NCBI GenBank assembly: GCA_019058295.1 | Contig: JAHPZI010000006.1 | Location: 1-64,000 of the forward strand | Source: Promethearchaeota archaeon | Lineage (GTDB): Archaea; Asgardarchaeota; Lokiarchaeia; Sigyniarchaeales; SOKP01 | DNA length: 64,000 bases | Reading direction: 5' to 3' | Shown: piece by piece, positions 1-64,000 of the stretch | Position numbering within the stretch: position 1 is the stretch's first letter | Layout: every line of letters begins with the position of its first letter | Notes under the pieces: generated by a model | Database searches by the model: none | Seen by the model: only the letters and a program-made list of their open reading frames with translations | Told to the model about the DNA's origin: nothing | Position numbers and translations under genes: made by a program

Positions 1-346
1 TATGTACTTTTTTTTTCACATCCATCAAAATCAAAATCTTATTAAATTCTAAAATGGCAAAAAGTCCTATAATATAATTAAAGAGTACATAAGTATAAAA
101 AGCGGTTCGAGGCCTGAGTAAGCAGAATGTAAACGCAAAGAAAATAGAAAAACTCGGTAAATAAACGTATGAAGGGACTTTATATAGATCAGCAGGATTT
201 GTTAAGATTTGACATCCGGCTAAATAAAAAACTATAAAATCATTTATAAATAGATGTCTACTAAGTAATCCCCAACCTATAAAACAAAGTATTGGGATTA
301 GCAGATAGAGATTTCCTTTACTTAAGTAATTTTGATTAAAAACCAT
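1..346 (-). CDS. Glycosyltransferase family 87 (DUF2029)-like membrane protein, partial (runs off the window start)
   Basis: Not in the ORF track. Manual translation from ATG at 346 gives MVFNQNYLSKGNLYLLIPILCFIGWGLLSRHLFINDFIVFYLAGCQILTNPADLYKVPSYVYLPSF..., the DF-x-x-FY-x-AG...DLY...Y-x-YLP pattern typical of GT87 N-termini. Confidence 0.6.
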   Translation of the reverse strand, partial: MVFNQNYLSKGNLYLLIPILCFIGWGLLSRHLFINDFIVFYLAGCQILTNPADLYKVPSYVYLPSFSIFFAFTFCLLRPRTAFYTYVLFNYIIGLFAILEFNKILILMDVKKKVH

Positions 347-491
347 AAATTATTATTTCTTAGATAATTTAAAAATATTTTTTTATAATTTTAGGAATTA
401 AAAATCTTAAACCTTTAATTTTTAATATTATTATGAATAAAAATAACACTCGAGTGTTTACTTTTCTTTTCAAAAATTTAAATTATTAAAA

Positions 492-1283
492 TTATTTATG
501 AGCTAAAAAATAAGTACCGAACTCTTCTCCATTTAATAATCTCTTTAAGATATTTTTATTATTAAATGAAGTTATAATGGTTGGAATTCCTATATTGGTT
601 AATTTTCTAATTGCTCGAATCTTAGATTTCATACCTCCAAAAGTAATTTCACCATCAATATCTTCTGCCAATTTTTCTAGAGAATCATCAATCTTCTCTA
701 CTTGAGTAATTAATTTGCAATCGGAGTGTATTTTAGGATTTTTATCATATAATCCCTCAACATCCGTTAAAATTATTAAAAGATCGACAAATAATAGGAT
801 CGCAACTAAAGCGGAGAGATGATCATTATCTCCATAGCTCAATTCTTCAATTGCTACAGAATCGTTTTCATTAATTATTGGAACAATACCTTTTTCTAAT
901 AATACATCTAAGGTATTTCTTACATTAGCCCTTCTTGTCGAGTCTTTAGTATCGTCAGCCGAGAGAAGAATCTGTCCTACATTTAAACCATGCTTATTAA
1001 ATTCTTCTTGATAAATACTCATTAAATGAATTTGCCCAACAGAAGCTAATGCTTGAAGCTGTTTATATTCCTTTGGACGCATTTTTATGCCAAGTTTAGC
1101 GAGTCCAGAACCTATAGCCCCGCTGCTAACTATTATTATGTTTTTTCCTTCCTTAATTAATTCCGCTACTTCCTTCACAAACGCTTGAACTTTATCTAAA
1201 TAAATAGTGTCAACGCCATCCGTAATCATATTTGTAGAAACTTTAATCACGATTTTTTTATTATCAGAAGGGAATGTTCTCAT
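492..1283 (-). CDS. proB: Glutamate 5-kinase, without PUA domain
   Basis: Motifs IVIKVS, VSSGAIGSG, QALASVGQ, PIINENDSVA, GDNDHLSALVA, TDVEGLY, GGMKSKI. Confidence 0.93.
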   Translation of the reverse strand: MRTFPSDNKKIVIKVSTNMITDGVDTIYLDKVQAFVKEVAELIKEGKNIIIVSSGAIGSGLAKLGIKMRPKEYKQLQALASVGQIHLMSIYQEEFNKHGLNVGQILLSADDTKDSTRRANVRNTLDVLLEKGIVPIINENDSVAIEELSYGDNDHLSALVAILLFVDLLIILTDVEGLYDKNPKIHSDCKLITQVEKIDDSLEKLAEDIDGEITFGGMKSKIRAIRKLTNIGIPTIITSFNNKNILKRLLNGEEFGTYFLAHK

Positions 1284-1393
1284 AACTTGAATAGAATTAA
1301 GTTTTTATAATTGAAGTAAAAATCCATAAAATTTAGCTTTATTTATTATCTAATGGATTTAAAAAAAAATAAAATGAGGAAAAAATTTGTTAA

Positions 1394-1834
1394 TTAAGGG
1401 ACATAACTCAATACTGTTGTAAAAAGATAAACAATCACAAAAAGCCCACCTAGAAGAATTATCAATATAATTAAAAACATAAAAATTCCTTTATACACCC
1501 CCCTATTCCACGCTTTAACTCCATCTTTCCAATCTTGTCGCGCATTTTCTTGCCATTGTTCCATATCTGCTCTAATTTGTTGCTTTTTTGCTTCCCAATC
1601 TGCTTTATTTTGCTCTTGAATTTTTTCTATATCATCCCCCCATTCTTGGACTTGTTTGTTCCAATTGTTTGCCATTTTTTTAAAAAAATTGCCTACTTTT
1701 CCTTTAGCTTGCTCCCAGTTTTCAACATTTTTACGAGATTGTTCTTCTAAATTTTTTTGAAATTTTGAGAAACCGTCTTTTAACATAGAAAAAAAGTTTT
1801 CCTTTTCTTTTTCAGAATTATTTTCATTACTCAT
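1394..1834 (-). CDS. Tail-anchored protein with Trp-rich amphipathic helical repeats
   Basis: 146 aa; no signal peptide; periodic W in a helical region; one C-terminal hydrophobic segment. Confidence 0.7.
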   Translation of the reverse strand: MSNENNSEKEKENFFSMLKDGFSKFQKNLEEQSRKNVENWEQAKGKVGNFFKKMANNWNKQVQEWGDDIEKIQEQNKADWEAKKQQIRADMEQWQENARQDWKDGVKAWNRGVYKGIFMFLIILIILLGGLFVIVYLFTTVLSYVP

Positions 1835-1999
1835 AATTTTAAATATAGTTTTTTTCGTATTTAATTTTCATTTTCCTCAATTTCAATAATAATATTCACA
1901 TTGAAAAATTTTTAAATTTTTCAACGGATTTGCCCGAAAATTTCAAAAAAAATTCAAAAAAGTATAGCTTTTTTAGTTTGATTAATTTTTTAAAATATC

Positions 2000-3379
2000 A
2001 TGGAATTTAAGTATATTCAGAAAACACCCCTTTATAATGCATTCTCAGAGTTAGGAAAAAGGATTTTTCTACCAGACGGTATATTTTATTGGTCAAGGAG
2101 GGCAAAAAAGGAAGCTGAGATTATCGGGACAATTGGATCTGCTTTTGCTAAAGAAAAAGATTTCATCGATGGAGGATCTGATGAGTGGGTACCGTGTTAT
2201 TTAAAGGACATTAAGAACTATTCCAACCTACACATTAAGGAAATTGTTCCGTATGCTTCAATTGGAGGCCTTCCAGATACAAGAGAGATTTGGAAAAAAT
2301 ATCTTATTAGAAAATCTTTATACGATGGAGAAACAGAAAAAGAGAAGCTTGTGAGGCTTAAAAAGTATATCACGACACCAATAATCACTTCAGGTGTAAC
2401 AAATGGAATTTTCTTAAGTTGTTCGATGTTTCTAAATCCGGGAGAATATATTATTTCTCCAAATAAGAGATGGGGAAATTACGATAACATTATAGTAAAA
2501 AATCTAGGAGCTCAGATTAAATCTTTCGATTTTTTTAAGGATAATAAGATTAATTTACAGGGATTTAAAGAAGCAATTTTAGAAGTTTCTAAAGTGCAGG
2601 AGAAAATAGTTATAATACTAAACTTCCCGAATAACCCTACAGGTTATACGCCAACTTTGGATGAGGCTAAAGAATTAATTGAACTGCTAAGAAATATGTA
2701 TAGTCCCTTGAAAAAACCTATTATTGTAATCGTGGACGATGCTTATGAATCTTATGTCTATAATGATGATAACTTAAATATTTCATGGTTCTACGATCTG
2801 CATCAATTAGACGAGGATATTATTCCAATTAAATTGGATGGGATAACAAAAGAGCTTTTAATGTATGGTGGGAGAATCGGGTTCGTAACTATAGGTATAA
2901 AACCAAAATGGACTAAAAACGATGATGAATTAGAACTTCTGAAAAAAGAGATCGAAAACAAATTGGAGGGTATGAATAGGAGTACAGTGTCAAATTGCAA
3001 CCACTTCTATCAAGCTATAACTCAAAAAATATTTATAGAAAAGGGAATGGAACAGATTATTACAGATCGAGACAAGGTTAAAAATTTACTTAAAGAAAGA
3101 TACGAAGAAATTAATTCTGAACTAGAAAAAATAGATAATCCAAATATAACTATTGACCCTAACTCAGGTGGTTTCTTTCTGTTTATAAATCTAAATCGAG
3201 ATAAAATTAAAGCTACTGAATTTGCAGACCATTTATTAAAAAAATATAAAGTCGGAGTAATCCCTATTGAAAAAGTAAACGAAAATATTAACGGTATTCG
3301 AATTGCCTATTGTTCTATTGATAAACATCAAATACCCGAGTTAATAAGCAGAATTAATTCAGCACTTAGAGATTTTTAA
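2000..3379 (+). CDS. PLP-dependent aminotransferase, class I/II
   Basis: NFPNNPTGY, VDDAY, DGITKE...GGRIG (PLP lysine), IRIAY. Confidence 0.9.
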   Translation: MEFKYIQKTPLYNAFSELGKRIFLPDGIFYWSRRAKKEAEIIGTIGSAFAKEKDFIDGGSDEWVPCYLKDIKNYSNLHIKEIVPYASIGGLPDTREIWKKYLIRKSLYDGETEKEKLVRLKKYITTPIITSGVTNGIFLSCSMFLNPGEYIISPNKRWGNYDNIIVKNLGAQIKSFDFFKDNKINLQGFKEAILEVSKVQEKIVIILNFPNNPTGYTPTLDEAKELIELLRNMYSPLKKPIIVIVDDAYESYVYNDDNLNISWFYDLHQLDEDIIPIKLDGITKELLMYGGRIGFVTIGIKPKWTKNDDELELLKKEIENKLEGMNRSTVSNCNHFYQAITQKIFIEKGMEQIITDRDKVKNLLKERYEEINSELEKIDNPNITIDPNSGGFFLFINLNRDKIKATEFADHLLKKYKVGVIPIEKVNENINGIRIAYCSIDKHQIPELISRINSALRDF

Positions 3380-3506
3380 TTTAATATTTTTTTTTATTTT
3401 AGATGTTCTTTTTATAAAAATATGTGAAAATGATTCTAAAGATTTTTATAAATCTTTTACTATAATCACTATACTTAAACTTAAAAAAAAAAAATTAGTG
3501 AATATA

Positions 3507-4508
3507 ATGGTTAAATTATTTTTAATCAATAAAGGGGAATTGAACGAAATTCCGAATCCAGTATTCTCAACTGGAGATGTATATCTTCTTGATGATGAGA
3601 AGACTATATACGTATGGATAGGAAGTAAGTGCAGCGTTGATGAGAAAACAACAGGTGCAGCTAATGCTCGTAAATTAGATCAGGAGAGAGGAGGAGCAGC
3701 AAAAATCATTACCGTAGACCAAGGTCAGGAAACCTCTGATTTTTTAAAGGCTGTTACCTCAATTGGAGTAATGAAAGTAGTTGAGAAGAATATTGCGAAG
3801 ACACTCTTAAAAGACGTGGTTACTGGTGATTATGCACAGTTTGCAGAACATAAAAATGTTTTATATCAAGTATCTTCTGAAGAATTTGAAAATATTAATA
3901 CTATGAAAATGATTCAAGTACCATTTTCTAAAGATTCTCTAGTTTCTGAAGATTGTTTTGTTGCTGATTTAGGAACCAAGGTATATATATGGCAAGGAAA
4001 CGCATGTAATGTAAAAGAAAAAGTAAAAGCAGGTCAATGGGCTAGAAATATTGATGCTGAACGCGCAGGATCTCAAAATGAAGTAATATTTGAAGAGGGG
4101 GATGATGCTGACTTTTTAGCTGCCTTAGAAAAAGGCGTGGATTATAAAGAATCAGATGCAGTTCAACTAAGAGCAGAGTCCGTCTTAGAGCCTGAAACAG
4201 AGGCAGACAAAGCTGTTGCTGCTATTGAACCAGAACATAAAGCGGAGGTTAAAGATGCTGGTCCTCCTCAAATTAAACAAGAAATATCTTCAGGTGCTGC
4301 TCCTGGTAGACCAGGTCAAGTGGATGAGTCAATTTTAACAATTCCAAAAGCCGAAGGTCGACGAAAATGCCCTAACTGTGATAATGAAGATAAAGGCCTG
4401 ATTCACGAGTCGATAGATAAGACCAACATAATTTTAGATTATCCTAGAATGTACGGTAAGAAATTCAAATGTGGTCTTTGTGGTGCGATGTGGAGGGAAA
4501 GGAGTTAA
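3507..4508 (+). CDS. Two-domain gelsolin (Asgard 2DGel-like) with a C-terminal zinc ribbon
   Basis: Two gelsolin repeats: GDVYLLDDEKTIYVWIGSKCS..EK..QGQET and EDCFVADLGTKVYIWQGNACNVKEK..EEGDD. Acidic/Pro linker, then CPNC...CGLC. ATG at 3507 (track uses GTG at 3498). Confidence 0.88.
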   Translation: MVKLFLINKGELNEIPNPVFSTGDVYLLDDEKTIYVWIGSKCSVDEKTTGAANARKLDQERGGAAKIITVDQGQETSDFLKAVTSIGVMKVVEKNIAKTLLKDVVTGDYAQFAEHKNVLYQVSSEEFENINTMKMIQVPFSKDSLVSEDCFVADLGTKVYIWQGNACNVKEKVKAGQWARNIDAERAGSQNEVIFEEGDDADFLAALEKGVDYKESDAVQLRAESVLEPETEADKAVAAIEPEHKAEVKDAGPPQIKQEISSGAAPGRPGQVDESILTIPKAEGRRKCPNCDNEDKGLIHESIDKTNIILDYPRMYGKKFKCGLCGAMWRERS

Positions 4509-4691
4509 TTATCAAATTCTAAATTTTCTTTAAGTTCTATTAATCTTATAGTCTTTTTTTCATTTTATTTTTTAATTTTAAAGTATTGAGAAAAAATTTT
4601 AGCAATAAATTTTAGCGTGAGAAATAGTAAACTTCAATTATTTATCTTTTATTGATTTTAAAGGAAGTATCTAAGAACAAGAATAATATTT

Positions 4692-6008
4692 TTAAGATTT
4701 TGATATTTCTCTACGCATTATTTTTATTTTCTTCTTTAGCTCGATTATTTCTCCATCCATTTTTTCTTGTTCTTTTTCACTTTTTAATTTTTCATCCTTA
4801 ATCTTCTGCAGATCGTCTAATAGTTTATCTTCGATTTTTTCTGCTTCGCGCAATTTTTTGTTTAACTCATCGATCTTGTCTTTTAATGTTTTAATCTCAT
4901 TAGATGTCTCCACTTCAGAGTTGGTTTTATTTGATATCTCTACTTCTAATTTTGCAGAATTCATTTGAGATTTTTCTAATTTTTCTTCGAGAGTGTTAAT
5001 TAATTCGGTATTTGCTAAATCTTTTTGAGTTTTCTGTTCAATTTCAGCAATTAAAGTACTAATTCGCTCGTCTTTCTTTTCTATATCTTTTTTAACAAGA
5101 TCAAATGTTTCTAATTTTTGTTGTAAATCGGTAATTTTTTGATTGGTCAATTTTAAGGAATTTCCAGCTTCAAAAATCGCTTTTTCCTTTTCTGTTATAA
5201 TTTCGTCTTTCTTTTCAACTAGTAATTTAATTTTTTCAAATTTTGACTTTTTAACTGTATCATTTTTTAACTCATTTTCAAGATATTGAATTTGCTCACC
5301 TAAATCTAAAATTTTATTATCCTTTTCTTCCAATTTCGCAAGTTCATTCTGCTGGTCATCGATTTGAGAGGTTAAATCTTTTATTTTTTGATTTTGTTCT
5401 TCTATAATTGTAGTTAAATCTTCATGTTGGGAAATTAATTCTTCTAATTCTTTTATTTTATTATCTTTAGCTAATAATAATTTATTCTGCTCATCTATCT
5501 CGGAATCTTTCGCGTTAACGGATGTATATAGTTCTTGTATATAATTCTTTTTTTCTTCAATTTCATGATCCTTTTGTTCGATAATTTCTTTTAATTCCTG
5601 AACTGCTTGAATTTGCCCTCCCCCACTCTCAATTTTTTCGGATAAATTTTGAAGTCTTGTTTCTAATTCTTTTATAATTTCTCCTTTTTCAGCAATAAGT
5701 TGATCCTTTTCTTTTAACGCCCCAGTATGAATTTTTTCTTTACTAGTTTCGCGAAATGTCGTTGTTTTCAGCTGTTCATTTTCTCTTGATAATTCTTCTT
5801 TCTCCTTCATTAACTTTTCTGTTTGTTCAGAAAGAGCATTTTTCTCTTTAGTTAATTGATCATACTGTTTTTTAAAGAAATTGAGCTGAGATTGAAGATC
5901 CTCACCTAATTCTGCGGAATCTTCCGTTTCTTCTTTTTCTTCAACCCATCCAAGAGCTGAGAGAGCATCTACGATTGATTTATCGTCATCTTCACGATCT
6001 TCTGGCAT
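4692..6008 (-). CDS. Long coiled-coil protein
   Basis: 438 aa, E/K/Q/L/I-rich heptad pattern over almost the whole length; no Walker motif, no TM segment. Confidence 0.8.
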   Translation of the reverse strand: MPEDREDDDKSIVDALSALGWVEEKEETEDSAELGEDLQSQLNFFKKQYDQLTKEKNALSEQTEKLMKEKEELSRENEQLKTTTFRETSKEKIHTGALKEKDQLIAEKGEIIKELETRLQNLSEKIESGGGQIQAVQELKEIIEQKDHEIEEKKNYIQELYTSVNAKDSEIDEQNKLLLAKDNKIKELEELISQHEDLTTIIEEQNQKIKDLTSQIDDQQNELAKLEEKDNKILDLGEQIQYLENELKNDTVKKSKFEKIKLLVEKKDEIITEKEKAIFEAGNSLKLTNQKITDLQQKLETFDLVKKDIEKKDERISTLIAEIEQKTQKDLANTELINTLEEKLEKSQMNSAKLEVEISNKTNSEVETSNEIKTLKDKIDELNKKLREAEKIEDKLLDDLQKIKDEKLKSEKEQEKMDGEIIELKKKIKIMRREISKS

Positions 6009-6106
6009 AAAAAAATCAACTATTTTTCTTATTTAAGTTAATCTTAATAATTTACTCTATTAAATTTTTTCATTCTTAGATGGCATTAATTGAAATTTTT
6101 GGGCAC

Positions 6107-6604
6107 CTAATCTACTTTTTTAAAGACGTATTTTCTATCTAAAATAAATTTAATAGAATATCCAACTGATAAAGCTATTAGCATACTAATTTCAAGAGGT
6201 GTTCCTAAGAAGTTTGTCAGAAGAAATTGAATTCCTATGTTTATTATCGTTGTCACAATAGCAAATGCGAAATATTTAGCAAATTCTTCTGAAGTTTCTT
6301 TTAATTCCAAGGTCGTCTTTTTAAATACGATGAATTTATCTAAAATAAATTTAGTAACATAAGTTATTACAACAGCTACGATTGATCCTACCAATTCTGG
6401 CATGTTATACGGAACAATTGAACAATAGAAGGTGTATATAAAATCATTACTACTATAATTTTGGCATATAAATGGGGCGAAATATATTTGATTTAATTTT
6501 TGGATTACATAATTTAATAAAATCATAGCAATAGCAAATATGAAATAGAGAATTATTTGCTTTCTAATTTCATCATCTTTTTTAATGTCATTAATTTCTT
6601 CCAT
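6107..6604 (-). CDS. GtrA-family membrane protein
   Basis: Duplicated half-motifs KFILDKFIVF and KFILDRKYVF; about four hydrophobic helices. Confidence 0.75.
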   Translation of the reverse strand: MEEINDIKKDDEIRKQIILYFIFAIAMILLNYVIQKLNQIYFAPFICQNYSSNDFIYTFYCSIVPYNMPELVGSIVAVVITYVTKFILDKFIVFKKTTLELKETSEEFAKYFAFAIVTTIINIGIQFLLTNFLGTPLEISMLIALSVGYSIKFILDRKYVFKKVD

Positions 6605-6619
6605 AATTATCAGCTATTT

Positions 6620-6886
6620 TTATTCAATATTTAATCTTGAACCACAGTGATAACAATATTTTGCAATTGATTCTTTAATCTCGCCACCACATGCTCTACA
6701 AGATCTAAGAGGCTCGGGTTTAAACTCTTTGAAATCTTCTCTTGCTTTACTCTTTCCTCTTAATGCAAATGGCAGAAAACAGATGATTGGAATAAAGAAA
6801 AAGAATCCTATGTAAAAAGAGAGAATAAGAGATATTACAAGAATAATGACGAAAATAATGTTAAGAATTATAATATTACGTTTCAT
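6620..6886 (-). CDS. Small membrane protein with C-terminal zinc ribbon
   Basis: Hydrophobic N-terminus, then CRACG...YCYHCG. Confidence 0.75.
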   Translation of the reverse strand: MKRNIIILNIIFVIILVISLILSFYIGFFFFIPIICFLPFALRGKSKAREDFKEFKPEPLRSCRACGGEIKESIAKYCYHCGSRLNIE

Positions 6887-6915
6887 GTTATTGTATAATA
6901 TTACGTTTCATGTTA
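6869..6915. repeat. 22-bp direct repeat (period 25) covering the start of the 6620..6886 gene
   Basis: tataatattacgtttcatgtta at 6869-6890 and 6894-6915. Confidence 0.95.
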
Positions 6916-6918
6916 AAT

Positions 6919-7545
6919 TTAATTTTGTATTTTATCTTTCCAAGCATCAAGCTTTTCAACTTCTTTCTTTTCTTCATCTCCATTAGTTAATTCCTGAGAG
7001 TTAGATATGTTTTGAGATTCTGTTGCGGGATGCCCTTCTAAATGAAAGCCAGAACTTTGAAAAGTTGAGCTTTGTTTTGGATAAATAGACTCCATAATTT
7101 CTTTAGCAAAACCTTTTCTCTTATCTTCTTTCTTCGTTATTCTTTTATATAAATACTTAATGCCAAACACTATCATTGAAAAACTGAAAGAAAACAAAAA
7201 GTAAATCCAAAACCAATACTCATATTGACTGTAAAGCATTGATATAATAATGAAAATTACAAGAAAAATGAGACATCTAACACACATCGGAATTAGTTGT
7301 TTTTTTAACATAAGTTTCATCAGCCCCATTGTTTCTATTTGTAATTGTTGCATTAGAGCAGGATCACCTAAAATCTCAGCCTGTCGCACTCTTTCTCGAA
7401 GATTTTTTGCTTTATCTCTAATTTCTTTCATCTTTGAAGCTCTTACTCCAAGAAGTTTATTTAATAATAAGCTGAATAAAACCATCGCAAGTGCGATAAA
7501 CATTAGTTCTAAAATTACGTCATTAGTAAGAGGTTTATAGTCCAT
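6919..7545 (-). CDS. EMC3/TMCO1/DUF106 family (Oxa1 superfamily) membrane protein
   Basis: TM1, then a charged helical hairpin (KMKEIRDKAKNLRERVRQAE..GD..MQQLQ.E.M), then Met-rich KQLIPM and TM2, then WYFL-like TM3 (WFWIYFLFS). Confidence 0.7.
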   Translation of the reverse strand: MDYKPLTNDVILELMFIALAMVLFSLLLNKLLGVRASKMKEIRDKAKNLRERVRQAEILGDPALMQQLQIETMGLMKLMLKKQLIPMCVRCLIFLVIFIIISMLYSQYEYWFWIYFLFSFSFSMIVFGIKYLYKRITKKEDKRKGFAKEIMESIYPKQSSTFQSSGFHLEGHPATESQNISNSQELTNGDEEKKEVEKLDAWKDKIQN

Positions 7546-7653
7546 AAAATCACTATATTAGAAAAAACTGAATTTAAATTAAATTTTTTTATAATAAGAT
7601 TTGTATAATTAGGATTTTATACCAAACCAATTTAATGAATTAATTAAGAAAAG

Positions 7654-8742
7654 CTATATTAAATTCCCATCTAAGAACCCTCTAACGTATTTTGAGTATA
7701 GAGTTTTCCATCTAGTTGGGATGGACGACATGATGGCACAACCTAACCGACACCCATCGCAAAAATTATAATCGTCGTGTTTTTTCATAATATCTTTAAC
7801 TTCTTGACTATAATAGATATTTGAAAGAGAATGGTTAAATGCGTTAAAACTTTTTATAGGGTTTATTTTACAAGGAAAATCAATAAAGCCGTCGTGTCTT
7901 ATAAACATATAAGCTTCAGCAACGTGGCACCTCAATATATCTTGATATTTTTGATTACCATCATGATTTCCACCAAAACCTCCCTTTTCTATAATTTCGA
8001 CACTAACGGGATCTGTTAATATATTTTTAAATTTAGATCTTAAATCTCTTATTTTATTAGCCCAAATTGTTAAATCTGGAATTAAATCTTGAATCCCATT
8101 GCCACGATAACTTTTACCAGAAATATTCCAAATTATATCTTCGCAAGGATATAGTTCAATCGCACAGTTTAAATTTTCAGCTAATTCACATAAATCTTCT
8201 AGTAGATCTAAATTTTGTTTCATTACAACTGTACTTATAACAACTTTAATATCCTTTTTATTTGCTAAATGAATAGATTTAATGACTTTATCAAAAACTT
8301 TAATTCCTCGTAATTTATCATGTAATTCAGCAGTAGGATAATCAAGTGAGGTTAATATAAAATCTAATCCTTCAAATTTAGGTATCAATTCAGGCAATAA
8401 GAATCCATTACTTGTGATCCCGTTAAAAAAATTATGATGTATTCCCATATGATATATAAGTTCAGGAAGATCTTTCCTTAAAGTCGGCTCACCCCCCGTA
8501 AGCGATAGCGCATTTATTCCTAACTCGGCAAGCTGATCTATTAAATATTTAATTTGTTCTGTTGTCATTTCCTTATTAACATAATACTCTGGCAATGTAT
8601 CAATTGCGCAAAATGGACATTTAGCATTGCATTTTAAATTCACTTCTATTTGCGCTGAATATGGAACTTTTTTTGCTGTAAAATTATTTAAAAGAAAATT
8701 CCTTATTGATAAAAACCAATTTCTAACTCTTTTACGAGGAAT
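7654..8742 (-). CDS. Radical SAM/SPASM-type protein; probable ATT start at 8742 (track starts at GTG 8643)
   Basis: CNAKCPFC, LTGGEPTLR, C-terminal C...PC...CDGC..GC. The frame stays open upstream of 8643 (PRKRVRNW...KVPYSAQIEV). Confidence 0.85.
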   Translation of the reverse strand: MPRKRVRNWFLSIRNFLLNNFTAKKVPYSAQIEVNLKCNAKCPFCAIDTLPEYYVNKEMTTEQIKYLIDQLAELGINALSLTGGEPTLRKDLPELIYHMGIHHNFFNGITSNGFLLPELIPKFEGLDFILTSLDYPTAELHDKLRGIKVFDKVIKSIHLANKKDIKVVISTVVMKQNLDLLEDLCELAENLNCAIELYPCEDIIWNISGKSYRGNGIQDLIPDLTIWANKIRDLRSKFKNILTDPVSVEIIEKGGFGGNHDGNQKYQDILRCHVAEAYMFIRHDGFIDFPCKINPIKSFNAFNHSLSNIYYSQEVKDIMKKHDDYNFCDGCRLGCAIMSSIPTRWKTLYSKYVRGFLDGNLI

Positions 8743-8929
8743 TAAGATTACACCATTTATTATCTATATTTAATTATTGTGATTACTTTGTTTTATAGGT
8801 ATTATTTTAAAATAATAAATCAGAAATTATTAATAAAATAGCCAGTATTAATTTTTTTTTATTAATAAAGATTTAAAAAAAGTAAAATTAAAAAAAATTT
8901 TTGAATCTTCCAATGAATTAATCGAAGTT

Positions 8930-9298
8930 TTAGGTACAATCTTTGCCACATTTTTTACAAAGATATTTTTTAGCAAAAATTTTCATCCCACCTTGCTGAA
9001 AAATAACTTGGTCTTTATCTTCTACTGTATTAAATTCAGTTGAGCCACACTCTGAGCAAACTCTCCTTCCTTCCAATGGTGGCTTTTCTTCTACCATCTC
9101 TTTTTCTTGCTGTTTTTCAATAACTTCGGAAGGTTTAACTGTAGTTGCTGGTTTACTTGCAGTTGATGCTGGTTTACTTGCAGTTGATGCTGGTTTTGGG
9201 ACGGGTGCAGCTACTTTACTTCCAGCTGCCAAAACTTTATCAAGTTTTTCGTCAATTTTCATTAGTAATTCTAACACTTTTTCTTCAAATATTGACAA
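8930..9298 (-). CDS. Small protein: N-terminal short coiled coil, low-complexity linker, C-terminal zinc ribbon
   Basis: TTG start after GAGGAG; KPASTAS repeats; EGRRVCSECG...KKYLCKKCG. Confidence 0.85.
   Translation of the reverse strand: MSIFEEKVLELLMKIDEKLDKVLAAGSKVAAPVPKPASTASKPASTASKPATTVKPSEVIEKQQEKEMVEEKPPLEGRRVCSECGSTEFNTVEDKDQVIFQQGGMKIFAKKYLCKKCGKDCT
9146..9196. repeat. 21-bp in-frame tandem repeat (~2.4 copies) encoding KPASTAS
   Basis: tgctggtttacttgcagttga at 9146-9166 and 9167-9187, plus a partial copy to 9196. Confidence 0.95.
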
Positions 9299-9639
9299 AA
9301 ATAATCTCCTCTCATAGATTTAGAAATAATTTCTTATTTAATTAATTGTAAATTTAGTTTTTAAAAATTTAACGAAATCAAAAGCTTATTAATTTCTCAC
9401 TTTCTTTTCTATTATTTTATATTGATTTAGAATCGAAAATAGTCACTAGTATGCGATAATTACAGATTCCATAATTGTTTTCTCCATCATTTTAGATTTA
9501 GGATTCTTATAATTGGTCAATCTTTTAGATTATAATTATATTATCTATTTTAAAATCTAAGATTTCTTTCATCAAATTAGTTGCACCTAAATATTTAAAT
9601 TTGATGATTTATATTAATATTATAAATGGAGGTTTTTAT

Positions 9640-10248
9640 ATGATTGAATTATTATATAGAAAAATATTTCTTTTACTCGTTTTAATAATATTTTCAATTG
9701 GACTTATGGTTCCAATGATTATAATTCGCAGAAAAGGAAAAGATCCTCATGGTACGCACATGGGATATTCAATATTAGCAAGATTAAGTTCACTTACAAT
9801 TTTTATTTGGATAATTAATATCGGATTATTCATTTTTTTTTACAATCTAATTGAATTAATTTGGAGATTTACATTTTTATCTGGTGATCTCTTTATTATC
9901 ATTGGAATGATCTCCGTAGCAATAGGAACTATTGTTGAGATTCTTGGAATGTACTCCCTTGGAATTAATTTCAGGATTGAACTTCCGAAAGAAGAAACTG
10001 AACTTATTACTTCAGGAATATATAGGGTAATGAGAAATCCAATTGCTTTTGGTTTATATTTAATAATAATCGGAACTTTTCTTTTAATTCCGAATGTTCT
10101 TACCTTAATTATAACAATCGCTAATATCATTGTTTTTGATGCAAAAGTTAGGGATGAAGAGAAATTCTTATTAGCACGATTTGGAAAAAGCTATGAAGAT
10201 TATCAAAAAAAAATAGGTCGTTATTTTCCTTTCAGTTTAAAGAAGTAA
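9640..10248 (+). CDS. Isoprenylcysteine carboxyl methyltransferase/PEMT-family membrane protein
   Basis: ELITSGIYRVMRNP...EEKFLLARFGKSYEDY..K..RYFP; GGAGG upstream of ATG 9640. Confidence 0.85.
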   Translation: MIELLYRKIFLLLVLIIFSIGLMVPMIIIRRKGKDPHGTHMGYSILARLSSLTIFIWIINIGLFIFFYNLIELIWRFTFLSGDLFIIIGMISVAIGTIVEILGMYSLGINFRIELPKEETELITSGIYRVMRNPIAFGLYLIIIGTFLLIPNVLTLIITIANIIVFDAKVRDEEKFLLARFGKSYEDYQKKIGRYFPFSLKK

Positions 10249-10273
10249 TAAAATTTTTAATTACGGGAATAAG

Positions 10274-10798
10274 GTGGATCAGATGGTGAAAAATTTGACT
10301 GAAAAATCATTTAAAGTAAGCAAAAAAATGACAATTTGGGGAATTGGTCCAAAAATGATTTTAATTTTATTCCCATTTATTGTTTTTTTTTTAATATTAC
10401 ATTTTATTTGTTTTCCAGCATTCATAATTCCAATTAATTATATTTATATGATAATTACAGGCGTAATTCTAATATTAATTGGAGCGATTATTTATATTAA
10501 ATCTGTTTTGCTTATTAACAAAGCTTATTTTGCATCTGAATTAGTTACAACTGGAGTTTATGGATATATGAGACATCCACTTTATTCAGCATTCATTTTA
10601 TTTATTAGTCCGGGTATAGTCTGCATATTTAATAGCTGGATTCTTTTTTTTATCCCAATTTTACACTATATTATTTTTAGAGTATTAATTAAGCAAGAAG
10701 AAAATTATTGCCTAGAAAATTTTGGCGAAAAATATGCTCATTATAAAAATTCTGTCCATGCAATATTTCCAAAACTTAGAAAATATAAACCCTTATAA
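10274..10798 (+). CDS. Isoprenylcysteine carboxyl methyltransferase/PEMT-family membrane protein
   Basis: LVTTGVYGYMRHPLY...EENYCLENFGEKYAHYK..V..IFP. Confidence 0.85.
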   Translation: MDQMVKNLTEKSFKVSKKMTIWGIGPKMILILFPFIVFFLILHFICFPAFIIPINYIYMIITGVILILIGAIIYIKSVLLINKAYFASELVTTGVYGYMRHPLYSAFILFISPGIVCIFNSWILFFIPILHYIIFRVLIKQEENYCLENFGEKYAHYKNSVHAIFPKLRKYKPL

Positions 10799-10816
10799 TG
10801 GTATTTGTAATTAAAA

Positions 10817-11584
10817 ATGACAAATCAAAAAATTGATTACGGAAATTGGGTGCCAAGAAATCTATTATATTTATTATTTATAATATCAATAATCCCAGCG
10901 ATCATCACATTGTTCCCAATAATATTAATTATAAAAGTAATTTTATGGGTTCTTGCAGGTATCCTCTTTTTCTTCTTTATTTTTATGTTGTATTTTTATC
11001 TTGCTTTTGCTAAAAACAATTGTGAATTACAAAATATGATGAGGGGATTTGTTATAGAAAAGTTATTATGGGATGGAGATGGAAAAGCTCTCGATATTGG
11101 AACTGGTGCTGGAGCACTTGCTATCTATTTAGCTAAGCAATTTCCTAAATCCGAAATCTGGGGTATCGATTATTGGGGAAAAGGATGGAATTTTTCTAAA
11201 AAATTATGTGAAAAAAATGCGCTTGCCGAGGGAGTAGCTAACCGTACCATATTCCAAAAAGCTAGTGCTTCAAAGCTCCCTTTTAAGGATAATCAATTTG
11301 ATGCTATAGTAAGCAATTATGTATATCATGAAGTAAGAGATGTTAAAGATAAAAAAGACGTGATTAAAGAATCTTTTCGAGTTTTAAAAAAAGGCGGTTT
11401 CTTTTCATTACAAGATTTATTTTTACATGAAAAAAAATTTGGAGAAATTGAAAATTTGAAAAGTACATTAAAAGATTGGGGTATTAAAGAAGTAAATTCA
11501 TTTAATCCAATAGATCACATGAAAATGAATCGGTTTTTACGCAATATGTTTAAAAATGCATTAATCTTATATGGTCAAAAGTAG
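10817..11584 (+). CDS. Class I SAM-dependent methyltransferase with N-terminal TM hairpin
   Basis: ALDIGTGAG, GIDYW, LPFKDNQFDAIVS, RVLKKGG. Confidence 0.9.
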   Translation: MTNQKIDYGNWVPRNLLYLLFIISIIPAIITLFPIILIIKVILWVLAGILFFFFIFMLYFYLAFAKNNCELQNMMRGFVIEKLLWDGDGKALDIGTGAGALAIYLAKQFPKSEIWGIDYWGKGWNFSKKLCEKNALAEGVANRTIFQKASASKLPFKDNQFDAIVSNYVYHEVRDVKDKKDVIKESFRVLKKGGFFSLQDLFLHEKKFGEIENLKSTLKDWGIKEVNSFNPIDHMKMNRFLRNMFKNALILYGQK

Positions 11585-11597
11585 GTAATTGAAAAAA

Positions 11598-12068
11598 TTA
11601 TGGCTTCTGAGAAAAATATCCTCTTCTTTTACCTTCTAGATTTTCAAAATAATCTAAAATGGATTCTCGAATTTCCACTGCTGGCAGAATTAAATGAGAT
11701 TTAGTTACATATTCAAAGGCATCGTTCCAGTTCCATTCAGGATTCTCTTTTAATAACCAAGCAACTATAACAGACCCGCTCCGCGAGATCCCCATGGCAC
11801 AATGCACTAATACCTTTCCCTTCTTTATATGCTCATCAATAAAGTCTAAAATATCTTGTAAAAAATGGTGAGATAAGTACGTCTCGTCGGGGAATCCTCT
11901 ATGTAAATATGCATATCCTAATGGTCTTGGATTATAATGGCTTTCTACCATGAGATTCACTATTGCTGTAATTCCTTCTTTTTTAATCTTCTTAAAATTA
12001 AACCTCGGGTAATATGCTCCAATATATAGGTTCTTATGAACTTCATATATGTCATCCAATTCTTCCAT
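11598..12068 (-). CDS. Dual-specificity protein phosphatase
   Basis: NLYIG, GITAIVNL, KVLVHCAMGISRS (CX5R). Likely start is ATG 12068. Confidence 0.9.
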   Translation of the reverse strand: MEELDDIYEVHKNLYIGAYYPRFNFKKIKKEGITAIVNLMVESHYNPRPLGYAYLHRGFPDETYLSHHFLQDILDFIDEHIKKGKVLVHCAMGISRSGSVIVAWLLKENPEWNWNDAFEYVTKSHLILPAVEIRESILDYFENLEGKRRGYFSQKP

Positions 12069-12184
12069 TATCACTATAAAAAAAGTTTGGAAAAAAATAA
12101 TAGTTTCTATGAATTTCACTTATTAAGATATTTCCTAAATTAAAAGAAGAAAAAACTGAAAACAGAAAATTGGTGTGATTAAAG

Positions 12185-13207
12185 ATTTTTGATAAAATTA
12201 ATTGTTCTAATTGCGAAAATATTGATTGTTTAACACGCTGCCAATGGATTGAATTTGAAAATGTAGAGGCAGCGAAATCGGAAATAATGAAAATGATTAA
12301 CGGTGAGGATTCTCGAGTTCTAAGTGAATGCGTTACTTGTTTTGCGTGCGATGAATACTGCCCTTATGGATCTCATCCATTTGATTTAATAACAGAATTA
12401 CAAGAAAAATATAACTCACATAACATTGCGCCGAAACTTCTTGAATCAATAATAAATAGATATAAACCTCATGATGAATTAAGATTAAAACAAATTGACT
12501 CGGATAAACCAGTACTAAATAAATGTGCTTTTGTAAAATCGCATGCTAAACATATGGAAGGGCAATTGTTTGAGAACTTGCAATATGTTGCTGGTCTTGA
12601 TTTTTTTTGCAATCTTTTATATCATCATATCGAAAGAGATTCGATTATTAGAGAAAGAGTTCCAATAATAATAGAGAATATTAAGAAACAAGGTATAAAG
12701 GAAATGATTTGTTTTCACGACGAGTGTTATGGTTTATATGGTTCATATTGTCCAAGAAACAATATAGAATTACCACCTGATTTTAAACCTATCCATTTTT
12801 TTGAATATCTCTACAATTATTTAGAAGATCATAAGAGTGAGATAAAAAAGCTCAATATGAAAATCGCTTATCAGAGAAATTGCTCTAACCGATTTATTCC
12901 AGAAACAGATAAATGGGTTGATAAAATATGTGAATTAATTGGTGTTGAAAGAGTTGCAAGAAACTATGATAGAGAGAACGCATTATGTTGTGGAGGCCCT
13001 CTTCCAATGCTAGGTAAAAGTAAATTATTGAGACCAACTCAAAATAAAAATATTAATGATATGGTGGAACACGGAGCCGAAGCCTGTGTTTATAATTGTG
13101 CAATGTGTATGGATAGTTTATCATCTAAAACCGAGAGAAAAGGTTTAAAAAATTATTTATTAAGCGATTTGTGCCGGTTAGCATTAGGCGAGACGTTGAA
13201 TTATTAA
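12185..13207 (+). CDS. Fe-S oxidoreductase (HdrD/GlpC-like, CCG domains); probable ATT start at 12185
   Basis: CVTCFACDEYCP, CFHDECY, CCGG, CAMC. A further Cys motif, CSNCENIDCLTRC, lies in frame upstream of the track start (12287). Confidence 0.85.
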   Translation: MFDKINCSNCENIDCLTRCQWIEFENVEAAKSEIMKMINGEDSRVLSECVTCFACDEYCPYGSHPFDLITELQEKYNSHNIAPKLLESIINRYKPHDELRLKQIDSDKPVLNKCAFVKSHAKHMEGQLFENLQYVAGLDFFCNLLYHHIERDSIIRERVPIIIENIKKQGIKEMICFHDECYGLYGSYCPRNNIELPPDFKPIHFFEYLYNYLEDHKSEIKKLNMKIAYQRNCSNRFIPETDKWVDKICELIGVERVARNYDRENALCCGGPLPMLGKSKLLRPTQNKNINDMVEHGAEACVYNCAMCMDSLSSKTERKGLKNYLLSDLCRLALGETLNY

Positions 13208-13245
13208 AAAAAAAAATAAAAGAAAGAAAGTAAATTACTTTTTTT

Positions 13246-14418
13246 TTATTCATTAACTTTTATTTCTAACTGGTCTAAGATTTCTATCAAATCGATTACT
13301 TCTAAACCAAGATTAAATTTATCATTTGCGTCAGATAAATTTGTCCTACAAAATGGACAAGTTGAAGATAATATTGTAGCGCCAGTTTCTTTTGCTTCTT
13401 CTAATCTTTCTTTTGAGATTTCTACTGCCCAGTCAGGATACCCGATCTTAACTCCCCCACCAGCACCACAACACCATGCGTTTTCTCTATTTCTTCCCAT
13501 TTCAACGAATTTTATTCCAGGAATTTGTTTGTAAACATCCCTAGGCTCTTCGTATAATCCCATATGTCTCCCTATATGGCAAGGATCGTGATATGTAACG
13601 GTTTTATTAAATTCGGAAGTAAACATTATCTTTCCTTCGTCTAAAAATCTTTTAACCAACTCTGAAGTATGATAAATCTCTAAATCGTGATTTACTCCTT
13701 GTTTAGCAAAATCAACTTTCAATGTTCTACAGCAACCAGCACATGATGTAATAACCTTAGTTGCCCCAACTTCTTTTATCTTATCTATGTTATAATTCAT
13801 GAATTCCTTTACTGGTTCTATTTGTCCAGTTCTTATTATTGGACTGGTACAACAATGTTCATCGATTAAAGTAAAATCAAGATTTATTTTTTTAAGAAAT
13901 CTTAGAGTAGCATCTCTTAAATTTTTTTGGCGGTAATTTGAAGTACATCCAATAAAATAGACCCATTCTGCTTTGTCCGGTAAATTATATTTTTTTTTTA
14001 ACTCTTCGTTATCTGAATTTGGTTCACCATAAGGATTAAACATTTCCGTGTTAGTTGTGCGTTCTAGTAAAGCTTTTTGCTTTTCAGGACAAAATCCATT
14101 TTTAACGGCTTCTGCCCTTGCCGCTTCTATTATATCTACGAGAAAATCGTTAAATTTATCAAATCTACAATTTTCCATGCAATTGCCACAAGTGGAACAT
14201 GAGTATAAAACATTAGCTAAATTTTGGCTCCATTGAAGGTCACCATTTATTATCCCATAAATGAGCCACATTCTTCCACCTGTACTATACGTCTCAAAAC
14301 GATGTTTTTTATAGCTAGGACAATTAAAATCAGAATACTCAAAAGTGAACTTGCAATAACCACATCGGAAGCATCTATGAACTATATCTTTCCAATCTTG
14401 TTTAACATTTATAGTCAT
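13246..14418 (-). CDS. Fe-S oxidoreductase (HdrD/GlcF/GlpC family)
   Basis: CFRCGYC, CSTCGNCMENC, YFIGC, HCC, SCAGC, YHDPCHIGR, CCGAGGG, CPFC. Confidence 0.9.
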   Translation of the reverse strand: MTINVKQDWKDIVHRCFRCGYCKFTFEYSDFNCPSYKKHRFETYSTGGRMWLIYGIINGDLQWSQNLANVLYSCSTCGNCMENCRFDKFNDFLVDIIEAARAEAVKNGFCPEKQKALLERTTNTEMFNPYGEPNSDNEELKKKYNLPDKAEWVYFIGCTSNYRQKNLRDATLRFLKKINLDFTLIDEHCCTSPIIRTGQIEPVKEFMNYNIDKIKEVGATKVITSCAGCCRTLKVDFAKQGVNHDLEIYHTSELVKRFLDEGKIMFTSEFNKTVTYHDPCHIGRHMGLYEEPRDVYKQIPGIKFVEMGRNRENAWCCGAGGGVKIGYPDWAVEISKERLEEAKETGATILSSTCPFCRTNLSDANDKFNLGLEVIDLIEILDQLEIKVNE

Positions 14419-14422
14419 TTTA

Positions 14423-15790
14423 CTACACCTCCCAATTTCCAGGATTCATAATTCCGTTAGGATCCAATATGTTGCGAATAGTTTTGAATAACATCTTATA
14501 ATTAGGATCCATTTTCTCAATGATTAATTTTTGACCATCCCTTTCTGCTTTCCAGGGGATTCCACCTAATTCAAGTACCATTTTATTCGTCTCGTGAAGT
14601 GCATTTCTAGCTCTTTCCATATCCTCCGGATCTGCTCTATTAAAAGAATATGAGGCGGCAAACATTACATTATGTCCTCTCCCAATTATTCTTGAGACCT
14701 GTGTAGGAACAATTCCGTATTTTAAGGAAATATCACGTGCTTTTTCAATAGCCTCAGGTATCTTTCCTAAAGGCATAAAGCTACCTACATATTCGAAACC
14801 ACCGCCTTTTCTAAAATCTGCTGCTTTTGCAGCAAATTGTGGTTGTTCTAGAAAAACATCATAATATCTAGGGGGAAGTTTCATAAATCTTGCTTTGTTT
14901 TTACGATAAATCTTTTTAAGTATTTTTGTTTTAGAATCTAATTCATCTTGAGAATCTCCTGTTATATAAAGCAAAAGAATTGCATATCCTTTCATAAAAT
15001 CTGGTTTTTCTGCTAATGCAATCATTAAATCTTCGGGGATGTCAGTTTTTGTAAGGTTTAAAATTAATCCTGGAATAGTATTTAATTCTTTAATTAATCC
15101 AATAACAATATCTCTCAATTTTGGTTTTGGAAATAGTTTTATGGAGATCTTTGTTACAATTCCCATCGTGCCAAAGGCACTGGTAAATAACCCAACTAAA
15201 TCTGGTATAGGGCCTCTTGTAAACCAATAATTAGAAATTGCACATGATCCAACTTTACACACTTCTCCATTCGGTAAAACAACCTCTAAACTGTTAATCA
15301 TCGCACCATGATCTCCATATTTCTGTGATAAATATCCCGATCCATGTATTAATGCATTTCCAGCGATTGTTATTGATGGGGGTGCATCAGGATATGGAGC
15401 TTGAAGGTCTGGATACTTTTCTCTTAAATGAGCGATTAATTTTCCTGAGGTAACACCCGCTTCTATTAAGGCATAACGGCTTGTCTCATTTATTTCAATT
15501 ATTTTATCCATTCTTTTCATATCTAAGACTATGCCGCCTTTAATTGGAATTACTAAACCACTCAACGTCATACCTCCTCCCATAGGAACAATCGGAATTT
15601 TTTTATCGTTGGCGAATCTTACAATTTGCTGAACCTCTTCGACTGTTTCTGGCATTACCACATAATCCACCGGACGAGGGTGAGAAACCCCTGGGTCTTG
15701 AGAATAAATGAAAAGATCTTCTTGATTATTTGAGGCAAAATCTTTACCTACAATTTGTTCTAACTTACTTAAAACTTCAGCATTACTCAT
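14423..15790 (-). CDS. FAD-binding oxidoreductase (GlcD/VAO-PCMH family)
   Basis: PMGGGMTLSG, EAGVT, GTMGIVTK, DPNGIMNPG. Confidence 0.9.
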   Translation of the reverse strand: MSNAEVLSKLEQIVGKDFASNNQEDLFIYSQDPGVSHPRPVDYVVMPETVEEVQQIVRFANDKKIPIVPMGGGMTLSGLVIPIKGGIVLDMKRMDKIIEINETSRYALIEAGVTSGKLIAHLREKYPDLQAPYPDAPPSITIAGNALIHGSGYLSQKYGDHGAMINSLEVVLPNGEVCKVGSCAISNYWFTRGPIPDLVGLFTSAFGTMGIVTKISIKLFPKPKLRDIVIGLIKELNTIPGLILNLTKTDIPEDLMIALAEKPDFMKGYAILLLYITGDSQDELDSKTKILKKIYRKNKARFMKLPPRYYDVFLEQPQFAAKAADFRKGGGFEYVGSFMPLGKIPEAIEKARDISLKYGIVPTQVSRIIGRGHNVMFAASYSFNRADPEDMERARNALHETNKMVLELGGIPWKAERDGQKLIIEKMDPNYKMLFKTIRNILDPNGIMNPGNWEV

Positions 15791-15902
15791 TGTTATTTAC
15801 ACTTATTTCAGAATATAATTAATTTATTTACTTGATATAATATTTATTTTAAGATTTTCTTTTTATTTTCTTTTTATATATTAAAAATTATAAAAGGAAT
15901 AA

Positions 15903-17267
15903 CTATGTTATTTCCCAATTACCTGGATTCATAATTCTGTTTGGATCTAAGGCAGCACGAATAGCTTTGTACAATTGTTTATAACTTGGGTCCATTTTTT
16001 CAATGATTAATTTTTGACCTGCTAATTCTGGCTTCCAAATGATTCCTCCTAAATCTAATACCAGTTTATTCGTTTCATGAAGTGCATTCCTAGCATTTTC
16101 CATATCATTGGGGTCCGCTCTATTAAATGAAAATGAGGCAGCAAACATTACGTTATGTCCTTTTCCAATTACTCTAGAAACTTGTGAAGGGGAAATACCA
16201 TATTTTCTGGAAATTTCAATTGCTTTTTCAATAGCCTCAGGAAGTTTTTCAAGGGGAAGGAAATTACCACTATATTCAAAACCACCTCCCCTTCGAGTAT
16301 CTGCTTCTGATGAGATAAATATAGGTTTTTCTAAGAAAAAATTTCTAAAGCTTCTGGGAACCTTCATATAACTACCTTTTGCCTTACGATATATACGCTT
16401 TAATATTTTTGTCTTAGTTCCTATCTCTTCTTCGGAAGTTCCAGTGATGAATGTAGCTAAGAATATATATCCCTTAATTAATTCCTCTGAGACAGCAAAA
16501 ACGATATCCTCGGCTATGTCTGTATTTGTAATTTTTGAAATAACATCCGGAATCATTTTGGGTTCTTTAAATATGCCAACAATAACTTCTCTTAAATTAT
16601 CTTTCGGATAAAGTTTAATAGCCATTTTTGTGGCAATTCCCATCGTCCCAAAAGAACTGATAAATAATCCTATAAGGTCTGGAATAGGTCCTCTCGTAAA
16701 CCAATAATCAGAGACTGCGCAAGAACCAAGTTTACATATATCTCCATTTGGCAGAACCATTTCTAATCCATTAATCATGTCTCCGTGGTTTCCATACTTA
16801 TGTGATAAAAAACCCGATCCATGAATTAATGCGTTTCCTGTAACCGTTGCTGAGGGAGGAGCATCAGGGATTGAAACTTCTAAATCAGGATAATGTTTTT
16901 CAAGATACGCAGTCAGTCTTCCAGTTGTTACTCCTGCTTCAATAAGAGCATATCGGCTTATTTCATTTATTTCAAGTATTTTATCCATTCTTTTAAGATC
17001 GATAACAATACCACCATTTACTGGAATGGTTAATCCGCTTAATGTCATCCCTCCCCCCATAGGTACAATGGGAATCCTTTCTTCATTTGCCAATCTCAAA
17101 ATCTTTTGGATTTCTTCAGCTGTTTTAGGCAATACTACGAAATCAACTGGACGAGGTAAGGAAGCACCAGAATCTTGCGAATAAATGAAAAGATCTTCTT
17201 GATTATTTGAGGCAAAATCTTTGCCTACGATATTTTCTAAATGTGTTAAAATATCACTTTTAATCAT
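15903..17267 (-). CDS. FAD-binding oxidoreductase (GlcD/VAO-PCMH family), tandem paralog
   Basis: Same motifs as, and closely similar to, 14423..15790. Confidence 0.9.
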   Translation of the reverse strand: MIKSDILTHLENIVGKDFASNNQEDLFIYSQDSGASLPRPVDFVVLPKTAEEIQKILRLANEERIPIVPMGGGMTLSGLTIPVNGGIVIDLKRMDKILEINEISRYALIEAGVTTGRLTAYLEKHYPDLEVSIPDAPPSATVTGNALIHGSGFLSHKYGNHGDMINGLEMVLPNGDICKLGSCAVSDYWFTRGPIPDLIGLFISSFGTMGIATKMAIKLYPKDNLREVIVGIFKEPKMIPDVISKITNTDIAEDIVFAVSEELIKGYIFLATFITGTSEEEIGTKTKILKRIYRKAKGSYMKVPRSFRNFFLEKPIFISSEADTRRGGGFEYSGNFLPLEKLPEAIEKAIEISRKYGISPSQVSRVIGKGHNVMFAASFSFNRADPNDMENARNALHETNKLVLDLGGIIWKPELAGQKLIIEKMDPSYKQLYKAIRAALDPNRIMNPGNWEIT

Positions 17268-17367
17268 CTAAAACACATTTTATTTTTGCATTATGATAAA
17301 TTAAATCTTATTTTTAAAGTATTTATAATTAATTACAGAAGAATTTTAAGCAAATATATCAAAATTT

Positions 17368-17751
17368 CTAAATTTTATTGAGGTTTCGCGAGGCTATTAT
17401 ATTAGCATCCAAGCCTAAAACATTTTCAATTAATATATCGCCCATCTTAATCGGAGGCTGAACTTTTATTTTAGCAATTTCTTTTAAAACGTCTTTAAGT
17501 TTATCTTTAAGAATTGGCGTGTCTGTTCTTACGGGAATCAAGGGTAAAAAGCCGTTTTCCACTCTCATTGTAGTTGTAATTATTCTTTTTGGTTCGTAAT
17601 ATTCTTGTTTGGCGTATTCTAATCCTCTATTGCAAGTGTATCCTTCAAAATTTACGTTGCCGCTCTGATCTGGCGTAGCAGTTATAGTGCAGCCCGAAGG
17701 ACACACAATGCATCGTATAACTTTTACAGCACTTTGGCTACTATTAAACAT
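17368..17751 (-). CDS. DUF1667 (CxxC) protein associated with GlpA-like clusters
   Basis: CIVCPSGC...GYTCNRG..YA..E...PKR.ITTT, PVRTD.PI.K. Confidence 0.85.
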   Translation of the reverse strand: MFNSSQSAVKVIRCIVCPSGCTITATPDQSGNVNFEGYTCNRGLEYAKQEYYEPKRIITTTMRVENGFLPLIPVRTDTPILKDKLKDVLKEIAKIKVQPPIKMGDILIENVLGLDANIIASRNLNKI

Positions 17752-17770
17752 ATTTTATATTCCTCTCAGT

Positions 17771-19072
17771 TTATTCTTCTTCAATTAATACCTCAGGACG
17801 AGGGACAACATCAATAATTAAATGCTGACAACCAGTATCTATCTGATTTTCTTCCAAATTCAATTTTATTTCAACCATTTCGCTTGGAATTACATATACT
17901 TTGTTTTTCTTGTAAATCAATTGATTATTTTCCTTATCCCTAAATTGAATCTGAATCCGCCTATCCGGATATTTCACTCGAAACGTAAACATCGTTTCTT
18001 TAGAAATATCTGACAAGTTTATTAAATCAGGCTTTATATAACCGACATTGTCTCCTGCAATACACCTGATTTGTTTTTCTCTTTTAACCTCTTTTCCATA
18101 CCGTTCATTAATATATTCAATCGCGAGGTTTCCAGCTCTTTTTGCTTCAGCAGTGACCATATCTACTAAATCATGAACTTGTAAGACATTTCCACAAGCA
18201 AAAACACCTTCGATTGTAGATTCAAGATTATTATCCACAACCGGTCCATTATTTGACGATAACTCTGCCCCAGCATTCAATGTTAACTCATTTTCTGGAA
18301 TTAATCCTACAGACAATAAGAGAGCATCGCATTCAATAAACCTATCACTTCCCACTATTCGGTCAAAATTTGTATCTACTTTTGAAATAGTTACACCTCG
18401 AATTTTCTCTTTCCCATGAATTTTTGTAACAGTATAGCCTAAGATCAGGGGAATATTGAAGTCTTCAAGGCACTGAACTTGATTTCTGATTAATCCACTC
18501 ACATATGGATTGATTTCAACTACAGCTTTTACTTCACATCCCTCCCATGTCAATCTTCTCGCCATGATCATCCCAATATCTCCGCTTCCTAATATAACGA
18601 AAGTCTTTCCTGGTAAGTATCCTTCTATATTAACAAATCTCTGGGCTTGTCCAGCAGTAAATATACCCGCGGGTCTAAATCCAGGGATATTTATAGCTCC
18701 ACGTGTTCTTTCTCTACAGCCCATAGCTAGTATTATTGCTTTTGATTCGACCATAATGAGTCCATCTTTATTATTCACAGCATAAACAGTTTTATCCTGA
18801 GTAATTTCAATTACCATCGTATCTAATAAATATGGAATTTCCAATTCGTTTACTTGATTAATAAATTTTTGAGCATATTGAGGACCAGTTAATTCTTCTC
18901 CAAATTCATGAAGTCCAAAGCCGACATGAATGCATTGCAATAAAATTCCGCCAAGTTCATAATCTCTCTCGATAATTAAAACGTCCAATCCAGCTTTCTT
19001 TACCTCGATAGCTGCCGCCATTCCAGCAGAACCGCCTCCTATAATAACCACGTCTGCTTCATATTTTTTCAT
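17771..19072 (-). CDS. NAD(P)/FAD-dependent oxidoreductase (GlpA-cluster partner)
   Basis: IIGGGSAG, GGILLQCIH.GFG, GCRERTRG, LGSGDIGMIMARR, CGNVLQVHDLVD. Confidence 0.9.
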   Translation of the reverse strand: MKKYEADVVIIGGGSAGMAAAIEVKKAGLDVLIIERDYELGGILLQCIHVGFGLHEFGEELTGPQYAQKFINQVNELEIPYLLDTMVIEITQDKTVYAVNNKDGLIMVESKAIILAMGCRERTRGAINIPGFRPAGIFTAGQAQRFVNIEGYLPGKTFVILGSGDIGMIMARRLTWEGCEVKAVVEINPYVSGLIRNQVQCLEDFNIPLILGYTVTKIHGKEKIRGVTISKVDTNFDRIVGSDRFIECDALLLSVGLIPENELTLNAGAELSSNNGPVVDNNLESTIEGVFACGNVLQVHDLVDMVTAEAKRAGNLAIEYINERYGKEVKREKQIRCIAGDNVGYIKPDLINLSDISKETMFTFRVKYPDRRIQIQFRDKENNQLIYKKNKVYVIPSEMVEIKLNLEENQIDTGCQHLIIDVVPRPEVLIEEE

Positions 19073-20541
19073 TCTGCTTCTTCGCCTCTTTTGATTTCAT
19101 TTAATAATAAATCTTTCGTGTGGCACATCAAATAATTAGTATCTTCTCCTTTTTTAGTAACTTCTTCGTAATTTATATTCAGTTCTCTCGAAAGAATTTC
19201 AATAACGCGTGGTCTACAGAAGCCTCCATCGCACCGCCCCATACCTGGTCTACATCTGAACTTAATACCGTCAACAGTTCTTGCTCCTACGGGGGCATGT
19301 ATCGCGTCTAAAATTTCTCTTTCGGGAATCATTTCGCATCTACAAATAATTTTACCCCAAGTAGGATCTTCTTGAATTTTTTGATCTAATTCTTCTTTAC
19401 TTAAGTCCTTAAATCTTTCCGGTCTAGGCCTAATTGGATTATAATCTTCCTTTACTTTCATTACCACCCCTAACAATTCAAGAAATTCTTTTACCTTTTC
19501 GGCAATAGCAAAGCAAGAAGTTAAACCAGGGGATAAAATCCCTGCAACATTAATAAATCCATAAACATCCGTGTTATCAATAATAAAATCATGAGTATCG
19601 GGTACAGCTCGTAATCCCGCAAAATTTCTAATTGAAGCTCTTAGAGGTAAATTAGGAACCAATTTTCTGGCACCTTCTAATATTTCTTTTAAACCCGCTT
19701 CAGTGGTTGAAGTATCTTCAGTATCAGTAATATTTTGAGCGTTAGGACCGACAAATGTATTGCCATGTAATGTTGGACAAACCAATATCCCTTTTGATAC
19801 AACGGTTGGGATTGGAAATAAAATCTTATTCAAATGCATAGCATTTCTGTCAAATAAAATATACTCACCTTTTCTCGGCATAATATCAAAATAATCTAAT
19901 CCCAACATTTTTGAGATATTAGCAGAGTATAATCCTGCTGCATTAATAAGATTACGACATTTGAACTCATCTCCAAAAGTTCTAACTGTAAATGTGTAAT
20001 CGGTATGTTTTATTTTTACAACCTCATGAGAGCGGAAAAATTTCACACCATTCATAGCAGCATTTTCGGCTAAAGCAAATGTTAATTCATACGGGCTTAC
20101 AAGTCCAGCCGTAGGCGCGTGCAATACAGCTACGGCATCATCAGTTAAGGAAGGCTCCATATGTTTAATTCTTTTTTTATCAAAAATAAGCTCCAGATTA
20201 GGAACACCATCTTGAATCCCCTTTTTCCTCTCATCCTCTAGATCTTTAATTTGACTATCTTCCACAGCAACTACGAATGACCCAATTCTTTGAAATGGAA
20301 AATTTAATTCGCGATAAGCTTGCGTATATAATTTATTACCATGAATGCTTAAATGTCGTTTAATATATTGTCTATCGGCGGCATAACCTGCGTGAACAAC
20401 CCCAGAATTGGCTTTTGTCGTTCCCATTGAAATATCGGCTTTTTTTTCTAATAATGCTATCTTTAAGTCGTATTTTGAAAGAGTACGAGCAATACAGCAC
20501 CCAGTAACCCCACCACCGATAATAATAACGTCATATATCAA
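19069..20541 (-). CDS. FAD-dependent glycerol-3-phosphate dehydrogenase subunit A-like (GlpA/LhgO family) with C-terminal BFD [2Fe-2S] domain
   Basis: IIGGGVTG, GTTKANSGVVHAGY, SPGLT, ICRCE...RPGMGRCDGGFC. Confidence 0.85.
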   Translation of the reverse strand: MIYDVIIIGGGVTGCCIARTLSKYDLKIALLEKKADISMGTTKANSGVVHAGYAADRQYIKRHLSIHGNKLYTQAYRELNFPFQRIGSFVVAVEDSQIKDLEDERKKGIQDGVPNLELIFDKKRIKHMEPSLTDDAVAVLHAPTAGLVSPYELTFALAENAAMNGVKFFRSHEVVKIKHTDYTFTVRTFGDEFKCRNLINAAGLYSANISKMLGLDYFDIMPRKGEYILFDRNAMHLNKILFPIPTVVSKGILVCPTLHGNTFVGPNAQNITDTEDTSTTEAGLKEILEGARKLVPNLPLRASIRNFAGLRAVPDTHDFIIDNTDVYGFINVAGILSPGLTSCFAIAEKVKEFLELLGVVMKVKEDYNPIRPRPERFKDLSKEELDQKIQEDPTWGKIICRCEMIPEREILDAIHAPVGARTVDGIKFRCRPGMGRCDGGFCRPRVIEILSRELNINYEEVTKKGEDTNYLMCHTKDLLLNEIKRGEEAE

Positions 20542-20694
20542 ATGTATGCCACCTTTTCAATGTAACTTATCTTCAAGAATCAAATTAAATAAAACTGATT
20601 AATTTAAGTATAAATAATTTAGATCTTTTTAATATTTAATTAGAGAGAGCAGATGATATTTTCTCATTGATAAAATTTGTTTCTGCTTTTGAAG

Positions 20695-21003
20695 TTAAAG
20701 TAGAAATAAAAGCATAATCCATACAATATTGAAAACTACCATTAAAATTATTAAACCTTTTGTTATAGGGTTTAGAATTGCGTTTTTTAAAGAGTTGTTA
20801 ATTTTTAATTCGAGTTGACCCTTTAATATATTCTCAATTGAGCTAAAGTTAACTTTTGGGTACATTTTTTTCATATGGATTGATCCTAAGAAACTAGGCC
20901 TTGTTAAATTTTTGATGGAGTTATCTAATGCCTCTGAAGAAAACAGGTTTAACTTATTTTTCCCTAATTCTTCAAATTCTCTTCTAGAATCAGTTTCTTT
21001 CAT
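20695..21003 (-). CDS. Hypothetical tail-anchored protein
   Basis: 102 aa, soluble N-terminal part, one hydrophobic helix at the extreme C-terminus. Confidence 0.65.
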   Translation of the reverse strand: MKETDSRREFEELGKNKLNLFSSEALDNSIKNLTRPSFLGSIHMKKMYPKVNFSSIENILKGQLELKINNSLKNAILNPITKGLIILMVVFNIVWIMLLFLL

Positions 21004-21209
21004 TTATTTGTAATTAATAGCTTTCTTCTTATAATTTATTTATATCTAATTCTTCTTATATCTTTTTCGATTTAAAAATATAATAATAGATAATTCAGAA
21101 AGAAAAAGTGAAAGAAGAATTTTTACCAAAACGCTTTTTGAAATTATTTGATAGTTTCCTCAAGACTGTCTTCTATTATATCTTGAAAATTAGAAAAAAT
21201 GCTAAATTA

Positions 21210-22541
21210 CTATTTTGAAATTGTGATATTGTCGAATTTGTATAGATCACCAAAATCATCGGGCATACACCATGTTTCTAACGATAAAGTAGTTTTTGAT
21301 ACTTCTTTTTTAACATCAACTATGACAAAATTATACGCTTTTTTAATTTTTGCAATGAATGGCTGTTGAGGAAATGTATATAAGGGTGCACCTGCCCCTC
21401 CGGCAGTTATATAGACCGAATTATTAAGATTTGTGTAATTATAAAGTTCTGAACCATCATATTCAAAATTAGTTGAATTAGTCATGGGATAACTTCGCTC
21501 GTAATGATGATCATGTCCACAAAATATAAGAGACACATTATATTTATCAATCAATGGTTTCCAGTTTTCTCTAAAATAGACATGTGTCCTAGCATCATGT
21601 AATAAAGGATGATGCAAAAACACAAAGTTAACCAAATTTTCTTGAGAGAATTGAATTAATGTCTGATTTAGCCACTCCGTTTGAGGAGCATAATCATGAG
21701 CATATGGGCTGCTAACAAGAATTATGAAACCTATGTCCATATAACTAAAAGAATAATAACGGCTATCAAAAGTTAAATTACTGCGCATGGGTAAATTATC
21801 ATACATTTTCATATCTGCAGATTGCCCCAACTCATGATTTCCTTCAACATAAATTCCTTGCTTATTTAAATTTAAACATTCAGTATCATTAAAATAATCA
21901 TTCCATTGATATTGGTTTAGTCCATCATATACCATATCGCCAGTATGAACCGTGAATTGTATTTTATCATTAAAATTCGCCATTATTTTCTCTGCAAGAT
22001 TCTTTCTTTCATCTCTTTGAGTTTTGCCATTACTTTCAGTTCTGCTATCACCATAAACTAAGAAACTAAAATGATCTGTGTTAGTCGGCATAGTAGTAAA
22101 ATTTAATATTTCTCTTTTGTTATATGGATCTGACCTAATTTGATAAAAGTATGTTTTATTAGGAAGTAAATCTACTAATTCTGCGGTATAAACAAATGTA
22201 GAAGAAATATTTTTAGAATTTGGTTTAACTATGATATTATTAGACAAATCTTCATTAGTGGAATAAATAACTAAAGGATAACTAGCTTTTAATCCTGTAA
22301 ACCAAGATATTACCACAGAATCATTAAAATTATGAATGAACGTTAACCTTATTCCATCTGGTTTATTATATTGGTAGGTAATTGGTAATGGGACATCTAA
22401 ATACTCTTTATCAGAATCAGATTCAGTGCTATCTTCATTTATTAATACAATAAATTGTAGTGATATCAGAATTATTAAAAAAAAGATAATACAAATAATA
22501 TAAGTATTTTCATTATTTACTGTTTTTTTTAATCTGTTCAT
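21210..22541 (-). CDS. Purple acid phosphatase-family metallophosphoesterase with FN3-like domain, membrane-anchored
   Basis: N-terminal TM; YGDSR, HTGDMV, GNHE, LHHP, GHDHHYER, GGAG. Confidence 0.9.
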   Translation of the reverse strand: MNRLKKTVNNENTYIICIIFFLIILISLQFIVLINEDSTESDSDKEYLDVPLPITYQYNKPDGIRLTFIHNFNDSVVISWFTGLKASYPLVIYSTNEDLSNNIIVKPNSKNISSTFVYTAELVDLLPNKTYFYQIRSDPYNKREILNFTTMPTNTDHFSFLVYGDSRTESNGKTQRDERKNLAEKIMANFNDKIQFTVHTGDMVYDGLNQYQWNDYFNDTECLNLNKQGIYVEGNHELGQSADMKMYDNLPMRSNLTFDSRYYSFSYMDIGFIILVSSPYAHDYAPQTEWLNQTLIQFSQENLVNFVFLHHPLLHDARTHVYFRENWKPLIDKYNVSLIFCGHDHHYERSYPMTNSTNFEYDGSELYNYTNLNNSVYITAGGAGAPLYTFPQQPFIAKIKKAYNFVIVDVKKEVSKTTLSLETWCMPDDFGDLYKFDNITISK

Positions 22542-22661
22542 ATTTTTGCAAATTTATTGATATATATTATTTATTTCATAGAATTAGTTGATTATTAAAT
22601 TAGATATTATTATTTAAAAGTGTTTACTAATAAATAACGACCATATTTAGATTATATAATA

Positions 22662-22742
22662 ATGCGTGAATATTTTGATATGGAAACTGAAATGACTGGT
22701 ATGAGATACCCAATAATTATGGGAGCTTATGCAGGAATTTGA
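22662..22742 (+). pseudogene. Truncated remnant resembling the N-terminus of a nitronate monooxygenase/FabK-family gene
   Basis: MREYFDMETEMTGMRYPIIMGAYAGI*; the T-E-M-x-G-x-x-YPII-x-G pattern opens this family; no continuation found. Confidence 0.4.
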
Positions 22743-23086
22743 AAAATTATAAGAAAAGTATGGATTTGAACTTAAAAAATTTAAATTTTTATAACTAATA
22801 ACAAACAATTATATTAATCAAGATTTTTTTTATAATCATGGAAAGTTTACAGTTCCAATTTCACGAATAATGTGGGAAAGGAATGGGAAAAAGATGTTTG
22901 TTCCTTAACAAATAACATCAAAAAAACAAACACTTTTAAATATTAAAATGGTTTATAATTGTAATAATTAATAAAGATTATTGAGATAGAAAAAAATACT
23001 ATCGTAAATAAAAAATAGTTGATTAAAAAAAAGAAAATAAAGTAGTATTTTGATCAATAACGAACAACCGATAAAGTGAAAATAAA

Positions 23087-23995
23087 ATGAGTTATAAAGA
23101 TCGTTTACGTTCCAAAAAAGTGGAACCCGACGTTGAGCAATGTTGCGAGAATCCTTGTATCGAAAGTCGAGAAGGGGATAATGTTTGTTTAAGTTGTGGA
23201 ATGATTATTGGACGTAATCTAGTTGGAAATGAAAGACGAGCTTATACTGTTGAAGAAGTAAATAAGCGAAGACGCACAGAGCCACGCTGGAGAGAATTTG
23301 GACCCCGCACGATGCTTCCGAACAGCAAGATCGACAGCAAAGGGCGTCTTATTGGTGCTAAAGGTAAGACATTGTTTTCTAGACTATCGAAGATTCAGAA
23401 TTCTTTAATTTCTAGTATTGAAAGAAATTTCTGGGAAGCAAAACCTAAGCTTAAAATGCTCACAACCAAAATGAACATACCCGACTACATCAAGGAAACT
23501 GCGTGGAAAATTTACTCAGTTGTAGCCAGGAAAAAACTCACAATGGGTAGATCTATTGATGGTTTTATTGCGGCTTCCTTATACGCTGCTATCAGGGTAC
23601 ACGAGTTTCCGAGATTACTCGAAGAAGTATGTGAAGCTTCTATGACTCCCAGAAGAACGGTACACCGCTCTTTAGGTATGATCGTAAAAGAAGTATTGGG
23701 TGAATTAGGGTTAAAATACAAACCTATTACAGCAGAACAACTCGTATTTCGATTTGGAAACGATTTAGGGCTACCGATGAAAACTCAAAAGAAGGCAATT
23801 AACATGTTAGTTCAGGCCTCCAAAAACGGTCTTTTGAGAACAGGAAAAGATCCAAAAGGTTTAGCAGCTAGCGTGATTTATATGGCTGCAAAAGCTTCCA
23901 ATTGTCGTAAAACCCAAGCAGAAGTAAGTGAAATAGCAAAGGTCACAGAAGTAACTTTAAGATCTCGTTCTAAGCAAATAAGGAATAAGCTTTAA
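23087..23995 (+). CDS. tfb: Transcription initiation factor IIB (TFB) paralog
   Basis: N-terminal CC...CLSCG ribbon; two cyclin folds (GRSIDGFIAASLYAA, GKDPKGLAASVIY, TQAEVSEIAKVTEVTLRSR). Confidence 0.93.
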   Translation: MSYKDRLRSKKVEPDVEQCCENPCIESREGDNVCLSCGMIIGRNLVGNERRAYTVEEVNKRRRTEPRWREFGPRTMLPNSKIDSKGRLIGAKGKTLFSRLSKIQNSLISSIERNFWEAKPKLKMLTTKMNIPDYIKETAWKIYSVVARKKLTMGRSIDGFIAASLYAAIRVHEFPRLLEEVCEASMTPRRTVHRSLGMIVKEVLGELGLKYKPITAEQLVFRFGNDLGLPMKTQKKAINMLVQASKNGLLRTGKDPKGLAASVIYMAAKASNCRKTQAEVSEIAKVTEVTLRSRSKQIRNKL

Positions 23996-24110
23996 AATAA
24001 GACTTACTAAATCTTGGAACAAACGATAATTATCTAAAAGGCTTTTTAATTTTTTTAATATTTCTTTCTAAAAAATGAGAGATTCTATTTCAAAATTTGA
24101 GCGAATCTCA

Positions 24111-24458
24111 TTATTTGTTATATTCTAGAACCTTTAAAGCAAATCGACTTGAAACTGTAGCAGGGCCACCCCCCATTTCAATACCAACTTCTATTGCTTC
24201 TAAAATTTCTTCATTAGTTGATCCTGAGTTTAATGCTTCATTAATATGCCATTGAATGCAAGATTTGCAATTTATAACAATAGAAATACCGATAGCGATT
24301 AATTCTTTATATTTTTTTTTGAGATGACCATCGGAGTATGTTTTTTGTTCTAAATCTACAAAAGATCTATAAACATCTGAATTTTTTAAAAAGAAATTAT
24401 GTGCATTCTTCCTTTCCTTAATTATATCCTCGATTTTTTCTTTATCCCTATCAACCAT
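24111..24458 (-). CDS. Carboxymuconolactone decarboxylase/AhpD-family protein
   Basis: KYKELIAIGISIVINCKSCIQWH...G.T.EEILEA...GGGP. Confidence 0.88.
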   Translation of the reverse strand: MVDRDKEKIEDIIKERKNAHNFFLKNSDVYRSFVDLEQKTYSDGHLKKKYKELIAIGISIVINCKSCIQWHINEALNSGSTNEEILEAIEVGIEMGGGPATVSSRFALKVLEYNK

Positions 24459-24570
24459 AATTATCAATTATAATTTTATTAAATTATAAAATTTTATTGA
24501 GTGAAAATTGCAGTTATTAGTTAATTTAAATAATGTTATAAATAAGAAATTATATTTTTCTTACGAAAAG

Positions 24571-25320
24571 ATGAGTTATATTGAGAAAAAATTTTTAAGA
24601 AAAATTAATGAAATTTTCGAAGATGAATTACCTCAATGGGAAGAATATTTACTTGAATTATTAGAAAAGAAATCTATCAAAATTGCGGATAATGTTGCTA
24701 AGGTATGTGCGGATTTAAATAAACAAATAAATCTTATCCTGAAAAAATATTATCCTGAAATAAAGGAAATGGAGGATAAGTTAATAGTTAAATCCAATTT
24801 AAAGTTTTATTACGATTTGATTGACAAATTAACTGATTTCATAAGAAATGTTGAGAATTTTCAAAAAATTGACGAGAAATATTTTCTTTCTTTAATAGAA
24901 TTTATAGAAGACAAGGACAATTTAATATCAGGAAAATATAAGAACATTTGTAGACAAGAATTAACCGCTTTTTATGACGAGAAATCGAGAGCATATTTAG
25001 AAAAAATAATAGCAGAGAAATTTGAGAAAAGGAGTAGGGAATTTTTCACGTTTGGTTCATTAGAGGAAGAGATTAAAAAAATTGCGAGAACTGCGGGTGC
25101 CAATCAAGTCATTATTACTTCTGTTGATAATTTACCAGAAACGCAGATATTCGATTCCGCCCAATCTTTAATTCGCTTTGGTGTACCCTCAGAAAATAAA
25201 GCTGAATTGAAAGAAATTGGGGAGGAAATAAAAAGATATTTAGAATCAAAAGGTTATAAGGTAAAATTACTTGATGATTCAGTGATTACAGATTTAAAAT
25301 TACTTCCAGATGAGGCTTAA
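24571..25320 (+). CDS. Hypothetical soluble protein
   Basis: Long ORF with host-like composition; likely ATG 24571; no motif recognised. Confidence 0.65.
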   Translation: MSYIEKKFLRKINEIFEDELPQWEEYLLELLEKKSIKIADNVAKVCADLNKQINLILKKYYPEIKEMEDKLIVKSNLKFYYDLIDKLTDFIRNVENFQKIDEKYFLSLIEFIEDKDNLISGKYKNICRQELTAFYDEKSRAYLEKIIAEKFEKRSREFFTFGSLEEEIKKIARTAGANQVIITSVDNLPETQIFDSAQSLIRFGVPSENKAELKEIGEEIKRYLESKGYKVKLLDDSVITDLKLLPDEA

Positions 25321-25344
25321 TAAAATTTTTATTTTTATTCAATG

Positions 25345-25881
25345 TCATACTAAGACTATTTTTTGTTTAAAATCATGATTCCTTGTTAAAGTACCTTTTA
25401 CAGGGCAAAATTTCTCAACTTTTTCCAATACGTTTTCAATCCTTCGTAATTTTTCTTTTGATTCTATATACCAAACATAGTTTATATCATAAAAACCTGG
25501 TAATGGAGCTTCTTTATCTGGCAGGACACATCTTTTATCAAAAGTGGCTTCCACTCTTACTTTTATTGAATCTACATTAACTTTTAAGAACGAAAAATAT
25601 AATAGTGCTGTAATTTCAAGGCAGTTTGCTATGGTTGCTAACAACATTTGCATTGGTGTTGGAGCAGCGTTACTCCCTCCTAAAGTCTCTGGTTCGTCAT
25701 TTTCTATTTCAAATTCGCCGATTTTAGTTTTAACATGTAAATTATCTACTTGTTCAGTTTCTGCTATTAAAGTAGTAATAAATAATTCATCACCCTTTTT
25801 AGTGAATTTATGTTGGATCATTGATTGTAGCCTTTTGTTATATGCAACTATAGATTCATTAGAAACTATCGGTTTAGTCAT
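25345..25881 (-). CDS. OsmC-family protein
   Basis: DEPETLGGSNAAPTPMQMLLA..ANC...FCPVKGTL. ATG 25881 avoids overlap with proS. Confidence 0.88.
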   Translation of the reverse strand: MTKPIVSNESIVAYNKRLQSMIQHKFTKKGDELFITTLIAETEQVDNLHVKTKIGEFEIENDEPETLGGSNAAPTPMQMLLATIANCLEITALLYFSFLKVNVDSIKVRVEATFDKRCVLPDKEAPLPGFYDINYVWYIESKEKLRRIENVLEKVEKFCPVKGTLTRNHDFKQKIVLV

Positions 25882-25942
25882 ATAGAATAAAGTAATACGA
25901 TAAATATTTAATTTGTGGAGTATTATATTTGGATGAATTATA

Positions 25943-27418
25943 ATGGCAAAAAAGAAGAAAGATGCCCCAATAACTGGAATAACTGTTTCAAAAGAAGAAG
26001 ACTTTTCAGGTTGGTACACCGAGATAATAAATAAAGCGGAACTTGCGGATATTAGGTATAATATAAAAGGATTTGTTTGTTATAGGCCATGGGCGACCAT
26101 CTCTATAAAGAGAATGTATAAAAAATATGAGGAGTTGTTAGAGAAAAATGGGCATCTACCCTTAACCATGCCTTCTTTAATTCCCGAAAGTAATCTAATG
26201 TTAGAAGCCGATCATGTGGAAGGATTTGCTCCTGAAGTATTCTGGGTAACCGAAGCTGGAAGTTCTGGTTCCTTAAACGAAAGGTTGGCGCTTCGTCCTA
26301 CAAGTGAGACTGCATTGTACCCAATGTATAGCTATTGGATTCGGAGCTACAAGGATTTACCATTTAAAAGATATTTATCTTGTCAAGTATGGCGATACGA
26401 GGGTAAAATGACAAGACCATTCTTTAGGGGTAGAGAATTTCATTGGATAGAGGCACATGATTGCTTTGGTTCTGAAGAGGAAGCAATGAAGCAAGTTCAT
26501 CAAGATATGGAAATGACATATCAAATGCTTCAAGATAAATTTGCTATTCCCATTATATTCTTTCAGAGACCTAAATGGGATAAATTCGCAGGCAGTGTCA
26601 ATACATACGCCGCAGATGCGCTTATGGGGTCAGGTAAAGTATTACAACTACCTTCTACTCACTTTCTCGGTCAAAATTTTTCAAAACCTTTCAATGTTAA
26701 ATTTGTTGATAAAGATGGAACCGAAAAATATTGTTATCAAACTTGTTATGGACCTGCGATAAGTAGAATTTATGGTGCGATGATTGCTTATTTAGGAGAT
26801 GATAAGGGATTAATTTTACCATTCGATTTAGCACCAATTCAAATTGTAATAGTTCCAATATTAATTAAAGGAAAAGAGAAAATTGTTTTAGAAAAATGCA
26901 AAGAAGTTTATGAGACAATTAGAGATAAATACATAGTAAAACTGGATGATTCTGATGAATCTCCTGGGAGTAAATTTTATTATTGGGAAATGAAAGGGGT
27001 ACCTTTCAGAATTGAAATTGGACCTAAAGATGTTGCAAACAATCAAATAGTAATAGTAAAAAGACATGATGGTCAAAAATTCAATATAAAAAATGAGGAA
27101 ATTGAATCATTTATAGAAAACATGGCTGAAAATTATACAAAAGAAATTAAAGAGAAAAAGATGTTAGATTTCGAATCTCAAATAGAATTATGTTATGAAA
27201 AAGATTCAGCTATGGAAGCAATAGAAAATGGTAAGATTGTGTGTTGTGGTTTTTGCTCTATAGATAATAAAGGTTATAGATGTGCCGAAGTTGTTGAAAA
27301 AGAAATTGGAGCTTTTGTACGAGGAAAACGTGTGGATGAAGAAAAACATGAATTTGCAAGCTGTATAATTTGTGGAGAACCTGCCTCATGTACCGTGTAT
27401 CTTGCTAAGAGTTATTAA
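25943..27418 (+). CDS. proS: Prolyl-tRNA synthetase, archaeal/eukaryotic type
   Basis: FSGWY, LRPTSET, RGREFHWIEAH, C-terminal zinc domain ending LAKSY. Confidence 0.97.
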   Translation: MAKKKKDAPITGITVSKEEDFSGWYTEIINKAELADIRYNIKGFVCYRPWATISIKRMYKKYEELLEKNGHLPLTMPSLIPESNLMLEADHVEGFAPEVFWVTEAGSSGSLNERLALRPTSETALYPMYSYWIRSYKDLPFKRYLSCQVWRYEGKMTRPFFRGREFHWIEAHDCFGSEEEAMKQVHQDMEMTYQMLQDKFAIPIIFFQRPKWDKFAGSVNTYAADALMGSGKVLQLPSTHFLGQNFSKPFNVKFVDKDGTEKYCYQTCYGPAISRIYGAMIAYLGDDKGLILPFDLAPIQIVIVPILIKGKEKIVLEKCKEVYETIRDKYIVKLDDSDESPGSKFYYWEMKGVPFRIEIGPKDVANNQIVIVKRHDGQKFNIKNEEIESFIENMAENYTKEIKEKKMLDFESQIELCYEKDSAMEAIENGKIVCCGFCSIDNKGYRCAEVVEKEIGAFVRGKRVDEEKHEFASCIICGEPASCTVYLAKSY

Positions 27419-27458
27419 AAAAAAATATTGATAATAGAACTAAAGAGAGGTTTAAAAA

Positions 27459-27911
27459 ATGTTGTTTGAAATTGGAGATGAAGAATTACATAATATAAGA
27501 GAGCAATTTGCCTTGTTTGATGAAGATGGAAGTGGATCTATAACGATCAATGAATTAGGAAATATTTATGAAGCACTTGGACATCATTTTACAGAAAATG
27601 AGCTCTTAGAAATGATGAATGATACTGATTTGAATCAAGATGGATATATTACGTTCCATGAGTTTTTGAGCTTATATAAGAGATACATACATTTTAAACT
27701 CCAAGAAGAAAAACTAATAGAAGCCTTTAAGATATGTGATTGCGATGGAAATCAATATGTTACTTTAGATGAATTGAGACGTATTATGAAAGAAGTAGGT
27801 GAAAGTTTAAATGAGACGCAAATTAGAGCCATGCTGAAAGAAGTAGATATAGATGGAGATGATAAAATAAATTTTCAGGAATTTATCAAATTAATGAAAT
27901 CAATATCATAA
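27459..27911 (+). CDS. Calmodulin-like four-EF-hand calcium-binding protein
   Basis: EF loops DEDGSGSITINE, DLNQDGYITFHE, DCDGNQYVTLDE, DIDGDDKINFQE start at residues 21, 57, 94 and 130; GAGAGG upstream. Confidence 0.93.
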   Translation: MLFEIGDEELHNIREQFALFDEDGSGSITINELGNIYEALGHHFTENELLEMMNDTDLNQDGYITFHEFLSLYKRYIHFKLQEEKLIEAFKICDCDGNQYVTLDELRRIMKEVGESLNETQIRAMLKEVDIDGDDKINFQEFIKLMKSIS

Positions 27912-27966
27912 TACATCCCGTAAAGATATAATTCGAGAGAAAATGTGGTTAAGGCTTTACTGATTT

Positions 27967-28713
27967 TTATATCTTAATGATTTTTTTCATCCACTTTGGC
28001 ATTATAAAACCTATATAAAAAAGGCTTGCTGAAATCAGTAGGATCACTCTGAAAATAAATAAAAAAAGAATAGATAAATAAAGTAAACCGTCCGCGATTG
28101 CTCCAATTCCAAAAGAAATGAAGGCGCTTAATAAAAATCTACCTTTCCATTTAACTTGAATTGAATCTGATCTTAAAGAAATAATGGAAAAATGGATACC
28201 TGTAAGAACAGAAGTTGCTATCATTAATCCCAAATAAATAAAAACAAAACCTCTATATTCAATATCAATAGGATTTCTTTTAATTCCAACCATGCTCTCT
28301 ATTGGAGCTCCTGGAATAATGTAAAGAAACAAAATCAGATAAATGTAAAAGAAAATTGAAAAGATAGCATAAGAAATCAGAATATAATTCTTTTTATTAG
28401 GGAATAAAACTGTCATGTATATTGTTAGCCAAGCAAGGATAGCAATGGGAATAAAAATCGTTCCGAGCAAAACATAAAACCGATAATCAAGATGTCTGTC
28501 AGTAATTAATAAATAAATATACCCCAATCCAGCAGAGTACCACGGACTGATTGTAAAAAAGACTGTTAAAAAGAAATAAAAAAGTATCTTTTGTTTTAAT
28601 TTAATTGCTTTATATAAAACAATTGTGCCTAACAATAGCGCTACGCATATAGCAATAATTCCAAGGAAACCAGAGAGATAACCTGTTTCGCTTAATTCAT
28701 TCTCACTAACCAT
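27967..28713 (-). CDS. Polytopic (~7 TM) membrane protein of unknown function
   Basis: About seven hydrophobic segments in 248 aa. Confidence 0.7.
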   Translation of the reverse strand: MVSENELSETGYLSGFLGIIAICVALLLGTIVLYKAIKLKQKILFYFFLTVFFTISPWYSAGLGYIYLLITDRHLDYRFYVLLGTIFIPIAILAWLTIYMTVLFPNKKNYILISYAIFSIFFYIYLILFLYIIPGAPIESMVGIKRNPIDIEYRGFVFIYLGLMIATSVLTGIHFSIISLRSDSIQVKWKGRFLLSAFISFGIGAIADGLLYLSILFLFIFRVILLISASLFYIGFIMPKWMKKIIKI

Positions 28714-28847
28714 ATAATTACAACAAATTAAAATAATTATTTAATATTTTGTTAATATTTTGTTTCTCTTCGTTATATCTAAGAAATATTTATTAACTTT
28801 TTATTAATTTTATTAATTAATGTCCTAGTAATAGGAGGAATAAAGAA

Positions 28848-30014
28848 ATGATGAGTAAACTAAAGTCTATTACTATACCACCAAGCCAAGAAGAATTATC
28901 TAATCGCTTGGATAAGTTAAGGATTTTAATGGCCCAACAAAATTTAGATTATTATGTCTCATTCGATCCAGTAAATATATATTACCTTACTAATTTTGCT
29001 AATTATGTCCATGAGCGTCCTTTTATTTTGGTGATACCAAAAGCGGGCACTCCAAAAATGATGGTCCCGCTATTAGAAAAAGTTCATATTGAGACACGAG
29101 CTCGATGTGAATTAGATTATATAAGCTATTACGAGTTTCCTGCTCCTGAGGGTAAGAATTGGTATGACTACTATGGCACTCTGATTGAGGATAACGCCCG
29201 TGTCGGAATAGAATCAGCCATGCCTATTGGAATCGCTGAAAAAACAACCGGAAAAAAAATCGTAACAGATATTATCGAAGAGGTGCGCCTTATAAAATCT
29301 GATTATGAGATTGGGCGAACTATTCATGCCTGCCGTATAGTGAATAAGGGTCATAAAGTCTTGTTAAAGGTTTGTAGGCCTGGGGTATTGGAATTTGCTA
29401 TATACCAAGAAACCACTGGCGCAATGATAAAGAAAATAGTAGCAGATCTTCCTAATGCCAATATGATAGTTACTAGACTTGTAGGAGCTGTTTGGCCACC
29501 AAAAATCTCTCACGATCCTCATAAAGTTCCAACTATTTTTCAAGAGATGGAAGATGGAGGACCTCATGTTTCAATTGTGAGTGGTCAAATAGATGGGTAC
29601 GGAGTAGAGGTTGAAAGAACTTTTTTTTTAGGATTTATTCCTGAGAAAGCAAAGTCTCCATTCGAAGTCATGCTTGAAGCCAGAGCTTTAGCTTATGAAC
29701 TCGCAAAGCCTGGTACTGTGATGAGCGAGATTGACAAGGCAGTGCGGAAGCTCATAAATGATCGGGGATATGGTGATTATATCATCCACCGCACGGGGCA
29801 TGGTTTAGGAATCACCGGCCACGAAGCACCATATATTGCTGAAGGATATGATCGGAAACTAGAACCTGGCATGATAGTTAGTATTGAACCTGGGATCTAC
29901 ATACCTGGCATAGGTGGTTTTAGGCACTCTGACAGTGTATTAATAACAGATGATGGAAATAAGAAACTCACTCGGGCACCTGAAGAACTTGATGATGTTA
30001 TAATATCCCTTTAA
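28848..30014 (+). CDS. M24-family (Xaa-Pro peptidase/creatinase-like) protein
   Basis: Creatinase_N-like NIYYLTNF; HRTGHGLG..HEAP, SIEPGIY..GFRHSD. Confidence 0.9.
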   Translation: MMSKLKSITIPPSQEELSNRLDKLRILMAQQNLDYYVSFDPVNIYYLTNFANYVHERPFILVIPKAGTPKMMVPLLEKVHIETRARCELDYISYYEFPAPEGKNWYDYYGTLIEDNARVGIESAMPIGIAEKTTGKKIVTDIIEEVRLIKSDYEIGRTIHACRIVNKGHKVLLKVCRPGVLEFAIYQETTGAMIKKIVADLPNANMIVTRLVGAVWPPKISHDPHKVPTIFQEMEDGGPHVSIVSGQIDGYGVEVERTFFLGFIPEKAKSPFEVMLEARALAYELAKPGTVMSEIDKAVRKLINDRGYGDYIIHRTGHGLGITGHEAPYIAEGYDRKLEPGMIVSIEPGIYIPGIGGFRHSDSVLITDDGNKKLTRAPEELDDVIISL

Positions 30015-30019
30015 AGATA

Positions 30020-30523
30020 TTAAACTCCAATTTCTTGGATTTTAGACTTAATCTCCTTATCAATAGTAATGATTCCGAATGAAGCTGATTGACCATCTTC
30101 TAAATATCCTTTTCCTGGATTAACTAGTAATATATTACCTTGATTTCTAATATCTGGTTCATGAGTATGCCCAAAAATAATGGCATCCACATTTTTATTC
30201 CTGAATTTTGCCATTGCTCTTTTTAATGTATATTTTTCAAGCCCTCCAACAGCAGGATGAGTAATTCCTATCCTTTTTCCTTTTATCTCAAGGATTTGTT
30301 TAGATGGAACCATCTTTCTAATAGCTTGAGGATCGGTATTACCATATACTCCTTTAAATTGCTGCCCCTTGAGTCTTATCAAGCCATCTAAGACATTTTT
30401 AGAAGTATAATCACCTACATGGATCACATAATCTGCTTTTCGTATAGCTTTCAGCATTTCCTTAGGTAATTTTTCAAAAGTAAGAGCATGAGTATCTCCT
30501 ATTATAACTATTTCAACAGACAT
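30020..30523 (-). CDS. YfcE/MJ0936-family metallophosphoesterase
   Basis: GDTH, HVGD, GNTD, GHTH, NPG. Confidence 0.88.
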   Translation of the reverse strand: MSVEIVIIGDTHALTFEKLPKEMLKAIRKADYVIHVGDYTSKNVLDGLIRLKGQQFKGVYGNTDPQAIRKMVPSKQILEIKGKRIGITHPAVGGLEKYTLKRAMAKFRNKNVDAIIFGHTHEPDIRNQGNILLVNPGKGYLEDGQSASFGIITIDKEIKSKIQEIGV

Positions 30524-31030
30524 TTATTCAATTATTCTTTTAATTTTATCCATATCTTTTCTAGGAGTTGCTCTTGGGATATCTCCTCTTATGTAGCCCA
30601 TTGGTAAAATAGTTAAAAGAAAATCATATCCAGCAACCCCTAAAATAGTTTTCGCTTTTTCCCGATCGATAGAACCAACCCAACAAGTGCCAATACCTAA
30701 AGCCCATGCCATTAGCATCATATGCATAGAGACTAGGGTAGTGTCTTGTATATACCACTGAGGATTTTCATCGATTTTACCTACTATAGCTATAACCACT
30801 GGAGCTTGACTAATAAAACGCCCATATGGGGCAATACTTGCCAATCTACTTATTATGTCTTTATTTTTTATGACAATAAATTCCCATGGTTGTATATTAG
30901 AGGCTGAAGGAGAGGCTCTCCCCGCTTCCAAAATCATTTCGATCTCTTCGTCGGGAATGGGTGTGTCTTTAAAACTTCGAATGCTTCTTCTTTCTTTCAA
31001 AAAATCTAACAAGTCTTTTGGATTTATCAT
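30524..31030 (-). CDS. Nitroreductase-family protein
   Basis: RRSIRSF, ASPSASNIQPWEF, GIGTCWV. Confidence 0.92.
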   Translation of the reverse strand: MINPKDLLDFLKERRSIRSFKDTPIPDEEIEMILEAGRASPSASNIQPWEFIVIKNKDIISRLASIAPYGRFISQAPVVIAIVGKIDENPQWYIQDTTLVSMHMMLMAWALGIGTCWVGSIDREKAKTILGVAGYDFLLTILPMGYIRGDIPRATPRKDMDKIKRIIE

Positions 31031-31103
31031 AATATATGTGTTCAATATTTATTTGTGTTATAATAATTAATTTAACAATTATAATGTAAAATAAATTCTT
31101 AAC

Positions 31104-31427
31104 TTATTTATAGAAATCTTTTTTAAATAATACCCGTAATTCCTCTATTTTTTCTCTTAATAATGGCCCTGCAGCAGCTGTCGCTGGTCCAATAGATCCG
31201 TGCCCAATTCTTTGATTTAACCAATCTTCCGTTTCTTTTAAGATGGTATCTTTTTCTTTTGGATTTCTTTCCCATCTCCACATGGCAAACTTAATTAGTT
31301 CATCAGCAACAAGTTTTAATTCTTTTAATTTATCATTAATGTAGCTAGATGTATGATTCTGTATTGAATTGACGGTTTGGAACTTCTGATTTTCAATAGG
31401 AAGTTTATCGTGATCTTTCTTTTTCAT
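31104..31427 (-). CDS. Hypothetical protein
   Basis: 107-aa ORF filling the gap on the same strand as its neighbours. Confidence 0.55.
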   Translation of the reverse strand: MKKKDHDKLPIENQKFQTVNSIQNHTSSYINDKLKELKLVADELIKFAMWRWERNPKEKDTILKETEDWLNQRIGHGSIGPATAAAGPLLREKIEELRVLFKKDFYK

Positions 31428-31519
31428 AATTTTATTTAAAACTTATTAAAATATTAATATTATTTAGATCCATTCTTTTAAAAAAAATAACTCTGGAATA
31501 ATTTGAAAAATCTAAATGG

Positions 31520-32797
31520 TTAAGAGTTAGAATTATGATTTTTTTTTATAAAGTAATCTGATTCAAGATTGGGATATATTTTCTTTTTCCTGCCTGACTT
31601 TTTTATATTGATTAAATCAAGCTCGGCCAATTTTTTTATATGATAATAGGTGGTTTTATGATCTACTTTAAATCTCTTTGTTATTAGATTATTCCAAATT
31701 CCAGGTTCTTTTTCAATCATTTCCAATATTTCTAATGATAATTTGCTTTTACTGAGCTTTAGATCTATATTGGAAATTGGATTTTTTTGATAATAGGGAA
31801 AATATGCAATATAATTTGCAATTCTTTTTTTTCCTATAATTTTATATGTTTCTAATATATCAAGATGCCATACTAGATTTCCAGCAGCAAGCTCAGTTTT
31901 CCTCAATAATTCATTAAAATGAATTCCTGGTTCCTCTAATATTAAATCTATTATTTTATTTCGATTTTCGTTTTCTAAAACTTCTTCCAATGTTAAACGA
32001 TGAGCTCCTTTGGAATATGAAGTAGTTCTTGTCTTTAAATAATGAATATAATCCTTTTTTGAAATTAAAATTACTAAAGAGATAATTCCTATAGAAAATA
32101 TGATTAATGTCCATATCCATACATAAGACCAATAACTAACTTCGTAAATTGTTATATAATAGTCTGTATCTGCTTCAAGCTCTTTAATGCTAGTTTTCAA
32201 GTAAGTTTCTGAATTTGATTCATCAACTTTCTCCTCTGTATCAACTAATTCCCACGAATCTTCATCTTCTTCATATATTGCTATTGAATATTCTATAAGG
32301 GGGTCCAAACCATAGTTACTATCTTTTATGAATTCTAATTTTATTTTTTCAATTGAAGAGTTAGATTTTATAAGATAAATACATTTATATTGAGATCTTA
32401 ACTCAAAATCTCCGTTTTTTGGTTCTTTTGGAGTTTTTGATAATCCAAAACTTTCCATACTTCGTTCTGATTTTATTTCGACAGAGATAGGCTTATTACT
32501 ATAATCATTATTAATAATATCAAGAGATACTTCACGATTTTCGATTTTTTTATCATATTCAATATCAAGATGAATAAGCACATCTGTACTGATTTGTAAC
32601 CTGTTATTATTCGAAAAAAGATAAGATTTTGATTCACCAGGATTTATTTCTCCTTTTTTTGAATATCCAGAAATATAAGTGTCTTTTCTTGCGAATCCAA
32701 TAGAAATTAATAAACTAAATTCTAGAAGAATAATAGTTAAAAGTAAAAAACAAAATCCACGTTTTTTCCATTTATTAGTTATTGATATAAATACCAA
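31520..32797 (-). CDS. Transmembrane transcriptional regulator: signal/TM, ectodomain, TM, tandem winged HTH (COG3398-like)
   Basis: VLENENRNKIIDLILEEPGIHFNELLR...GNLVWHLDILE and EMIEKEPGIWN...TTYYHIKKL follow a TM helix (WIWTLIIFSIGIISLVILIS). Confidence 0.85.
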   Translation of the reverse strand: MVFISITNKWKKRGFCFLLLTIILLEFSLLISIGFARKDTYISGYSKKGEINPGESKSYLFSNNNRLQISTDVLIHLDIEYDKKIENREVSLDIINNDYSNKPISVEIKSERSMESFGLSKTPKEPKNGDFELRSQYKCIYLIKSNSSIEKIKLEFIKDSNYGLDPLIEYSIAIYEEDEDSWELVDTEEKVDESNSETYLKTSIKELEADTDYYITIYEVSYWSYVWIWTLIIFSIGIISLVILISKKDYIHYLKTRTTSYSKGAHRLTLEEVLENENRNKIIDLILEEPGIHFNELLRKTELAAGNLVWHLDILETYKIIGKKRIANYIAYFPYYQKNPISNIDLKLSKSKLSLEILEMIEKEPGIWNNLITKRFKVDHKTTYYHIKKLAELDLINIKKSGRKKKIYPNLESDYFIKKNHNSNS

Positions 32798-32878
32798 CTA
32801 TTATCAGTCCTTTTTTCAATAAATTTAATATAGAAAAAAAAAAATTTTAATATTAATTAAAAAAAATATCTCTGGTCT

Positions 32879-33571
32879 TTATTTTCTTCTTTTTATTATT
32901 ATAACAGCAACCCCAATTATAATTGCAGCTCCGATTCCAACTCCAATCAAAATTATTAAAGTGTAATCTGTCTCAGGTACTAATATAGTCCAAGTTGAAA
33001 AATGATCAGTTTCACATTCTAAATTTCCATCTTCACTAGTCGTTTCAACAGGAACCCATTCTTCATCTTCTTCGTCATAATAAGCCCATGTACCACCTTT
33101 ATTCTGTTCGGTTTCTTGAATACTTAATTTTGCATCACAATCTTCCGTACATTCAATATCGGCAACAAAACCTTCTTGATACCTATATCGTACGCGATTA
33201 CGTGCTTCAATAATATTACCCTTTCTAAGTCCCTTTGAATTTTCTTCTTCTTTACAGTTCATAGTCATGTTAAAAGCTCTATCAGCCTCGACTTCAATTT
33301 CAAAATCTTTATCTCCGATTCTTTCACCATCACATTTTATATCCAAATTAGCGGGTTTATTTGCTTCGAATGTTACTTTTGTTTTTTCCTCGAAACGAAA
33401 CCTTATTTGATTTTCAGCCATTACATAATATTGAATCCTTTCACCATCATCTATATCAACTTTCTCATCGTCTTTAGCCGCTGCTACATCTTCAACATTA
33501 TATAACATAAACCCAGATATAAATGATGATACCAGAAATAACCCAAATAAAATTTTACTCATTTGTGTCAT
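32879..33571 (-). CDS. Single-pass surface protein with juxtamembrane GPS/GAIN-like HFS motif
   Basis: Signal peptide; WAYYD....EW.......LECETDHFSTWTIL immediately before a C-terminal TM and KRRK. Confidence 0.8.
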   Translation of the reverse strand: MTQMSKILFGLFLVSSFISGFMLYNVEDVAAAKDDEKVDIDDGERIQYYVMAENQIRFRFEEKTKVTFEANKPANLDIKCDGERIGDKDFEIEVEADRAFNMTMNCKEEENSKGLRKGNIIEARNRVRYRYQEGFVADIECTEDCDAKLSIQETEQNKGGTWAYYDEEDEEWVPVETTSEDGNLECETDHFSTWTILVPETDYTLIILIGVGIGAAIIIGVAVIIIKRRK

Positions 33572-33633
33572 TTTTTTTTATCACTCAAATTTGTTCTAAA
33601 AAAATAAAATTGATTTGGTTTAAAAAGGCTTAA

Positions 33634-33646
33634 GGAATAATTTTCC
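33634..33646. promoter_or_regulatory. Candidate palindromic operator GGAA-N5-TTCC upstream of the TATA-like box of the 32879..33571 gene
   Basis: ggaataattttcc; on the minus strand it is followed after 7 nt by TTTTTAAA. Confidence 0.3.
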
Positions 33647-33747
33647 CCATATATAGGTTTAAATTTTCATTTGAGAGAATAATTAAATTAATATTTGAGG
33701 ATTAAATTTATAGTTTACATGTAAAGCGATTTATTTGTGAAAAAGTT

Positions 33748-35154
33748 ATGACCGAAAGATCTGAAGGAAATAAAGCTCTTTTTGAGCATAGAATATTATC
33801 TACAGGACAAGCAATAGCTTATGGTTTACCAATGGCCGGGTTGCAGGCAATATTGGGAATCCTGGTAAGTTTTACTCTGCTTTTTTATATCGAGATTATG
33901 GGGCAACCCCCAATTGTAGTAGGAGGCATTTTTTCGGCGGGATTAGTTATTTATGCGATTATGTGTATAATAGGTGGGGCAATAGCAGATAAAATCGGAA
34001 AAAAGAAAGTTATGTTAGTTTCTGGACCAATAATGGCAATCACCTTCATATTTATCTGGATACCCCCCATACCTGGTACAAATTTTGGTCAAATTTATAT
34101 TCCCTTAATAATATGGTTTATAATTTTTCTATTTTTGTTTCGAATAATGATTGCAGCTTTTCAATCTTCATTGTTAGCTCTCTTACCAGTGCTCAGCACT
34201 GAGGAGAAAAATAGAGTTAAAGTTAGCATGATTAATATGCTAATGACGATTTTAGGAATAGTGATTGGGATAGTGGGTCCCTTCATTCTAATGAGTAATG
34301 CAACTCAAAATCTTTCCAGAGAAGATCCTAATTTATATTATAAAGATTCTCCTTCCGGTCAAGCAATATATTCTGAAATTTTTTTCTTTGTTATATTGAT
34401 TGGAATTTTTTTCTTAGTACTTATGACTCTGATGATGCTCAAAATAAAAGAACCGAAGAAGAAAAATACAGAGCAAACAGGATTTAAAGAAATTTTAAGA
34501 GAGCTTTTTGAACCTTTAAAAGATAAAAACTATAGAAGATGGTTAATTACATTTTTTATATTTTGGGTACCCTTTATAGCTTTTGAATTTTTAGCCGTAA
34601 ATTTAGCTACATTTGTATTGGATTTGAGAGGGATAGAATTTTTAATTGCGATATTGATTGGGTTTATTTCAACGATCTTTTCATTTGTAATCTGGCAAAA
34701 AATTTCGCAGAAATTTTCGCTGAAGAAGACATTCACTATTTGTTTAATCCTTTCTAGTATATCGTTCTCTCTAATATTAATCTTAACAATACCTATGACA
34801 CATCAATTAATGTTTATATTTGGCCTCAGTATAATATGCCTCTGTTTTTGCTGCTTGGTGGGAACGATGACTTTTCCATCAGCAATAACGGGAGATCTTA
34901 TTGATTCTGCGGAATCAAAAGCTGGTGGAAAATCATTGAGCGGAACGTATTCAGGAGCATATATAATGATAGGATCGTTCGCCGCTGCTCTTTCTATTCT
35001 AATTATATCAATTATTTTGCAATTATTTGGTCCAGAATCACCGATGTCCTATGCGTTAATATTATCTGTAGTTGGCACTGGTTTAATTTTAATTGCTGTA
35101 ATCATCTTTCAGAAAGTTCCAATAGTAGGGACAGAGGAAAGACAGAAACAATAA
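33748..35154 (+). CDS. MFS transporter, glycoside-pentoside-hexuronide (MelB-like) family
   Basis: About 12 TM; GAIADKIGKK, GDLIDSAE..G.Y.G. Confidence 0.85.
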   Translation: MTERSEGNKALFEHRILSTGQAIAYGLPMAGLQAILGILVSFTLLFYIEIMGQPPIVVGGIFSAGLVIYAIMCIIGGAIADKIGKKKVMLVSGPIMAITFIFIWIPPIPGTNFGQIYIPLIIWFIIFLFLFRIMIAAFQSSLLALLPVLSTEEKNRVKVSMINMLMTILGIVIGIVGPFILMSNATQNLSREDPNLYYKDSPSGQAIYSEIFFFVILIGIFFLVLMTLMMLKIKEPKKKNTEQTGFKEILRELFEPLKDKNYRRWLITFFIFWVPFIAFEFLAVNLATFVLDLRGIEFLIAILIGFISTIFSFVIWQKISQKFSLKKTFTICLILSSISFSLILILTIPMTHQLMFIFGLSIICLCFCCLVGTMTFPSAITGDLIDSAESKAGGKSLSGTYSGAYIMIGSFAAALSILIISIILQLFGPESPMSYALILSVVGTGLILIAVIIFQKVPIVGTEERQKQ

Positions 35155-35165
35155 AAATTATAAAT

Positions 35166-36584
35166 TTAAATTTTACCTTGTTTTTTTAGATGTTTAATAT
35201 ATTCTTTTTCCTTCTCATCGTGTATTTTTTTAAGTTCTGATTTTTGCTTGTCCCATTCTGGACCATCTAAAGGGAAAAATATCATAATAACTGCGCTAAA
35301 CAGAACAAATATCGCAGGTATTAATGTTAATGCTACCATTATTCCAATTTGTGCATTTATTGATTGTGTTTGTGCTTTTGCTTGAAAGCCGAAATACACA
35401 ATCACAAATAAAAACATCCAGTTTGCAATTGAGACTGCTGGTTTTTCAATTACAGCATTCATTCCACCATAACTTGTTTCTCTACGCTTACCAGTGCGAG
35501 TTTCGTCAAAATCTATAACATCAGCCATTATAGCTGGTTTTAAAAGAAGTAACGCTGAAAAACCAATTCCCAATAAAAGTAATGGAACTATTGCAGTTAA
35601 TAAAGACCAACCTAAGAAAAAGAAGCTGATAGAGATTACACCAGTAAATGCAAGGCCAAATATATATAATTTTTTTAATCCATATTTTCCAGACAATTTG
35701 GCGAAAATGGGAGTAAATATGAATGCCATTAAAAGAACAAGAAATAGAGGAACAATCGTTAAAAATCCACTCAAATTCAAAACATAAGAAACATAGTAAA
35801 AAATCCCTGTCGTCAAAATTGTTTGAGCTAAAAGGAAAGAAAAATTACTAATTTCATATTTTATAAATGGTCGATTTTTGAGTGTTTCTTTTATAGTATC
35901 TATAAATCCTAATGGTTCTTCAAGTTGAGTATAAAGATTTTCTTTTAAGAAAAAGCTACTTAGAAAAATAATAAAAGCACATATTATTCCAATGAAAATC
36001 ATTGCAATTAAGAACACTGGATTAACATTGGTAGATTTATCACCTGTTAGAAGAAACACTGGCATTATAAATGAGAAAATTAATGCTAGGCCCCCGAGAA
36101 CTACACCATAAGTCACGACCTCAGTTCTAGCTTTTTGTGTGATTGCCATTTCTGCAGGTAAGGCAAATCCAATAAGACCTATTATTGTAAATAACGTATC
36201 AAATAACATAAGTACAATTAAAAGATTTAAAAACAGCCCGAATTCATCATTCCTATCAACAAAAGGAAACCAACAAATAATAAATAAAATCCCAATAATC
36301 GGAGCTCCAAAGCGAACATAGGGAATTCTTCTTCCATATTTTTGAGATTTTGTACGATCTTGTATATAACCAAAAAGAGGATCATTTATCGTATTCCAAA
36401 TAGCAAAGATTAACCAAGCGATTCCAATTAATGCGGCACTCAATCCTAGTTTAACATTATAATAAAATGTTATACTAGAAAATGCTATTCCCGATAAAAC
36501 TCCATTACCTGCATTAAGAGCACCATAAGCTAATTTTGCTTTTCTTGGAATATATTCTTCAAAAGTTTCATTCTTAGAACTCAA
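35166..36584 (-). CDS. MFS transporter, glycoside-pentoside-hexuronide (MelB-like) family
   Basis: NDPLFGYIQDRTKS.KYGRRIPY, MADVIDFDETRTGKRRE. Confidence 0.9.
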   Translation of the reverse strand: MSSKNETFEEYIPRKAKLAYGALNAGNGVLSGIAFSSITFYYNVKLGLSAALIGIAWLIFAIWNTINDPLFGYIQDRTKSQKYGRRIPYVRFGAPIIGILFIICWFPFVDRNDEFGLFLNLLIVLMLFDTLFTIIGLIGFALPAEMAITQKARTEVVTYGVVLGGLALIFSFIMPVFLLTGDKSTNVNPVFLIAMIFIGIICAFIIFLSSFFLKENLYTQLEEPLGFIDTIKETLKNRPFIKYEISNFSFLLAQTILTTGIFYYVSYVLNLSGFLTIVPLFLVLLMAFIFTPIFAKLSGKYGLKKLYIFGLAFTGVISISFFFLGWSLLTAIVPLLLLGIGFSALLLLKPAIMADVIDFDETRTGKRRETSYGGMNAVIEKPAVSIANWMFLFVIVYFGFQAKAQTQSINAQIGIMVALTLIPAIFVLFSAVIMIFFPLDGPEWDKQKSELKKIHDEKEKEYIKHLKKQGKI

Positions 36585-36719
36585 TTTATATCCTCTTTTA
36601 TTGCCTTTAATTTTGTATTTTTAGTTTTAAACAATTAATTTAAATATAAATAGATTCATATATTTATAATTTAATTTATTGATTTTTAAGTTCTTATCAC
36701 ACTTGATTCTTGATTTTCT

Positions 36720-38369
36720 ATGAATATTTTAATAAAAAATGGAAATATTGTTGATGGTACTGGTTCTCCGGGATATAAATCTGATGTTTATATTAAAAAT
36801 AATAGAATTGAAAAGATTGGATTGAACCTGGAAGAAGAGGACTGTGAATTAATTGATGCGTCTAATAAAGTTGTCTCTCCTGGATTTATCGATATGCATT
36901 CTCACGGGGATCTTACGATATTAGAAGTAAACAAAGCTGAAGCAACTGTCATGCAAGGAGTTACAACTCTCGTAGTTGGAATGTGTGGGATAGGTCTTGC
37001 CCCTGCTAACGATAAAGTTCGAGAATATTATTCAAATTTGGTGGAAAATTTGTTTGGTTCAAGTAGATTACAATTATTTGATACTATTCAAGAATATATG
37101 GACGTAATAGAGAAAAAAGGAATTTCTACAAACCTAGCATTTTTTATACCGCATGGAAATGTACGAGCGAGTATAATGGGAATGGATGACCGCCCTGCTA
37201 CGCCAGCAGAATTAGAGGAAATGAAAAATATCATTAAAAGAGAATTAGAAGCTGGGGCTTTTGGTATGAGTACGGGTTTAATATATCCTCCTGGATCCAT
37301 AACATCTACAAAAGAAATTATTGAACTTTGCAAGGTTGTAAGTCAATACGGAGGTATTTACGACTCTCATATAAGAAACGAAGGGACCAAAATCTTAGAA
37401 GAGAGCGAAGGCATGGGTGAATTCATTAAAATTGTAAGAGAAGCAAATATTCAAGGTGAGATATCTCATTGGAAAGCTTCCGGTAATCTCGCATGGAAAT
37501 TAACTCCTAAGATGATTAAAATAGTAGAAAATGCGAGAAATGAAGGTCTTAAAATTTACGCAGATGTTTATCCTTATGAGGAGAGTTCTACTAGTTTGGC
37601 AGGATTTTTATTAAAACCTTGGGTTTTTAAAAATTTTAAAGAAAATTTAACTAATCCAAATACTAGACAAAAAATCATAGATGAAACAATTGATATGTTA
37701 ACCTCTACATTTTTAACTGACCTCACATCTAAAATGCAAGAAATCCCTACAACTAAAATTATAGAGCTTATGTTCAATTTTTTAAAAGATGGCGTAAGGA
37801 TAATCAGTGTTTTGCATAATCATAAAATGGAGGGGAAATTTTTAAACGATGCTTTGGAAATTCTTTATCCAAAAAAAGAAATAGCTGAAGCTTTATTGGA
37901 TTTCATTAGAGATGAGGAAGGGTCGATTATGGTTTCTTTTAAAGGAATGAACGAGAGAAAGAGCATTCTATCTTTATTCAAGCAAGATTTTGTATGTATT
38001 GGCTCTGATGGTTTTTTAGTTTTAGAAGGTAATACCCATCCACGAGCCTATGGATGTTTTCCAAAAATCTTGGCAAGGTACGTCAGAGAAAAGAAAATTG
38101 TATCATTAGAAGAAGGAATTAGAAAAATGACCTCATTAACCGCATCAATTTTGGGATTGAAAGACAGAGGGATTATCAGAGAAAATTACAAGGCAGATCT
38201 CGTAATATTTAATCCTATTGAAATAAAAGATAAAGCTACTTATCAAAACGGGCGTCAATTTCCAGACGGGATAGATTATGTCATTGTAAATGGAGAAATC
38301 ACTGTTAAAAATGAAAAACATTTAGGAGTACTAAATGGTCAAATTTTAAAGCACAGAAATAACGATTAA
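36720..38369 (+). CDS. N-acyl-D-amino-acid deacylase (D-aminoacylase family)
   Basis: PGFIDMHSHGD, GVTT..GMCG, STGLIYPPG, HIRNEG, GSDG, HPRAYGCFP. Confidence 0.92.
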   Translation: MNILIKNGNIVDGTGSPGYKSDVYIKNNRIEKIGLNLEEEDCELIDASNKVVSPGFIDMHSHGDLTILEVNKAEATVMQGVTTLVVGMCGIGLAPANDKVREYYSNLVENLFGSSRLQLFDTIQEYMDVIEKKGISTNLAFFIPHGNVRASIMGMDDRPATPAELEEMKNIIKRELEAGAFGMSTGLIYPPGSITSTKEIIELCKVVSQYGGIYDSHIRNEGTKILEESEGMGEFIKIVREANIQGEISHWKASGNLAWKLTPKMIKIVENARNEGLKIYADVYPYEESSTSLAGFLLKPWVFKNFKENLTNPNTRQKIIDETIDMLTSTFLTDLTSKMQEIPTTKIIELMFNFLKDGVRIISVLHNHKMEGKFLNDALEILYPKKEIAEALLDFIRDEEGSIMVSFKGMNERKSILSLFKQDFVCIGSDGFLVLEGNTHPRAYGCFPKILARYVREKKIVSLEEGIRKMTSLTASILGLKDRGIIRENYKADLVIFNPIEIKDKATYQNGRQFPDGIDYVIVNGEITVKNEKHLGVLNGQILKHRNND

Positions 38370-38540
38370 GAACATTGTTTTGTTTTGTTTTGTTTTTTTT
38401 AACTAAAGTATAAATATTTTAATTGGTATCAAAATATTATTAAATTATATTTTCAATAAAATATTATTAAATAAATTCGAATATAATTTATTGTAATTTG
38501 TATTTGAACCTTATATCAAATCTAAAAAAACTGATTAATA

Positions 38541-40868
38541 ATGAGTTTAAAAGAAATAACTAAGGAATTATTTACGAGATACGGGTTAACTGAAGAAGAG
38601 ATTAGTGTCTACATTAAATATCTTGGAGTGCCACAAGCAACAATTTCAGAAGTATTCATGTATTTTGAAGAGGGTGAGATTGAATATTCAGAAGTTGAAG
38701 AAATTACTAAAAAACTCGTTGAATCAAATTTTCTACAAAAGGTCGAAGGGATTGTAGATAGGTACGTACCACTCGAACCATTTTTTGAATTATTTACGAG
38801 CGAATCTGAAGCATTTAGACAGAAAATTGCTACTACTAAAGATAATGCTCTTTCTGATCAATCTAGTCGATTTGAAAAGCTGGAATCGATTCAAAATAAA
38901 AGTATCGAAGAAGTTGAGACCGCAGTTGACACTCAAGTGAAGGAATTTTTTCAAGATTCAGATGATAAGAATGCAAGTAAAAAAGAAAGAATTAATAAAG
39001 CAACGACCAGATTTACAGAAACATCTAAAACTTTAGAAAAAGATCTACACGATAATATAGAAAAAGACTTTTCAGAATTAGACAATGATATAAAACAGCT
39101 TGATACTGAATTTCATCAAATAGTAGATGGATTAATTTCTACTAATGAAACTTCAATTAACGCAGCCAAAACTGATATCGACAAAATTATTACTGATTTA
39201 TTAGGAGATTTCTCAACAAGAGTAAGCAATTTAGAAACTGAATTAAAAAAGGATTTGGATGATCATGTAGACAGACATAAGAACATTGCCAATGAACTTA
39301 AACCTAAAATGGAACAAATTCTTGAGAAATACCTCGAAAGAATGGATAAAATCGTTACTGATCTAAAGGAACGCATTTCAAGATTATTAGCTGACCATAT
39401 GAGCCATGTAAAAAGCACAACAAGTAATATTGAATCAGATATTCATACAAAAGTCGAAGATAGACATTTAGAAATAAAAAATATAATCAATTCATATAAA
39501 AATAGAGCCTTGACATTATTAGAAAATCTAATTACCCAATCAAATAAATTTAGTGATCTTGCTGAAGCAATTCCGAATACAGGTTTTTTCTTTGGAAAAA
39601 AGAAGAAATTGAAATATATTAATGCTTGGAAGGTTATAGAAACAGAAGTTGCAGATATTTCAAGACCATTCAAAGATGATTTTGTGAATGAGTGCGATAA
39701 ATATATTAATGATACTCAAAGTACTTCTGATGAACTAAAAAAGGAAGTATCAGATACCGTGGCAAATGAGAATCAATCATTAGGAACAGAAACGACTGAC
39801 CTTGATAAAAGAGCGCAAGAAACGATTACTGCAGAATTAGATACGCTTGCTACTGATATGTCCGGCGAAATTGATAATACATTACAAACTGGAGTAAAAG
39901 ATTGTTCTGATACTACTGTAAAACTGAAAGATTCATTAGAAAATTCTTTAAAAACACATCATAAAGACTATGATGATGCTATAAATAAACATAAAGATGG
40001 ATCCTTGAAACATTATACCGATTTCGATGCTGAGATTAAAGCTAAGTCATCTGAGTTTAAAGATAAACATACGAAGACTGGTAATGATAGATTAAGCAAA
40101 ATTCGAAGTGATTTTGATGGATCTAAATCTAATACATCTGGAAAAATTGATGCTGAGATTAATCTTTGGAATGAAGAATCTGCTGATATGGATGTTATGT
40201 TGGCTGATATGCTTGAAAATCATAAAAATAAATACAAACTAAATGCTGAAACTCTACAAAATAGTTTATCTAATACAACTCGAGATACTACTCAAAATGT
40301 GAAAGACGCAATTGCCGATTTTACACTTAATTTTATGAATGCTATTGATGATGTGACAGAAGCAGCTGAAAATAACGAAGAAAAACTTAAAGATATTCAT
40401 AACGCCTCTAGCTCAATTCCAGTTTCAGAAATCGCAAAAGTTACCACGTGGCATACGGTTGGAAGAACGGCGTTAATAGCAGCTGTTAAAGATGCTATCT
40501 ATCGAACCAAATCTTCAGTCATAGTTGTCACTCCCGTGGTTGTACCTGAAATTTTACAAGTTATCTCTGAATTTGCATATGAGAGAAAGGTAGCAAGATT
40601 TATGATCACTACACATTGGGATTTGAGTCAATACCAAGATATCCTTAAGAAGATGATGCAATTGGGCAACATTCAATTCCGCAATTTAAATACTCAGGGA
40701 GATTATTTTGCTGTAACTCGAGATGCCGAAGAAGTGATTCTGGCGCCCTATTCAGAGAAAGATTCAGAGATAATTAGCGTTATCAGTAATCACGAGCAAT
40801 ACTGTAATCTTTACTCCCAGATCATCGGACCAGTTTTTACAGCCAATAGTAGACCAGTTAAACTCTAA
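38541..40868 (+). CDS. TrmB-like protein: N-terminal wHTH, long helical repeat region, C-terminal TrmB effector/PLD-like domain
   Basis: YGLTEEEISVY..YL....TISEV...L.E..F......RY.PLEP; C-terminal AIYRTKSSVIVVTP...FAVTRDAEEVILA. Confidence 0.7.
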   Translation: MSLKEITKELFTRYGLTEEEISVYIKYLGVPQATISEVFMYFEEGEIEYSEVEEITKKLVESNFLQKVEGIVDRYVPLEPFFELFTSESEAFRQKIATTKDNALSDQSSRFEKLESIQNKSIEEVETAVDTQVKEFFQDSDDKNASKKERINKATTRFTETSKTLEKDLHDNIEKDFSELDNDIKQLDTEFHQIVDGLISTNETSINAAKTDIDKIITDLLGDFSTRVSNLETELKKDLDDHVDRHKNIANELKPKMEQILEKYLERMDKIVTDLKERISRLLADHMSHVKSTTSNIESDIHTKVEDRHLEIKNIINSYKNRALTLLENLITQSNKFSDLAEAIPNTGFFFGKKKKLKYINAWKVIETEVADISRPFKDDFVNECDKYINDTQSTSDELKKEVSDTVANENQSLGTETTDLDKRAQETITAELDTLATDMSGEIDNTLQTGVKDCSDTTVKLKDSLENSLKTHHKDYDDAINKHKDGSLKHYTDFDAEIKAKSSEFKDKHTKTGNDRLSKIRSDFDGSKSNTSGKIDAEINLWNEESADMDVMLADMLENHKNKYKLNAETLQNSLSNTTRDTTQNVKDAIADFTLNFMNAIDDVTEAAENNEEKLKDIHNASSSIPVSEIAKVTTWHTVGRTALIAAVKDAIYRTKSSVIVVTPVVVPEILQVISEFAYERKVARFMITTHWDLSQYQDILKKMMQLGNIQFRNLNTQGDYFAVTRDAEEVILAPYSEKDSEIISVISNHEQYCNLYSQIIGPVFTANSRPVKL

Positions 40869-41132
40869 TCTAATAAACCACTTTTTATTTTATATTTTAT
40901 TTTATTAAAGATCACAAATAATTAGATATTATTTTTTTTGTTATCCTTATTCCAGCCTAATAATTAAAATAATTATTAAACAAAATTAGAAATCTAAAAA
41001 TTCTTTAATAAATTTGAGGATAGAGGCTGAAATTTAATAGATACTACTCAAGAAAAAGATACAACTTTTATTAGATAAAATTAAAAACGAGATTTAAAAA
41101 AAATTAATTAGTTTCTAGTAGCTATGCGAAAG

Positions 41133-42419
41133 TCAATCCCAGGTTGCCTTTGTAACTGAGGAATCATCGTCCTCTTCGTGAATACGCTTTAGGTCTATGT
41201 CTTGATAACCTGGTAATGTTTGGAGAATCCTTCTCATCGCAAATTTTATATCTTTTGCAGAGGCAATAAAGCGACCCACTATTAGAATATCCGCTCCCTG
41301 CTTTAGAGCGAATATTGCACTATTCGGTTCAATACCTCCCGCTACAGCAACTAAAACACGATCCCTCCCCGAAGCCTTTTTGTGTTCTTTGTATAATTCT
41401 TTGATTTTTGGAACCAAAGCCCATCTTGCTTTTTGCGCGGCATCCGGCGATTGATCACCTTCTACAGACTGCTCAACATCAATTGCTCTATGAAGTATAA
41501 CAACATCGGGGATTTGTTTTAGCGAACTCAATTTCGCAATCGGATCAGTCACTTCCATAGTATCAATAAAAGCATGAATACCAAGGCGCTGTGCTTCTAA
41601 GATAAATTTATCAAGTGATGCTGTAGAGGCTAAACCACTTGCTACAACTCCATCCGCAGTAGCGTCAAATGCGAAATCAACCTCTAATTTCCCTACATCC
41701 AATGTCTTTAAATCAGCCACTATGAAAGCTTCTTTAGCTACTTTTCTAATTTCTCTAATTGCATCCATACCATACTTCTTGAGAAATGGCGTCCCTACTT
41801 CAAGTATGATACGATCACTTTTTGGAAGTTCTTTTACTACTTTAACCTGCTTTTCGAGAGCTGGATGATCCAAAGCTACTTGAATATAAGGAGGTCTCCA
41901 TAATCTAGGGATCCTTATACCTGCCACTGGGTGTTTTGCTCTATCTTTATCATAGAATATCTTTTCAATTGGAGGATATTCCTTCAATGCTCTCTGGATT
42001 GCTAATTTAGTTGCACCATAATTGTATTGATATATTTTTCTATAGTCAGTCGCACCAGGATGAATAAAAACACTAGCAATTATAACCCACTCATCGAGTT
42101 TATTCATTGGAATAATTCCTTCTTCAACAGCATCTGCTACTCCCTTTGCAACTGCGGCTTGAGCAGGTCCAAAAATTTTGTTCGCATCCTCCATTTTCGC
42201 AACAGTAACTTTCGGAACAACTAAACTTATTGGTTTAGATAAAAGATTGGGTCTAATAGCTGCTAAGAGGCCACCGTGACCTTTGGAAGGCTCACTCAGA
42301 GCATTTGCAAAAGATATTCCAACGGGACCGCTTTTGGATCCAATAATTAGGTCAATATGAGCTAGGTTTTCCCCCTCACCTACTAATGCCTCACCAATAT
42401 AATATTCATTTTTAACCAT
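41133..42419 (-). CDS. fae-hps: Bifunctional formaldehyde-activating enzyme / 3-hexulose-6-phosphate synthase
   Basis: IGEALVGEG..AHIDL, FGPAQAAVAKGVAD, NYGATKLAI; QVALD, EVGTP, ADLKTLDVG, LHRAIDVE, AGGI. Confidence 0.92.
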   Translation of the reverse strand: MVKNEYYIGEALVGEGENLAHIDLIIGSKSGPVGISFANALSEPSKGHGGLLAAIRPNLLSKPISLVVPKVTVAKMEDANKIFGPAQAAVAKGVADAVEEGIIPMNKLDEWVIIASVFIHPGATDYRKIYQYNYGATKLAIQRALKEYPPIEKIFYDKDRAKHPVAGIRIPRLWRPPYIQVALDHPALEKQVKVVKELPKSDRIILEVGTPFLKKYGMDAIREIRKVAKEAFIVADLKTLDVGKLEVDFAFDATADGVVASGLASTASLDKFILEAQRLGIHAFIDTMEVTDPIAKLSSLKQIPDVVILHRAIDVEQSVEGDQSPDAAQKARWALVPKIKELYKEHKKASGRDRVLVAVAGGIEPNSAIFALKQGADILIVGRFIASAKDIKFAMRRILQTLPGYQDIDLKRIHEEDDDSSVTKATWD

Positions 42420-42622
42420 ACAAAACACGTCTAATGTATTTTATTTAAAACATTGTATTTTGGAGATATTATAAAATAATTTTTACTTACAATTAAAACA
42501 AGTTAATTCACTAATATTAAAATTTCTATAATTATAATAATTTGAAAATGAAAATTTGCTTCAATCTTCTGAAAAAAAAAAAGCAAGAAAAAAAAAAAAA
42601 ATAAAATTTAAAATTTGTTGAT

Positions 42623-43615
42623 TTATACCGAAATTTCTCTTTTCTTTAAGCTTATCAATCCATAGATTAAAAGAAATACAGCAATACCAATCCAAACTAA
42701 CAAGGAAACCCATGGATATACATAATCTGTCCTTTTCATGCCGCCAGGGTTGATGCCTTGGTCGGGATCCGTAGGTGATGCAATATCATATACCCCAGTG
42801 AACTGAGCAAACCAAGTTTGCCATTCTGCTACTGGAGGAATTGCATTAAAGAAGTCTAAAAAGCCAACATAGATATTTCCTAAATGATATCCAAGATCGA
42901 TGATATATAAATAATAAGTCTCATAAGAATCAGCGAGGAACATTTTGAGAATCATCATACCTAAGAAAGAAAAAATCACTAAGAAAATTACTATTAATCC
43001 AGCATTTCTTGGTCGATTTACGATCGATGATAGTGCTAATGTAATACTGCAAAAAATAAGTAAAAGGACCAAAGAATAAAGATAGGTCACAAATAGGAAC
43101 GGAATGATTCCAAAAAAGTGAATAATGTTGGCAGAATATCTTAGTACAGCTATCCATCCTATTGAAAAAATGGCAACAAAACTTAGAGTAGCACCATAAA
43201 GGAATAATCCAATATATTTACCAATAAATATTTTCACTCGCATAATTGGTTTACTTACTAATATCAACATAGTTCCTGAATGAACCTCTTCGGAAATAAG
43301 CGAAGCTCCACTAGTACCAATAATGCAGATAAAGGAAATTCCTAAAGTCCAAAAGAATAGTATAAAAACAATAGCAATACTTATAGCTGCTGCAGCGTGC
43401 TGAGGAGAGATTGATTCATATTCAATTGTTGATGGAAAAGCAATAGTGACTATTAGAGGAATGAGCATAATAATTAAGGAAACGAGAAATTTCTTAAGCG
43501 ATGCTAATTCCTGAAATGTTTTTTTAACTAAGATAAGTGTATTTCTGTGTGTTTCTTTCTCTACTCCTTCTGTATCTTTTCTTGAAAAAACTGTTTTTAA
43601 TTTTGCGATGCTCAT
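42623..43615 (-). CDS. ABC-2 type transporter permease
   Basis: ISEEVHSGTMLILVSKPI.R..IFIGKY; several TM helices. Confidence 0.9.
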   Translation of the reverse strand: MSIAKLKTVFSRKDTEGVEKETHRNTLILVKKTFQELASLKKFLVSLIIMLIPLIVTIAFPSTIEYESISPQHAAAAISIAIVFILFFWTLGISFICIIGTSGASLISEEVHSGTMLILVSKPIMRVKIFIGKYIGLFLYGATLSFVAIFSIGWIAVLRYSANIIHFFGIIPFLFVTYLYSLVLLLIFCSITLALSSIVNRPRNAGLIVIFLVIFSFLGMMILKMFLADSYETYYLYIIDLGYHLGNIYVGFLDFFNAIPPVAEWQTWFAQFTGVYDIASPTDPDQGINPGGMKRTDYVYPWVSLLVWIGIAVFLLIYGLISLKKREISV

Positions 43616-44592
43616 TTTTTATCACCCTTTTCTACATAAACTTCCATAAAAATATCTTGAAGTGAGATTTCAGGTATATGGAAGCTATATAATATTGCGT
43701 TATTTTCTAATATCACCTTAGGCATTTCCTGCTTAAGTTTGTCCGCATCTTTAGGTATTATTTGGATTGTTCCATCTTCTTCTTTTAGCCATGTATTTTG
43801 GATATAATCTTTCCGTTCTAAAGATTTTAAAATTTGCTCGTTCTTATTGGTGTCTAATTCATATGTATTGCCGATGTATTGTTGCTTAATATTTTTTAGA
43901 GTATCAGAGATAACAATTGCACCCTTATTAATCATAGTTACTCTGTCGCACATCTGTTCAATTTCAGATAAAATGTGGCTTGATACAAAAACACTTACTG
44001 TTTTAGAGATTTCCTTAATTTTATCAATAATATTTGCGCGTCCTATAGGATCTAAATTAGCTGTTGGCTCATCTAATATAAGAAGTTTCGGTTTGTGTAT
44101 TAATGCTGCCGCTATACCAATTTTTTGTTTCATACCACCTGAATATTCACCGATAGGTCTAGTTCTATCATTAAAAATATCAAAATAAACACACAATTCT
44201 TGAGCTCTCTTCCTTGCTTCCATCTTATTCAATCCTCCCAACTTTCCCATATAAATCAAATATTCTTCTCCTGTCATCTTGTCGTAAAACACTGGATCTT
44301 GAGGTAAAAATCCTATTAAGCGTCGTGCTTCTACTGTACCTGCTTTTTCGTTTCTGATTTTTGCTTCACCCGACGAAATAGCAAGGGCTCCAACCAACAT
44401 ATTCATTGTTGTTGTCTTACCAGCTCCATTAGGACCAAGAAAACCATGAATTCCAGGTTCTATGCGTAGATTTATTTTCTTTACAGCTTCAAATGCTTTG
44501 TCTTTTTTCCCATAGATTTTTTGAAGTTCATGACTCCAAATTTCATATTGAAATTCTGCTTCTTTCTCATATGCTTTCTTTCTCTTAATCAT
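43612..44592 (-). CDS. ABC transporter ATP-binding protein
   Basis: GPNGAGKTT, YSGGMKQK, LILDEPT, SSH. Confidence 0.95.
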   Translation of the reverse strand: MIKRKKAYEKEAEFQYEIWSHELQKIYGKKDKAFEAVKKINLRIEPGIHGFLGPNGAGKTTTMNMLVGALAISSGEAKIRNEKAGTVEARRLIGFLPQDPVFYDKMTGEEYLIYMGKLGGLNKMEARKRAQELCVYFDIFNDRTRPIGEYSGGMKQKIGIAAALIHKPKLLILDEPTANLDPIGRANIIDKIKEISKTVSVFVSSHILSEIEQMCDRVTMINKGAIVISDTLKNIKQQYIGNTYELDTNKNEQILKSLERKDYIQNTWLKEEDGTIQIIPKDADKLKQEMPKVILENNAILYSFHIPEISLQDIFMEVYVEKGDKK

Positions 44593-47500
44593 ATCTGTAT
44601 CTCCTCCATTTCTTTTTCTTTATCGACTAAAACGATATTTGCTTTTCTCTTTTTATTTCGTTTATAAAATATAACAAGAGCGCTAATAACTACGGCTATT
44701 ATTGCAGTTAAAATGAACATAGAATAATCGACTGGAACTATAATTGTAACTTCATCCACTGCGATGACTATACCACTTTTATCATACATGAAAATTTGAA
44801 CATTTTTTTCACCAGGTCCAAGAGATACTTTACAAGACAATGATTCTGTCCTATTATAAACATTTCCATCAATTATTAACTCGAAGAAATCGTAGTCTGC
44901 ATCCGTTTCCCATTCAATAGTGAATCTACTCGATGACATCTCATTATCCTCATCATCTTCGAGGTCAGAGAATTCAACTTCAAATTCTGAATTTATGCAA
45001 AAGAACGATTCACCACTTGCAATAATAAATTCCGATCTTCTATCACCTGTAAAATCATCGGTTAAATATATTCCGTCAACACTTCCTAAATTAAACCTAT
45101 AGAGTAATTCTTGATTGTATATATCTAATAGATCTGTAATAGAACCAGTTATATAAGCATCCTCTGAACGTGTATATGTATTATGGCTGCAAATAATTTC
45201 ATCCTTTCCATCTCCATTAAAATCACCTATGTTTTCGATAACATCGAAAAATTCATAAGTTACATCTTCCCAGTCATAAGTTTGTTCATATGGCTCTAAC
45301 TCCCATGCTTCTTTAGCAAAACCACTGTCATCATCATCATCATCGTCATCATCATCACCAACATCATCACCATAATCCCATTCGTCAGGTTCAATTTTTT
45401 CTAATTCAACACCAGAACTATGAGCAATATCTAATGGTAAAATTGCTGCGCCTTTTGAATATAAATTATCATCCCAACCACTCTTACAAGATTGCGTTCC
45501 AATAATTCCATCGAGAATATTGTCTTCATTGAGATCACTTGTATACGCAAATGGCAGCGTAAATGTTCGTTCGTCTGAAACGATTCTATTCCCTTCCTCA
45601 TAGTTTTCGCTAATCTTACCATCTTCAATTATTTCTTCTAGATCAATGTCAACAATTGCATCGCCAGGACTACCTGAAGATCCACTAAAAATTCTAATAC
45701 TTCGACCCCAATGGGCGGAAGCTAAATGCTCATAATAACCATCCCCAGTTAAGTCAGCGTACGAAAATTTAATTTTATAACCGATATAAGTCGGTCTAAA
45801 ATCATTCTTTACACGCGTCCATTCACTTCTTCCGAGGGGGTCCAAGTTAAGGAGATTTATATAACAGACAAGAGATTGGGTATAAGGATCAATAATTTTT
45901 ATTCTTTGTAAATTATTCTCTGTATCGTAATCACCTAAAATTAATCCTAACTTTCCAGATTTATACTCTGTTGTACCTGGAATTTCATAGAAACTCCATT
46001 GACTATAATTAAGAGACATTGCATCATTATAAGAAATCGTTGGATCTATATAATTATCATAGTTAGTTATTGCATTATCCCAATCAGCATCATTGATGTA
46101 TCTATGAGAAAATTTAGTTGAAGGAACCTGAAATGTGCCACTTAAAATCCAACCGTTTAAGCTGTGATTCAAATATGTAGCGCTAACACGATTATAAGGA
46201 ACTTTAGCTCTACAATCATGACCCCACTGAGTAGAAACGCTCTGATTTTTCACGTCATAAAGAATTAATCTTGATGACCAATCACTACACGTTTCAAATC
46301 CAGCTACTACTAATACATCAGGATACTCATCTCCGTTACCATTTATAACCTCAAAATCTTGAATTTTAAGATTTAAAATATTATCTAAATTCTCGTCCCA
46401 TTGATCAGTTTCCAAATTATACACATAATATTGGTCCCATTCATTTCCAAATACTCCCCAGTAGAACAATGCAACCCCAAAGCTATCAATAGATATATTG
46501 AATGGACTTGTGTGGTTAATGGTAATACGTAATCTCAAAGTATTGTCTGATCCTAAGAACGGTGTTAATAGAGACTTATTCTCGTAATCAAATCTTACAC
46601 CATTATCTACACCCCATACTTCTGTTGTATTATACGTTCCCCGTTGAATTACAAACACGCTATCATTTCTATATGTAGTAGTTAAATTAAAACTTAAATG
46701 ATTGTTTCTAAATCCGCCCGGGTTAGTTGTATCATCATTGTATCTACCAATCCATTGAGACAAATTATAATCATTATTATCCAAAGTTCTTTGGGATGCA
46801 TCAATCTGCATTTTTTCCCAAGTATTACCGTTTTCATTATAGATTTCATACTTAAAATCTGCAGGTTCAATAGTAATATTTGCTGCGATCATAGTCTGTA
46901 GTTTAAGAGCTGATATTCTTTCAATTTGAGTAAGAGCATGATAATCAGTTCCGAATTCTAAAGGAATGGTAAAATTAAGTATAATCTGCCATATATTGTC
47001 TTCGTCTAGGTCTTCTGCTTTGATCGTATAATTTCCGAGCTCATATAGATAATTGACAACTAATTCATCAATCGATAAATCAAAACTGCTAGAATGTTCT
47101 GCATCAATTCTAATCTTTACTAAGTTATTATTATCATCATCAACAAAATCAACGACCTCAGCCCATTCATCTTCTAAGAATTGCCATGTCTGAACAGTAG
47201 TCGAATTTATTGAGTTCGGACCTATACTTCTCCAATCATTAATAAAGAAATCAAATATTGAAATTTCTATCTCATCAACTACTTTTGAGAGGTTTCCGAT
47301 ATAGTCCACGATGAGATAATTTGGAAGAATTCCAAGATCTAATGGTTGATTGAAAGCCATTTCTATTGCTATTCTCTGTTTTCCTCCAGAAGAGACCGAA
47401 TCAACAGTCCAAAAATTATTATCCTCTTTTTCAGTATCTTCAGAGGAGCTAATTACAGCAGCACCGGTTTTTATATCTGCCGTTGCGTCAGTGGAAGTTA

Positions 47501-49901
47501 TAGTATGATTATCTCCGGTAAGACCAAATAAATCGAAAAATGAATCGGTTGAATTTCCTGATTCAAGTCCAACTTCCGTTGCATGTGTTAAAGTAGAGTA
47601 AGGCCAATAATCATACCATAGAATATCATTCCTATCTAAAGGATTGTGCCAACTATTTGGAATCTCACCATATGTTCTATGATATATATCACCCTCTTTC
47701 GATTCTAAACCAGAGGGACTAATGAAGGTTCCATCATTTTTGAAATCTCGATAATATTTATAAGGGAAATCGACTAAAGGTCTTTCCCAGATTATTTCAG
47801 CATTTTTACCGCTAATTGCCAAGAATCTTGTATAGGGTGCTAATAATGCTCTATTGATTGCTTCTTCCCTGTAATTATTTTCACCGTCCTCATCATAAGA
47901 TGTTATTGAAACGGTTGATTGTCCAGTAAGATCTTTAATATAATCTTCGAGCTCTGGAGGATATGCACTCGGCATTATCCATCCAGCATAATCATCAATA
48001 TTATCATCATCAATATCCCCGATGTTAACAATATCTCTAAATCCCTCGTAATAATTAATGGGGGATTTAGTCTCCCATATTACTCTTCCTGTTGCTCCAC
48101 TAATGGTCAAGAATTCAGAGATCAAAGTTTCATCCTCAGTAGGGTCTCCATCCTGTATCTTATACGATTGCCAGCAATTAACCCCCATATCTTCACCTTC
48201 AAATTCCCTCCATGTTGGGTCAAAACTACTGATTCTCTGAAATAGGAAGTCTCGTACTTTATCACCATCAATATCTTCAATCTGAATCAGTTCTGTACCT
48301 CCCGTTGCTTTAGATCTAGACCATAGAATTTGCCCGTTTTTCGTATCGATAAGCATATATTTACCATCATCACCAATAGCAAACAAATCATCAACACCAT
48401 CATCATTAGTATCTCCTACATTTAATAAATACTTACCAACAGTATCAGTATCGTCATAATCATCGTCCCAGTCATCTCCCGTCCTAACGACAATAGATGA
48501 TCCCGATGAGTCCAAGCCGTAGGAAAAATAATCATTATAGTAAATACCCTGATAATTTGAACCTTGACCTGTCGCACCTTCAAAATTATTTCTAAAGAAA
48601 TATCCTCTAGTCTTTGATCCTACATTAATGAATTCTGGATATGAAGCTGTATAAAGAGTATTATCGTAATCAAATTCACCTCCACTTATGTCTTCAATAG
48701 AATCACCATCAAAATTAAAAATAACACCCTCAAACTCGACCTCTTCTAAATTATTAAAATCCTCATCAGAATATTCCAGATGGTACGCAATTGCTATATA
48801 TTCTTTTGAACCGTCTCCATTAATGTCAATGGTATTTAATAATTTCATTCCAGCATGTTGAAAAATTCTCCGTTCACAGCTATAAGGGGAAGTTAATATC
48901 TCATTAGTTGATCCCACTTCATCATCATATTCTGGTATTTCATAAAGTTCATAGCTATCTATTTCTTCACCATCATCACCTGAGACCGCATATAAATATC
49001 CGTCATCTGTAGAAACTATTATATCATCACCGGATATAAGTATATCATCAATAGAGCTATCTACTTCTTTCTCTACTACCACTGCTAAGCTTCTAACTAA
49101 TATCGTTGTTGAAGGAGCTATTTCTGAAGTCCACTCAAGTTCTCCAGTATCCATATCAACTGCTACTAATTCTCCTGCTTCTGAACCCGCAATAATTTTA
49201 TCATCTAATTGTTCAATGTTCCAGATATCATTAGTACAAGCATCATCATTTACCCAAATTTCATCTCCCTCATCTCCCTCTAAAGCAATAATCCTATTCC
49301 AAGAGGAAATGACAACATCTTGGCCGTCTTGATCATCAATATCATCAACTACTTCAACATCCCATGTATAGGTAGTAAATTCTCGAACAGCAAAAGTCTC
49401 AGAATCATACCCTTTAACTCTTGGATCGTATTTCCAAATCTCACGCCCATCATCTGAAGCAATAGCAATGACATTAGCGTGATCTCTGTCGTATACCACC
49501 AAAACTATGTCTTTCAACCCATCTCCGGAAAGATCATTAATTAAATCAAATGCAATTACATCTCCAAATGTCATATAACTCATGCTTATGACACCATCCA
49601 ATGAGAGTGTTGCAATTCCTCCGTCAGTTCCTATAACAATGAATTCTTCTCCTCCATCTTCAAAGGTAACCTTTTGAGGCTGCATACTCGCTCCCTCACC
49701 TGGCATTCCACTTCCAAATCTCCATAATAATGAATCAATATCTTCATCTCCATTTTCTTTAGGTTCCTCGTAGTAATAATCTATTAAAGGAGGCAATATA
49801 ATCGCAAGAATTGGCACTGCTACTAATGCTGCTATTATCCCCATCGATATTGGTTTCTTATGTTTTTTAACAAATGGTTTGAGCTTAGATTTAAATTCCA
49901 T
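44589..49901 (-). CDS. 1770-aa acidic surface protein with FG-GAP/VCBS and PQQ-like propeller repeats, N- and C-terminal TM
   Basis: Repeated D-x-[NDST]-x-D-G loops (DLSGDGLKD, DINGDGSKE, DTNDDGVDD, DIDGDKVRD, DLTGDGYYE, DFNGDGKDE, DFTGDRRSE); DGREIW and TGELEW propeller motifs. Confidence 0.85.
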   Translation of the reverse strand: MEFKSKLKPFVKKHKKPISMGIIAALVAVPILAIILPPLIDYYYEEPKENGDEDIDSLLWRFGSGMPGEGASMQPQKVTFEDGGEEFIVIGTDGGIATLSLDGVISMSYMTFGDVIAFDLINDLSGDGLKDIVLVVYDRDHANVIAIASDDGREIWKYDPRVKGYDSETFAVREFTTYTWDVEVVDDIDDQDGQDVVISSWNRIIALEGDEGDEIWVNDDACTNDIWNIEQLDDKIIAGSEAGELVAVDMDTGELEWTSEIAPSTTILVRSLAVVVEKEVDSSIDDILISGDDIIVSTDDGYLYAVSGDDGEEIDSYELYEIPEYDDEVGSTNEILTSPYSCERRIFQHAGMKLLNTIDINGDGSKEYIAIAYHLEYSDEDFNNLEEVEFEGVIFNFDGDSIEDISGGEFDYDNTLYTASYPEFINVGSKTRGYFFRNNFEGATGQGSNYQGIYYNDYFSYGLDSSGSSIVVRTGDDWDDDYDDTDTVGKYLLNVGDTNDDGVDDLFAIGDDGKYMLIDTKNGQILWSRSKATGGTELIQIEDIDGDKVRDFLFQRISSFDPTWREFEGEDMGVNCWQSYKIQDGDPTEDETLISEFLTISGATGRVIWETKSPINYYEGFRDIVNIGDIDDDNIDDYAGWIMPSAYPPELEDYIKDLTGQSTVSITSYDEDGENNYREEAINRALLAPYTRFLAISGKNAEIIWERPLVDFPYKYYRDFKNDGTFISPSGLESKEGDIYHRTYGEIPNSWHNPLDRNDILWYDYWPYSTLTHATEVGLESGNSTDSFFDLFGLTGDNHTITSTDATADIKTGAAVISSSEDTEKEDNNFWTVDSVSSGGKQRIAIEMAFNQPLDLGILPNYLIVDYIGNLSKVVDEIEISIFDFFINDWRSIGPNSINSTTVQTWQFLEDEWAEVVDFVDDDNNNLVKIRIDAEHSSSFDLSIDELVVNYLYELGNYTIKAEDLDEDNIWQIILNFTIPLEFGTDYHALTQIERISALKLQTMIAANITIEPADFKYEIYNENGNTWEKMQIDASQRTLDNNDYNLSQWIGRYNDDTTNPGGFRNNHLSFNLTTTYRNDSVFVIQRGTYNTTEVWGVDNGVRFDYENKSLLTPFLGSDNTLRLRITINHTSPFNISIDSFGVALFYWGVFGNEWDQYYVYNLETDQWDENLDNILNLKIQDFEVINGNGDEYPDVLVVAGFETCSDWSSRLILYDVKNQSVSTQWGHDCRAKVPYNRVSATYLNHSLNGWILSGTFQVPSTKFSHRYINDADWDNAITNYDNYIDPTISYNDAMSLNYSQWSFYEIPGTTEYKSGKLGLILGDYDTENNLQRIKIIDPYTQSLVCYINLLNLDPLGRSEWTRVKNDFRPTYIGYKIKFSYADLTGDGYYEHLASAHWGRSIRIFSGSSGSPGDAIVDIDLEEIIEDGKISENYEEGNRIVSDERTFTLPFAYTSDLNEDNILDGIIGTQSCKSGWDDNLYSKGAAILPLDIAHSSGVELEKIEPDEWDYGDDVGDDDDDDDDDDSGFAKEAWELEPYEQTYDWEDVTYEFFDVIENIGDFNGDGKDEIICSHNTYTRSEDAYITGSITDLLDIYNQELLYRFNLGSVDGIYLTDDFTGDRRSEFIIASGESFFCINSEFEVEFSDLEDDEDNEMSSSRFTIEWETDADYDFFELIIDGNVYNRTESLSCKVSLGPGEKNVQIFMYDKSGIVIAVDEVTIIVPVDYSMFILTAIIAVVISALVIFYKRNKKRKANIVLVDKEKEMEEIQI
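45328..45370. repeat. Imperfect (TCA)n tract encoding poly-Asp in the 1770-aa protein
   Basis: tcatcatcatcatcatcgtcatcatcatcaccaacatcatcac, translating to GDDVGDDDDDDDDD. Confidence 0.85.
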
Positions 49902-50173
49902 TTTTTATCACATTTGTAATTAAATAGTTTTTTTATTAGATAAAAGATGAAAAAAATTAAGATGTCTATTTATTTAAAGCTTTAGTAAAATTAATTGATG
50001 AAAAAAGAGCGTTAATTATATGAATAATCTTAAAAATCCCTTAAATTAACTGAAAATAGCAAATGGGTGTAATTAATATGTCAAAAAAAAACCGGCATTA
50101 TTCTAGACTTAATAGGAGGGTTTCTTGCCAATTTTTCGACGAGTTTTTCTTTTTTTATTTTACAGAACGAGTT

Positions 50174-50959
50174 TTAATCTTCTTTTGGCAATTCCTCAGG
50201 TATTTGGAACGCATTAAATAATGTATCTAAATCCCCGCTTTTATTAAATTTTTCTTCGGTAAAAATAGGAATTGAAACTTGTAATAATTTAGTTTTAGGT
50301 TTATCTTTTTCGTGAATATATAATTCAATTCCCTGCATTTTTCTATCATTTATAATTAGACGGGGTGTGTAATTCTTAAAAAAAGTAAAACCTCTATTTA
50401 ACCTTCCTAATTTCAAGGGTTTTTTGATTTCCTTTTTTTCTGTTAAAAAAGATTCGGTTATCTCTTCATCAGTATATATATCTCCTCCTACAATCATAAA
50501 TTTTCTTATAAAATTTTCAGGGGGAGGAATTTGGTTTATATATTCTAATGATTGCTTTACACGCATCACTGGAAATATTTTAATATTAGCCTTAACTTTA
50601 AATCCACCTTCAAACTCTATAAAATCTTTTTTTCCAATAGCTAGTGCTCCTCCTCCACTAAGTGGTTTTTCCATTATATCTTGAAAAGTTTCATCTTTTT
50701 TAGAAAATTTGTTTAAAGGAGATATATTATATCTTAATTTAAGTTGTTGTTTAAGCATTTGTGCTAATCTATTACCATACATTTGTAATTTGAAAGAACT
50801 TTTATAACCATTATAAGTCCAAATTCTATTCATATTATGATCAACTATAAGGTAAACTTTGTTCTCTTTTATTACATCACTAACGATTTCACCTTCATGA
50901 ATTTCCTTAGTCATCATATAAGGAAATTCGTCTAATTTAACAACCTCAAAGACTTGCAT
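50174..50959 (-). CDS. Protein with divergent N-terminal gelsolin-like domain and unknown C-terminal domain
   Basis: NKVYLIVDHNMNRIWTYNG.KSS.K...G..LA matches the gelsolin beta-beta-G-x-x-S-helix pattern. Confidence 0.55.
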   Translation of the reverse strand: MQVFEVVKLDEFPYMMTKEIHEGEIVSDVIKENKVYLIVDHNMNRIWTYNGYKSSFKLQMYGNRLAQMLKQQLKLRYNISPLNKFSKKDETFQDIMEKPLSGGGALAIGKKDFIEFEGGFKVKANIKIFPVMRVKQSLEYINQIPPPENFIRKFMIVGGDIYTDEEITESFLTEKKEIKKPLKLGRLNRGFTFFKNYTPRLIINDRKMQGIELYIHEKDKPKTKLLQVSIPIFTEEKFNKSGDLDTLFNAFQIPEELPKED

Positions 50960-51089
50960 AGAATATCCTAAAAATTTCTTTTTGTGTCAAATAAGCTATT
51001 ATTCAATAAAATATTTAAATTTTCATACCCTTTATTACTCAATTTTCTTTTTATAAGTTTACGATCTTCCTTTTGTAAGTTTGATAAAA

Positions 51090-51491
51090 ATGAGTTCTGA
51101 GAAAAGAGTATATAAATTAAATATTTCTGGTGGAAACAAAGGTCCTGGAAAGGGATTATCCAAATTAGTACAAATTGACGAGAATAAATTTAGATTTGAT
51201 GGCATGAAAATTGGAGATTCCATAAAAGGGGGATTAATTGGATTTCCTAACTACGAATTTGAGATTACAGGAGGGAGTGATGCTTCCGGTTTTCCAATAC
51301 GAAAAGACGTGCATGGTCCCGTAAAGAAAAAGATTTTAGTTTCCAAACGAGCTATAGGGTATAAACCCACAAGGAAAGGGCAAAAAAGGAGAAAAACGGT
51401 AAGAGGGAACGAAATAACCCACGATATAACTTTAATTAATCTCAAAGTTATAAAATATGGAGAAGTAGAACTTTTTAAAACAAAAGAATAA
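51090..51491 (+). CDS. rps6e: 30S ribosomal protein S6e
   Basis: EITGGSDASGFPIRKDVHG, GQKRRKTVRGNEI. Confidence 0.95.
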   Translation: MSSEKRVYKLNISGGNKGPGKGLSKLVQIDENKFRFDGMKIGDSIKGGLIGFPNYEFEITGGSDASGFPIRKDVHGPVKKKILVSKRAIGYKPTRKGQKRRKTVRGNEITHDITLINLKVIKYGEVELFKTKE

Positions 51492-51510
51492 GATAAGAAG
51501 GTGACTTGAG

Positions 51511-51693
51511 ATAGTTAAGGTTAAGAAATGTTCTTTCTGTGGCTTCGACATCCCCATTGGAAGAGGGATAATGTTTGTTAGGGGAGATGGTACTATTCTA
51601 AACTTTTGTACAGCAAAATGCAGAAAATCAATGTTAAAATACAAGAAAAATCCGAGGAAAACTCGCTGGACTGCCCACTACGGCAAGCATTAA
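51511..51693 (+). CDS. rpl24e: 50S ribosomal protein L24e; ATA start, missing from the ORF track
   Basis: (M)VKVKKCSFCGFDIPIGRGIMFVRGDGTILNFCTAKCRKSMLKYKKNPRKTRWTAHYGKH*. Confidence 0.93.
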   Translation: MVKVKKCSFCGFDIPIGRGIMFVRGDGTILNFCTAKCRKSMLKYKKNPRKTRWTAHYGKH

Positions 51694-51736
51694 AAATACT
51701 ATTTTTAAAAAAGAACAGCGTAAATCTACCTATCAC

Positions 51737-51937
51737 TTATTGAAGTCGTGGAAATTTTAAGAGATCATCGATTAGGTCAACATGCGAAACCACCATCCTG
51801 CGGCAGCAAAATCTATCAATACCTAGCTGAGTAAAGGCATCTTCAGAACTTACACCTTTTTCTAATAAATCAAGATAAGGTTGATAGATATGAGCGATAA
51901 GTTTACCACAAGAAAAGCATCTGATAGGAATAATCAT
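51737..51937 (-). CDS. rpoN: RNA polymerase subunit N (Rpo10/RPB10)
   Basis: MIIPIRCFSCGK...RFCCRRM..SHVDL. Confidence 0.96.
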   Translation of the reverse strand: MIIPIRCFSCGKLIAHIYQPYLDLLEKGVSSEDAFTQLGIDRFCCRRMVVSHVDLIDDLLKFPRLQ

Positions 51938-52089
51938 TATAATTAATTAAAAGATCCATCCTAAAAAAATTTTGATATTTTCAGCTCTAAATCATAAATC
52001 TTATTTTATAGTATATACTTATTTTCTCATTATAGACTCTATGATTAATGAAAATATATATTAATATATTAGAATGAGATGATAATGAA

Positions 52090-52461
52090 ATGTCATATGT
52101 TAAGTTTAAAGTTCCAGATAAATTAAAAGAATCAATTAAGAGTATTTTAAATGCTATCGCTGATACAAAAGATTCAAAAATCCGCAAGGGGATGAATGAA
52201 GTTACTAAAAGCATAGAACGAGGTCAAGCTAAATTTGTTGTGATGGCTGAAGATGTATCCCCTCCAGAAATATTATATCATGTACCTCTCCTATGTGAAG
52301 AGAAGAATATTCCTTATGCTTATATTACGACTAAAAAGAATTTAGGAAATGCAGCAAATTTAAATATTGGAGCTTCTTCAATCGCAATTGATAATGTTGG
52401 CACAGGAAATGAAAAGATATTAGATGATATAATAAAGCAGGTTGGAGCATTAAAAAAATAA
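52090..52461 (+). CDS. rpl7ae: 50S ribosomal protein L7Ae
   Basis: KIRKGMNEVTKSIERG, AEDVSPPEI..HVPLLCEEK. Confidence 0.96.
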   Translation: MSYVKFKVPDKLKESIKSILNAIADTKDSKIRKGMNEVTKSIERGQAKFVVMAEDVSPPEILYHVPLLCEEKNIPYAYITTKKNLGNAANLNIGASSIAIDNVGTGNEKILDDIIKQVGALKK

Positions 52462-52474
52462 TTGGTGAACCCTT

Positions 52475-52723
52475 TTGGCTAAACTTGATAAATCAAAAAG
52501 TATTGGGATGGTGGATCAATCAATTCCAGCTCAAGTTATTGCCGTTGTTGGGCGTACAGGACTTCATGGGGAGGTAACTCAAGTTAAAGTCCGTATCCTT
52601 GAAGGTAGAGATAAAAACAGAATTCTTACGAGAAATGTTAAGGGGCCTATAAGACTGGATGACATAATCATATTACGAGAAGTCGAGAGAGAAGCTCGAA
52701 AGCTGCGCGGTCGCAGACATTAA
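52475..52723 (+). CDS. rps28e: 30S ribosomal protein S28e
   Basis: [29 protein letters not shown]. Confidence 0.95.
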
Positions 52724-52770
52724 ATAAATGGTTCTTTTTCAAGCAAGGAAAATAAGAAGAATAAAAGTGG

Positions 52771-52983
52771 TTAGTCATTTTTATTGTTTTCAAAAAATTC
52801 GAGTAGTTCTAGATTTGTATCGTATTCTTTATATAGGAATTCTCTTAGAGCAGTTCTAATAGCTTCTGATCTGGATGCGATTAACTTTTTAGAAATGAGA
52901 TATTGAATGTTCTTTTCATAATTTTCAGGTAAATTTATTGTTATATTTTTCATGGGAGGTTTACCTTCTTTTTTATCTTTCAT
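52771..52983 (-). CDS. Ribbon-helix-helix (CopG-like) DNA-binding protein
   Basis: NITINLPE...SRSEAIRTALREFL. Confidence 0.85.
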   Translation of the reverse strand: MKDKKEGKPPMKNITINLPENYEKNIQYLISKKLIASRSEAIRTALREFLYKEYDTNLELLEFFENNKND

Positions 52984-53246
52984 TTAATTCGCTTCCATTA
53001 ATATTTGAGATGCATTGGTATTTTAGAGTTTAAAAGTCATTGGAATTAAAATTTTATTTTTATTTCTCATAAAGAGAAGCCCATAATATATTCCTATTGT
53101 ATTTTAATATAAGTATAATAATTAGAAGTGTAATATATATATTTGCTTCTATATAATGCGCTCTATATCAGATATAAGAGATTTAATTGAACGATTTAAA
53201 TTCATGTTTATAATATCATTGAAAAAATTTTATTTAAAATTCGAAA

Positions 53247-53906
53247 TTACAATCTTTCTTCCTTTTTGACGTATCTTCCCCGTGTTTCAATAACATCAAT
53301 GTTTTTTATTATTTGATGATTTTCTTCTGTTGCTTCTTTACGATATTGTTGGTGATAACCTGTTAGAAATGCATTAAAACACATATTAAAATCTTTACCA
53401 TGGGTGGAAATCAGTATTCTTTTTAATAAATGGAGATCAACGCTCTTATCTTCAATTGAGTCCGAATATTCATGAAGTCCAAAATCAATAAAAAAGATTT
53501 TTTGATTTTTTGTGAGAATAATATTACTCGTCGTAATATCGCCGTGGATATGTCCGTTCATATGTAATATAGCAATATAACGACCAATTTCTTTAAAGAT
53601 TTCCTCTTTCCTCGAATTAGCTAACCTATCAAGAACATTCTTCAATTTTTCGCCCTCTATGTATTTCATTACTATTATTGAATTCTTAGTGTCAATTTCA
53701 TACACTTGAGGGACATTTAGTCCATAATTTTTAACCCTAATAAGGGCTCGAGCTTCGTTTAATGTACGAATATTTCTAATAGTTTTATCTAGTTCCTCAT
53801 TACGATATTTTTTAGGTATTCTGTATTTAAAAATAACTTTCTTGTCAAACCAATTTCCACAGTAAAGATTAGCTTCAGCACCTTTATGAATGATTTTTTC
53901 TTTCAT
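53247..53906 (-). CDS. bud32: KEOPS kinase Bud32
   Basis: KGAEA, RTLNEAR, HGDITTSN, IDFGL, DKSVDL, RGRY. Confidence 0.94.
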   Translation of the reverse strand: MKEKIIHKGAEANLYCGNWFDKKVIFKYRIPKKYRNEELDKTIRNIRTLNEARALIRVKNYGLNVPQVYEIDTKNSIIVMKYIEGEKLKNVLDRLANSRKEEIFKEIGRYIAILHMNGHIHGDITTSNIILTKNQKIFFIDFGLHEYSDSIEDKSVDLHLLKRILISTHGKDFNMCFNAFLTGYHQQYRKEATEENHQIIKNIDVIETRGRYVKKEERL

Positions 53907-53928
53907 AATATTCGAATCTATTGTAATC

Positions 53929-54942
53929 CTAATCCCTCCATGGCACAGTAATCTGATCCATTCTTTCTTTGGGTTTTATAAATGTATCTGAGATTTCTTG
54001 CCCTCCTTCCATCTTATATCGTAAAATACCAGTCCAACCAATCATAACCCCATTATCTCCAGCGTATTTAAGAGGTACTACTTCAAATCTTGCATTATGT
54101 TCTTTGCAAATATATTCAATCATTTTTTGTAATTTTTTATTTGCAGCAACTCCACCAGTTAGTAATACTTCTTTTTTTTCAGTATGGGCTAACGCTCTCT
54201 CTGTAACCTCCGTCAACATAGCGAAACATGTTTCTTGAACTGAATAGGCTACATCGCTTAAATTATAATTCTTACCATATTGCTCCGATTCTATTAATCT
54301 TTTAGCAGCAGTATATAGTCCAGAAAAAGATAAATCCATACCTTTCACTACATAGGGCAATTCTAAGTAATTATTTGATTTTTGAGCTAATTTTTCTATT
54401 TTCGGTCCACCTGGATGGGCTAATCCTGCATCTCTAGCAAATGAATCCAACATATTTCCTATTGACAAATCTAGGGTTTCTCCAAATATCTGATATCTAG
54501 CAGATTCAAAAGCGCTTACAATTGTATTCCCTCCAGATACATACAAAGTGAGGGGATCTTCAATATTGCACATTAAACGTCCAATTTCGATATGTGCGAT
54601 GCAATGATTTACTCCGATAATTGGAATTTTTAAAATTTGACTGAGCATACGTGCTATAATAGCACCTATTTTCAATACTTGTCCAAGACCAGGACTATCG
54701 CTAAATGCAATAAGACCAATATCTTTTATTGAACAATTTGCATTTGAAAGTGCGTTTTTTATAGTTATCATAAAGTTGTTTAAATGATGTTCTTTTACTA
54801 AGACGGGATGCAATCCTCCCTCTTTAGGGGTATAAATGTCGTTTACAAGGCTATAAACATTCCCTTCAAAATCTAAAACTCCAACACCAAAAGTATGCGC
54901 TGTGCTTTCTATGCCAAGACAGATTTTTTTTTTGGATTCCAT
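53929..54942 (-). CDS. kae1: KEOPS tRNA t6A synthase Kae1
   Basis: GIESTAHT, NHCIAHIE, YVSGGNT, GMDLSFSG, GGVAAN, DNGVMI. Confidence 0.96.
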   Translation of the reverse strand: MESKKKICLGIESTAHTFGVGVLDFEGNVYSLVNDIYTPKEGGLHPVLVKEHHLNNFMITIKNALSNANCSIKDIGLIAFSDSPGLGQVLKIGAIIARMLSQILKIPIIGVNHCIAHIEIGRLMCNIEDPLTLYVSGGNTIVSAFESARYQIFGETLDLSIGNMLDSFARDAGLAHPGGPKIEKLAQKSNNYLELPYVVKGMDLSFSGLYTAAKRLIESEQYGKNYNLSDVAYSVQETCFAMLTEVTERALAHTEKKEVLLTGGVAANKKLQKMIEYICKEHNARFEVVPLKYAGDNGVMIGWTGILRYKMEGGQEISDTFIKPKERMDQITVPWRD

Positions 54943-55073
54943 ATATTTTACCTAATTTATTTATGAACTTATTTTTTATTTGAAAAGAGACCTATTAATA
55001 ATTGAGATATAATTGTGCGTAAAAGAAAATTATAAAGAGAATTTTTATTATTTTATTAATATGGTTAAATATA

Positions 55074-55286
55074 TTATCTCGATTTAATACGTTTTCGAGG
55101 AGATCTTCTTTTGGACGTTTGAGTCTTTTTTCCTTTTCTTTTAAAAACTGTATAAGCACAACGTCCACAACTCCAACGATCATAATGGTCCGCTAGAAAA
55201 AATCCTACACCACATTTTGGACATTGCCTGTGGGTTCTAATTAATTTATCATCTTCAATTTTATAATATTTTGATGCATCAGTCAT
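55074..55286 (-). CDS. rps27ae: 30S ribosomal protein S27ae with basic C-terminal tail
   Basis: YYKIE...[19 protein letters not shown]. Confidence 0.94.
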
Positions 55287-55312
55287 TTAAAACTCGCATT
55301 ATTATTGTTTTA

Positions 55313-55669
55313 TTATTTATAATCAAATAGATGTTTATAATTTTCCTTCTTTTTCTTAAGTTTGTAAATATTTTCTCTTTTATCTTTTGGTAAATTTCGC
55401 ACTTGTATGTGAAAAGGTTCAAAGTATTGAAGTTCTTCCACATTATCATATATATATACTTTTGCAATGTCTTGGGTTGCCCCAAAATGAGTTTGAATAT
55501 TTTTTATGATAGTAAGTGTTTCGTTGGATGTTTTTAAAGCTGATATTTTCTTTTTTATTTCAAGTCTATTTGGAGTTCCTCCACTCATTCTATCTATTCT
55601 AACTTTTAATTCTATTCTATCAATTAATAGATTCTTTTTTTCTTCCAAAATTTCTACTTCGAACGACAT
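55313..55669 (-). CDS. rps24e: 30S ribosomal protein S24e
   Basis: N.LIDR.E, TPNR.EIK, T.FG....AKVY; conserved position between DUF359 and rps27ae. Confidence 0.9.
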   Translation of the reverse strand: MSFEVEILEEKKNLLIDRIELKVRIDRMSGGTPNRLEIKKKISALKTSNETLTIIKNIQTHFGATQDIAKVYIYDNVEELQYFEPFHIQVRNLPKDKRENIYKLKKKKENYKHLFDYK

Positions 55670-55752
55670 ACTTAAAATATAAAATTATGAATAAGAAATA
55701 AAATTTTGTATTTTATAATTAAAATAATAAAAAGAGAGAAAGCTATAAAAAT

Positions 55753-56346
55753 TTAAAATTTTTCCATTAGATTTATATATTTTTTGACTTTATTTTGAAT
55801 TTCTAAATTGACATCTACAAGTACAATTCCTTCAGGAATGATAGTCCTTGCATCCGTAATTGGAGGCTGCCCATAAAAAATAAAATTCTTAACATTCTCT
55901 TCCAATGGAAGTTCTAATACTATAGGTAAGACTAATAAATCCTCCTCTCCTTTTGTAATTTTAAGTAAAGTTTTTTTTTTAGATTCAATGATATTTTTTA
56001 ATAGAGACCAGCTTTCTTTTTGAATAGTTCCTTTAGGATTTTCAAGTTCTACAATTTCCTCAAAATTCTCAGTTTCGATATAAATCTTCTTTCTCTGAGT
56101 TTTCTCATCAATGATACAGAGTTTTATAAACGTTTTTAGAAATTGATTAGCTAAGAAATCTTTAGTTACAATATCTCCTACTATATACAAATTGATTGAT
56201 AAACCAGATTTAATATAATTTTTGATAATATCTTCTACTTTTAGAAGCGTTTCTTCCCTCTTGCCAGATATTAATTTATCTAAAGGTTGAGCAAATTCAT
56301 ATCTTTTATCTTGGGGAATTTTTAAATTATATTCCATCCACATCAA
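55753..56346 (-). CDS. DUF359 protein (GTP-dependent dephospho-CoA kinase family)
   Basis: VGDIVT, IDEKTQR, NPKGTI, GEEDLLVLP, YGQP..GIV. Confidence 0.88.
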   Translation of the reverse strand: MMWMEYNLKIPQDKRYEFAQPLDKLISGKREETLLKVEDIIKNYIKSGLSINLYIVGDIVTKDFLANQFLKTFIKLCIIDEKTQRKKIYIETENFEEIVELENPKGTIQKESWSLLKNIIESKKKTLLKITKGEEDLLVLPIVLELPLEENVKNFIFYGQPPITDARTIIPEGIVLVDVNLEIQNKVKKYINLMEKF

Positions 56347-56396
56347 TGTAATATTAAATATGAATTCTAATTTATAGACTAAAATCTTAGAAAATT

Positions 56397-56594
56397 TTAA
56401 CGAACTCGTAGCGCATATTTGCCCGGCATTCCAACTTTAAGGTATTCAGCGATTTTTGATTCACCCGGTTTAAGAATAATAACCTCTCCCGTAAAATCGT
56501 CACTTAAAGTGTGAGTTTTGCATTTTGGGCAAACTTGCTCGCTTTTAGTTATAATATGGCACGTTTTACAAGCTTTTTCTTTAATAATAACCAC
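56397..56594 (-). CDS. spt4: Transcription elongation factor Spt4 (RpoE'')
   Basis: KACKTCH...CPKC...SDDFTG.VII..P..S.IA...PGKYALRV. Start is GTG 56594 or ATT 56585. Confidence 0.92.
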   Translation of the reverse strand: MVIIKEKACKTCHIITKSEQVCPKCKTHTLSDDFTGEVIILKPGESKIAEYLKVGMPGKYALRVR

Positions 56595-56598
56595 CCAT

Positions 56599-57162
56599 TT
56601 AGCTTGCCTTTTCAGCAAGTTCTTCTTCGATATCAGCTTGAATCCAATCTTCCTTCCCTAAGAATCTTTGTCGCATAGTTAATCCCAGTTTACCCGAGCG
56701 CCCCATACCGAGAGAGACCGCTATAATTCTTGCTCTCACTGAGTCTTTTACTTCAAGGATTTTTCCTGTTTCCTTTCCTATAAATCTATTTCCTACTTGT
56801 TCGTATGATATGTAGTCATCACATATTTGTGACACATGTACAAGACCATCAAGGGGCCCTAGGCGAATAAAGGCTCCAAAATCAACAATTTCAACGATAT
56901 CTCCCTCAATGATTTCTTGTAATGATGGTTTGAAAGAAAGAATTGTAAATTCGACCTCATGGAAGGTATTTGGCTGACCTGGGATTATTATACCAGGGCC
57001 AACATTGAGTACATCAACGATAGCAATAATAAAACCGTATTCTCTGGTAATAATTCCTTCATAATCTTCACTAAGAATAATTCTTGCCGATACAACTTTT
57101 TCCTGGCTAAATAAGAAGGGAGGAATTTCTATCTTTCCCGCGATTGTGTAAAGCTTGAATAT
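56599..57162 (-). CDS. rpoE1: RNA polymerase subunit E' (Rpo7); ATA start at 57162, only the last 78 aa are in the track
   Basis: (M)FKLYTIAGKIEIPPFLF...YEG...IIPG...FKPSLQEIIEGDIVEIVDFGAFIRLGPLDGLVHVSQI...VRARI...LTMRQ.FLGK..W; 187 aa. Confidence 0.94.
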   Translation of the reverse strand: MFKLYTIAGKIEIPPFLFSQEKVVSARIILSEDYEGIITREYGFIIAIVDVLNVGPGIIIPGQPNTFHEVEFTILSFKPSLQEIIEGDIVEIVDFGAFIRLGPLDGLVHVSQICDDYISYEQVGNRFIGKETGKILEVKDSVRARIIAVSLGMGRSGKLGLTMRQRFLGKEDWIQADIEEELAEKAS

Positions 57163-57180
57163 AATTAATCAACCTCTTAA

Positions 57181-57202
57181 TCTGAGCGCTCTCCTCAGAG
57201 CA
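57181..57202 (-). promoter_or_regulatory. GC-rich hairpin element in the rpoE' leader
   Basis: Minus strand TGCTCTGAGGAGAGCGCTCAGA, just upstream of the GAGGTTGA SD-like site. Confidence 0.35.
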
Positions 57203-57343
57203 TATTGGTATAGATTCTAAAATTTAATACAAACACTTAAAATTAATAGTCCTTTAAACTGATTTATTTATATAAATTCTTAAACATATGATAGAATTAA
57301 TATTTTGTGATTTTTCTTGATTAAAAACATTTAGAAGTAGAAA

Positions 57344-57715
57344 TTAAATTATCTTCGCAATCTTATCACATGTACGTTTACAATCGAGAAATATTAAACC
57401 AAGCCTAACATCTTTCGTAGTAGATACAGTTAGCACTGCGTTTTGCCCCGCTGCTAGCACAAGCAAATATCCATCAGTTCCTTTAACATAAACTTGTTCA
57501 AAATCACCTTTACGCATTTCTTGTATCGCCCGCTCAGCTAATGATAAAAGTGCTGCTGTCATAGCCGCTATCCTCGTCTCATCGATCCCTTGAGGCAATG
57601 CTGAGGCAATGGGCAAGCCTTCGACTGAGACTATCGCTGCAGCCTTTACTTCTGGGATTGCCGATAAGAGTCTTTTTAAGATAATGTCAAGGGTTTCAGG
57701 TACTTGTTCGTCCAT
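57344..57715 (-). CDS. Roadblock/LC7 (MglB/LAMTOR-like) protein
   Basis: AAAIVSVEGLPIASAL...RIAAMTAALLSLAERA..E...G.FEQVYVKG.DG, LGLIFLD. Confidence 0.92.
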   Translation of the reverse strand: MDEQVPETLDIILKRLLSAIPEVKAAAIVSVEGLPIASALPQGIDETRIAAMTAALLSLAERAIQEMRKGDFEQVYVKGTDGYLLVLAAGQNAVLTVSTTKDVRLGLIFLDCKRTCDKIAKII

Positions 57716-57981
57716 AGAATGATTTTCTCCAAAATTATAATCTTAATTTAAATTAGATTTTAATAAAGTTATAACTTTACTTATAATTAACTTAGTTTAA
57801 TAGTATTTATTTTTTTTTATTTCATACTTTATTTAATTTAATAATTTTTAAAAATAAAATCTAATTCTCAACAAGAAAACATTCATTTGGTCTCTAAATA
57901 AAAAGAAAATAAATAATATATCTTCCTAAGATTAATTCAGAGTAGTTCGGTTTTTATCTAAAGCATTTTACCAAAGAAGAG

Positions 57982-58782
57982 TTAAGGTTTGGTATTCTTT
58001 TCTTCTTTATATTCTTTTTTCAGCTTCACACGACCGTGTCTCCATATAGAAATCGCTTCAATTGGGTATTTAATTTTATTTTTACGCAGAATAAAGGTAA
58101 AAAGACCAATTAAAAAGAGGGCAATAATCAAGCTAATAATGATCCTTATAAAATTAATTTTGAGGATTATGGTGTAGAGATAAATAGAAATAATCGCAAG
58201 AAGTCCGTTAGTGATTAATATAATATGAATAAGGTCTGTTATTTTATTGGTCTTAAGTTTACGTGATTTATAAATACCTTCAATCCCAAACTGAAGATTT
58301 AGAAAAATGGTAAAGAAGGCTAATATCATTAAAATTTCCGAAATTTGAGAAATAAGACTTGGAATATGGAAATAAATAGAAAAGGGAAAAAATGGAGCAA
58401 TGTAAGCAAAATAACGCTCTTTATAAATAGTGAAATGATTTAAAAATAAGTTAACTAAAGAGCAATCTATTGCAAAGGCACATATTGGTGCAGTTTTTGC
58501 TGGATTTGTATCAAGGACATGAAGTATAAAAATAAAGGAATACAAGGAAAAAGTAGCTATACCAAGATTAAAAACTATAAATATTGCAAAAGATATTGAA
58601 AAAATTACTTCATCAACAGATGGCACAGGTGTTCTGATATTTCTATTAGAATCAAAAAGATTTAGGGGTATTATAGCTTCAAATAACCATATAAATTCAA
58701 TAAAAACAGTGATAATAGTCAACATAAAAAAAAATAGAATCTGAAAACCATACACAATCCAATTTTTTGTTTTAGGATTCAT
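57982..58782 (-). CDS. Hypothetical polytopic membrane protein
   Basis: Several hydrophobic segments; no family recognised. Confidence 0.6.
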   Translation of the reverse strand: MNPKTKNWIVYGFQILFFFMLTIITVFIEFIWLFEAIIPLNLFDSNRNIRTPVPSVDEVIFSISFAIFIVFNLGIATFSLYSFIFILHVLDTNPAKTAPICAFAIDCSLVNLFLNHFTIYKERYFAYIAPFFPFSIYFHIPSLISQISEILMILAFFTIFLNLQFGIEGIYKSRKLKTNKITDLIHIILITNGLLAIISIYLYTIILKINFIRIIISLIIALFLIGLFTFILRKNKIKYPIEAISIWRHGRVKLKKEYKEEKNTKP

Positions 58783-58872
58783 TTTATCAATATGAATTAA
58801 TTAAAATCGTGATTTTCTCTTATTTCCTCAATTTTATTAAAGAGATTGGCTATTTTTTTTTAAATTTTAATT

Positions 58873-60153
58873 TTAAATCCATTTTATTAATGAATGGCAG
58901 CCAATACCTTCACTTTCTGTAACTCTTCCTAAAATCCTAAATGTGCTTCCTTCTCTTCCTGTTTCTTTACACTTATTTCGGGAGACCAATTCTACGTGAT
59001 CATCTACAATCACCGCATGCTTTACGGAAGCGCTACTTCCAAAAGGCGTTAAAACTTCTAAAAAACCTCTATCACCCTCTTTTTTCAGAGGTTCTAGACT
59101 GTCAACATCTCTTAATATTATTCTAGAGTATTGTGGACAATGAAATATAAAATCTTCATATTTATCGGACCAATGGCTACCAAAAACAATGGGACATTCT
59201 GTAATCCCATATATATCAATCACACTTTTACTCTCAATTCCAAATAATTTAACTATATTAGATACATATTGCGATTTATTAATAGGATCATATTTCAATT
59301 GTGCTTTATGACCATCCCAGCCACCACCACCCGTTACAACATCAAGCCCGTCTCCAAAATTATAACTTATGTCTTTTTCTCTTAAATATTCCATGAATTT
59401 AGATATTAAATAATTACTACCCCCTATTCCAATGTTGTATCTTTTATCTTCTGGCTTTTGTAAAAGTTTATTTATAGTTTTTATAAGATAACTTTGTTTA
59501 ATATAAAATCCCCCTACAATACTTCGGGTCTTTATTATCGCCTCTAGTGCTTTTAAAATTGAGAAACTAAAGAGATATTTAACTTTAGTCATTTCTTCAT
59601 TAACTTTATAATAATTACCACTATATGCACGTACGGGTCTTTCTTTGGTAAATCTTATACAAAATCGATCCAACATTTTTGCACTAGGGGAAAAAAGAAA
59701 TACTTTTGCATTATCCCAATCTCTAGGAATAAAATCTAAAAAGCATTTTCTTGACATTTCATATAGAAAATTCATGTCATTTTTATTAACTCCGACGAGA
59801 GATGGATCGCCACTAGTAGTAGATGAACAGTTCCAATGCTGGAGGTTATCTTCAGGAATTTTTAATAATTTTTTATACATGCCCGCACTTTGTTTATAAA
59901 AAGTTGTCGAAATATATGGAATTGATTCTAAATCATCTATACTATTTAAATCATCTACCTTAAAACCTGCATGCTCAATCATATCTCTGTAGAATTCATT
60001 CTTATCGATATTTTCGGTAATTATTTCTCTCATTAATCTGATAAACTCCATATCTTTATAATCTTTTTTAAGAGTATTTTGAATTACAGATGGAGTTATA
60101 CTTTCTGACAATGATATTCCCTCTTCGATTAATTCTTCTCTTTTATTATTCAT
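58873..60153 (-). CDS. LuxE/PaaK-like acyl-protein synthetase
   Basis: IPYISTTFYK, SSTTSGDPS, TGGGGWDG, DIYGITE, RILGR...EGIGC with the C-terminal Cys. Confidence 0.8.
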   Translation of the reverse strand: MNNKREELIEEGISLSESITPSVIQNTLKKDYKDMEFIRLMREIITENIDKNEFYRDMIEHAGFKVDDLNSIDDLESIPYISTTFYKQSAGMYKKLLKIPEDNLQHWNCSSTTSGDPSLVGVNKNDMNFLYEMSRKCFLDFIPRDWDNAKVFLFSPSAKMLDRFCIRFTKERPVRAYSGNYYKVNEEMTKVKYLFSFSILKALEAIIKTRSIVGGFYIKQSYLIKTINKLLQKPEDKRYNIGIGGSNYLISKFMEYLREKDISYNFGDGLDVVTGGGGWDGHKAQLKYDPINKSQYVSNIVKLFGIESKSVIDIYGITECPIVFGSHWSDKYEDFIFHCPQYSRIILRDVDSLEPLKKEGDRGFLEVLTPFGSSASVKHAVIVDDHVELVSRNKCKETGREGSTFRILGRVTESEGIGCHSLIKWI

Positions 60154-60452
60154 CAATTTTCTTAAACTTATATTAAAACGGGTAAATAAATAATTTAATA
60201 TAATAAATTATAAAGTTATTTTCATTAATCTATTTTTTCTTTTTCTAAATATTTAGAAAAATATAAAAATCCCCTTAAATACCAAGATATTTCAACTGGA
60301 ATTTGAGGAGTCTTTATTTTATAATTAGAATAAATTGTCTCAACATTTATTTCAAATTTTATTATTAATATTTGAATTAGGGTTATTTTTTTGAAAAAAT
60401 TTAATATAAATCAAAATTTATTGAATGGAAAGGATATAATACTATATTTGGT

Positions 60453-61607
60453 TTGTTAATCATTACAATTACAAATTTGGACTTATTAGCTAGTATATAC
60501 AATACAATTTTTTCACTATTTTTATTTCTTCTAGCTTGTATTATGTTTTATATAGCTAAAGAAGGTTATAAGGCAAATAATCGCTATGGAGGGAGTTCAA
60601 CATTAGTGTGTGGAATATTATTTTTAGTTTTTGGATTTTATAATTTATTTGTCGGATTTTTCCCTTTTCCTTTTATGGGATTCATGCTTTGGTGGATCGG
60701 GATGATATTTATCGTTTATATTGGGTTTGCTTTAATAATTAAGAATGTAGTGAAAAAATTGGATAAAGAAAAACCAAATTCTGAGAATTCAAAGAATTCG
60801 ATATTAAAAAAATATGTTATTCTAATGACTAAAGAAAATCCATATAAAAAAGAAATTTCTTTTAAAATGGAAATAGTAAGAAAAAGTTTCCATCTGTTTG
60901 GAATTTTATTTATTTTAGCATATTTTGGATTTTTCTTTCTTTTTCCTATAAGTCGAATAATAAATGATACACTTATTATCTTCTTTAAAGAATATGAATG
61001 GTTTTATGGTCTTTTATGGGGTAGCGTTCAAAATTACCCTTATTCTAAAGGGGATTTTCAAGCTGTTGTGGATCTTACATTGTTTGGTCTAATAGGAGCT
61101 TTGGTATTTGCTATAATTTCTGAATTCATTAGAATTTTTTGGGGTCCCGAATACTCAATTTTCAATTTTTTAACAAAAGCTATTCTCAGAGATAAGGAGT
61201 ACAACGCTTTCGGTGCACACATATATTTAATAACGGGTATTATCTTTTCTTATATGCTATATTTTATAGGAATCGTTAATATATTAACTGTGACAGTTGC
61301 GGTGCTTATATCATGCTTTTCAGATGCTCTTGCTGCCTTAATCGGGCGAAAATATGGCAATCATAAAGTTAAATGTATCGGCGGTGATATAAAATCTATT
61401 GAGGGATTTATAGCAGGAACCGGAATCGCATTTTTAATTGCTTTGATTGTCCTTGGTCCAATCTACGCATTAATAGCTGCTATAATTTTTTTCATATTGG
61501 ATTTCTTTCCAACGATTATTGCAGATAATCTTCTAAATCCAATATTAATTACAATAGGCATTTCAATAAGTATAATGTTATTAGGATTACCAATTGGATG
61601 GTTTTAA
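60453..61607 (+). CDS. SEC59/DGK1/VTE5-family (dolichol/polyprenol kinase-like) membrane protein with N-terminal TM extension
   Basis: EIVRKSFHL, LRDKE, SDALAALIGRKYG, KSIEGFIAG, DNLLNPI. Confidence 0.82.
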   Translation: MLIITITNLDLLASIYNTIFSLFLFLLACIMFYIAKEGYKANNRYGGSSTLVCGILFLVFGFYNLFVGFFPFPFMGFMLWWIGMIFIVYIGFALIIKNVVKKLDKEKPNSENSKNSILKKYVILMTKENPYKKEISFKMEIVRKSFHLFGILFILAYFGFFFLFPISRIINDTLIIFFKEYEWFYGLLWGSVQNYPYSKGDFQAVVDLTLFGLIGALVFAIISEFIRIFWGPEYSIFNFLTKAILRDKEYNAFGAHIYLITGIIFSYMLYFIGIVNILTVTVAVLISCFSDALAALIGRKYGNHKVKCIGGDIKSIEGFIAGTGIAFLIALIVLGPIYALIAAIIFFILDFFPTIIADNLLNPILITIGISISIMLLGLPIGWF

Positions 61608-61635
61608 ATATAATATTAATGTTGGTCACATAATA

Positions 61636-62478
61636 ATGAGAGAATTAATTGACGAATTAAAAGATATTAAGTTAGCGATTTTTGACTTGGATGGTGTAGT
61701 TTACAGAGGAAATACCTTAATCCCGAACGCTGATAAAGTTATTCAAAATTTAAAAGATCTATCTATTAAAGTAGTATATAATTCTAATAACTCAACAAAT
61801 ACCAGACTTAAATATGTTGAGAGATTAAAAGGCTTTAACATTCCAAGTGAGATTTCAGACTTTTATACAAGCGCTTCAATCACTTCAACTGAAATAACAA
61901 AAATAAAAAAAAATGCAAACATTTTTATAATTGGAGAGAGTGGCTTGCGAGAGGAATTAAAATCATTAGGGCATAAAATTATAAAAGATCCACCTAAGTA
62001 TGACGATATAGATTTTGTAATAGTAGGGCTTGATAGAAATTTTAATTATCAAAATTTATCTATTGCTCAAAAATGTATTTTGGAGGGAAACGCACAATTT
62101 TATGCAACTAATGCAGATTCGACTTTACCAGTTGCTCGAGGCTTAAAACCAGGGGCTGGTGTTATGGTCAATGCTGTAGAGATTTGTACAGGGAGAAAAC
62201 CAGTTAAAATTTTTGGAAAACCAGAACCTTACGGAATAAACCTTGCTTTAAAAGATTTGAATATCCCTCCTAACCAAGCTTGCATTATTGGAGATAGACT
62301 TAATACAGATATACTAGCAGGAAACCGCGCAGGAATAATAACTATTACTGTTTTAACAGGGATTACTTCAAATGTAGAAATTGAAGAAATGATAAAAAAG
62401 TCAAAAGAGAATCAAATTGAGGATCAAAATCTCCTGCCTAATATTGTGTTAAATACTTTAGAAGAGATTTTCATTTAA
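61636..62478 (+). CDS. HAD-IIA (NagD-like) hydrolase
   Basis: FDLDGVVYRG, SNNST, ATNAD, GKPEP, IGDRLNTDI. Confidence 0.92.
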   Translation: MRELIDELKDIKLAIFDLDGVVYRGNTLIPNADKVIQNLKDLSIKVVYNSNNSTNTRLKYVERLKGFNIPSEISDFYTSASITSTEITKIKKNANIFIIGESGLREELKSLGHKIIKDPPKYDDIDFVIVGLDRNFNYQNLSIAQKCILEGNAQFYATNADSTLPVARGLKPGAGVMVNAVEICTGRKPVKIFGKPEPYGINLALKDLNIPPNQACIIGDRLNTDILAGNRAGIITITVLTGITSNVEIEEMIKKSKENQIEDQNLLPNIVLNTLEEIFI

Positions 62479-63709
62479 TTTGTATTTTATTTCTAGTTTC
62501 TAAAGATAGTTCATTTTCCTCTGAATTCTCAATCTTAAAATCCTTGAATATCAAATAGACTAGGATTAGCATTAAAGATATAGCAAATAAACTTATTAAA
62601 AGCACATAAAAAATGTAACTTCTTATATCAGATATAAGGTTAGGTACTATAAAGTTAAATTGACTTTCGAAATAAAAGGGGCCAATTATTTGACATATGA
62701 GTAAAATTAATGTAATTATCAGGATCAAAATTAAATATTTTCTTTGAAGCGGATTTTTGAGTAAATATAAGCTTATTGGGATAATTATAGGAAAAGCTAT
62801 AAAAAAAATACGGGAATAATTTACTGATAAAAAACCCAGTAGAAATATAAATGGTAGAAGGATTATTGAATTCTTCAAAAAAGGATTTTCGATTTTTTTT
62901 AAATATAAATATAAAAAACTAATCAGCCATAAGACTCCAAATGTTCGATAAAACATATAGGGATGATAGAAAAGCTTCCTATTAAATAGGAACAAATTCA
63001 ATTGTAAGACAAATACAATTCTAGAAAATGAATAATAGATATAATTAAAACCCATAATATAACGAATTATTAGGAATACACTTATAGGAGGTATTGATAT
63101 TAACAATGTAGATAGAATACTTGACCTTAGATCTTTTTCTTTAAGTTCCAAGTAAAAGAATAAAACTAAAGTAATTAAAAGAATTTCCTTATTTATCGTT
63201 CCAATAGTTACACTAATAAGAAACAGTTTTTTATTTGAATCTACTAACGCATATAAAGCTAATAAAAAGAAGAAGAAGGTTAAGAATTCAACAAAACAGA
63301 TATTTTGGAGAAGGTAAATATTTATTGGACTTATAATAAATAAAAAAACACCACTCAAACTAATTGTAAAGCTAAATCCGATTTTTCTAAGAAAATAATA
63401 AAATAAAAGGGATGTAGCGTAAAATCCAGTTAAATTTACAATTATAAATCCTATAAGAGTCTCAACTGGTAGAATTGACACTAATAAGGGCGTTAATATT
63501 CTATACATGAAAATGGGTTTTCTATCTCTAAAATTAGAATCTGCCATAACATAATACATATGAGCATCGCCTTCCGTACTTACCGTTAAGAATGGATGTA
63601 TAAAAATCACGCCAATTACGATTATAGATAAAATTGTTAGGAAACACATTAGATTAAGTATAATAAATTGAAATCTAGGTGAATCTTTGTTTATAATTCT
63701 AATGCTCAT
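62471..63709 (-). CDS. Polytopic membrane protein, GT-C-like glycosyltransferase
   Basis: TM, then GDAHMY, YRILTP, NKE motif; many TM helices. Confidence 0.55.
   Translation of the reverse strand: MSIRIINKDSPRFQFIILNLMCFLTILSIIVIGVIFIHPFLTVSTEGDAHMYYVMADSNFRDRKPIFMYRILTPLLVSILPVETLIGFIIVNLTGFYATSLLFYYFLRKIGFSFTISLSGVFLFIISPINIYLLQNICFVEFLTFFFFLLALYALVDSNKKLFLISVTIGTINKEILLITLVLFFYLELKEKDLRSSILSTLLISIPPISVFLIIRYIMGFNYIYYSFSRIVFVLQLNLFLFNRKLFYHPYMFYRTFGVLWLISFLYLYLKKIENPFLKNSIILLPFIFLLGFLSVNYSRIFFIAFPIIIPISLYLLKNPLQRKYLILILIITLILLICQIIGPFYFESQFNFIVPNLISDIRSYIFYVLLISLFAISLMLILVYLIFKDFKIENSEENELSLETRNKIQIK
62696..62772. repeat. 77-bp exact repeat, copy 1 (copy 2 at 63924-64000)
   Basis: tatgagtaaaattaatg...gagtaaatataagc is identical in both places. 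Confidence 0.92.
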
Positions 63710-63710
63710 T

Positions 63711-64000
63711 TTAAGTAATGGAATTTTTATTTCTATTCTCTAAATTTATTTCATTTTCATCAGAATTCCTAATCTTTAAATCTTTGAATATCAAATAGAC
63801 TAGGATTAACACCAAATATATAGTGAATAAAGATGATAATAGCACATAATAAACATAACTTTCAAATTCAATTATAATTTTAGGTGTAGATCTGAAAAAA
63901 TAAAGAGTACCAATTATGTGACTTATGAGTAAAATTAATGTAATTATCAGGATCAAAATTAAATATTTTCTTTGAAGCGGATTTTTGAGTAAATATAAGC
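63711..64000 (-). CDS. C-terminal part of a close paralog of 62471..63709 (begins beyond the window)
   Basis: LYLLKNPLQRKYLILILIITLILLI...LVYLIFKD.KI.NS.ENE..LE.RNK shared with the downstream gene. Confidence 0.8.
   Translation of the reverse strand, partial: LYLLKNPLQRKYLILILIITLILLISHIIGTLYFFRSTPKIIIEFESYVYYVLLSSLFTIYLVLILVYLIFKDLKIRNSDENEINLENRNKNSIT

Follow-up and report, generated by a model that had tools for sequence, protein, structure and literature searches.

A conserved Lokiarchaeal gene pair as a candidate link between a MAIN domain and transmembrane signaling

Gene A and its predicted cleavage site

We asked whether two neighboring genes in the window (the whole 64,000-nucleotide stretch of Promethearchaeota DNA analyzed here) could connect a self-cleaving surface domain to transcription. 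Gene A (32879..33571, 230 aa) and gene B (31520..32797, 425 aa, TTG start) both lie on the minus strand, as do all features of the two genes, their spacer, and their promoter given below, and are separated by 81 nt in the ORF list and its translations. An earlier note on this DNA had placed the two ORFs in this way and had described A as a signal peptide, an ectodomain, a transmembrane (TM) helix, and a KRRK tail, and B as a TM segment, an ectodomain, a second TM helix, and two winged helices; the ORFs and translations bear out the positions, and hydropathy, AF2 models, and Pfam searches bear out both architectures. A 107-aa gene downstream (31104..31427) was considered as a third component and dropped, since relatives do not keep it at this locus.

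Protein A has hydrophobic segments at residues 4-26 and 200-229 by hydropathy, and its AF2 model (pLDDT 86.7) consists of a helix (3-24), a beta-sandwich (35-199), and a second helix (203-229). The first hydrophobic segment belongs to a signal peptide (aa 1-31, ending VAAA; 33479..33571) that is probably cleaved off, and about three residues separate this peptide from the 165-residue ectodomain (aa 35-199; 32975..33469), leaving no large adhesion or enzymatic passenger at the N terminus. The ectodomain is followed by a C-terminal TM helix (aa 203-226; 32894..32965), in which the small residues G210 and A215 are conserved, and then by KRRK. The tripeptide H190-F191-S192 (32996..33004), predicted from translation, conservation, and the model to be an autoproteolytic site cut between F and S, sits in the turn that connects the final two strands of the AF2 model (183-188 and 193-199). 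A has one Cys, at position -4, which is not invariant among 38 aligned homologs. We found 133 homologs of A, every one from Asgard/Promethearchaeota sources. PGF/PGY-like archaeosortase signals end the A-type proteins in a sister family and in tandem forms.

Searches of Pfam and NCBIfam with A returned no match (a MAIN model, if there is one, may be younger than the Pfam copy used). In VIA-align, the A ectodomain matched GAIN subdomain B of BAI3 best (Z = 7.2, rmsd 3.9, 129 aa), followed by CELSR1 (Z = 6.8), CD97 (Z = 6.1), the CARD8 FIIND (Z = 5.6), and the ankyrin ZU5 (Z = 5.1); in Foldseek, ranks 1-4 were all GAIN domains, with weak E values (0.05-0.16). The similarity to GAIN is moderate (Z of 6-7, where values <8 may mean a common arrangement only; Foldseek E of 0.05-0.5). 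With GAIN, FIIND, and ZU5 domains ranking top in two aligners, a GAIN-B/ZU5-type fold is supported for the modeled HFS domain of A. The adhesion-GPCR GAIN domains (BAI3 4DLO, CELSR1, CD97), which are the best structural matches, also share with A an H-hydrophobic-S/T site placed directly ahead of the last strand, which is buried and continues into the membrane, whereas A lacks the helical subdomain A, the 7TM region, and the GPS disulfide pair and has a single TM helix in its model; its output would be a winged helix-turn-helix (wHTH) protein encoded next door, and not a G protein.

The description of MAIN (Microbial Autoproteolysis INducing), a bacterial and archaeal domain, dates from May 2026 (Brogan & Rudner, bioRxiv 2026, doi 10.64898/2026.05.12.724683). 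In bacterial MAIN domains, HFS is cut between F and S, cleavage is lost with an S-to-A change, the products stay associated, and nearly all domains tested cleave (doi 10.64898/2026.05.12.724683). Like A, MAIN proteins such as B. subtilis YfkN combine a GAIN-B/ZU5-like beta-sandwich, with a W...V...G.L...HFS.W/F motif whose HFS lies in the last beta-turn, with an N-terminal signal peptide and a surface anchor immediately C-terminal to the domain. A profile link to SLH-anchored bacterial members is also present: the profile of A matches P0265, P0292, and P0315 (proteins of 1460-1738 aa with SLH anchors and HF[ST] motifs; library-wide E values of 6e-8 to 7e-4), the matches in these surface proteins fall just N-terminal of the anchors, and the matched proteins share architecture (e.g., DUF4430 ... 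SLH) with proteins tabulated in the MAIN paper. Secretion with a directly C-terminal anchor, a criterion of MAIN proteins, is found in A as the signal peptide and the TM helix plus KRRK. The best explanation is that A is a minimal member of the MAIN family, with self-cleavage predicted between F191 and S192 by analogy with the bacterial domains.

The MAIN proteins described average 158 kDa and almost all have a passenger (doi 10.64898/2026.05.12.724683). A differs from them in having no adhesion, enzymatic, or toxin passenger, a part that is common in the family without strictly defining it, in being anchored by a TM helix where MAIN proteins use sortase or SLH anchors, and in its pairing with a transcription factor, to which some lineages have fused it. 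According to the MAIN paper, the only one on microbial GAIN-like domains, they release surface proteins; the paper ties no signaling mechanism to the cell-bound fragment and speculates on the origin of adhesion-GPCR signaling (doi 10.64898/2026.05.12.724683). Neither an HTH/ArsR/MarR regulator architecture nor a Lokiarchaeota entry occurs in the accessible parts of its supplements. The earlier note had held the pair to be undescribed, which does not apply to the domain family, published as MAIN, but stands for the pairing with a membrane transcription factor, which the MAIN paper does not describe.

Gene B and the degenerate motif of its ectodomain

Gene B, which has 50 homologs, encodes a transmembrane transcription regulator. 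Its hydrophobic segments (residues 12-37 and 223-251 by hydropathy) correspond to an N-terminal TM or signal-anchor helix (aa 14-36; 32690..32758) and a second TM helix (aa 225-246; 32060..32125). The first, which is probably retained, carries an acidic or amide residue at mid-helix column 26 (E in 21, Q in 7, D in 2, and N in 1 of 31 aligned B proteins; E26 here), and the second, in a region with conserved G237, S240, and K247, is followed by an invariant KKDY linker. Two winged helices make up the C-terminal part of the protein: HTH_HVO_0163_N (aa 276-335; 31793..31972; PF24266, E = 7.8e-16, 58.3 bits against a cut-off of 31) and HTH_24 (aa 352-396; 31610..31744; PF13412, E = 2.1e-9, 37.2 bits against a cut-off of 21.9). 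Both score above the gathering threshold, by which Pfam assigns the C terminus of B to the ArsR/HVO_0163-type winged-helix regulators, and PDB 5DUK, a putative DNA-binding protein, matches the same region (E = 7e-5).

Between the two TM helices lies an ectodomain (aa 38-222; 32132..32686; pLDDT 92 in the AF2 model) that hhalign, AF2, and VIA-align identify as a noncatalytic paralog of the A domain. The earlier note had aligned the two ectodomains by eye, which alone is weak, and BLASTP between A and B is not significant (E = 0.11). Profile comparison recovers the homology along the blocks that had been claimed, both for the whole A and B profiles (hhalign: 98.4% probability, E = 5e-15, 186 columns) and for the ectodomains alone (96.7% probability, E = 3.2e-10, 145 columns), and the A and B families show reciprocal HMM matches in nearly all 74 loci. 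Structural comparison of the ectodomains with each other and with GAIN subdomain B, which the note had proposed, agrees: BAI3 GAIN ranks top in VIA-align for B as it does for A (Z = 6.1, same chain range as A, then ZU5 at 5.9), and the model of A matches B-family Atlas clusters with a TM-score of 0.67 over 187 aa. Foldseek of the PDB with the B ectodomain returned generic beta-sandwich matches only.

The two copies differ at the motif. HFS is invariant in 38/38 aligned A homologs and kept in 72 of the 74 A genes surveyed, the other two reading DFS or EFS; it is missing from 31/31 aligned B homologs, and an H-x-S/T motif is absent from 80/80 surveyed B orthologs. In the window, the HFS of A aligns with Y213-Y214-I215 of B (32153..32161), its degenerate counterpart, and the confinement of the motif to A, first noticed in these two genes, extends to their orthologs. 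Y213, T216, and E219 are invariant among the 31 aligned B homologs. That HFS is kept in A while all three residues are gone in B is the pattern expected if catalysis is selected in A, and the DFS and EFS orthologs imply that cleavage is not indispensable everywhere. The A and B ectodomains are homologous, and the B copy is a pseudo-MAIN domain in which the catalytic residues were lost and the fold was retained.

Conservation of the pair, natural fusions, and the promoter of A

We surveyed the conservation of the pair in Promethearchaeota, and in every locus with readable upstream DNA (74/74) A immediately precedes B in the same orientation. The spacer is 38-101 nt in 73 of them, and the called ORFs overlap in the remaining one. 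Of 68 genomes in the same family, 60 have both genes and the other 8 have neither, and the pair also extends across the order's second family, where a closed 4.36-Mb genome carries it. The A-B pair is a strictly conserved two-gene unit of Lokiarchaeal (Promethearchaeota) archaea.

Natural variants join the two genes. In two independent metagenome lineages, an A-type ectodomain with HFS is fused in frame, through a chimeric TM helix, to the wHTH pair of B, and the fused gene occupies the same locus with no separate B. One divergent lineage has a pair with HFS in both genes. P0230, a B-type protein with a live HFS, matches A genes (E = 1e-10 to 1e-22) and also B ectodomains (E of about 1e-5); a word-based homolog search with P0230 returned P0230 itself only, and 301 sampled Asgard genomes yielded no member of its lineage. 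From the fusions and the pairs, including the lineage with HFS in both genes, it follows that a live MAIN domain always accompanies a B-type regulator, on the same polypeptide or encoded beside it.

Some 50 nt upstream of the start of A, and abutting a TATA-like box, conservation and a PWM identify an operator-like palindrome (33617..33653; GGAA-N6-TTCC type, core TTATTCCTYAA). The palindrome is found upstream of A in 56-58 of the 74 orthologous loci and is retained upstream of the fused gene. It scores 31.7 bits in the PWM, the next best site in the whole genome of origin scoring 16.8, and the full pattern occurs in that genome once. When a wider regulon was sought through the palindrome, the A promoter alone scored high (79%-complete genome). 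We regard the palindrome as a candidate operator, which could be bound by a factor other than B. The A-B spacer contains a T11 run (32834..32844), and a run of at least 8 T is present in 71 of the 74 orthologous spacers; it is possibly a partial terminator or part of a B promoter, and its conservation may point to separate or attenuated transcription of A and B.

A unique conserved palindrome at the A promoter would also be expected if B simply controls gene A locally and senses a ligand of its own, the likeness of the ectodomains being a relic of tandem duplication with no interaction between A and B. Regulators often neighbor their targets, a T-run as conserved as that of the spacer would permit separate expression levels, and contact between A and B is presumptive. 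We nevertheless consider this account unlikely, since a dead copy of the A domain has been kept as the sensor of B under clear constraint across the order, and since the fusions swap the B sensor for a live A domain and dispense with a gene A of its own, an outcome not easily reconciled with A as mere cargo. The joint loss of both genes in 8/68 genomes also speaks against it, though such loss is compatible with a regulator and its target too.

Proposed signaling across the membrane

On balance we think it probable that A and B form a surface-to-DNA module, in which A cleaves itself and its state is read by the transmembrane regulator B. The earlier note had seen in the pair a cleavable sensor and a noncleavable DNA-binding partner that pair through like ectodomains and relay surface or mechanical stress to transcription; the fold, the paralogy of the ectodomains, the conservation of the pair, and the F|S cut of bacterial homologs support this in part. 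A would cut itself between F191 and S192, as tested bacterial domains do, and the N-terminal fragment (~160 residues) would then be held noncovalently on the last strand, STWTILV, which is joined to the TM helix; the fragment could be shed. The sensor of B, a duplicate of the A-type domain with YYI for HFS, is tied by the TM helix and the invariant linker to the two cytoplasmic winged helices. In the plane of the membrane, via the like ectodomains and/or the TM helices, B would read whether A is intact, cleaved with its fragments still associated, or shed. This readout would change the DNA binding or the stability of B, and the palindrome at the A promoter would be an autoregulated target of B. 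Here we infer that A is cleaved, that A and B make contact, that B binds the palindrome, and that shear, contact, or damage to the envelope is the stimulus.

Complex prediction from alignments of the A and B ectodomains, taken without TM helices, gave a score of 0.00, which is evidence neither way. The absence of a passenger on A, unlike almost all described MAIN proteins, makes the source of a pull on A unclear, and the archaeosortase-like tails, if processed, would remove the TM helix of A and weaken a model of TM-helix pairing. More tentative, and to us rather doubtful, is the further idea that force or cell contact sheds the cleaved A fragment, or the ectodomain of the fused regulator, and so switches a winged-helix transcription factor tethered to the membrane, which would amount to Notch-like or adhesion-GPCR-like mechanosensing in Asgard archaea.

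The A-B unit is the first candidate link between a MAIN domain and transmembrane signaling in prokaryotes. The module, above all in its fusions, is a concrete and widely conserved case in which a single TM helix connects a MAIN domain to an output that binds DNA, and among archaea the lineage that carries it is the one nearest to eukaryotes. Whether GAIN-type autoproteolysis can signal through the membrane of a prokaryote thus becomes open to direct test by means of a 230-aa protein, a Ser-to-Ala control, and a candidate operator of 37 nt. If the proposal is true, a GAIN-like domain would already be a signaling trigger in the closest archaeal relatives of eukaryotes. The combination of a live enzyme with a dead paralog as sensor adds to the known designs of one-component membrane regulators.

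ToxR-ToxS, TcpP-TcpH, and VtrA-VtrC resemble A and B in that a DNA-binding protein of the single-pass membrane type has a neighboring partner, itself single-pass, with an extracytoplasmic domain (PMC10269533), and the two features that define this class, a DNA-binding domain and a TM helix in one protein and a membrane partner encoded next to it, are both found in the A-B genes. Control of regulator stability or dimerization by such partners is established (ToxRS, TcpPH, VtrAC; PMC10269533), and A and B might likewise form a nonproteolytic, ligand-binding hetero-oligomer in which HFS is a structural turn and A mainly stabilizes or protects B. Two natural A orthologs without the His, and an A without a passenger domain for force to act on, are consistent with such a sensor; we judge it quite improbable, given that HFS is invariant in aligned A homologs (38/38) and nearly so among surveyed A genes (72/74), that B has lost all three residues, and that nearly all tested bacterial MAIN domains cleave. 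B also differs from the ToxRS type in its inverted topology, with C-terminal DNA-binding domains, and in its archaeal ArsR/HVO_0163 wHTH type, and A in being a sensor paralog with an autoproteolytic motif and not lipocalin-like.

That regulated intramembrane proteolysis frees the wHTH part of B, as in Notch or RsgI, with A only a shield or decoy whose shedding exposes B or the fused stub to a membrane protease, fits the RsgI/SEAL and Notch layout of the fused proteins (self-cleaving ectodomain, TM helix, cytoplasmic regulator) but is very improbable, since no protease gene is linked to the locus, the B ectodomain is probably tethered at both ends and E26 is conserved in TM1, which disfavors stub formation, and archaeal and bacterial transmembrane regulators can work from the membrane (PMC10269533). 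The surface-to-DNA module that we favor shares with RsgI proteins that have SEAL domains, and with Notch, what is predicted for the fused P0014, P0016, and P0230, namely a self-cleaving, noncovalently held ectodomain, a TM helix, and cytoplasmic control of transcription. It differs from both in its fold, which is of the GAIN-B/ZU5 type and not SEA or NRR, and from RsgI in a direct DNA-binding output in place of an anti-sigma factor; in the window, the cleavable and the DNA-binding parts are on two polypeptides.

Ectodomains and topology of the two proteins

Gene A (32879..33571, minus strand, 230 aa) and gene B (31520..32797, minus strand, 425 aa, TTG start) lie 81 nt apart, in the order A then B, in a window with a G+C content of about 30%; homologues of both carry Lokiarchaeota or Promethearchaeota labels. 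A has a hydrophobic signal at its N-terminus and a hydrophobic helix (residues 200–229) at its C-terminus, with KRRK as final residues; searches of Pfam and NCBIfam gave no match for it. In B, residues 12–37 and 223–251 are hydrophobic, and the C-terminal third holds two winged-helix domains, both above the Pfam cut-off (PF24266, HTH_HVO_0163_N, residues 276–335; PF13412, HTH_24, residues 352–396). Domain order and the positive-inside rule together predict outward-facing ectodomains for both proteins and a cytoplasmic DNA-binding half for B. Column 26, in the middle of the first hydrophobic segment of B, is E in 21, Q in 7, D in 2, and N in 1 of the homologues (n = 31). The conservation of this residue, of G237 and S240 in the second TM helix of B, and of G210 and A215 in the TM helix of A, suggests that the helices are retained and packed and possibly in contact in the plane of the membrane. 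A universal TM–TM contact is argued against by the PGF/PGY-like tails of sister-lineage A-type proteins, which may be cleaved and lipid-anchored.

The earlier note had claimed that the two ectodomains are paralogous, and profiles bear this out, though pairwise BLASTP of A against B was not significant (E = 0.11). Comparison of profiles from 38 A and 31 B homologues gave a probability of 98.4% (E = 5e-15, 186 columns), and 96.7% (E = 3.2e-10, 145 columns) for alignments trimmed of signal peptides, TM helices, and cytoplasmic regions. Reciprocal ectodomain HMMs (the A model on B proteins, and the B model on A proteins) returned values of 1e-5 to 1e-13 at nearly all of the 80 loci surveyed. A shape search of the ESM Atlas, started from an AF2 model for A (pLDDT 86.7), retrieved two clusters of the B family (423 and 419 aa, 100% HTH_24 plus HTH_HVO_0163_N), with TM-scores of 0.67 (187 residues) and 0.51. 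In the motif region, T-D-H-F-S-T-W-T-I-L in A faces T-D-Y-Y-I-T-I-Y-E-V in B, so that B retains the strand with all three catalytic positions substituted.

In the model of A, the HFS motif (H190-F191-S192) lies in the turn that connects the final strand (193–199) to the one before it (183–188), and the TM helix begins four residues past the last strand. Exhaustive comparison with 48,161 PDB representatives ranked the GAIN domain of BAI3 first (Z = 7.2, 129 residues), then the GAIN domains of CELSR1 (Z = 6.8) and CD97 (Z = 6.1), with CARD8 FIIND (5.6), ankyrin ZU5 (5.1), GPR110, and NLRP1 FIIND lower down. Foldseek placed BAI2, BAI3, and CD97 GAIN at ranks 1–4, with weak E-values. The B ectodomain model (pLDDT 92) also matched BAI3 best, over the same chain range as A (Z = 6.1), followed by ZU5 (5.9); such Z values are moderate, and on their own suggest only a common arrangement. 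The comparison with GAIN subdomain B that the earlier note had proposed gave the same best match for both models. The GAIN-type assignment is strengthened by the position of the motif and by sequence evidence. An A ectodomain profile searched against 1.84 billion representatives found 149 proteins, nearly all with the signature W..V.[ST]....G.L...H[FL][ST].W/F. They include bacterial proteins of 1460–1738 aa that contain Ig-like, cadherin-like, or DUF4430 domains and have the match immediately N-terminal of SLH anchors, the architecture of the MAIN (Microbial Autoproteolysis INducing) proteins, whose GAIN-B-like domains occur in bacteria and archaea and were labeled ZU5 by their authors' domain parser (Brogan and Rudner, bioRxiv 13 May 2026, doi 10.64898/2026.05.12.724683). 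By modeled fold, motif position, and profile matches with this architecture, A is a MAIN-domain protein and the ectodomain of B a MAIN paralogue, predicted to be catalytically dead. Edman sequencing of MAIN located the cut at F|S in the HFS motif, substitution of Ala for Ser abolished it, and the cleaved fragments remained associated (Brogan and Rudner 2026); by analogy, A probably cleaves itself.

Conservation, fusions, and paralogues

In an even sample of the phylum (301 genomes), A was present in 60/68 genomes from the window's family and 7/7 from its sister family. The B ectodomain occurred in the same 60 family genomes, the same eight lacking both, and by-eye comparison of coordinates showed A immediately preceding B, in the same orientation, in 59 of the 60. 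Our second survey covered 80 named species-level loci found via B, all from Promethearchaeota MAGs. A lay directly upstream of B at all 74 loci with readable upstream DNA, so the conservation of the pair on which the earlier note had staked its reading holds. The spacer was 38–101 nt in 73 of these, and the called ORFs overlapped by 47 nt in one. HFS was found in 72/74 A genes vs. 0/80 B genes, in agreement with the claim that A alone retains the motif. The other two A orthologues (L051:1716-2396 and L053:1706-2404) have DFS or EFS with the rest of the strand retained, and are natural candidates for noncleaving variants. In the sister family, A-type genes are followed by a B-type gene of 395–456 aa, including in a closed 4.36-Mb genome; its ectodomain is too diverged for a single-sequence query. 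At G276:C206:2956-3596, the B gene beside an intact A has in-frame TAG and TAA stops and may be a pseudogene or reflect sequencing error. A 107-aa ORF between B and the nitroreductase gene (31104..31427, minus strand) is not conserved in position among relatives, and may be lineage-specific or no gene.

Two fused proteins from different JGI samples (85% identity to each other) begin with a signal peptide and an A-type ectodomain that bears HFS (65–66% identity to A), followed by a TM helix that is A-like in its first half and B-like in its second, and end in the B linker with the winged-helix pair. Their genes occupy the syntenic locus, keep the upstream element of A, and are followed by the same nitroreductase gene, a separate B being absent; they look like in-frame deletions joining A and B within the TM-coding segments. 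In a divergent lineage of higher G+C, where the two genes also lie as a pair, HFS is present in both: one encodes an A-like protein (275 aa), the other a protein of 481 aa comprising a MAIN domain with HFS, a TM helix, and both winged-helix domains. Their ectodomains match each other (BLASTP E = 3e-22), and in single-sequence searches the B-type protein connects the two Lokiarchaeal families, A and B, to each other. The regulator is always accompanied by a live, HFS-bearing MAIN domain, in the same chain or from the neighboring gene; of the arguments that A acts together with B, and not merely beside it, we find this the strongest, though it is indirect.

Several relatives carry a second B-like paralogue (411–421 aa) at another locus (L002:1175-3033, L003:1139-3020, and L004:1167-3025, in genomes G065, G183, and G198), with a dead EYYITIY-type strand and the winged-helix pair; upstream of it is the gene for an unrelated, N-terminally anchored protein of ~190 aa that lacks an HFS domain. 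The window's own genome (79% complete) yielded no second B-like copy. A-type paralogues of 300–400 aa, as at L005:2219-3148 (G270) and L006:1497-2705 (G192), with similar matches in about 12 genomes, have one loop of the MAIN sandwich extended by a long CxCxC-type cysteine-repeat insert; of these two, one retains HFS and the other has TLA in its place.

Upstream palindrome and spacer

Some 32 bases are conserved about 50 nt upstream of the A start: a GGAA-N6-TTCC-type palindrome (core TTATTCCTYAA) that leads into a TTTTTATA box (33617..33653 in the window). The palindrome is recognizable at 56–58 of the 74 loci, and a weight matrix run over the whole genome (79% complete) scored 31.7 bits at 33617..33653 vs. 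16.8 for the next best site. It fits a dedicated operator for a dimeric winged-helix protein, with B as its putative binding partner. Some 25 nt upstream of a sister-family A-type gene (L007:950-1000, G165) is another perfect inverted repeat, of different sequence (TTGGAA ... TTCCAA), which hints that operators of the GGAA/TTCC type predate the precise element of the window's family.

A run of 8–13 T occupies the spacer at 71 of 74 loci (T11 at 32834..32844). Oligo-T tracts are termination signals in archaea, so the run may set expression of A above that of B; alternatively, it may be part of the B promoter.

A possible signaling module

We lean, with little more than even confidence, towards a module in which A would cut itself at F191|S192 and display an N-terminal fragment held noncovalently, while B, itself uncleavable, would read the state of A, pass it to the winged-helix domains, and autoregulate the operon through the palindrome. 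In the fused variants, the same steps would proceed in cis. For these fusions, whose layout is that of RsgI/SEAL and Notch, release through intramembrane proteolysis is a credible alternative. That B simply regulates A as its target we hold to be unlikely, and a nonproteolytic, ToxRS-like co-component role for the pair is more doubtful still.

Both the MAIN family (doi 10.64898/2026.05.12.724683) and transmembrane transcription regulators (PMC10269533) are already known. The earlier note had called the pair undescribed; this stands for the combination of paired paralogues, one live and one dead, with a MAIN protein reduced to the bare domain, naturally occurring winged-helix fusions, and conservation across an Asgard order, which is not described in the literature searched, but not for the domain itself. 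Our search found no report linking GAIN or MAIN to Asgard archaea or to transcription factors. Described MAIN proteins average 158 kDa and have adhesion, enzymatic, or toxin passengers, and sortase signals or SLH domains anchor them to the wall; their authors assign MAIN no role in transmembrane signaling, and the retained fragment no associated signaling mechanism (Brogan and Rudner 2026). A, in contrast, is a bare domain on a TM helix, in which the part shed would be the domain itself. Tandem two- or three-domain and single-domain MAIN proteins with IPGF/PGY-like tails also occur among the homologues (P0062, P0074, P0174, and P0173; L009:2443-2997; L011:1343-3063); the tails resemble PGF-CTERM archaeosortase signals, an archaeal parallel to the sortase-anchored MAIN proteins of bacteria.

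Follow-up and report, generated by a model that had tools for sequence, protein, structure and literature searches.

TrmBL2 (TK0471 / PF0496; PDB 5bpd, 5bpi, 5box and 5bqt) is a chromosomal protein and global repressor of Thermococcales (PMC3031468), which forms stiff nucleoprotein filaments that stall archaeal SMC (PMC11840125). It is abundant, binds dsDNA largely non-specifically, has about 264 aa and combines a TrmB winged helix, a linker helix of about 55 residues and a PLD-like domain, without a sugar-binding barrel. TrmB of Pyrococcus furiosus (PDB 3qph and 2f5t) is a sugar-sensing regulator that carries in addition a C-terminal sugar-binding beta-barrel subdomain, and proteins of the TrmB family are mostly specific regulators (PMC4158304). 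Canonical TrmB and TrmBL2 dimerise through a parallel coiled coil after the winged helix. Long fold-back rods are found in other proteins: in the SMC, Rad50 and MukB arms, an intramolecular antiparallel coiled coil tens of nm long brings the N- and C-terminal parts together into one head, arm lengths are kept matched in evolution and the arm contains a conserved discontinuity, while the cytoplasmic hairpin of methyl-accepting chemotaxis proteins (MCPs) is reported to gain and lose repeat units symmetrically in its two arms about a conserved tip that binds CheA/CheW (Alexander and Zhulin, PNAS 2007). Hendecad (11/3) coiled coils have been described in archaea, as in the E-G peripheral stalk of the A/V-ATPase (PMC3293630; PMC6131620), and also occur in tetrabrachion, and the same periodicity is found in apolipoprotein A-I/A-IV/E repeats. 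Finally, bacterial proteins such as Noc and RacA link a DNA-binding domain to a membrane- or pole-targeting element: Noc uses an N-terminal amphipathic helix and a ParB/CTP switch, and RacA a short coiled coil and DivIVA.

We examined a window of 64,000 nucleotides of a Promethearchaeota archaeon (positions 1 to 64,000 of contig JAHPZI010000006.1, assembly GCA_019058295.1) and found an open reading frame encoding a 775-aa protein (P0001), in which the two halves of a TrmBL2-type protein are joined by a predicted fold-back helical rod of roughly 40 nm with an aromatic, positively charged loop at its far end (Table 1). More than 330 full-length homologues share this architecture, which rules out a chance arrangement. 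The family spans Lokiarchaeia and Heimdall-, Hod-, Borr- and Atabey-labelled lineages, with rods of 385–1548 aa, and every named record is Asgard. The protein was found in 62 of 68 sampled genomes of this archaeon's own family, as a single copy per genome, and the genome under study holds only this copy and a short C-domain paralogue. The gene is monocistronic: no co-directional partner is conserved, the upstream genes vary and the downstream Fae-Hps gene is convergent, and in the seven genomic contexts examined (the window itself and those of six homologues) the gene stood alone, without kleisin-like neighbours or a conserved neighbouring target operon. We found no paper on this family.

Table 1. 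Features of the TrmB-headed rod protein, with positions in the 64,000-nucleotide window.
Position	Strand	Residues	Feature	Net charge	Window entropy (bits)
38541..40868	+	1-775	Whole gene
38541..38783	+	1-81	TrmB-type winged helix-turn-helix, one half of the predicted head	-9
38784..39569	+	82-343	N-arm (outgoing helix) of the predicted hendecad coiled coil	-16
39570..39617	+	344-359	Tip loop IPNTGFFFGKKKKLKY, aromatic plus polybasic	family median of +5 (aa 340-364)
39618..40436	+	360-632	C-arm (returning helix) of the predicted hendecad coiled coil	-25
40437..40865	+	633-775	TrmB/TrmBL2-type PLD-like alpha/beta domain, the other half of the predicted head
39261..39380	+	241-280	Most conserved stretch of the N-arm, with invariant Pro255; candidate hinge or docking zone, N-arm side		0.50-0.58, against 1.0 for the arm as a whole
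39798..39920	+	420-460	Conserved stretch of the C-arm (G451, C455), opposite aa 241-280 in the mirror register		0.68-0.70

We first focused on the two end domains. The Pfam TrmB domain (PF01978) matched aa 13–80 at 26.9 bits, just above the cut-off of 25.6 bits. In the AlphaFold (AF2) model the domain comprises H18-29, H35-39, H49-61 and a wing at E65-68/E74-77, and in VIA structural comparisons aa 13–80 superposed on BlaI/MecI/Fur winged helices (Z about 11), a fold that was present in the AF2 models of both this protein and a 751-aa orthologue. The winged helix keeps the recognition-helix pattern of the family (YxxVxEITNxLxxKGF) and an invariant wing arginine, R74, though the first recognition-helix positions (aa 50, 51 and 53) are variable across the family. 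It is also unusually acidic, against a family median net charge of -4, and four of the nine family-conserved basic positions are replaced (R29G, R32Q, K62S and K66Q). The C-terminal domain (residues 632–775) superposed on the N-subdomain of the TrmB effector domain (2f5t residues 110–243; Z 17.7, rmsd 2.0 Å over 132 residues), on 3qph (Z 17.2) and on TrmBL2 (5box residues 122–264; Z 15.7), followed by PLD-fold proteins (Nuc 1byr; Z 13.4). The comparison was repeated with the 751-aa model and gave Z 18.1 for 2f5t and 17.9 for 3qph, so that over both models the 2f5t rmsd was 1.9–2.0 Å over 131–132 residues and TrmBL2 gave Z 15.2–16.1. This likeness is at fold level only, since neither Pfam Regulator_TrmB (PF11495) nor a profile search of PDB sequences gave any match. 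The alignment to 2f5t and 3qph stops at residue 243 of the chain, and the protein lacks the sugar-binding barrel of TrmB. The catalytic HxK(x)4D motif of phospholipase D enzymes is absent, and only 6 of 121 homologues have a chance match anywhere in the protein.

The top Foldseek hits of the protein were the TrmBL2 structures 5bpi, 5bpd and 5box (E 3e-8), and the last 60 residues of the C-arm plus the C-domain aligned with TrmBL2 65–262. The three parts are thus in the same order as in TrmBL2, at a sequence identity of only 12–14%, but the linker helix is 551 aa (aa 82–632), about ten-fold longer than in TrmB. AF2 predicted helices at 82–195, 203–343, 353–456 and 463–624. Hydrophobic periodicity peaked at 3.66 residues in the N-arm and 3.68 residues in the C-arm, was absent from both end domains, and was 3.59–3.71 in 15 family members with rods of 385–1548 aa, with no power at 3.5. 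Core positions followed an a-d-e-h pattern when the N-arm was laid out in rows of 11. Both arms have an 11/3 (hendecad) repeat.

The loop lies at the middle of the rod (midpoint 357), and AF2 predicted it as non-helical at 344–352. It is not literally the only break, since AF2 shows low-confidence gaps at 196–202 and 457–462 and Pro255 is invariant, but it is the only loop combining Pro, Gly, aromatic and polybasic residues, and by the Wimley-White scale it is the most interface-philic window of the protein, as it is of the Loki-type proteins. The motif G[FL][FL][WF]xGKKKK was present in about 119 of 121 homologues (GFFFGKKKK here, GFFWxGKKKK in most relatives), and the looser pattern G[FLI][FL][WF]x(0-2)[GK]xK was found once in 119 of 121. 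Distant members also carry a break with basic and aromatic residues at the exact rod midpoint (RGSAWKALFxGKHK, SRKLFKGKEEF, GFRKP, and P/K-rich loops in 1546–1548-aa rods). However, the strong hydrophobic character is restricted to Loki-type members: in Heimdall-labelled and other subfamilies the tip is basic with one or two aromatics and is not the most hydrophobic window.

We then measured arm lengths without an alignment, from the position of the tip motif against the HMM-defined end of the winged helix and start of the C-domain. In 119 Loki-type sequences of 8 length classes the N-arm was 256–340 aa and the C-arm 262–346 aa (r = 0.9994), C minus N stayed at 6–9, and the steps between classes were 11, 11, 7, 11, 22, 11 and 11 residues. 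In a second subfamily (755–1050 aa) the N-arm was 255–405 aa and C = N+13 in all six lengths, so that the arms match almost residue for residue across at least 14 length classes. MAFFT placed the indels as equal pairs (84/84, 62/62, 44/44, 22/22, 11/11, and 73/73 for this protein), roughly mirror-symmetric about the tip. Length class changed at least 11 times on a tree of the Loki-type subfamily, indicating that the pairing is recurrent.

Covariation (MI-APC) supported the same register: the 12 best of 300 antidiagonals all fell at i+j = 695–708, which is twice the tip position of 348–352, while a parallel control was flat, and the register appeared separately for N-arm segments 85–190, 190–300 and 300–343. 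This signal rests on about 68 effective sequences and is confounded by phylogeny. Pro255 and G451 sum to 706, inside this register. In the AF2 model of this protein, residues 245–454 aligned with the hairpin of a soluble chemoreceptor, a top helical match across the tip (3g67; Z 11.7, 204 residues), and residues 227–459 with an Smc coiled-coil segment (5xg2; Z 10.3). In the model of the 751-aa orthologue the head-proximal helices 83–240 and 451–603 had pLDDT 84–92, residues 65–605 aligned loosely with the cohesin arm (7ogt; Z 12.8, 450 residues), and Fur-family alignments ran from the winged helix to residues 599–606, which shows that the C-arm end lies beside the winged helix in the model. 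Pairing in the models is inferred from which solved structures they align with, at Z values where long helices match non-specifically; pTM was 0.31–0.38, and the two models disagree on whether aa 241–280 is helical (the equivalent stretch, 241–272, is non-helical with low pLDDT in the 751-aa model, which also breaks the helix at 422–450, equivalent to the 457–462 break of this protein).

Compared with the SMC, Rad50 and MukB arms, the protein shares the antiparallel geometry, the matched arms and a conserved discontinuity, but it has no SMC_N, AAA or ABC Pfam hit, no Walker A motif (the pattern occurred in 1 of 121 homologues), no hinge domain and no zinc hook (CxxC in 0 of 121 homologues); its apex is a loop of about 9–16 residues and its repeat is a hendecad rather than a heptad. 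Compared with the MCP hairpin, the repeat unit is 11 residues (sometimes 7) rather than 7, the ends carry TrmB domains rather than HAMP or transmembrane parts, and no MCPsignal domain was found at E up to 0.1; the likeness to 3g67 is geometric only. With the peripheral stalk, tetrabrachion and apolipoproteins it shares the 11/3 periodicity, with no homology beyond the repeat, although one homologue is annotated as V-ATPase subunit E; those proteins form parallel hetero- or homo-oligomers or lipid belts, not an intramolecular hairpin between DNA-binding-type domains. Noc and RacA are functional analogies only, unrelated in sequence and fold, and neither has a fold-back rod of fixed length.

A preliminary description had noted in the protein a winged helix, a long helical region with a break (FFFGKKKK) at its middle and a TrmB effector/PLD-like domain, and this observation is confirmed. 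Its interpretation is partly supported. The structural half, an antiparallel hairpin of two arms of about 270 residues that brings the two TrmB domains together, is strongly supported, and the three outcomes named beforehand as refuting it were not observed: the arm lengths co-vary, the tip motif is conserved, and the models match long two-helix hairpins and SMC arms rather than stacked bundles. The functional half, a membrane-binding tip and a DNA-to-membrane tether or scaffold, remains an inference from composition (aromatic-polybasic tip, acidic rod).

We conclude with high confidence that the gene belongs to an Asgard-wide family derived from a TrmBL2-type protein, in which the linker helix has been expanded into an intramolecular, antiparallel hendecad hairpin with the arms in mirror register (i+j about 700), so that the winged helix and the PLD-like domain sit together as a head and the tip lies about 40 nm away (about 265 residues per arm at 0.15 nm each). 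Rod length changes only by matched insertions or deletions of 11 or 7 residues in both arms, and the rod includes a conserved discontinuity (Pro255 opposite Gly451/Cys455) about 95 residues from the tip. The data do not strictly separate intramolecular pairing from an antiparallel intermolecular dimer with the same register, but the matched arms and the midpoint loop favour the hairpin. All this we regard as shown or strongly supported, whereas the function is inferred: the head would bind DNA or chromatin in the manner of TrmB/TrmBL2, the tip would insert into or adhere to an anionic membrane surface, and the stiff acidic rod would act as a fixed-length spacer, together making a nucleoid-to-membrane tether or ruler. 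We hold this mechanism only tentatively, and structure and mechanism taken together fall somewhat short of even likelihood. The acidic winged helix, in this protein and in the family, is unlike what we would expect of a non-specific chromatin coater, the tip is variable, and non-core rod positions average 1.2 bits of entropy against 1.0 in the winged helix, so that the rod surface is nearly as conserved as the globular domains, suggesting partners or self-assembly that a simple spacer does not need.

The alternative that survives best, though less likely, keeps the hairpin but makes the tip a protein-docking or self-association site, with two rods joined tip-to-tip as Rad50 does at its hook, bridging two DNA-bound heads about 80 nm apart, or with the tip and the conserved rod surface docked on a partner such as the cytoskeleton, an ATPase or another rod protein, making a chromatin bridge or scaffold. 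Two especially conserved zones face each other (241–280 with 420–460, and 81–120 with 580–620), which suggests binding surfaces, exposed FFF/FFW clusters are also typical of protein-protein hot spots, and the loss of most tip hydrophobicity in distant subfamilies, with position and basic character kept, fits a co-evolving partner better than a generic lipid anchor. Against it, no partner gene is linked to this subfamily in the seven contexts, the genome has no other family member than the short C-domain paralogue, and the tip has no CxxC or hinge domain.

It is unlikely, but possible, that the protein is a transcription regulator gated by the rod, whose head binds specific promoters while the rod and tip sense, or are sequestered by, the membrane or a partner, so that head conformation or availability changes, which would make it a membrane-sequestration switch rather than a structural tether. 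This would fit the specific regulators of the TrmB family, the conserved recognition-helix pattern and R74, the acidic domain charge and the single copy per genome. However, the sugar-binding subdomain that makes TrmB a sensor is absent, the first recognition-helix positions are variable, no neighbouring target operon is conserved, and a phase-quantised, length-matched rod of 28–115 nm is far more than a switch needs.

An apolipoprotein-like protein, with helices paired only in the soluble state that open and lie flat on a membrane or lipid body, as in exchangeable apolipoproteins and perilipins, with the tip as initiating anchor, is very unlikely. Pfam Apolipoprotein A1/A4/E (PF01442) matched aa 173–323 (E 1.2e-8), the same family is precomputed on most homologues, ApoLp-III appeared as a faint hit in one distant member, and the periodicity is that of lipid-bound amphipathic helices. 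Nevertheless, the score of 35.3 bits is far below the cut-off of 90 and can be explained by shared 11/22-residue periodicity alone, only about 3–4 of 11 positions are hydrophobic, the arms are acidic and would be repelled by anionic lipid, and the strict arm matching and inter-arm covariation show that the paired state is the one under selection. Least likely, an extended parallel dimeric coiled coil of about 80 nm, or a stack of short bundles with the FFFGKKKK segment as a mere linker, would fit the parallel dimers of canonical TrmB and TrmBL2, the low pTM and a smoothed conservation that correlates almost as well at a parallel offset (r 0.66) as in mirror register (r 0.70), but gives no reason for equal segment lengths through at least 16 length changes in two subfamilies or for indels at mirrored distances from one loop, and disagrees with the antidiagonal covariation and the hairpin matches of the models.

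How Asgard archaea, the closest known prokaryotic relatives of eukaryotes, organise their DNA relative to their membranes and cytoskeleton is almost unknown, and here the ends of the protein come from a known archaeal chromatin protein while its middle is an SMC-like predicted fold-back rod without an ATPase. A rod length quantised in 11-residue steps and matched in both arms through many independent changes implies strong selection on a precise physical length, which is the signature of a molecular ruler, tether or scaffold. A bolder possibility, unlikely but not excluded, is that Asgard archaea have a dedicated, length-calibrated chromatin-to-membrane tether, in which the TrmBL2-like head would sit on DNA, the tip would sit in the inner leaflet of the cell membrane and the acidic hairpin would set the nucleoid-membrane distance at 28–115 nm depending on lineage; this would be a prokaryotic functional analogue of the coiled-coil tethers that hold eukaryotic chromatin at the nuclear envelope, and the conserved Pro/Gly joint might let the rod fold like an SMC elbow. 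If the tether reading holds, it would give a concrete molecular handle on nucleoid positioning in the lineage from which eukaryotes arose, and if it does not, the family is still a clean natural example of compensatory indel evolution in a hendecad coiled coil.

We analysed a 775-aa ORF located in low-GC DNA (27–36% GC) of a 3.2-Mb, 79%-complete Asgard genome. The Pfam search detected a TrmB winged helix in this protein (aa 13–80), just above threshold, a sub-threshold Apolipoprotein A1/A4/E match (aa 173–323), and no match for the C-terminus. AlphaFold2 (AF2), run with an alignment of 79 sequences (mean pLDDT 72), predicted an N-terminal winged helix, four long helices, a loop between the second and third of them, and a C-terminal alpha/beta domain. 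The motif IPNTGFFFGKKKKLKY lies almost at the middle of the helical region (aa 82–632), of which the midpoint is residue 357. The preliminary description of a TrmB-like protein with a long helical region broken at its middle by this motif was therefore accurate, with two qualifications: the tip is not the only irregularity of the rod, and the TrmB likeness of the C-terminus cannot be seen by sequence searches. The coordinates of the features are listed in the table.

Features of the rod protein, its gene neighbourhood and its paralogue
Feature	Nucleotide position	Strand	Residues
TrmB-headed rod gene	38541-40868	+	775 aa
Winged-helix region	38541-38783		aa 1-81
Predicted helix 1			aa 82-195
Predicted helix 2			aa 203-343
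Conserved rod zone with invariant Pro255	39261-39380		aa 241-280
Tip motif IPNTGFFFGKKKKLKY			aa 344-359
Predicted tip loop			aa 344-352
Predicted helix 3			aa 353-456
Conserved rod zone with Gly451/Cys455	39798-39920		aa 420-460
Predicted helix 4			aa 463-624
Predicted alpha/beta domain			aa 636-772
Cluster of two divergent MFS_2/GPH-type symporters and an Amidohydro_3 protein	33748-38369
Bifunctional Fae-Hps gene	41133-42428	-
ORF with PQQ/beta-propeller repeats, ABC-2 permease and ABC ATPase (overlapping stop/start at 43612-43615 and 44589-44592)	42623-49901	-	1770 aa (PQQ/beta-propeller ORF)
LuxE-like acyl-protein synthetase	58873-60156	-
ORF without Pfam match	60453-61607
ORF without Pfam match	62471-63709
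C-domain paralogue, outside the window, same genome (contig C21; locus L002:1375-1944)	about 216118-216687	+	189 aa

We first focused on the end domains. The best PDB hits of the whole model in the Foldseek search were TrmBL2 (5bpi, 5bpd, 5box; E about 3e-8), followed by TrmB (2f5t, 3qph) and then by PLD-fold proteins. Structural alignment with VIA placed residues 632–775 on residues 110–243 of TrmB 2f5t (Z 17.7, rmsd 2.0 Å, 132 residues) and on residues 122–264 of TrmBL2 (Z 15.7), while aa 13–80 were placed on BlaI/MecI winged helices. A second model, of a 751-aa orthologue, gave the same result (Z 18.1). In contrast, a profile search of PDB sequences with the C-domain gave only chance-level ParF, TetR and Argonaute hits (E at least 0.03), and the Pfam search at E up to 10 gave scattered noise and no Regulator_TrmB; only fold comparison identified this domain. 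The matches to NCBIfam ZorA (17.9 bits against 190) and to Pfam VBS_C3G9, Baculo_PEP_C and Apolipoprotein were rejected as coiled-coil or periodicity noise. The protein stops where TrmBL2 stops and lacks the sugar-binding barrel of TrmB. It has no HKD motif, Walker A motif or CxxC, and across the 121 homologues these patterns occurred only as rare, unconserved matches or not at all. The head is therefore TrmBL2-like in composition. In this protein and its 95%-identical relative, four basic positions of the winged helix that are conserved in most family members are replaced (R29G, R32Q, K62S, K66Q), giving a net charge of -9, against a family median of -4; a 751-aa orthologue keeps R29, R32, K62 and K66.

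Five lines of evidence supported that the rod is a hairpin. First, a motif G[FLI][FL][WF]x(0-2)[GK]xK occurred exactly once in 119 of 121 homologues. Second, the lengths of the two arms were matched. Homologue lengths were quantised at 751, 775, 795, 810, 831, 875, 897 and 918 aa, and the arms, measured without an alignment, ranged from 256 to 340 aa (N-arm) and from 262 to 346 aa (C-arm), with a difference that stayed at 6–9 residues (r = 0.9994) and steps of 11, 11, 7, 11, 22, 11 and 11. A second subfamily, with tip RGSAWKAL (755–1050 aa), had N-arms of 255, 299, 306, 317, 361 and 405 aa, with C = N+13 in all six. The MAFFT alignment showed the indels as equal pairs (84/84, 62/62, 44/44, 22/22, 11/11, and 73/73 for the protein studied here), which lie about 190–215 columns on either side of the tip. 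On a tree, length class changed at least 11 times within the Loki-type subfamily; rooting with the second subfamily did not give a clean outgroup, so only this within-subfamily parsimony count was used.

Third, in a covariation analysis (MI-APC) of 121 sequences, corresponding to about 68 effective sequences, the 12 best of 300 antidiagonals lay at i+j = 695–708, which is twice the tip position, while a parallel control was flat. The same register recurred when the N-arm segments 85–190, 190–300 and 300–343 were analysed separately. The correlation of conservation between the arms also peaked in mirror register, at i+j = 700 (r 0.70), but a parallel offset reached 0.66; thus, we did not count it as evidence. 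Fourth, in the AF2 model residues 245–454 aligned with a chemoreceptor hairpin and residues 227–459 with an Smc coiled-coil segment. In the model of the 751-aa orthologue the head-proximal helices had pLDDT 84–92, residues 65–605 aligned loosely with the cohesin arm, and Fur-type alignments linked the winged helix to residues 599–606. The models contribute only through such structural alignments, without a direct reading of helix–helix contacts, and the helical Z-scores are in the non-specific range; the sequence-based evidence of arm matching and covariation carries the argument. Finally, in members with rods of 385–1548 aa the exact midpoint carried a Gly/Pro break with basic and often aromatic residues. 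Taken together, we consider the hairpin very likely. Such a hairpin would form a rod of about 40 nm (38–50 nm across the Loki length classes) with one globular end, whereas an extended coiled coil would be about 80 nm long with domains at both ends. A complex prediction for two copies of the tip-proximal hairpin (aa 230–470, with alignment), run without controls, scored 0.25 against a mark of 0.42, which says nothing either way about self-association.

Both arms showed a single sharp hydrophobic periodicity at 3.66–3.68 residues (11/3), with no power at 3.5, and the same was observed in 15 family members. Core positions followed the hendecad a-d-e-h pattern, and indels of 11 or 7 residues preserve the coiled-coil phase. 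The arms are acidic (-16 and -25), while the tip is +5. The rod was nearly as conserved as the domains, and two pairs of strongly conserved zones face each other in the mirror register: 241–280 with 420–460, which are the most conserved stretches of the rod, and 81–120 with 580–620. In the first pair, invariant Pro255 lies opposite Gly451/Cys455 (255+451 = 706), and it is here that the two AF2 models disagree, lose confidence or break the helix. This is a candidate elbow, hinge or docking site for a partner, about 95 residues from the tip, and all length variation lies between this zone and the head.

The protein matched in 206 of 301 sampled genomes of the phylum, including 62 of 68 in its own GTDB family, and full-length matches at about 20% identity were found in several other families. 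The closest named records were 'Promethearchaeota archaeon' MAGs, and the nearest ESM Atlas clusters were all Promethearchaeota. All 80 best GTDB loci whose titles name a taxon are Asgard, while the rest are labelled only 'uncultured archaeon'. A C-domain profile search found only 219 clusters among 1.84 billion representatives, comprising long forms of 560–1794 aa with the domain at the extreme C-terminus, and many short forms of 170–230 aa. Named distant members are labelled Heimdallarchaeota, Hodarchaeota, Borrarchaeum, Atabeyarchaeia and Lokiarchaeota. The longest members seen were three metagenomic representatives (P0243, P0255 and P0261; 1788–1794 aa), with rods of 1546–1548 aa (about 115 nm per arm if folded back) and a Pro/Lys-rich break at the exact midpoint; P0261 stands alone beside a DNA ligase and an SSB-like gene. 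No second rod gene was found in the 79%-complete genome of the protein studied here, but we identified a paralogue that combines a helix of about 45 aa, the same PLD-like C-domain (39% identity to aa 643–763) and a polybasic tail (RETRKKAKKEKKKKKMSK), without a winged helix. PLD-fold domains often pair, so this paralogue could cap the head of the long protein, a possibility inferred from the domain type alone.

The gene stands alone in all seven contexts examined (the window and six homologues), with no conserved co-directional neighbour, and no operon with a STAND-type ATPase was seen in any of them. The Fae-Hps gene (formaldehyde-activating enzyme fused to hexulose-6-phosphate synthase; NCBIfam PRK13307, E 1e-156) is convergent with the rod gene and keeps that position in distant orthologous loci (L014, L015 and L016), which is conserved synteny without operon logic. 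The symporter and amidohydrolase cluster upstream is also present in L015, together with a second amidohydrolase and an enolase-superfamily (MR_MLE) gene, and is probably an uptake and catabolism locus unrelated to the rod gene. Elsewhere in the window, the ORF with PQQ/beta-propeller repeats lies directly upstream, on the same strand, of the ABC-2 permease and the ABC ATPase, and the three look like one operon. Finally, a LuxE-like acyl-protein synthetase (PF04443, E 3e-23) occurs in this Asgard genome, next to two ORFs that had no Pfam match.

The interpretation proposed in the preliminary description, an antiparallel rod that reunites the two TrmB domains and presents a membrane-binding tip as a DNA-to-membrane tether or scaffold, was partly supported. 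What the analysis itself establishes is a fold-back hendecad rod, at the high likelihood stated for the hairpin, with a TrmBL2-like head and a conserved basic-aromatic tip, and strong selection on rod length. DNA binding by the head is inferred from the parent TrmBL2, which is a chromosomal protein, repressor and SMC roadblock (PMC3031468; PMC11840125), and both the binding of the tip to anionic membrane and the role of the acidic rod as a spacer are likewise inferences. The tip is the most interface-philic window of the Loki-type proteins by the Wimley-White scale, and aromatic-plus-polybasic loops are classic peripheral membrane anchors. However, the winged helix is acidic, four of its conserved basic positions are lost in this genus, the tip is less hydrophobic outside Lokiarchaeia, and the strong surface conservation hints at partners. 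The tether reading is therefore tentative, though it remains ahead of its rivals. A scaffold that docks on a partner or through its tip is possible but unlikely, and a gated regulator is less likely still. An apolipoprotein-like lipid binder is very unlikely, and a non-hairpin is the least likely of all.

TrmB domains and antiparallel coiled coils are known, but we found their present combination nowhere else, and full-text literature searches on TrmB proteins of Asgard archaea and on archaeal hendecad and antiparallel coiled coils returned no description of this family, although coverage of subscription journals was limited and this should be read as not found rather than absent. The combination comprises a non-ATPase head of DNA-binding type, a predicted hendecad hairpin with phase-quantised, length-matched arms, and an aromatic-polybasic apex. 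Rod length is under strong selection in this family, and in the tether reading the acidic rod would act as a spacer between a head on DNA and a tip on anionic membrane.

Follow-up and report, generated by a model that had tools for sequence, protein, structure and literature searches.

Probable Shine-Dalgarno-anchored initiation at AUA, AUU and AUC codons in a Promethearchaeota genome

An rpo7 gene that very probably opens at ATA

Does the gene for RNA polymerase subunit E' (Rpo7) in this Promethearchaeota genome begin at an ATA codon, and is it alone in doing so? In the window, the whole 64,000-nucleotide stretch of DNA that was analysed, rpo7 lies on the minus strand at 56599..57162 and comprises 187 codons and a TAA stop, with the proposed ATA start at 57162-57160; the corresponding stop-to-stop frame, also on the minus strand, is 56599..57168. 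The minus-strand leader reads gaGAGGTTGAttaatt ATA TTC AAG CTT TAC, also written ...CTGAGgagagcgCTCAGattaaGAGGTTGAttaatt ATA TTC AAG CTT TAC. It holds a Shine-Dalgarno-like (SD) GAGGT at 57176-57172 and an in-frame TGA at 57171-57169, an element that spans 57169..57176 on the minus strand and ends 6 nt before the ATA. The first ATG, GTG or TTG of the frame is a GTG at codon 110, counted from the ATA. Pfam places the SHS2_Rpb7-N domain at residues 10-64 of the product (profile positions 3-57 of 57) and an S1 domain at residues 81-149, and a start at GTG 110 would therefore delete the SHS2 domain and part of S1. Given these domain positions and the late first canonical codon, a complete Rpo7 requires initiation at the ATA or right beside it, and this codon aligns with Met1 in more than 100 orthologues. 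The preliminary description had proposed an ATA start, a 187-residue product, a TGA three codons upstream and no ATG, GTG or TTG for 109 codons; all of this was confirmed, for a gene on the minus strand, a detail that the description had left out. Read-through of the TGA from a start farther upstream was considered and rejected, since the sequence 5' of the ATH codon (ATA, ATT or ATC; AUH in mRNA) is not conserved among orthologues.

Contigs from two other samples of the same study cover positions 57160-57162 at 99% identity or higher. They differ from the window at 2 and 4 positions in total, and among the differences listed none falls at a start codon; this check is based on assembled Logan contigs, with 520 further differences beyond those listed, and lends weak support. 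The ATA context of rpo7 is also identical in a second assembly, at locus L030. That locus (G007:C45:2240-5398) is an incomplete extra copy of rpo7, interrupted by a TAA, in the assembly of a relative. Its upstream region and ATA are identical to those of the window, and the main G007 copy has ATG and a different leader; the partial copy is probably a fragment from a strain that was co-binned. Just upstream of the rpo7 SD site, at 57182-57198 on the minus strand, lies a hairpin, CTGAG-7 nt-CTCAG. The same CTGAG...CTCAG stem precedes rpo7 in several congeners (L006-L008, L030) with a varying loop sequence, and it may be a leader or processing element.

Other genes in the window open in a similar way. 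The gene rpl24e (51498..51693, plus strand; 60 codons and a stop) has the SD AAGGTGA at 51498-51504, followed after 6 nt by ATA at 51511. Read from this ATA, the product matches Pfam Ribosomal_L24e over residues 3-57 (profile positions 2-55), and the first ATG, at codon 21, lies 3' of the CxxC zinc motif. A Cys-rich Fe-S/CCG-domain protein is encoded at 12172..13207 on the plus strand (340 codons and a stop), with the SD GGTGTGA at 12172-12178 and, again after 6 nt, ATT at 12185. Its N-terminal motif, FDKxNCxxCExIDCLxRCQW, is kept in 16 relatives whose genes have ATG, ATT or ATA at the start position; the first ATG here is codon 35. The shared layout of SD, 6-nt spacing and AT[A/T] that had been pointed out for rpl24e and the Fe-S gene is borne out by domain positions and orthologue alignments. 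The same two lines of evidence uphold the ATT start at 8742 of a radical SAM/SPASM protein (7654..8754, minus strand; 362 codons and a stop), where the SD spacing is 8 nt from a GGTG at 8754-8751. The 33-residue N-terminal extension of this protein is conserved across the family. GTG codon 34 was tried as the radical SAM start and rejected, since conservation extends over the 33 residues ahead of it and does not include the GTG itself.

The fifth gene, spt4 (56397..56594, minus strand), directly follows rpo7 and could start at ATT 56585, with GGGTGG 5 nt upstream, or, in frame and three codons earlier, at GTG 56594. The position of the ATT is homologous to Met1 of the relatives, which have ATG/ATA/GTG/TTG AAA GAA AAA there, and spt4 at L280 and L287 has ATA behind AGGTGA with an in-frame TGA. 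From this alignment the ATT appears the likelier start. The suggestion that spt4 also uses a non-canonical start stands as far as this homology goes; the upstream GTG means that such a start is not strictly needed. In all, the window holds 3-5 genes with ATH starts among 61 frames. A 386-codon frame at 3348-4505 (plus strand) has its first canonical start, a GTG, at codon 51, and the region preceding it contains no SD-supported ATH.

ATH codons behind SD sites across the genome

The window belongs to a metagenome-assembled genome (MAG) that is 79% complete with 3.6% contamination. From its 3.2 Mb (30 contigs, 30.7% GC) we built 2742 coding frames. The 3' end of 16S rRNA was not found in this 79%-complete assembly, so ATG genes served to define the SD consensus. 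Where the ATG start is unambiguous, a GGTGA motif precedes it, preferably with the final A 6 nt away. Candidate sites were codons located before the first canonical start of a frame; we required 5 nt or more of SD match at a spacing of 5-8 nt, and no canonical start was allowed among the 5 codons that follow.

SD sites preceded 40 of 1072 ATT codons, 37 of 957 ATA codons and 7 of 232 ATC codons. Among the control codons the corresponding counts were 11/1713 for AAA, 7/992 for AAT, 5/958 for TTA, 6/956 for TTT and 4/670 for TAT. Pooled, the ATH codons gave 84/2261 against 46/6536 for equally AT-rich control codons (Fisher p = 6e-21). The 84 strict ATH candidates compare with 16-21 expected by chance, and ATG codons of the same kind numbered 165. 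ATA, ATT and ATC were each enriched over the full set of 51 non-cognate sense codons (108/11772). CTG (5/51) and ACG (4/62) were also enriched behind SD sites, in small numbers, and AAG and AGG were not. When the SD match was raised to at least 6 nt and the spacing confined to 5-7 nt, the sites comprised 42 ATG, 18 ATT, 17 ATA, 14 TTG, 3 GTG and 2 ATC codons. ATC and, less so, CTG and ACG thus belong in the start set besides ATA and ATT.

After chance subtraction we estimate a minimum of about 65 AUH-start genes, close to one in four of those preceded by an SD of at least 5 nt. A mixture estimate put the number of frames that are already coding before their first canonical start at about 72. 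Extrapolated to allow for genes that meet a canonical codon sooner, ATH starts probably account for 4-6% of all genes.

Coding potential and protein domains provided support independent of the codon counts. We also took the frames that reach their first canonical start after 20 codons or more: SD-supported AUH sites were present in 20 of the 49 with coding-looking lead sequence, versus 3 of the 95 whose lead was non-coding-looking. We took 20 further candidates, in order of the distance to the first canonical start, for Pfam analysis. In 11 of them a domain begins upstream of that codon, at residues 2-35; the other 9 were uninformative and none was contradictory. The 11 encode a flavodoxin, a ubiquitin-like protein, uS10 (ATA), uS12 (ATC), two TFBs (ATT), a rubrerythrin, a methyltransferase, a phosphodiesterase, YdjM and DUF5518. 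The AUH-start genes include rpo7, rpl24e, uS10, uS12 and two TFB genes, and probably spt4.

The SD sites of AUH codons are the longer: a match of at least 6 nt was found at 46% of AUH sites versus 29% of ATG sites, and their spacing peaks at 6 nt more sharply than that of ATG sites. An upstream gene on the same strand lay within 30 nt of 37% of AUH sites, compared with 53% of SD-led ATG sites. Coupling to upstream stop codons was accordingly rejected, as AUH sites are no nearer to upstream genes than are SD-led ATG sites. The idea that AUA/AUU initiation is systematic, SD-positioned and more frequent than in model prokaryotes is sustained by an enrichment specific to ATA, ATT and ATC, with which Pfam domains and orthologues agree.

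Start codons in related genomes

At the position of the homologous Met, orthologues in dozens of independent assemblies carry ATG, ATT, ATC, ATA or TTG. Among 76 species, the codon for Met1 of Rpo7 is ATG in 53, ATT in 14, ATC in 4, ATA in 1, GTG in 3 and TTG in 1, mostly with GGTG upstream, so that 19 of the 76 species start at ATT, ATC or ATA. Orthologues of rpl24e start at ATG, ATA (G007), ATC (G012) or TTG (G013), and among the orthologues compared ATA is restricted to this genome and its nearest relative. The radical SAM ATT, by comparison, is shared by all 10 members of the genus and recurs in four other genera. A uS10 hit was obtained in 8 genus members, 7 of which have ATA; G005 apart, the 8 genus members all start uS12 at ATC or ATA. 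From these alignments ATH starts appear to turn over rapidly at Rpo7 and L24e and to be long retained at the radical SAM gene, uS10 and uS12. Their presence at homologous positions in independent genomes excludes sequencing error as the source of these codons.

Two departures from this pattern were observed among the ribosomal protein genes. At L220, L227, L229 and L231, uS12 has a shorter N-terminus, with an ATG three codons downstream of the ATC/ATA position of this genus; as this downstream ATG occurs in some family members, start-site shifts accompany start-codon changes. At L203 (G016:C7), the start-homologous position of uS10 is a TCG behind GGTGA-N7 with no near-cognate codon nearby, which could be an assembly error or a different N-terminus.

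The SD-supported counts of AUH versus ATG codons were compared across the order. In 400 kb of a congener they were 11 vs 12 (p = 0.003), and smaller samples of three other family members gave 3 vs 4, 3 vs 6 and 0 vs 6. For 400 kb of another family in the order the counts were 5 vs 24, and the same statistic for 400 kb of a complete same-order genome of 31% GC, 4 vs 33, was not significant. The ATH-start habit is strong in this genus, and the weak signal in a same-order genome of equal GC argues that it is lineage-specific and that AT content alone is insufficient to produce it. A rate no higher than in other archaea would have refuted the preliminary description; in this comparison the same-order genome of equal GC has the lower rate. 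Some conserved AUH starts could nevertheless persist through AT-biased mutation alone. With a permissive genus and a strict same-order relative of equal GC, the group offers a comparative system for what sets start-codon stringency. Named records place the lineage in the Promethearchaeota/Promethearchaeia, the Lokiarchaeia type of Asgard archaea. Several MAG records are labelled Thorarchaeota, Hodarchaeota or Hermodarchaeota (L276-L282, L291, L295 and others) and encode Rpo7 proteins 79-91% identical to the one described here. All bear the isolate prefixes of one study, and their phylum labels look inconsistent.

Decoding, rival explanations and initiation factor aIF1

The genetic code itself appears ordinary. 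Internal ATA, ATT and ATC codons of rpo7 align with Ile, Val or Leu in 107 orthologues, with Met at 1% of residues or fewer; for internal ATA the figures are 88% Ile and 1% Met. Reassignment of ATA to Met was rejected because internal ATA codons do not fall at conserved Met positions, and the alignment of internal ATH codons with Ile indicates that the code has not been reassigned. The initiator tRNA of the host was not found in this 79%-complete genome by aragorn, Rfam RF00005 or a pattern search. Family relatives have a canonical initiator tRNA with A1:U72 and GGGCUCAUAACCC. Outside the window, contig C22 of this genome (C22:30303-33335) carries 27 intron-less tRNA genes in about 3 kb, among them tRNA-Ile(UAU), tRNA-Ile(GAU) and a tRNA-Met(CAU) with A1:U72 but a weak anticodon stem. 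Several genes of this array carry an encoded CCA end, and the scattered tRNA genes elsewhere mostly have introns; the array looks like an accessory or mobile set.

We consider it very probable, from the comparative evidence above, that this Promethearchaeota genome uses SD-anchored, near-cognate AUH initiation by Met-tRNAi. A GGTGA-type SD about 6 nt upstream would place the AUH codon in the P site through pairing with the 3' end of 16S rRNA. Ordinary Met-tRNAi (anticodon CAU) would then accept AUH despite the third-base mismatch, and the protein would begin with Met. The longer and better-spaced SDs of AUH genes would compensate for the weak codon. Enrichment of ATA, ATT and ATC together with CTG and ACG, and not of AAG or AGG, is the spectrum expected of near-cognate pairing with CAU.

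How well do other explanations account for the same facts? Errors of sequencing, assembly or binning might hide true ATG codons, or the genes might be broken pseudogenes, and a MAG of the stated completeness and contamination, with the rpo7 site covered by contigs only, invites the question. Against this, ATT, ATC and ATA recur at the same positions in dozens of species whose genomes were assembled independently in many studies. The reading frames are conserved and unbroken, and the enrichment is specific to ATH codons with an SD site in front. The contigs of two other samples cover the rpo7 start at 99% identity or more, and L030 shares its ATA context. We regard such errors as having virtually no chance of being the explanation. 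It is also highly improbable that the true starts are the first downstream, or an upstream, ATG, GTG or TTG and that the ATH codons merely belong to an in-frame leader. Standard gene finders would choose such starts, and in spt4 a GTG does lie three codons upstream, but the cost elsewhere would be the SHS2 domain of Rpb7, the zinc ribbons of L24e and the TFBs, most of uS10, half of the flavodoxin and nearly all of the ubiquitin-like protein. In many cases in-frame stops lie 1-3 codons upstream of the ATH, and conservation begins downstream of it, with none upstream.

Termination-reinitiation, in which ribosomes restart at the nearest codon after an upstream gene and the ATH is incidental, would fit the many sites inside operons and the fact that the TGA of GGTGA is in frame at a spacing of 6. 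However, AUH sites lie close to an upstream gene less often than SD-led ATG sites do, rpo7 begins about 180 nt past the previous gene, and control codons at the same geometry are not enriched; we hold this reading to be very doubtful. Special decoding might take the form of an initiator-like tRNA that reads AUH and gives an N-terminal Ile, of RNA editing of AUH to AUG, or of ATA read as Met. The host initiator tRNA is missing from the assembly, and the C22 array does hold a tRNA-Ile(UAU) and a tRNA-Met(CAU) with A1:U72. Yet the latter is without the three G:C pairs of initiators, family members have a standard initiator tRNA, internal ATH codons align with Ile, and codons with third-base A, U and C are enriched along with CUG and ACG, as near-cognate reading by CAU predicts. 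Special decoding is therefore very unlikely, and SD-anchored near-cognate initiation by Met-tRNAi remains the reading that we adopt below.

Individual elements of this behavior have precedents. ATT, ATC and ATA are listed as initiators in NCBI table 11, and E. coli infC (AUU) and pcnB are bacterial near-cognate starts, of which model bacteria have only a handful. Bacterial infC is autoregulated through its AUU start. The likeness to infC and pcnB lies in a near-cognate start behind an SD and in a fidelity-factor gene with such a codon (AUU in infC, AUU or AUC in the aIF1 genes of relatives). The difference is one of scale, since here about a quarter of SD-led genes are concerned, including those for ribosomal proteins and RNA polymerase subunits. 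Moreover, aIF1, a member of the eIF1 family, is unrelated to IF3, and feedback is established at infC but a proposal at aIF1. Mitochondrial codes 2 and 5 also use AUA and AUU starts, with AUA reassigned to Met. Those systems resemble the present one in having AUA and AUU initiators in AT-rich genomes; they differ in that AUA means Met there, whereas internal ATA aligns with Ile here.

In Deinococcus, N-terminal proteomics found ATC, CTG and ATA starts for dnaA, rpsL and infC, respectively (PMC2830850). There too, conserved housekeeping genes, that for ribosomal protein S12 among them, had been annotated wrongly and have ATC or CTG as start codon (PMC2830850). That case is bacterial, concerns four genes called 'unusually important' and has proof at the protein level; the present one comprises at least 65 genes known from sequence alone. 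In archaea such as S. solfataricus and P. abyssi, pairing at the SD sets the 30S subunit in place beforehand, and in vitro aIF1 selects against AUU (PMC6237735, PMC4705826). SD-led initiation and the aIF1 machinery are the same here, but the archaeal starts described in the literature searched are AUG, GUG and UUG, without routine AUH. Eukaryotic eIF1 limits its own synthesis via a weak start context (PMC4705826, PMC3326321); the parallels are a homologous factor with a disfavoured start of its own and a near-cognate spectrum of AUU, AUA, CUG and ACG (PMC4705826, PMC3326321). Eukaryotes differ in relying on scanning and Kozak context with no Shine-Dalgarno site, and their near-cognate starts mostly serve uORFs or N-terminal extensions and are not the sole start of core genes. 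The closest precedent is the Asgard tubulin AtubA, for which a 'rare ATT start codon' was proposed, the gene truncated in GenBank being restored by an upstream ATT (PMC13394414). As in the genes described here, that ATT lies at a plausible distance from a ribosome-binding site; AtubA is, however, a single case from another Asgard family, called rare and presented without genome-wide analysis (PMC13394414). Our literature search found no report of systematic or genome-wide AUH starts in archaea, and for Asgard only the AtubA anecdote.

Where an ATH codon is the sole start, gene finders truncate the gene. The warning that such starts are a source of mis-annotation proved justified: gene callers limited to ATG, GTG and TTG remove N-termini, and several percent of proteins would lose theirs, including core information-processing and eukaryote-like signature proteins. 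Truncation of this kind distorts domain inventories, structure predictions, phylogenies and expression constructs, and AtubA is a published case that needed repair by hand. As to mechanism, the implication would be that AUH codons can serve routinely as starts in archaea, whose initiation factors are of eukaryotic type, when an SD fixes the P site.

What might make this lineage permissive? The preliminary description had attributed relaxed, SD-positioned start selection to altered aIF1/aIF2 stringency. SD-positioned AUH starts are indeed found, but the sequences of relatives give no evidence of an altered factor: their aIF1 motifs are conserved and their initiator tRNA is canonical. As to the suggested tuning of expression, AUH starts may be selected for it or may simply be tolerated. 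The aIF1 gene (PF01253) was not found in this 79%-complete genome. Its loss was rejected because it is present in 18 of 18 family relatives, and we put its absence here down to incomplete assembly. Comparison of the relatives' protein with M. jannaschii aIF1 (4MO0) and with same-order relatives revealed no lineage-specific change in the KRKWG loop, the GGT motif or the ELQGDHR motif. What differs is the start codon of the aIF1 gene. Of the 16 family genomes in which its 5' end could be judged, 15 have no ATG, GTG or TTG before the zinc knuckle; in two more the 5' end is ambiguous or cut. In most of those 15 genes a conserved AAGGTTGTGA-type site is followed by ATT or ATC.

According to PMC4705826, which cites Hasenohrl et al. 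2009, aIF1 keeps AUU mRNA from binding to S. solfataricus 30S complexes, and in its absence such mRNA is bound. The dosage of aIF1 may thus govern permissiveness, and the gene's own AUU or AUC start could create an infC-like feedback that fixes how permissive initiation is, a possibility that we rate below even. We tentatively extend this proposal, with no more confidence, to 100 or more AUH genes (ribosomal proteins, RNA polymerase subunits, TFBs, Fe-S enzymes), which might form a translational regulon that follows aIF1 abundance. The conserved AUH start of the aIF1 gene offers a testable archaeal counterpart of infC/eIF1 autoregulation. In another family, the homologous start codon is ATA in genus g14 and TTG in g11, and the aIF1 genes of three same-order genomes (G029, G023 and G021) start at ATG.
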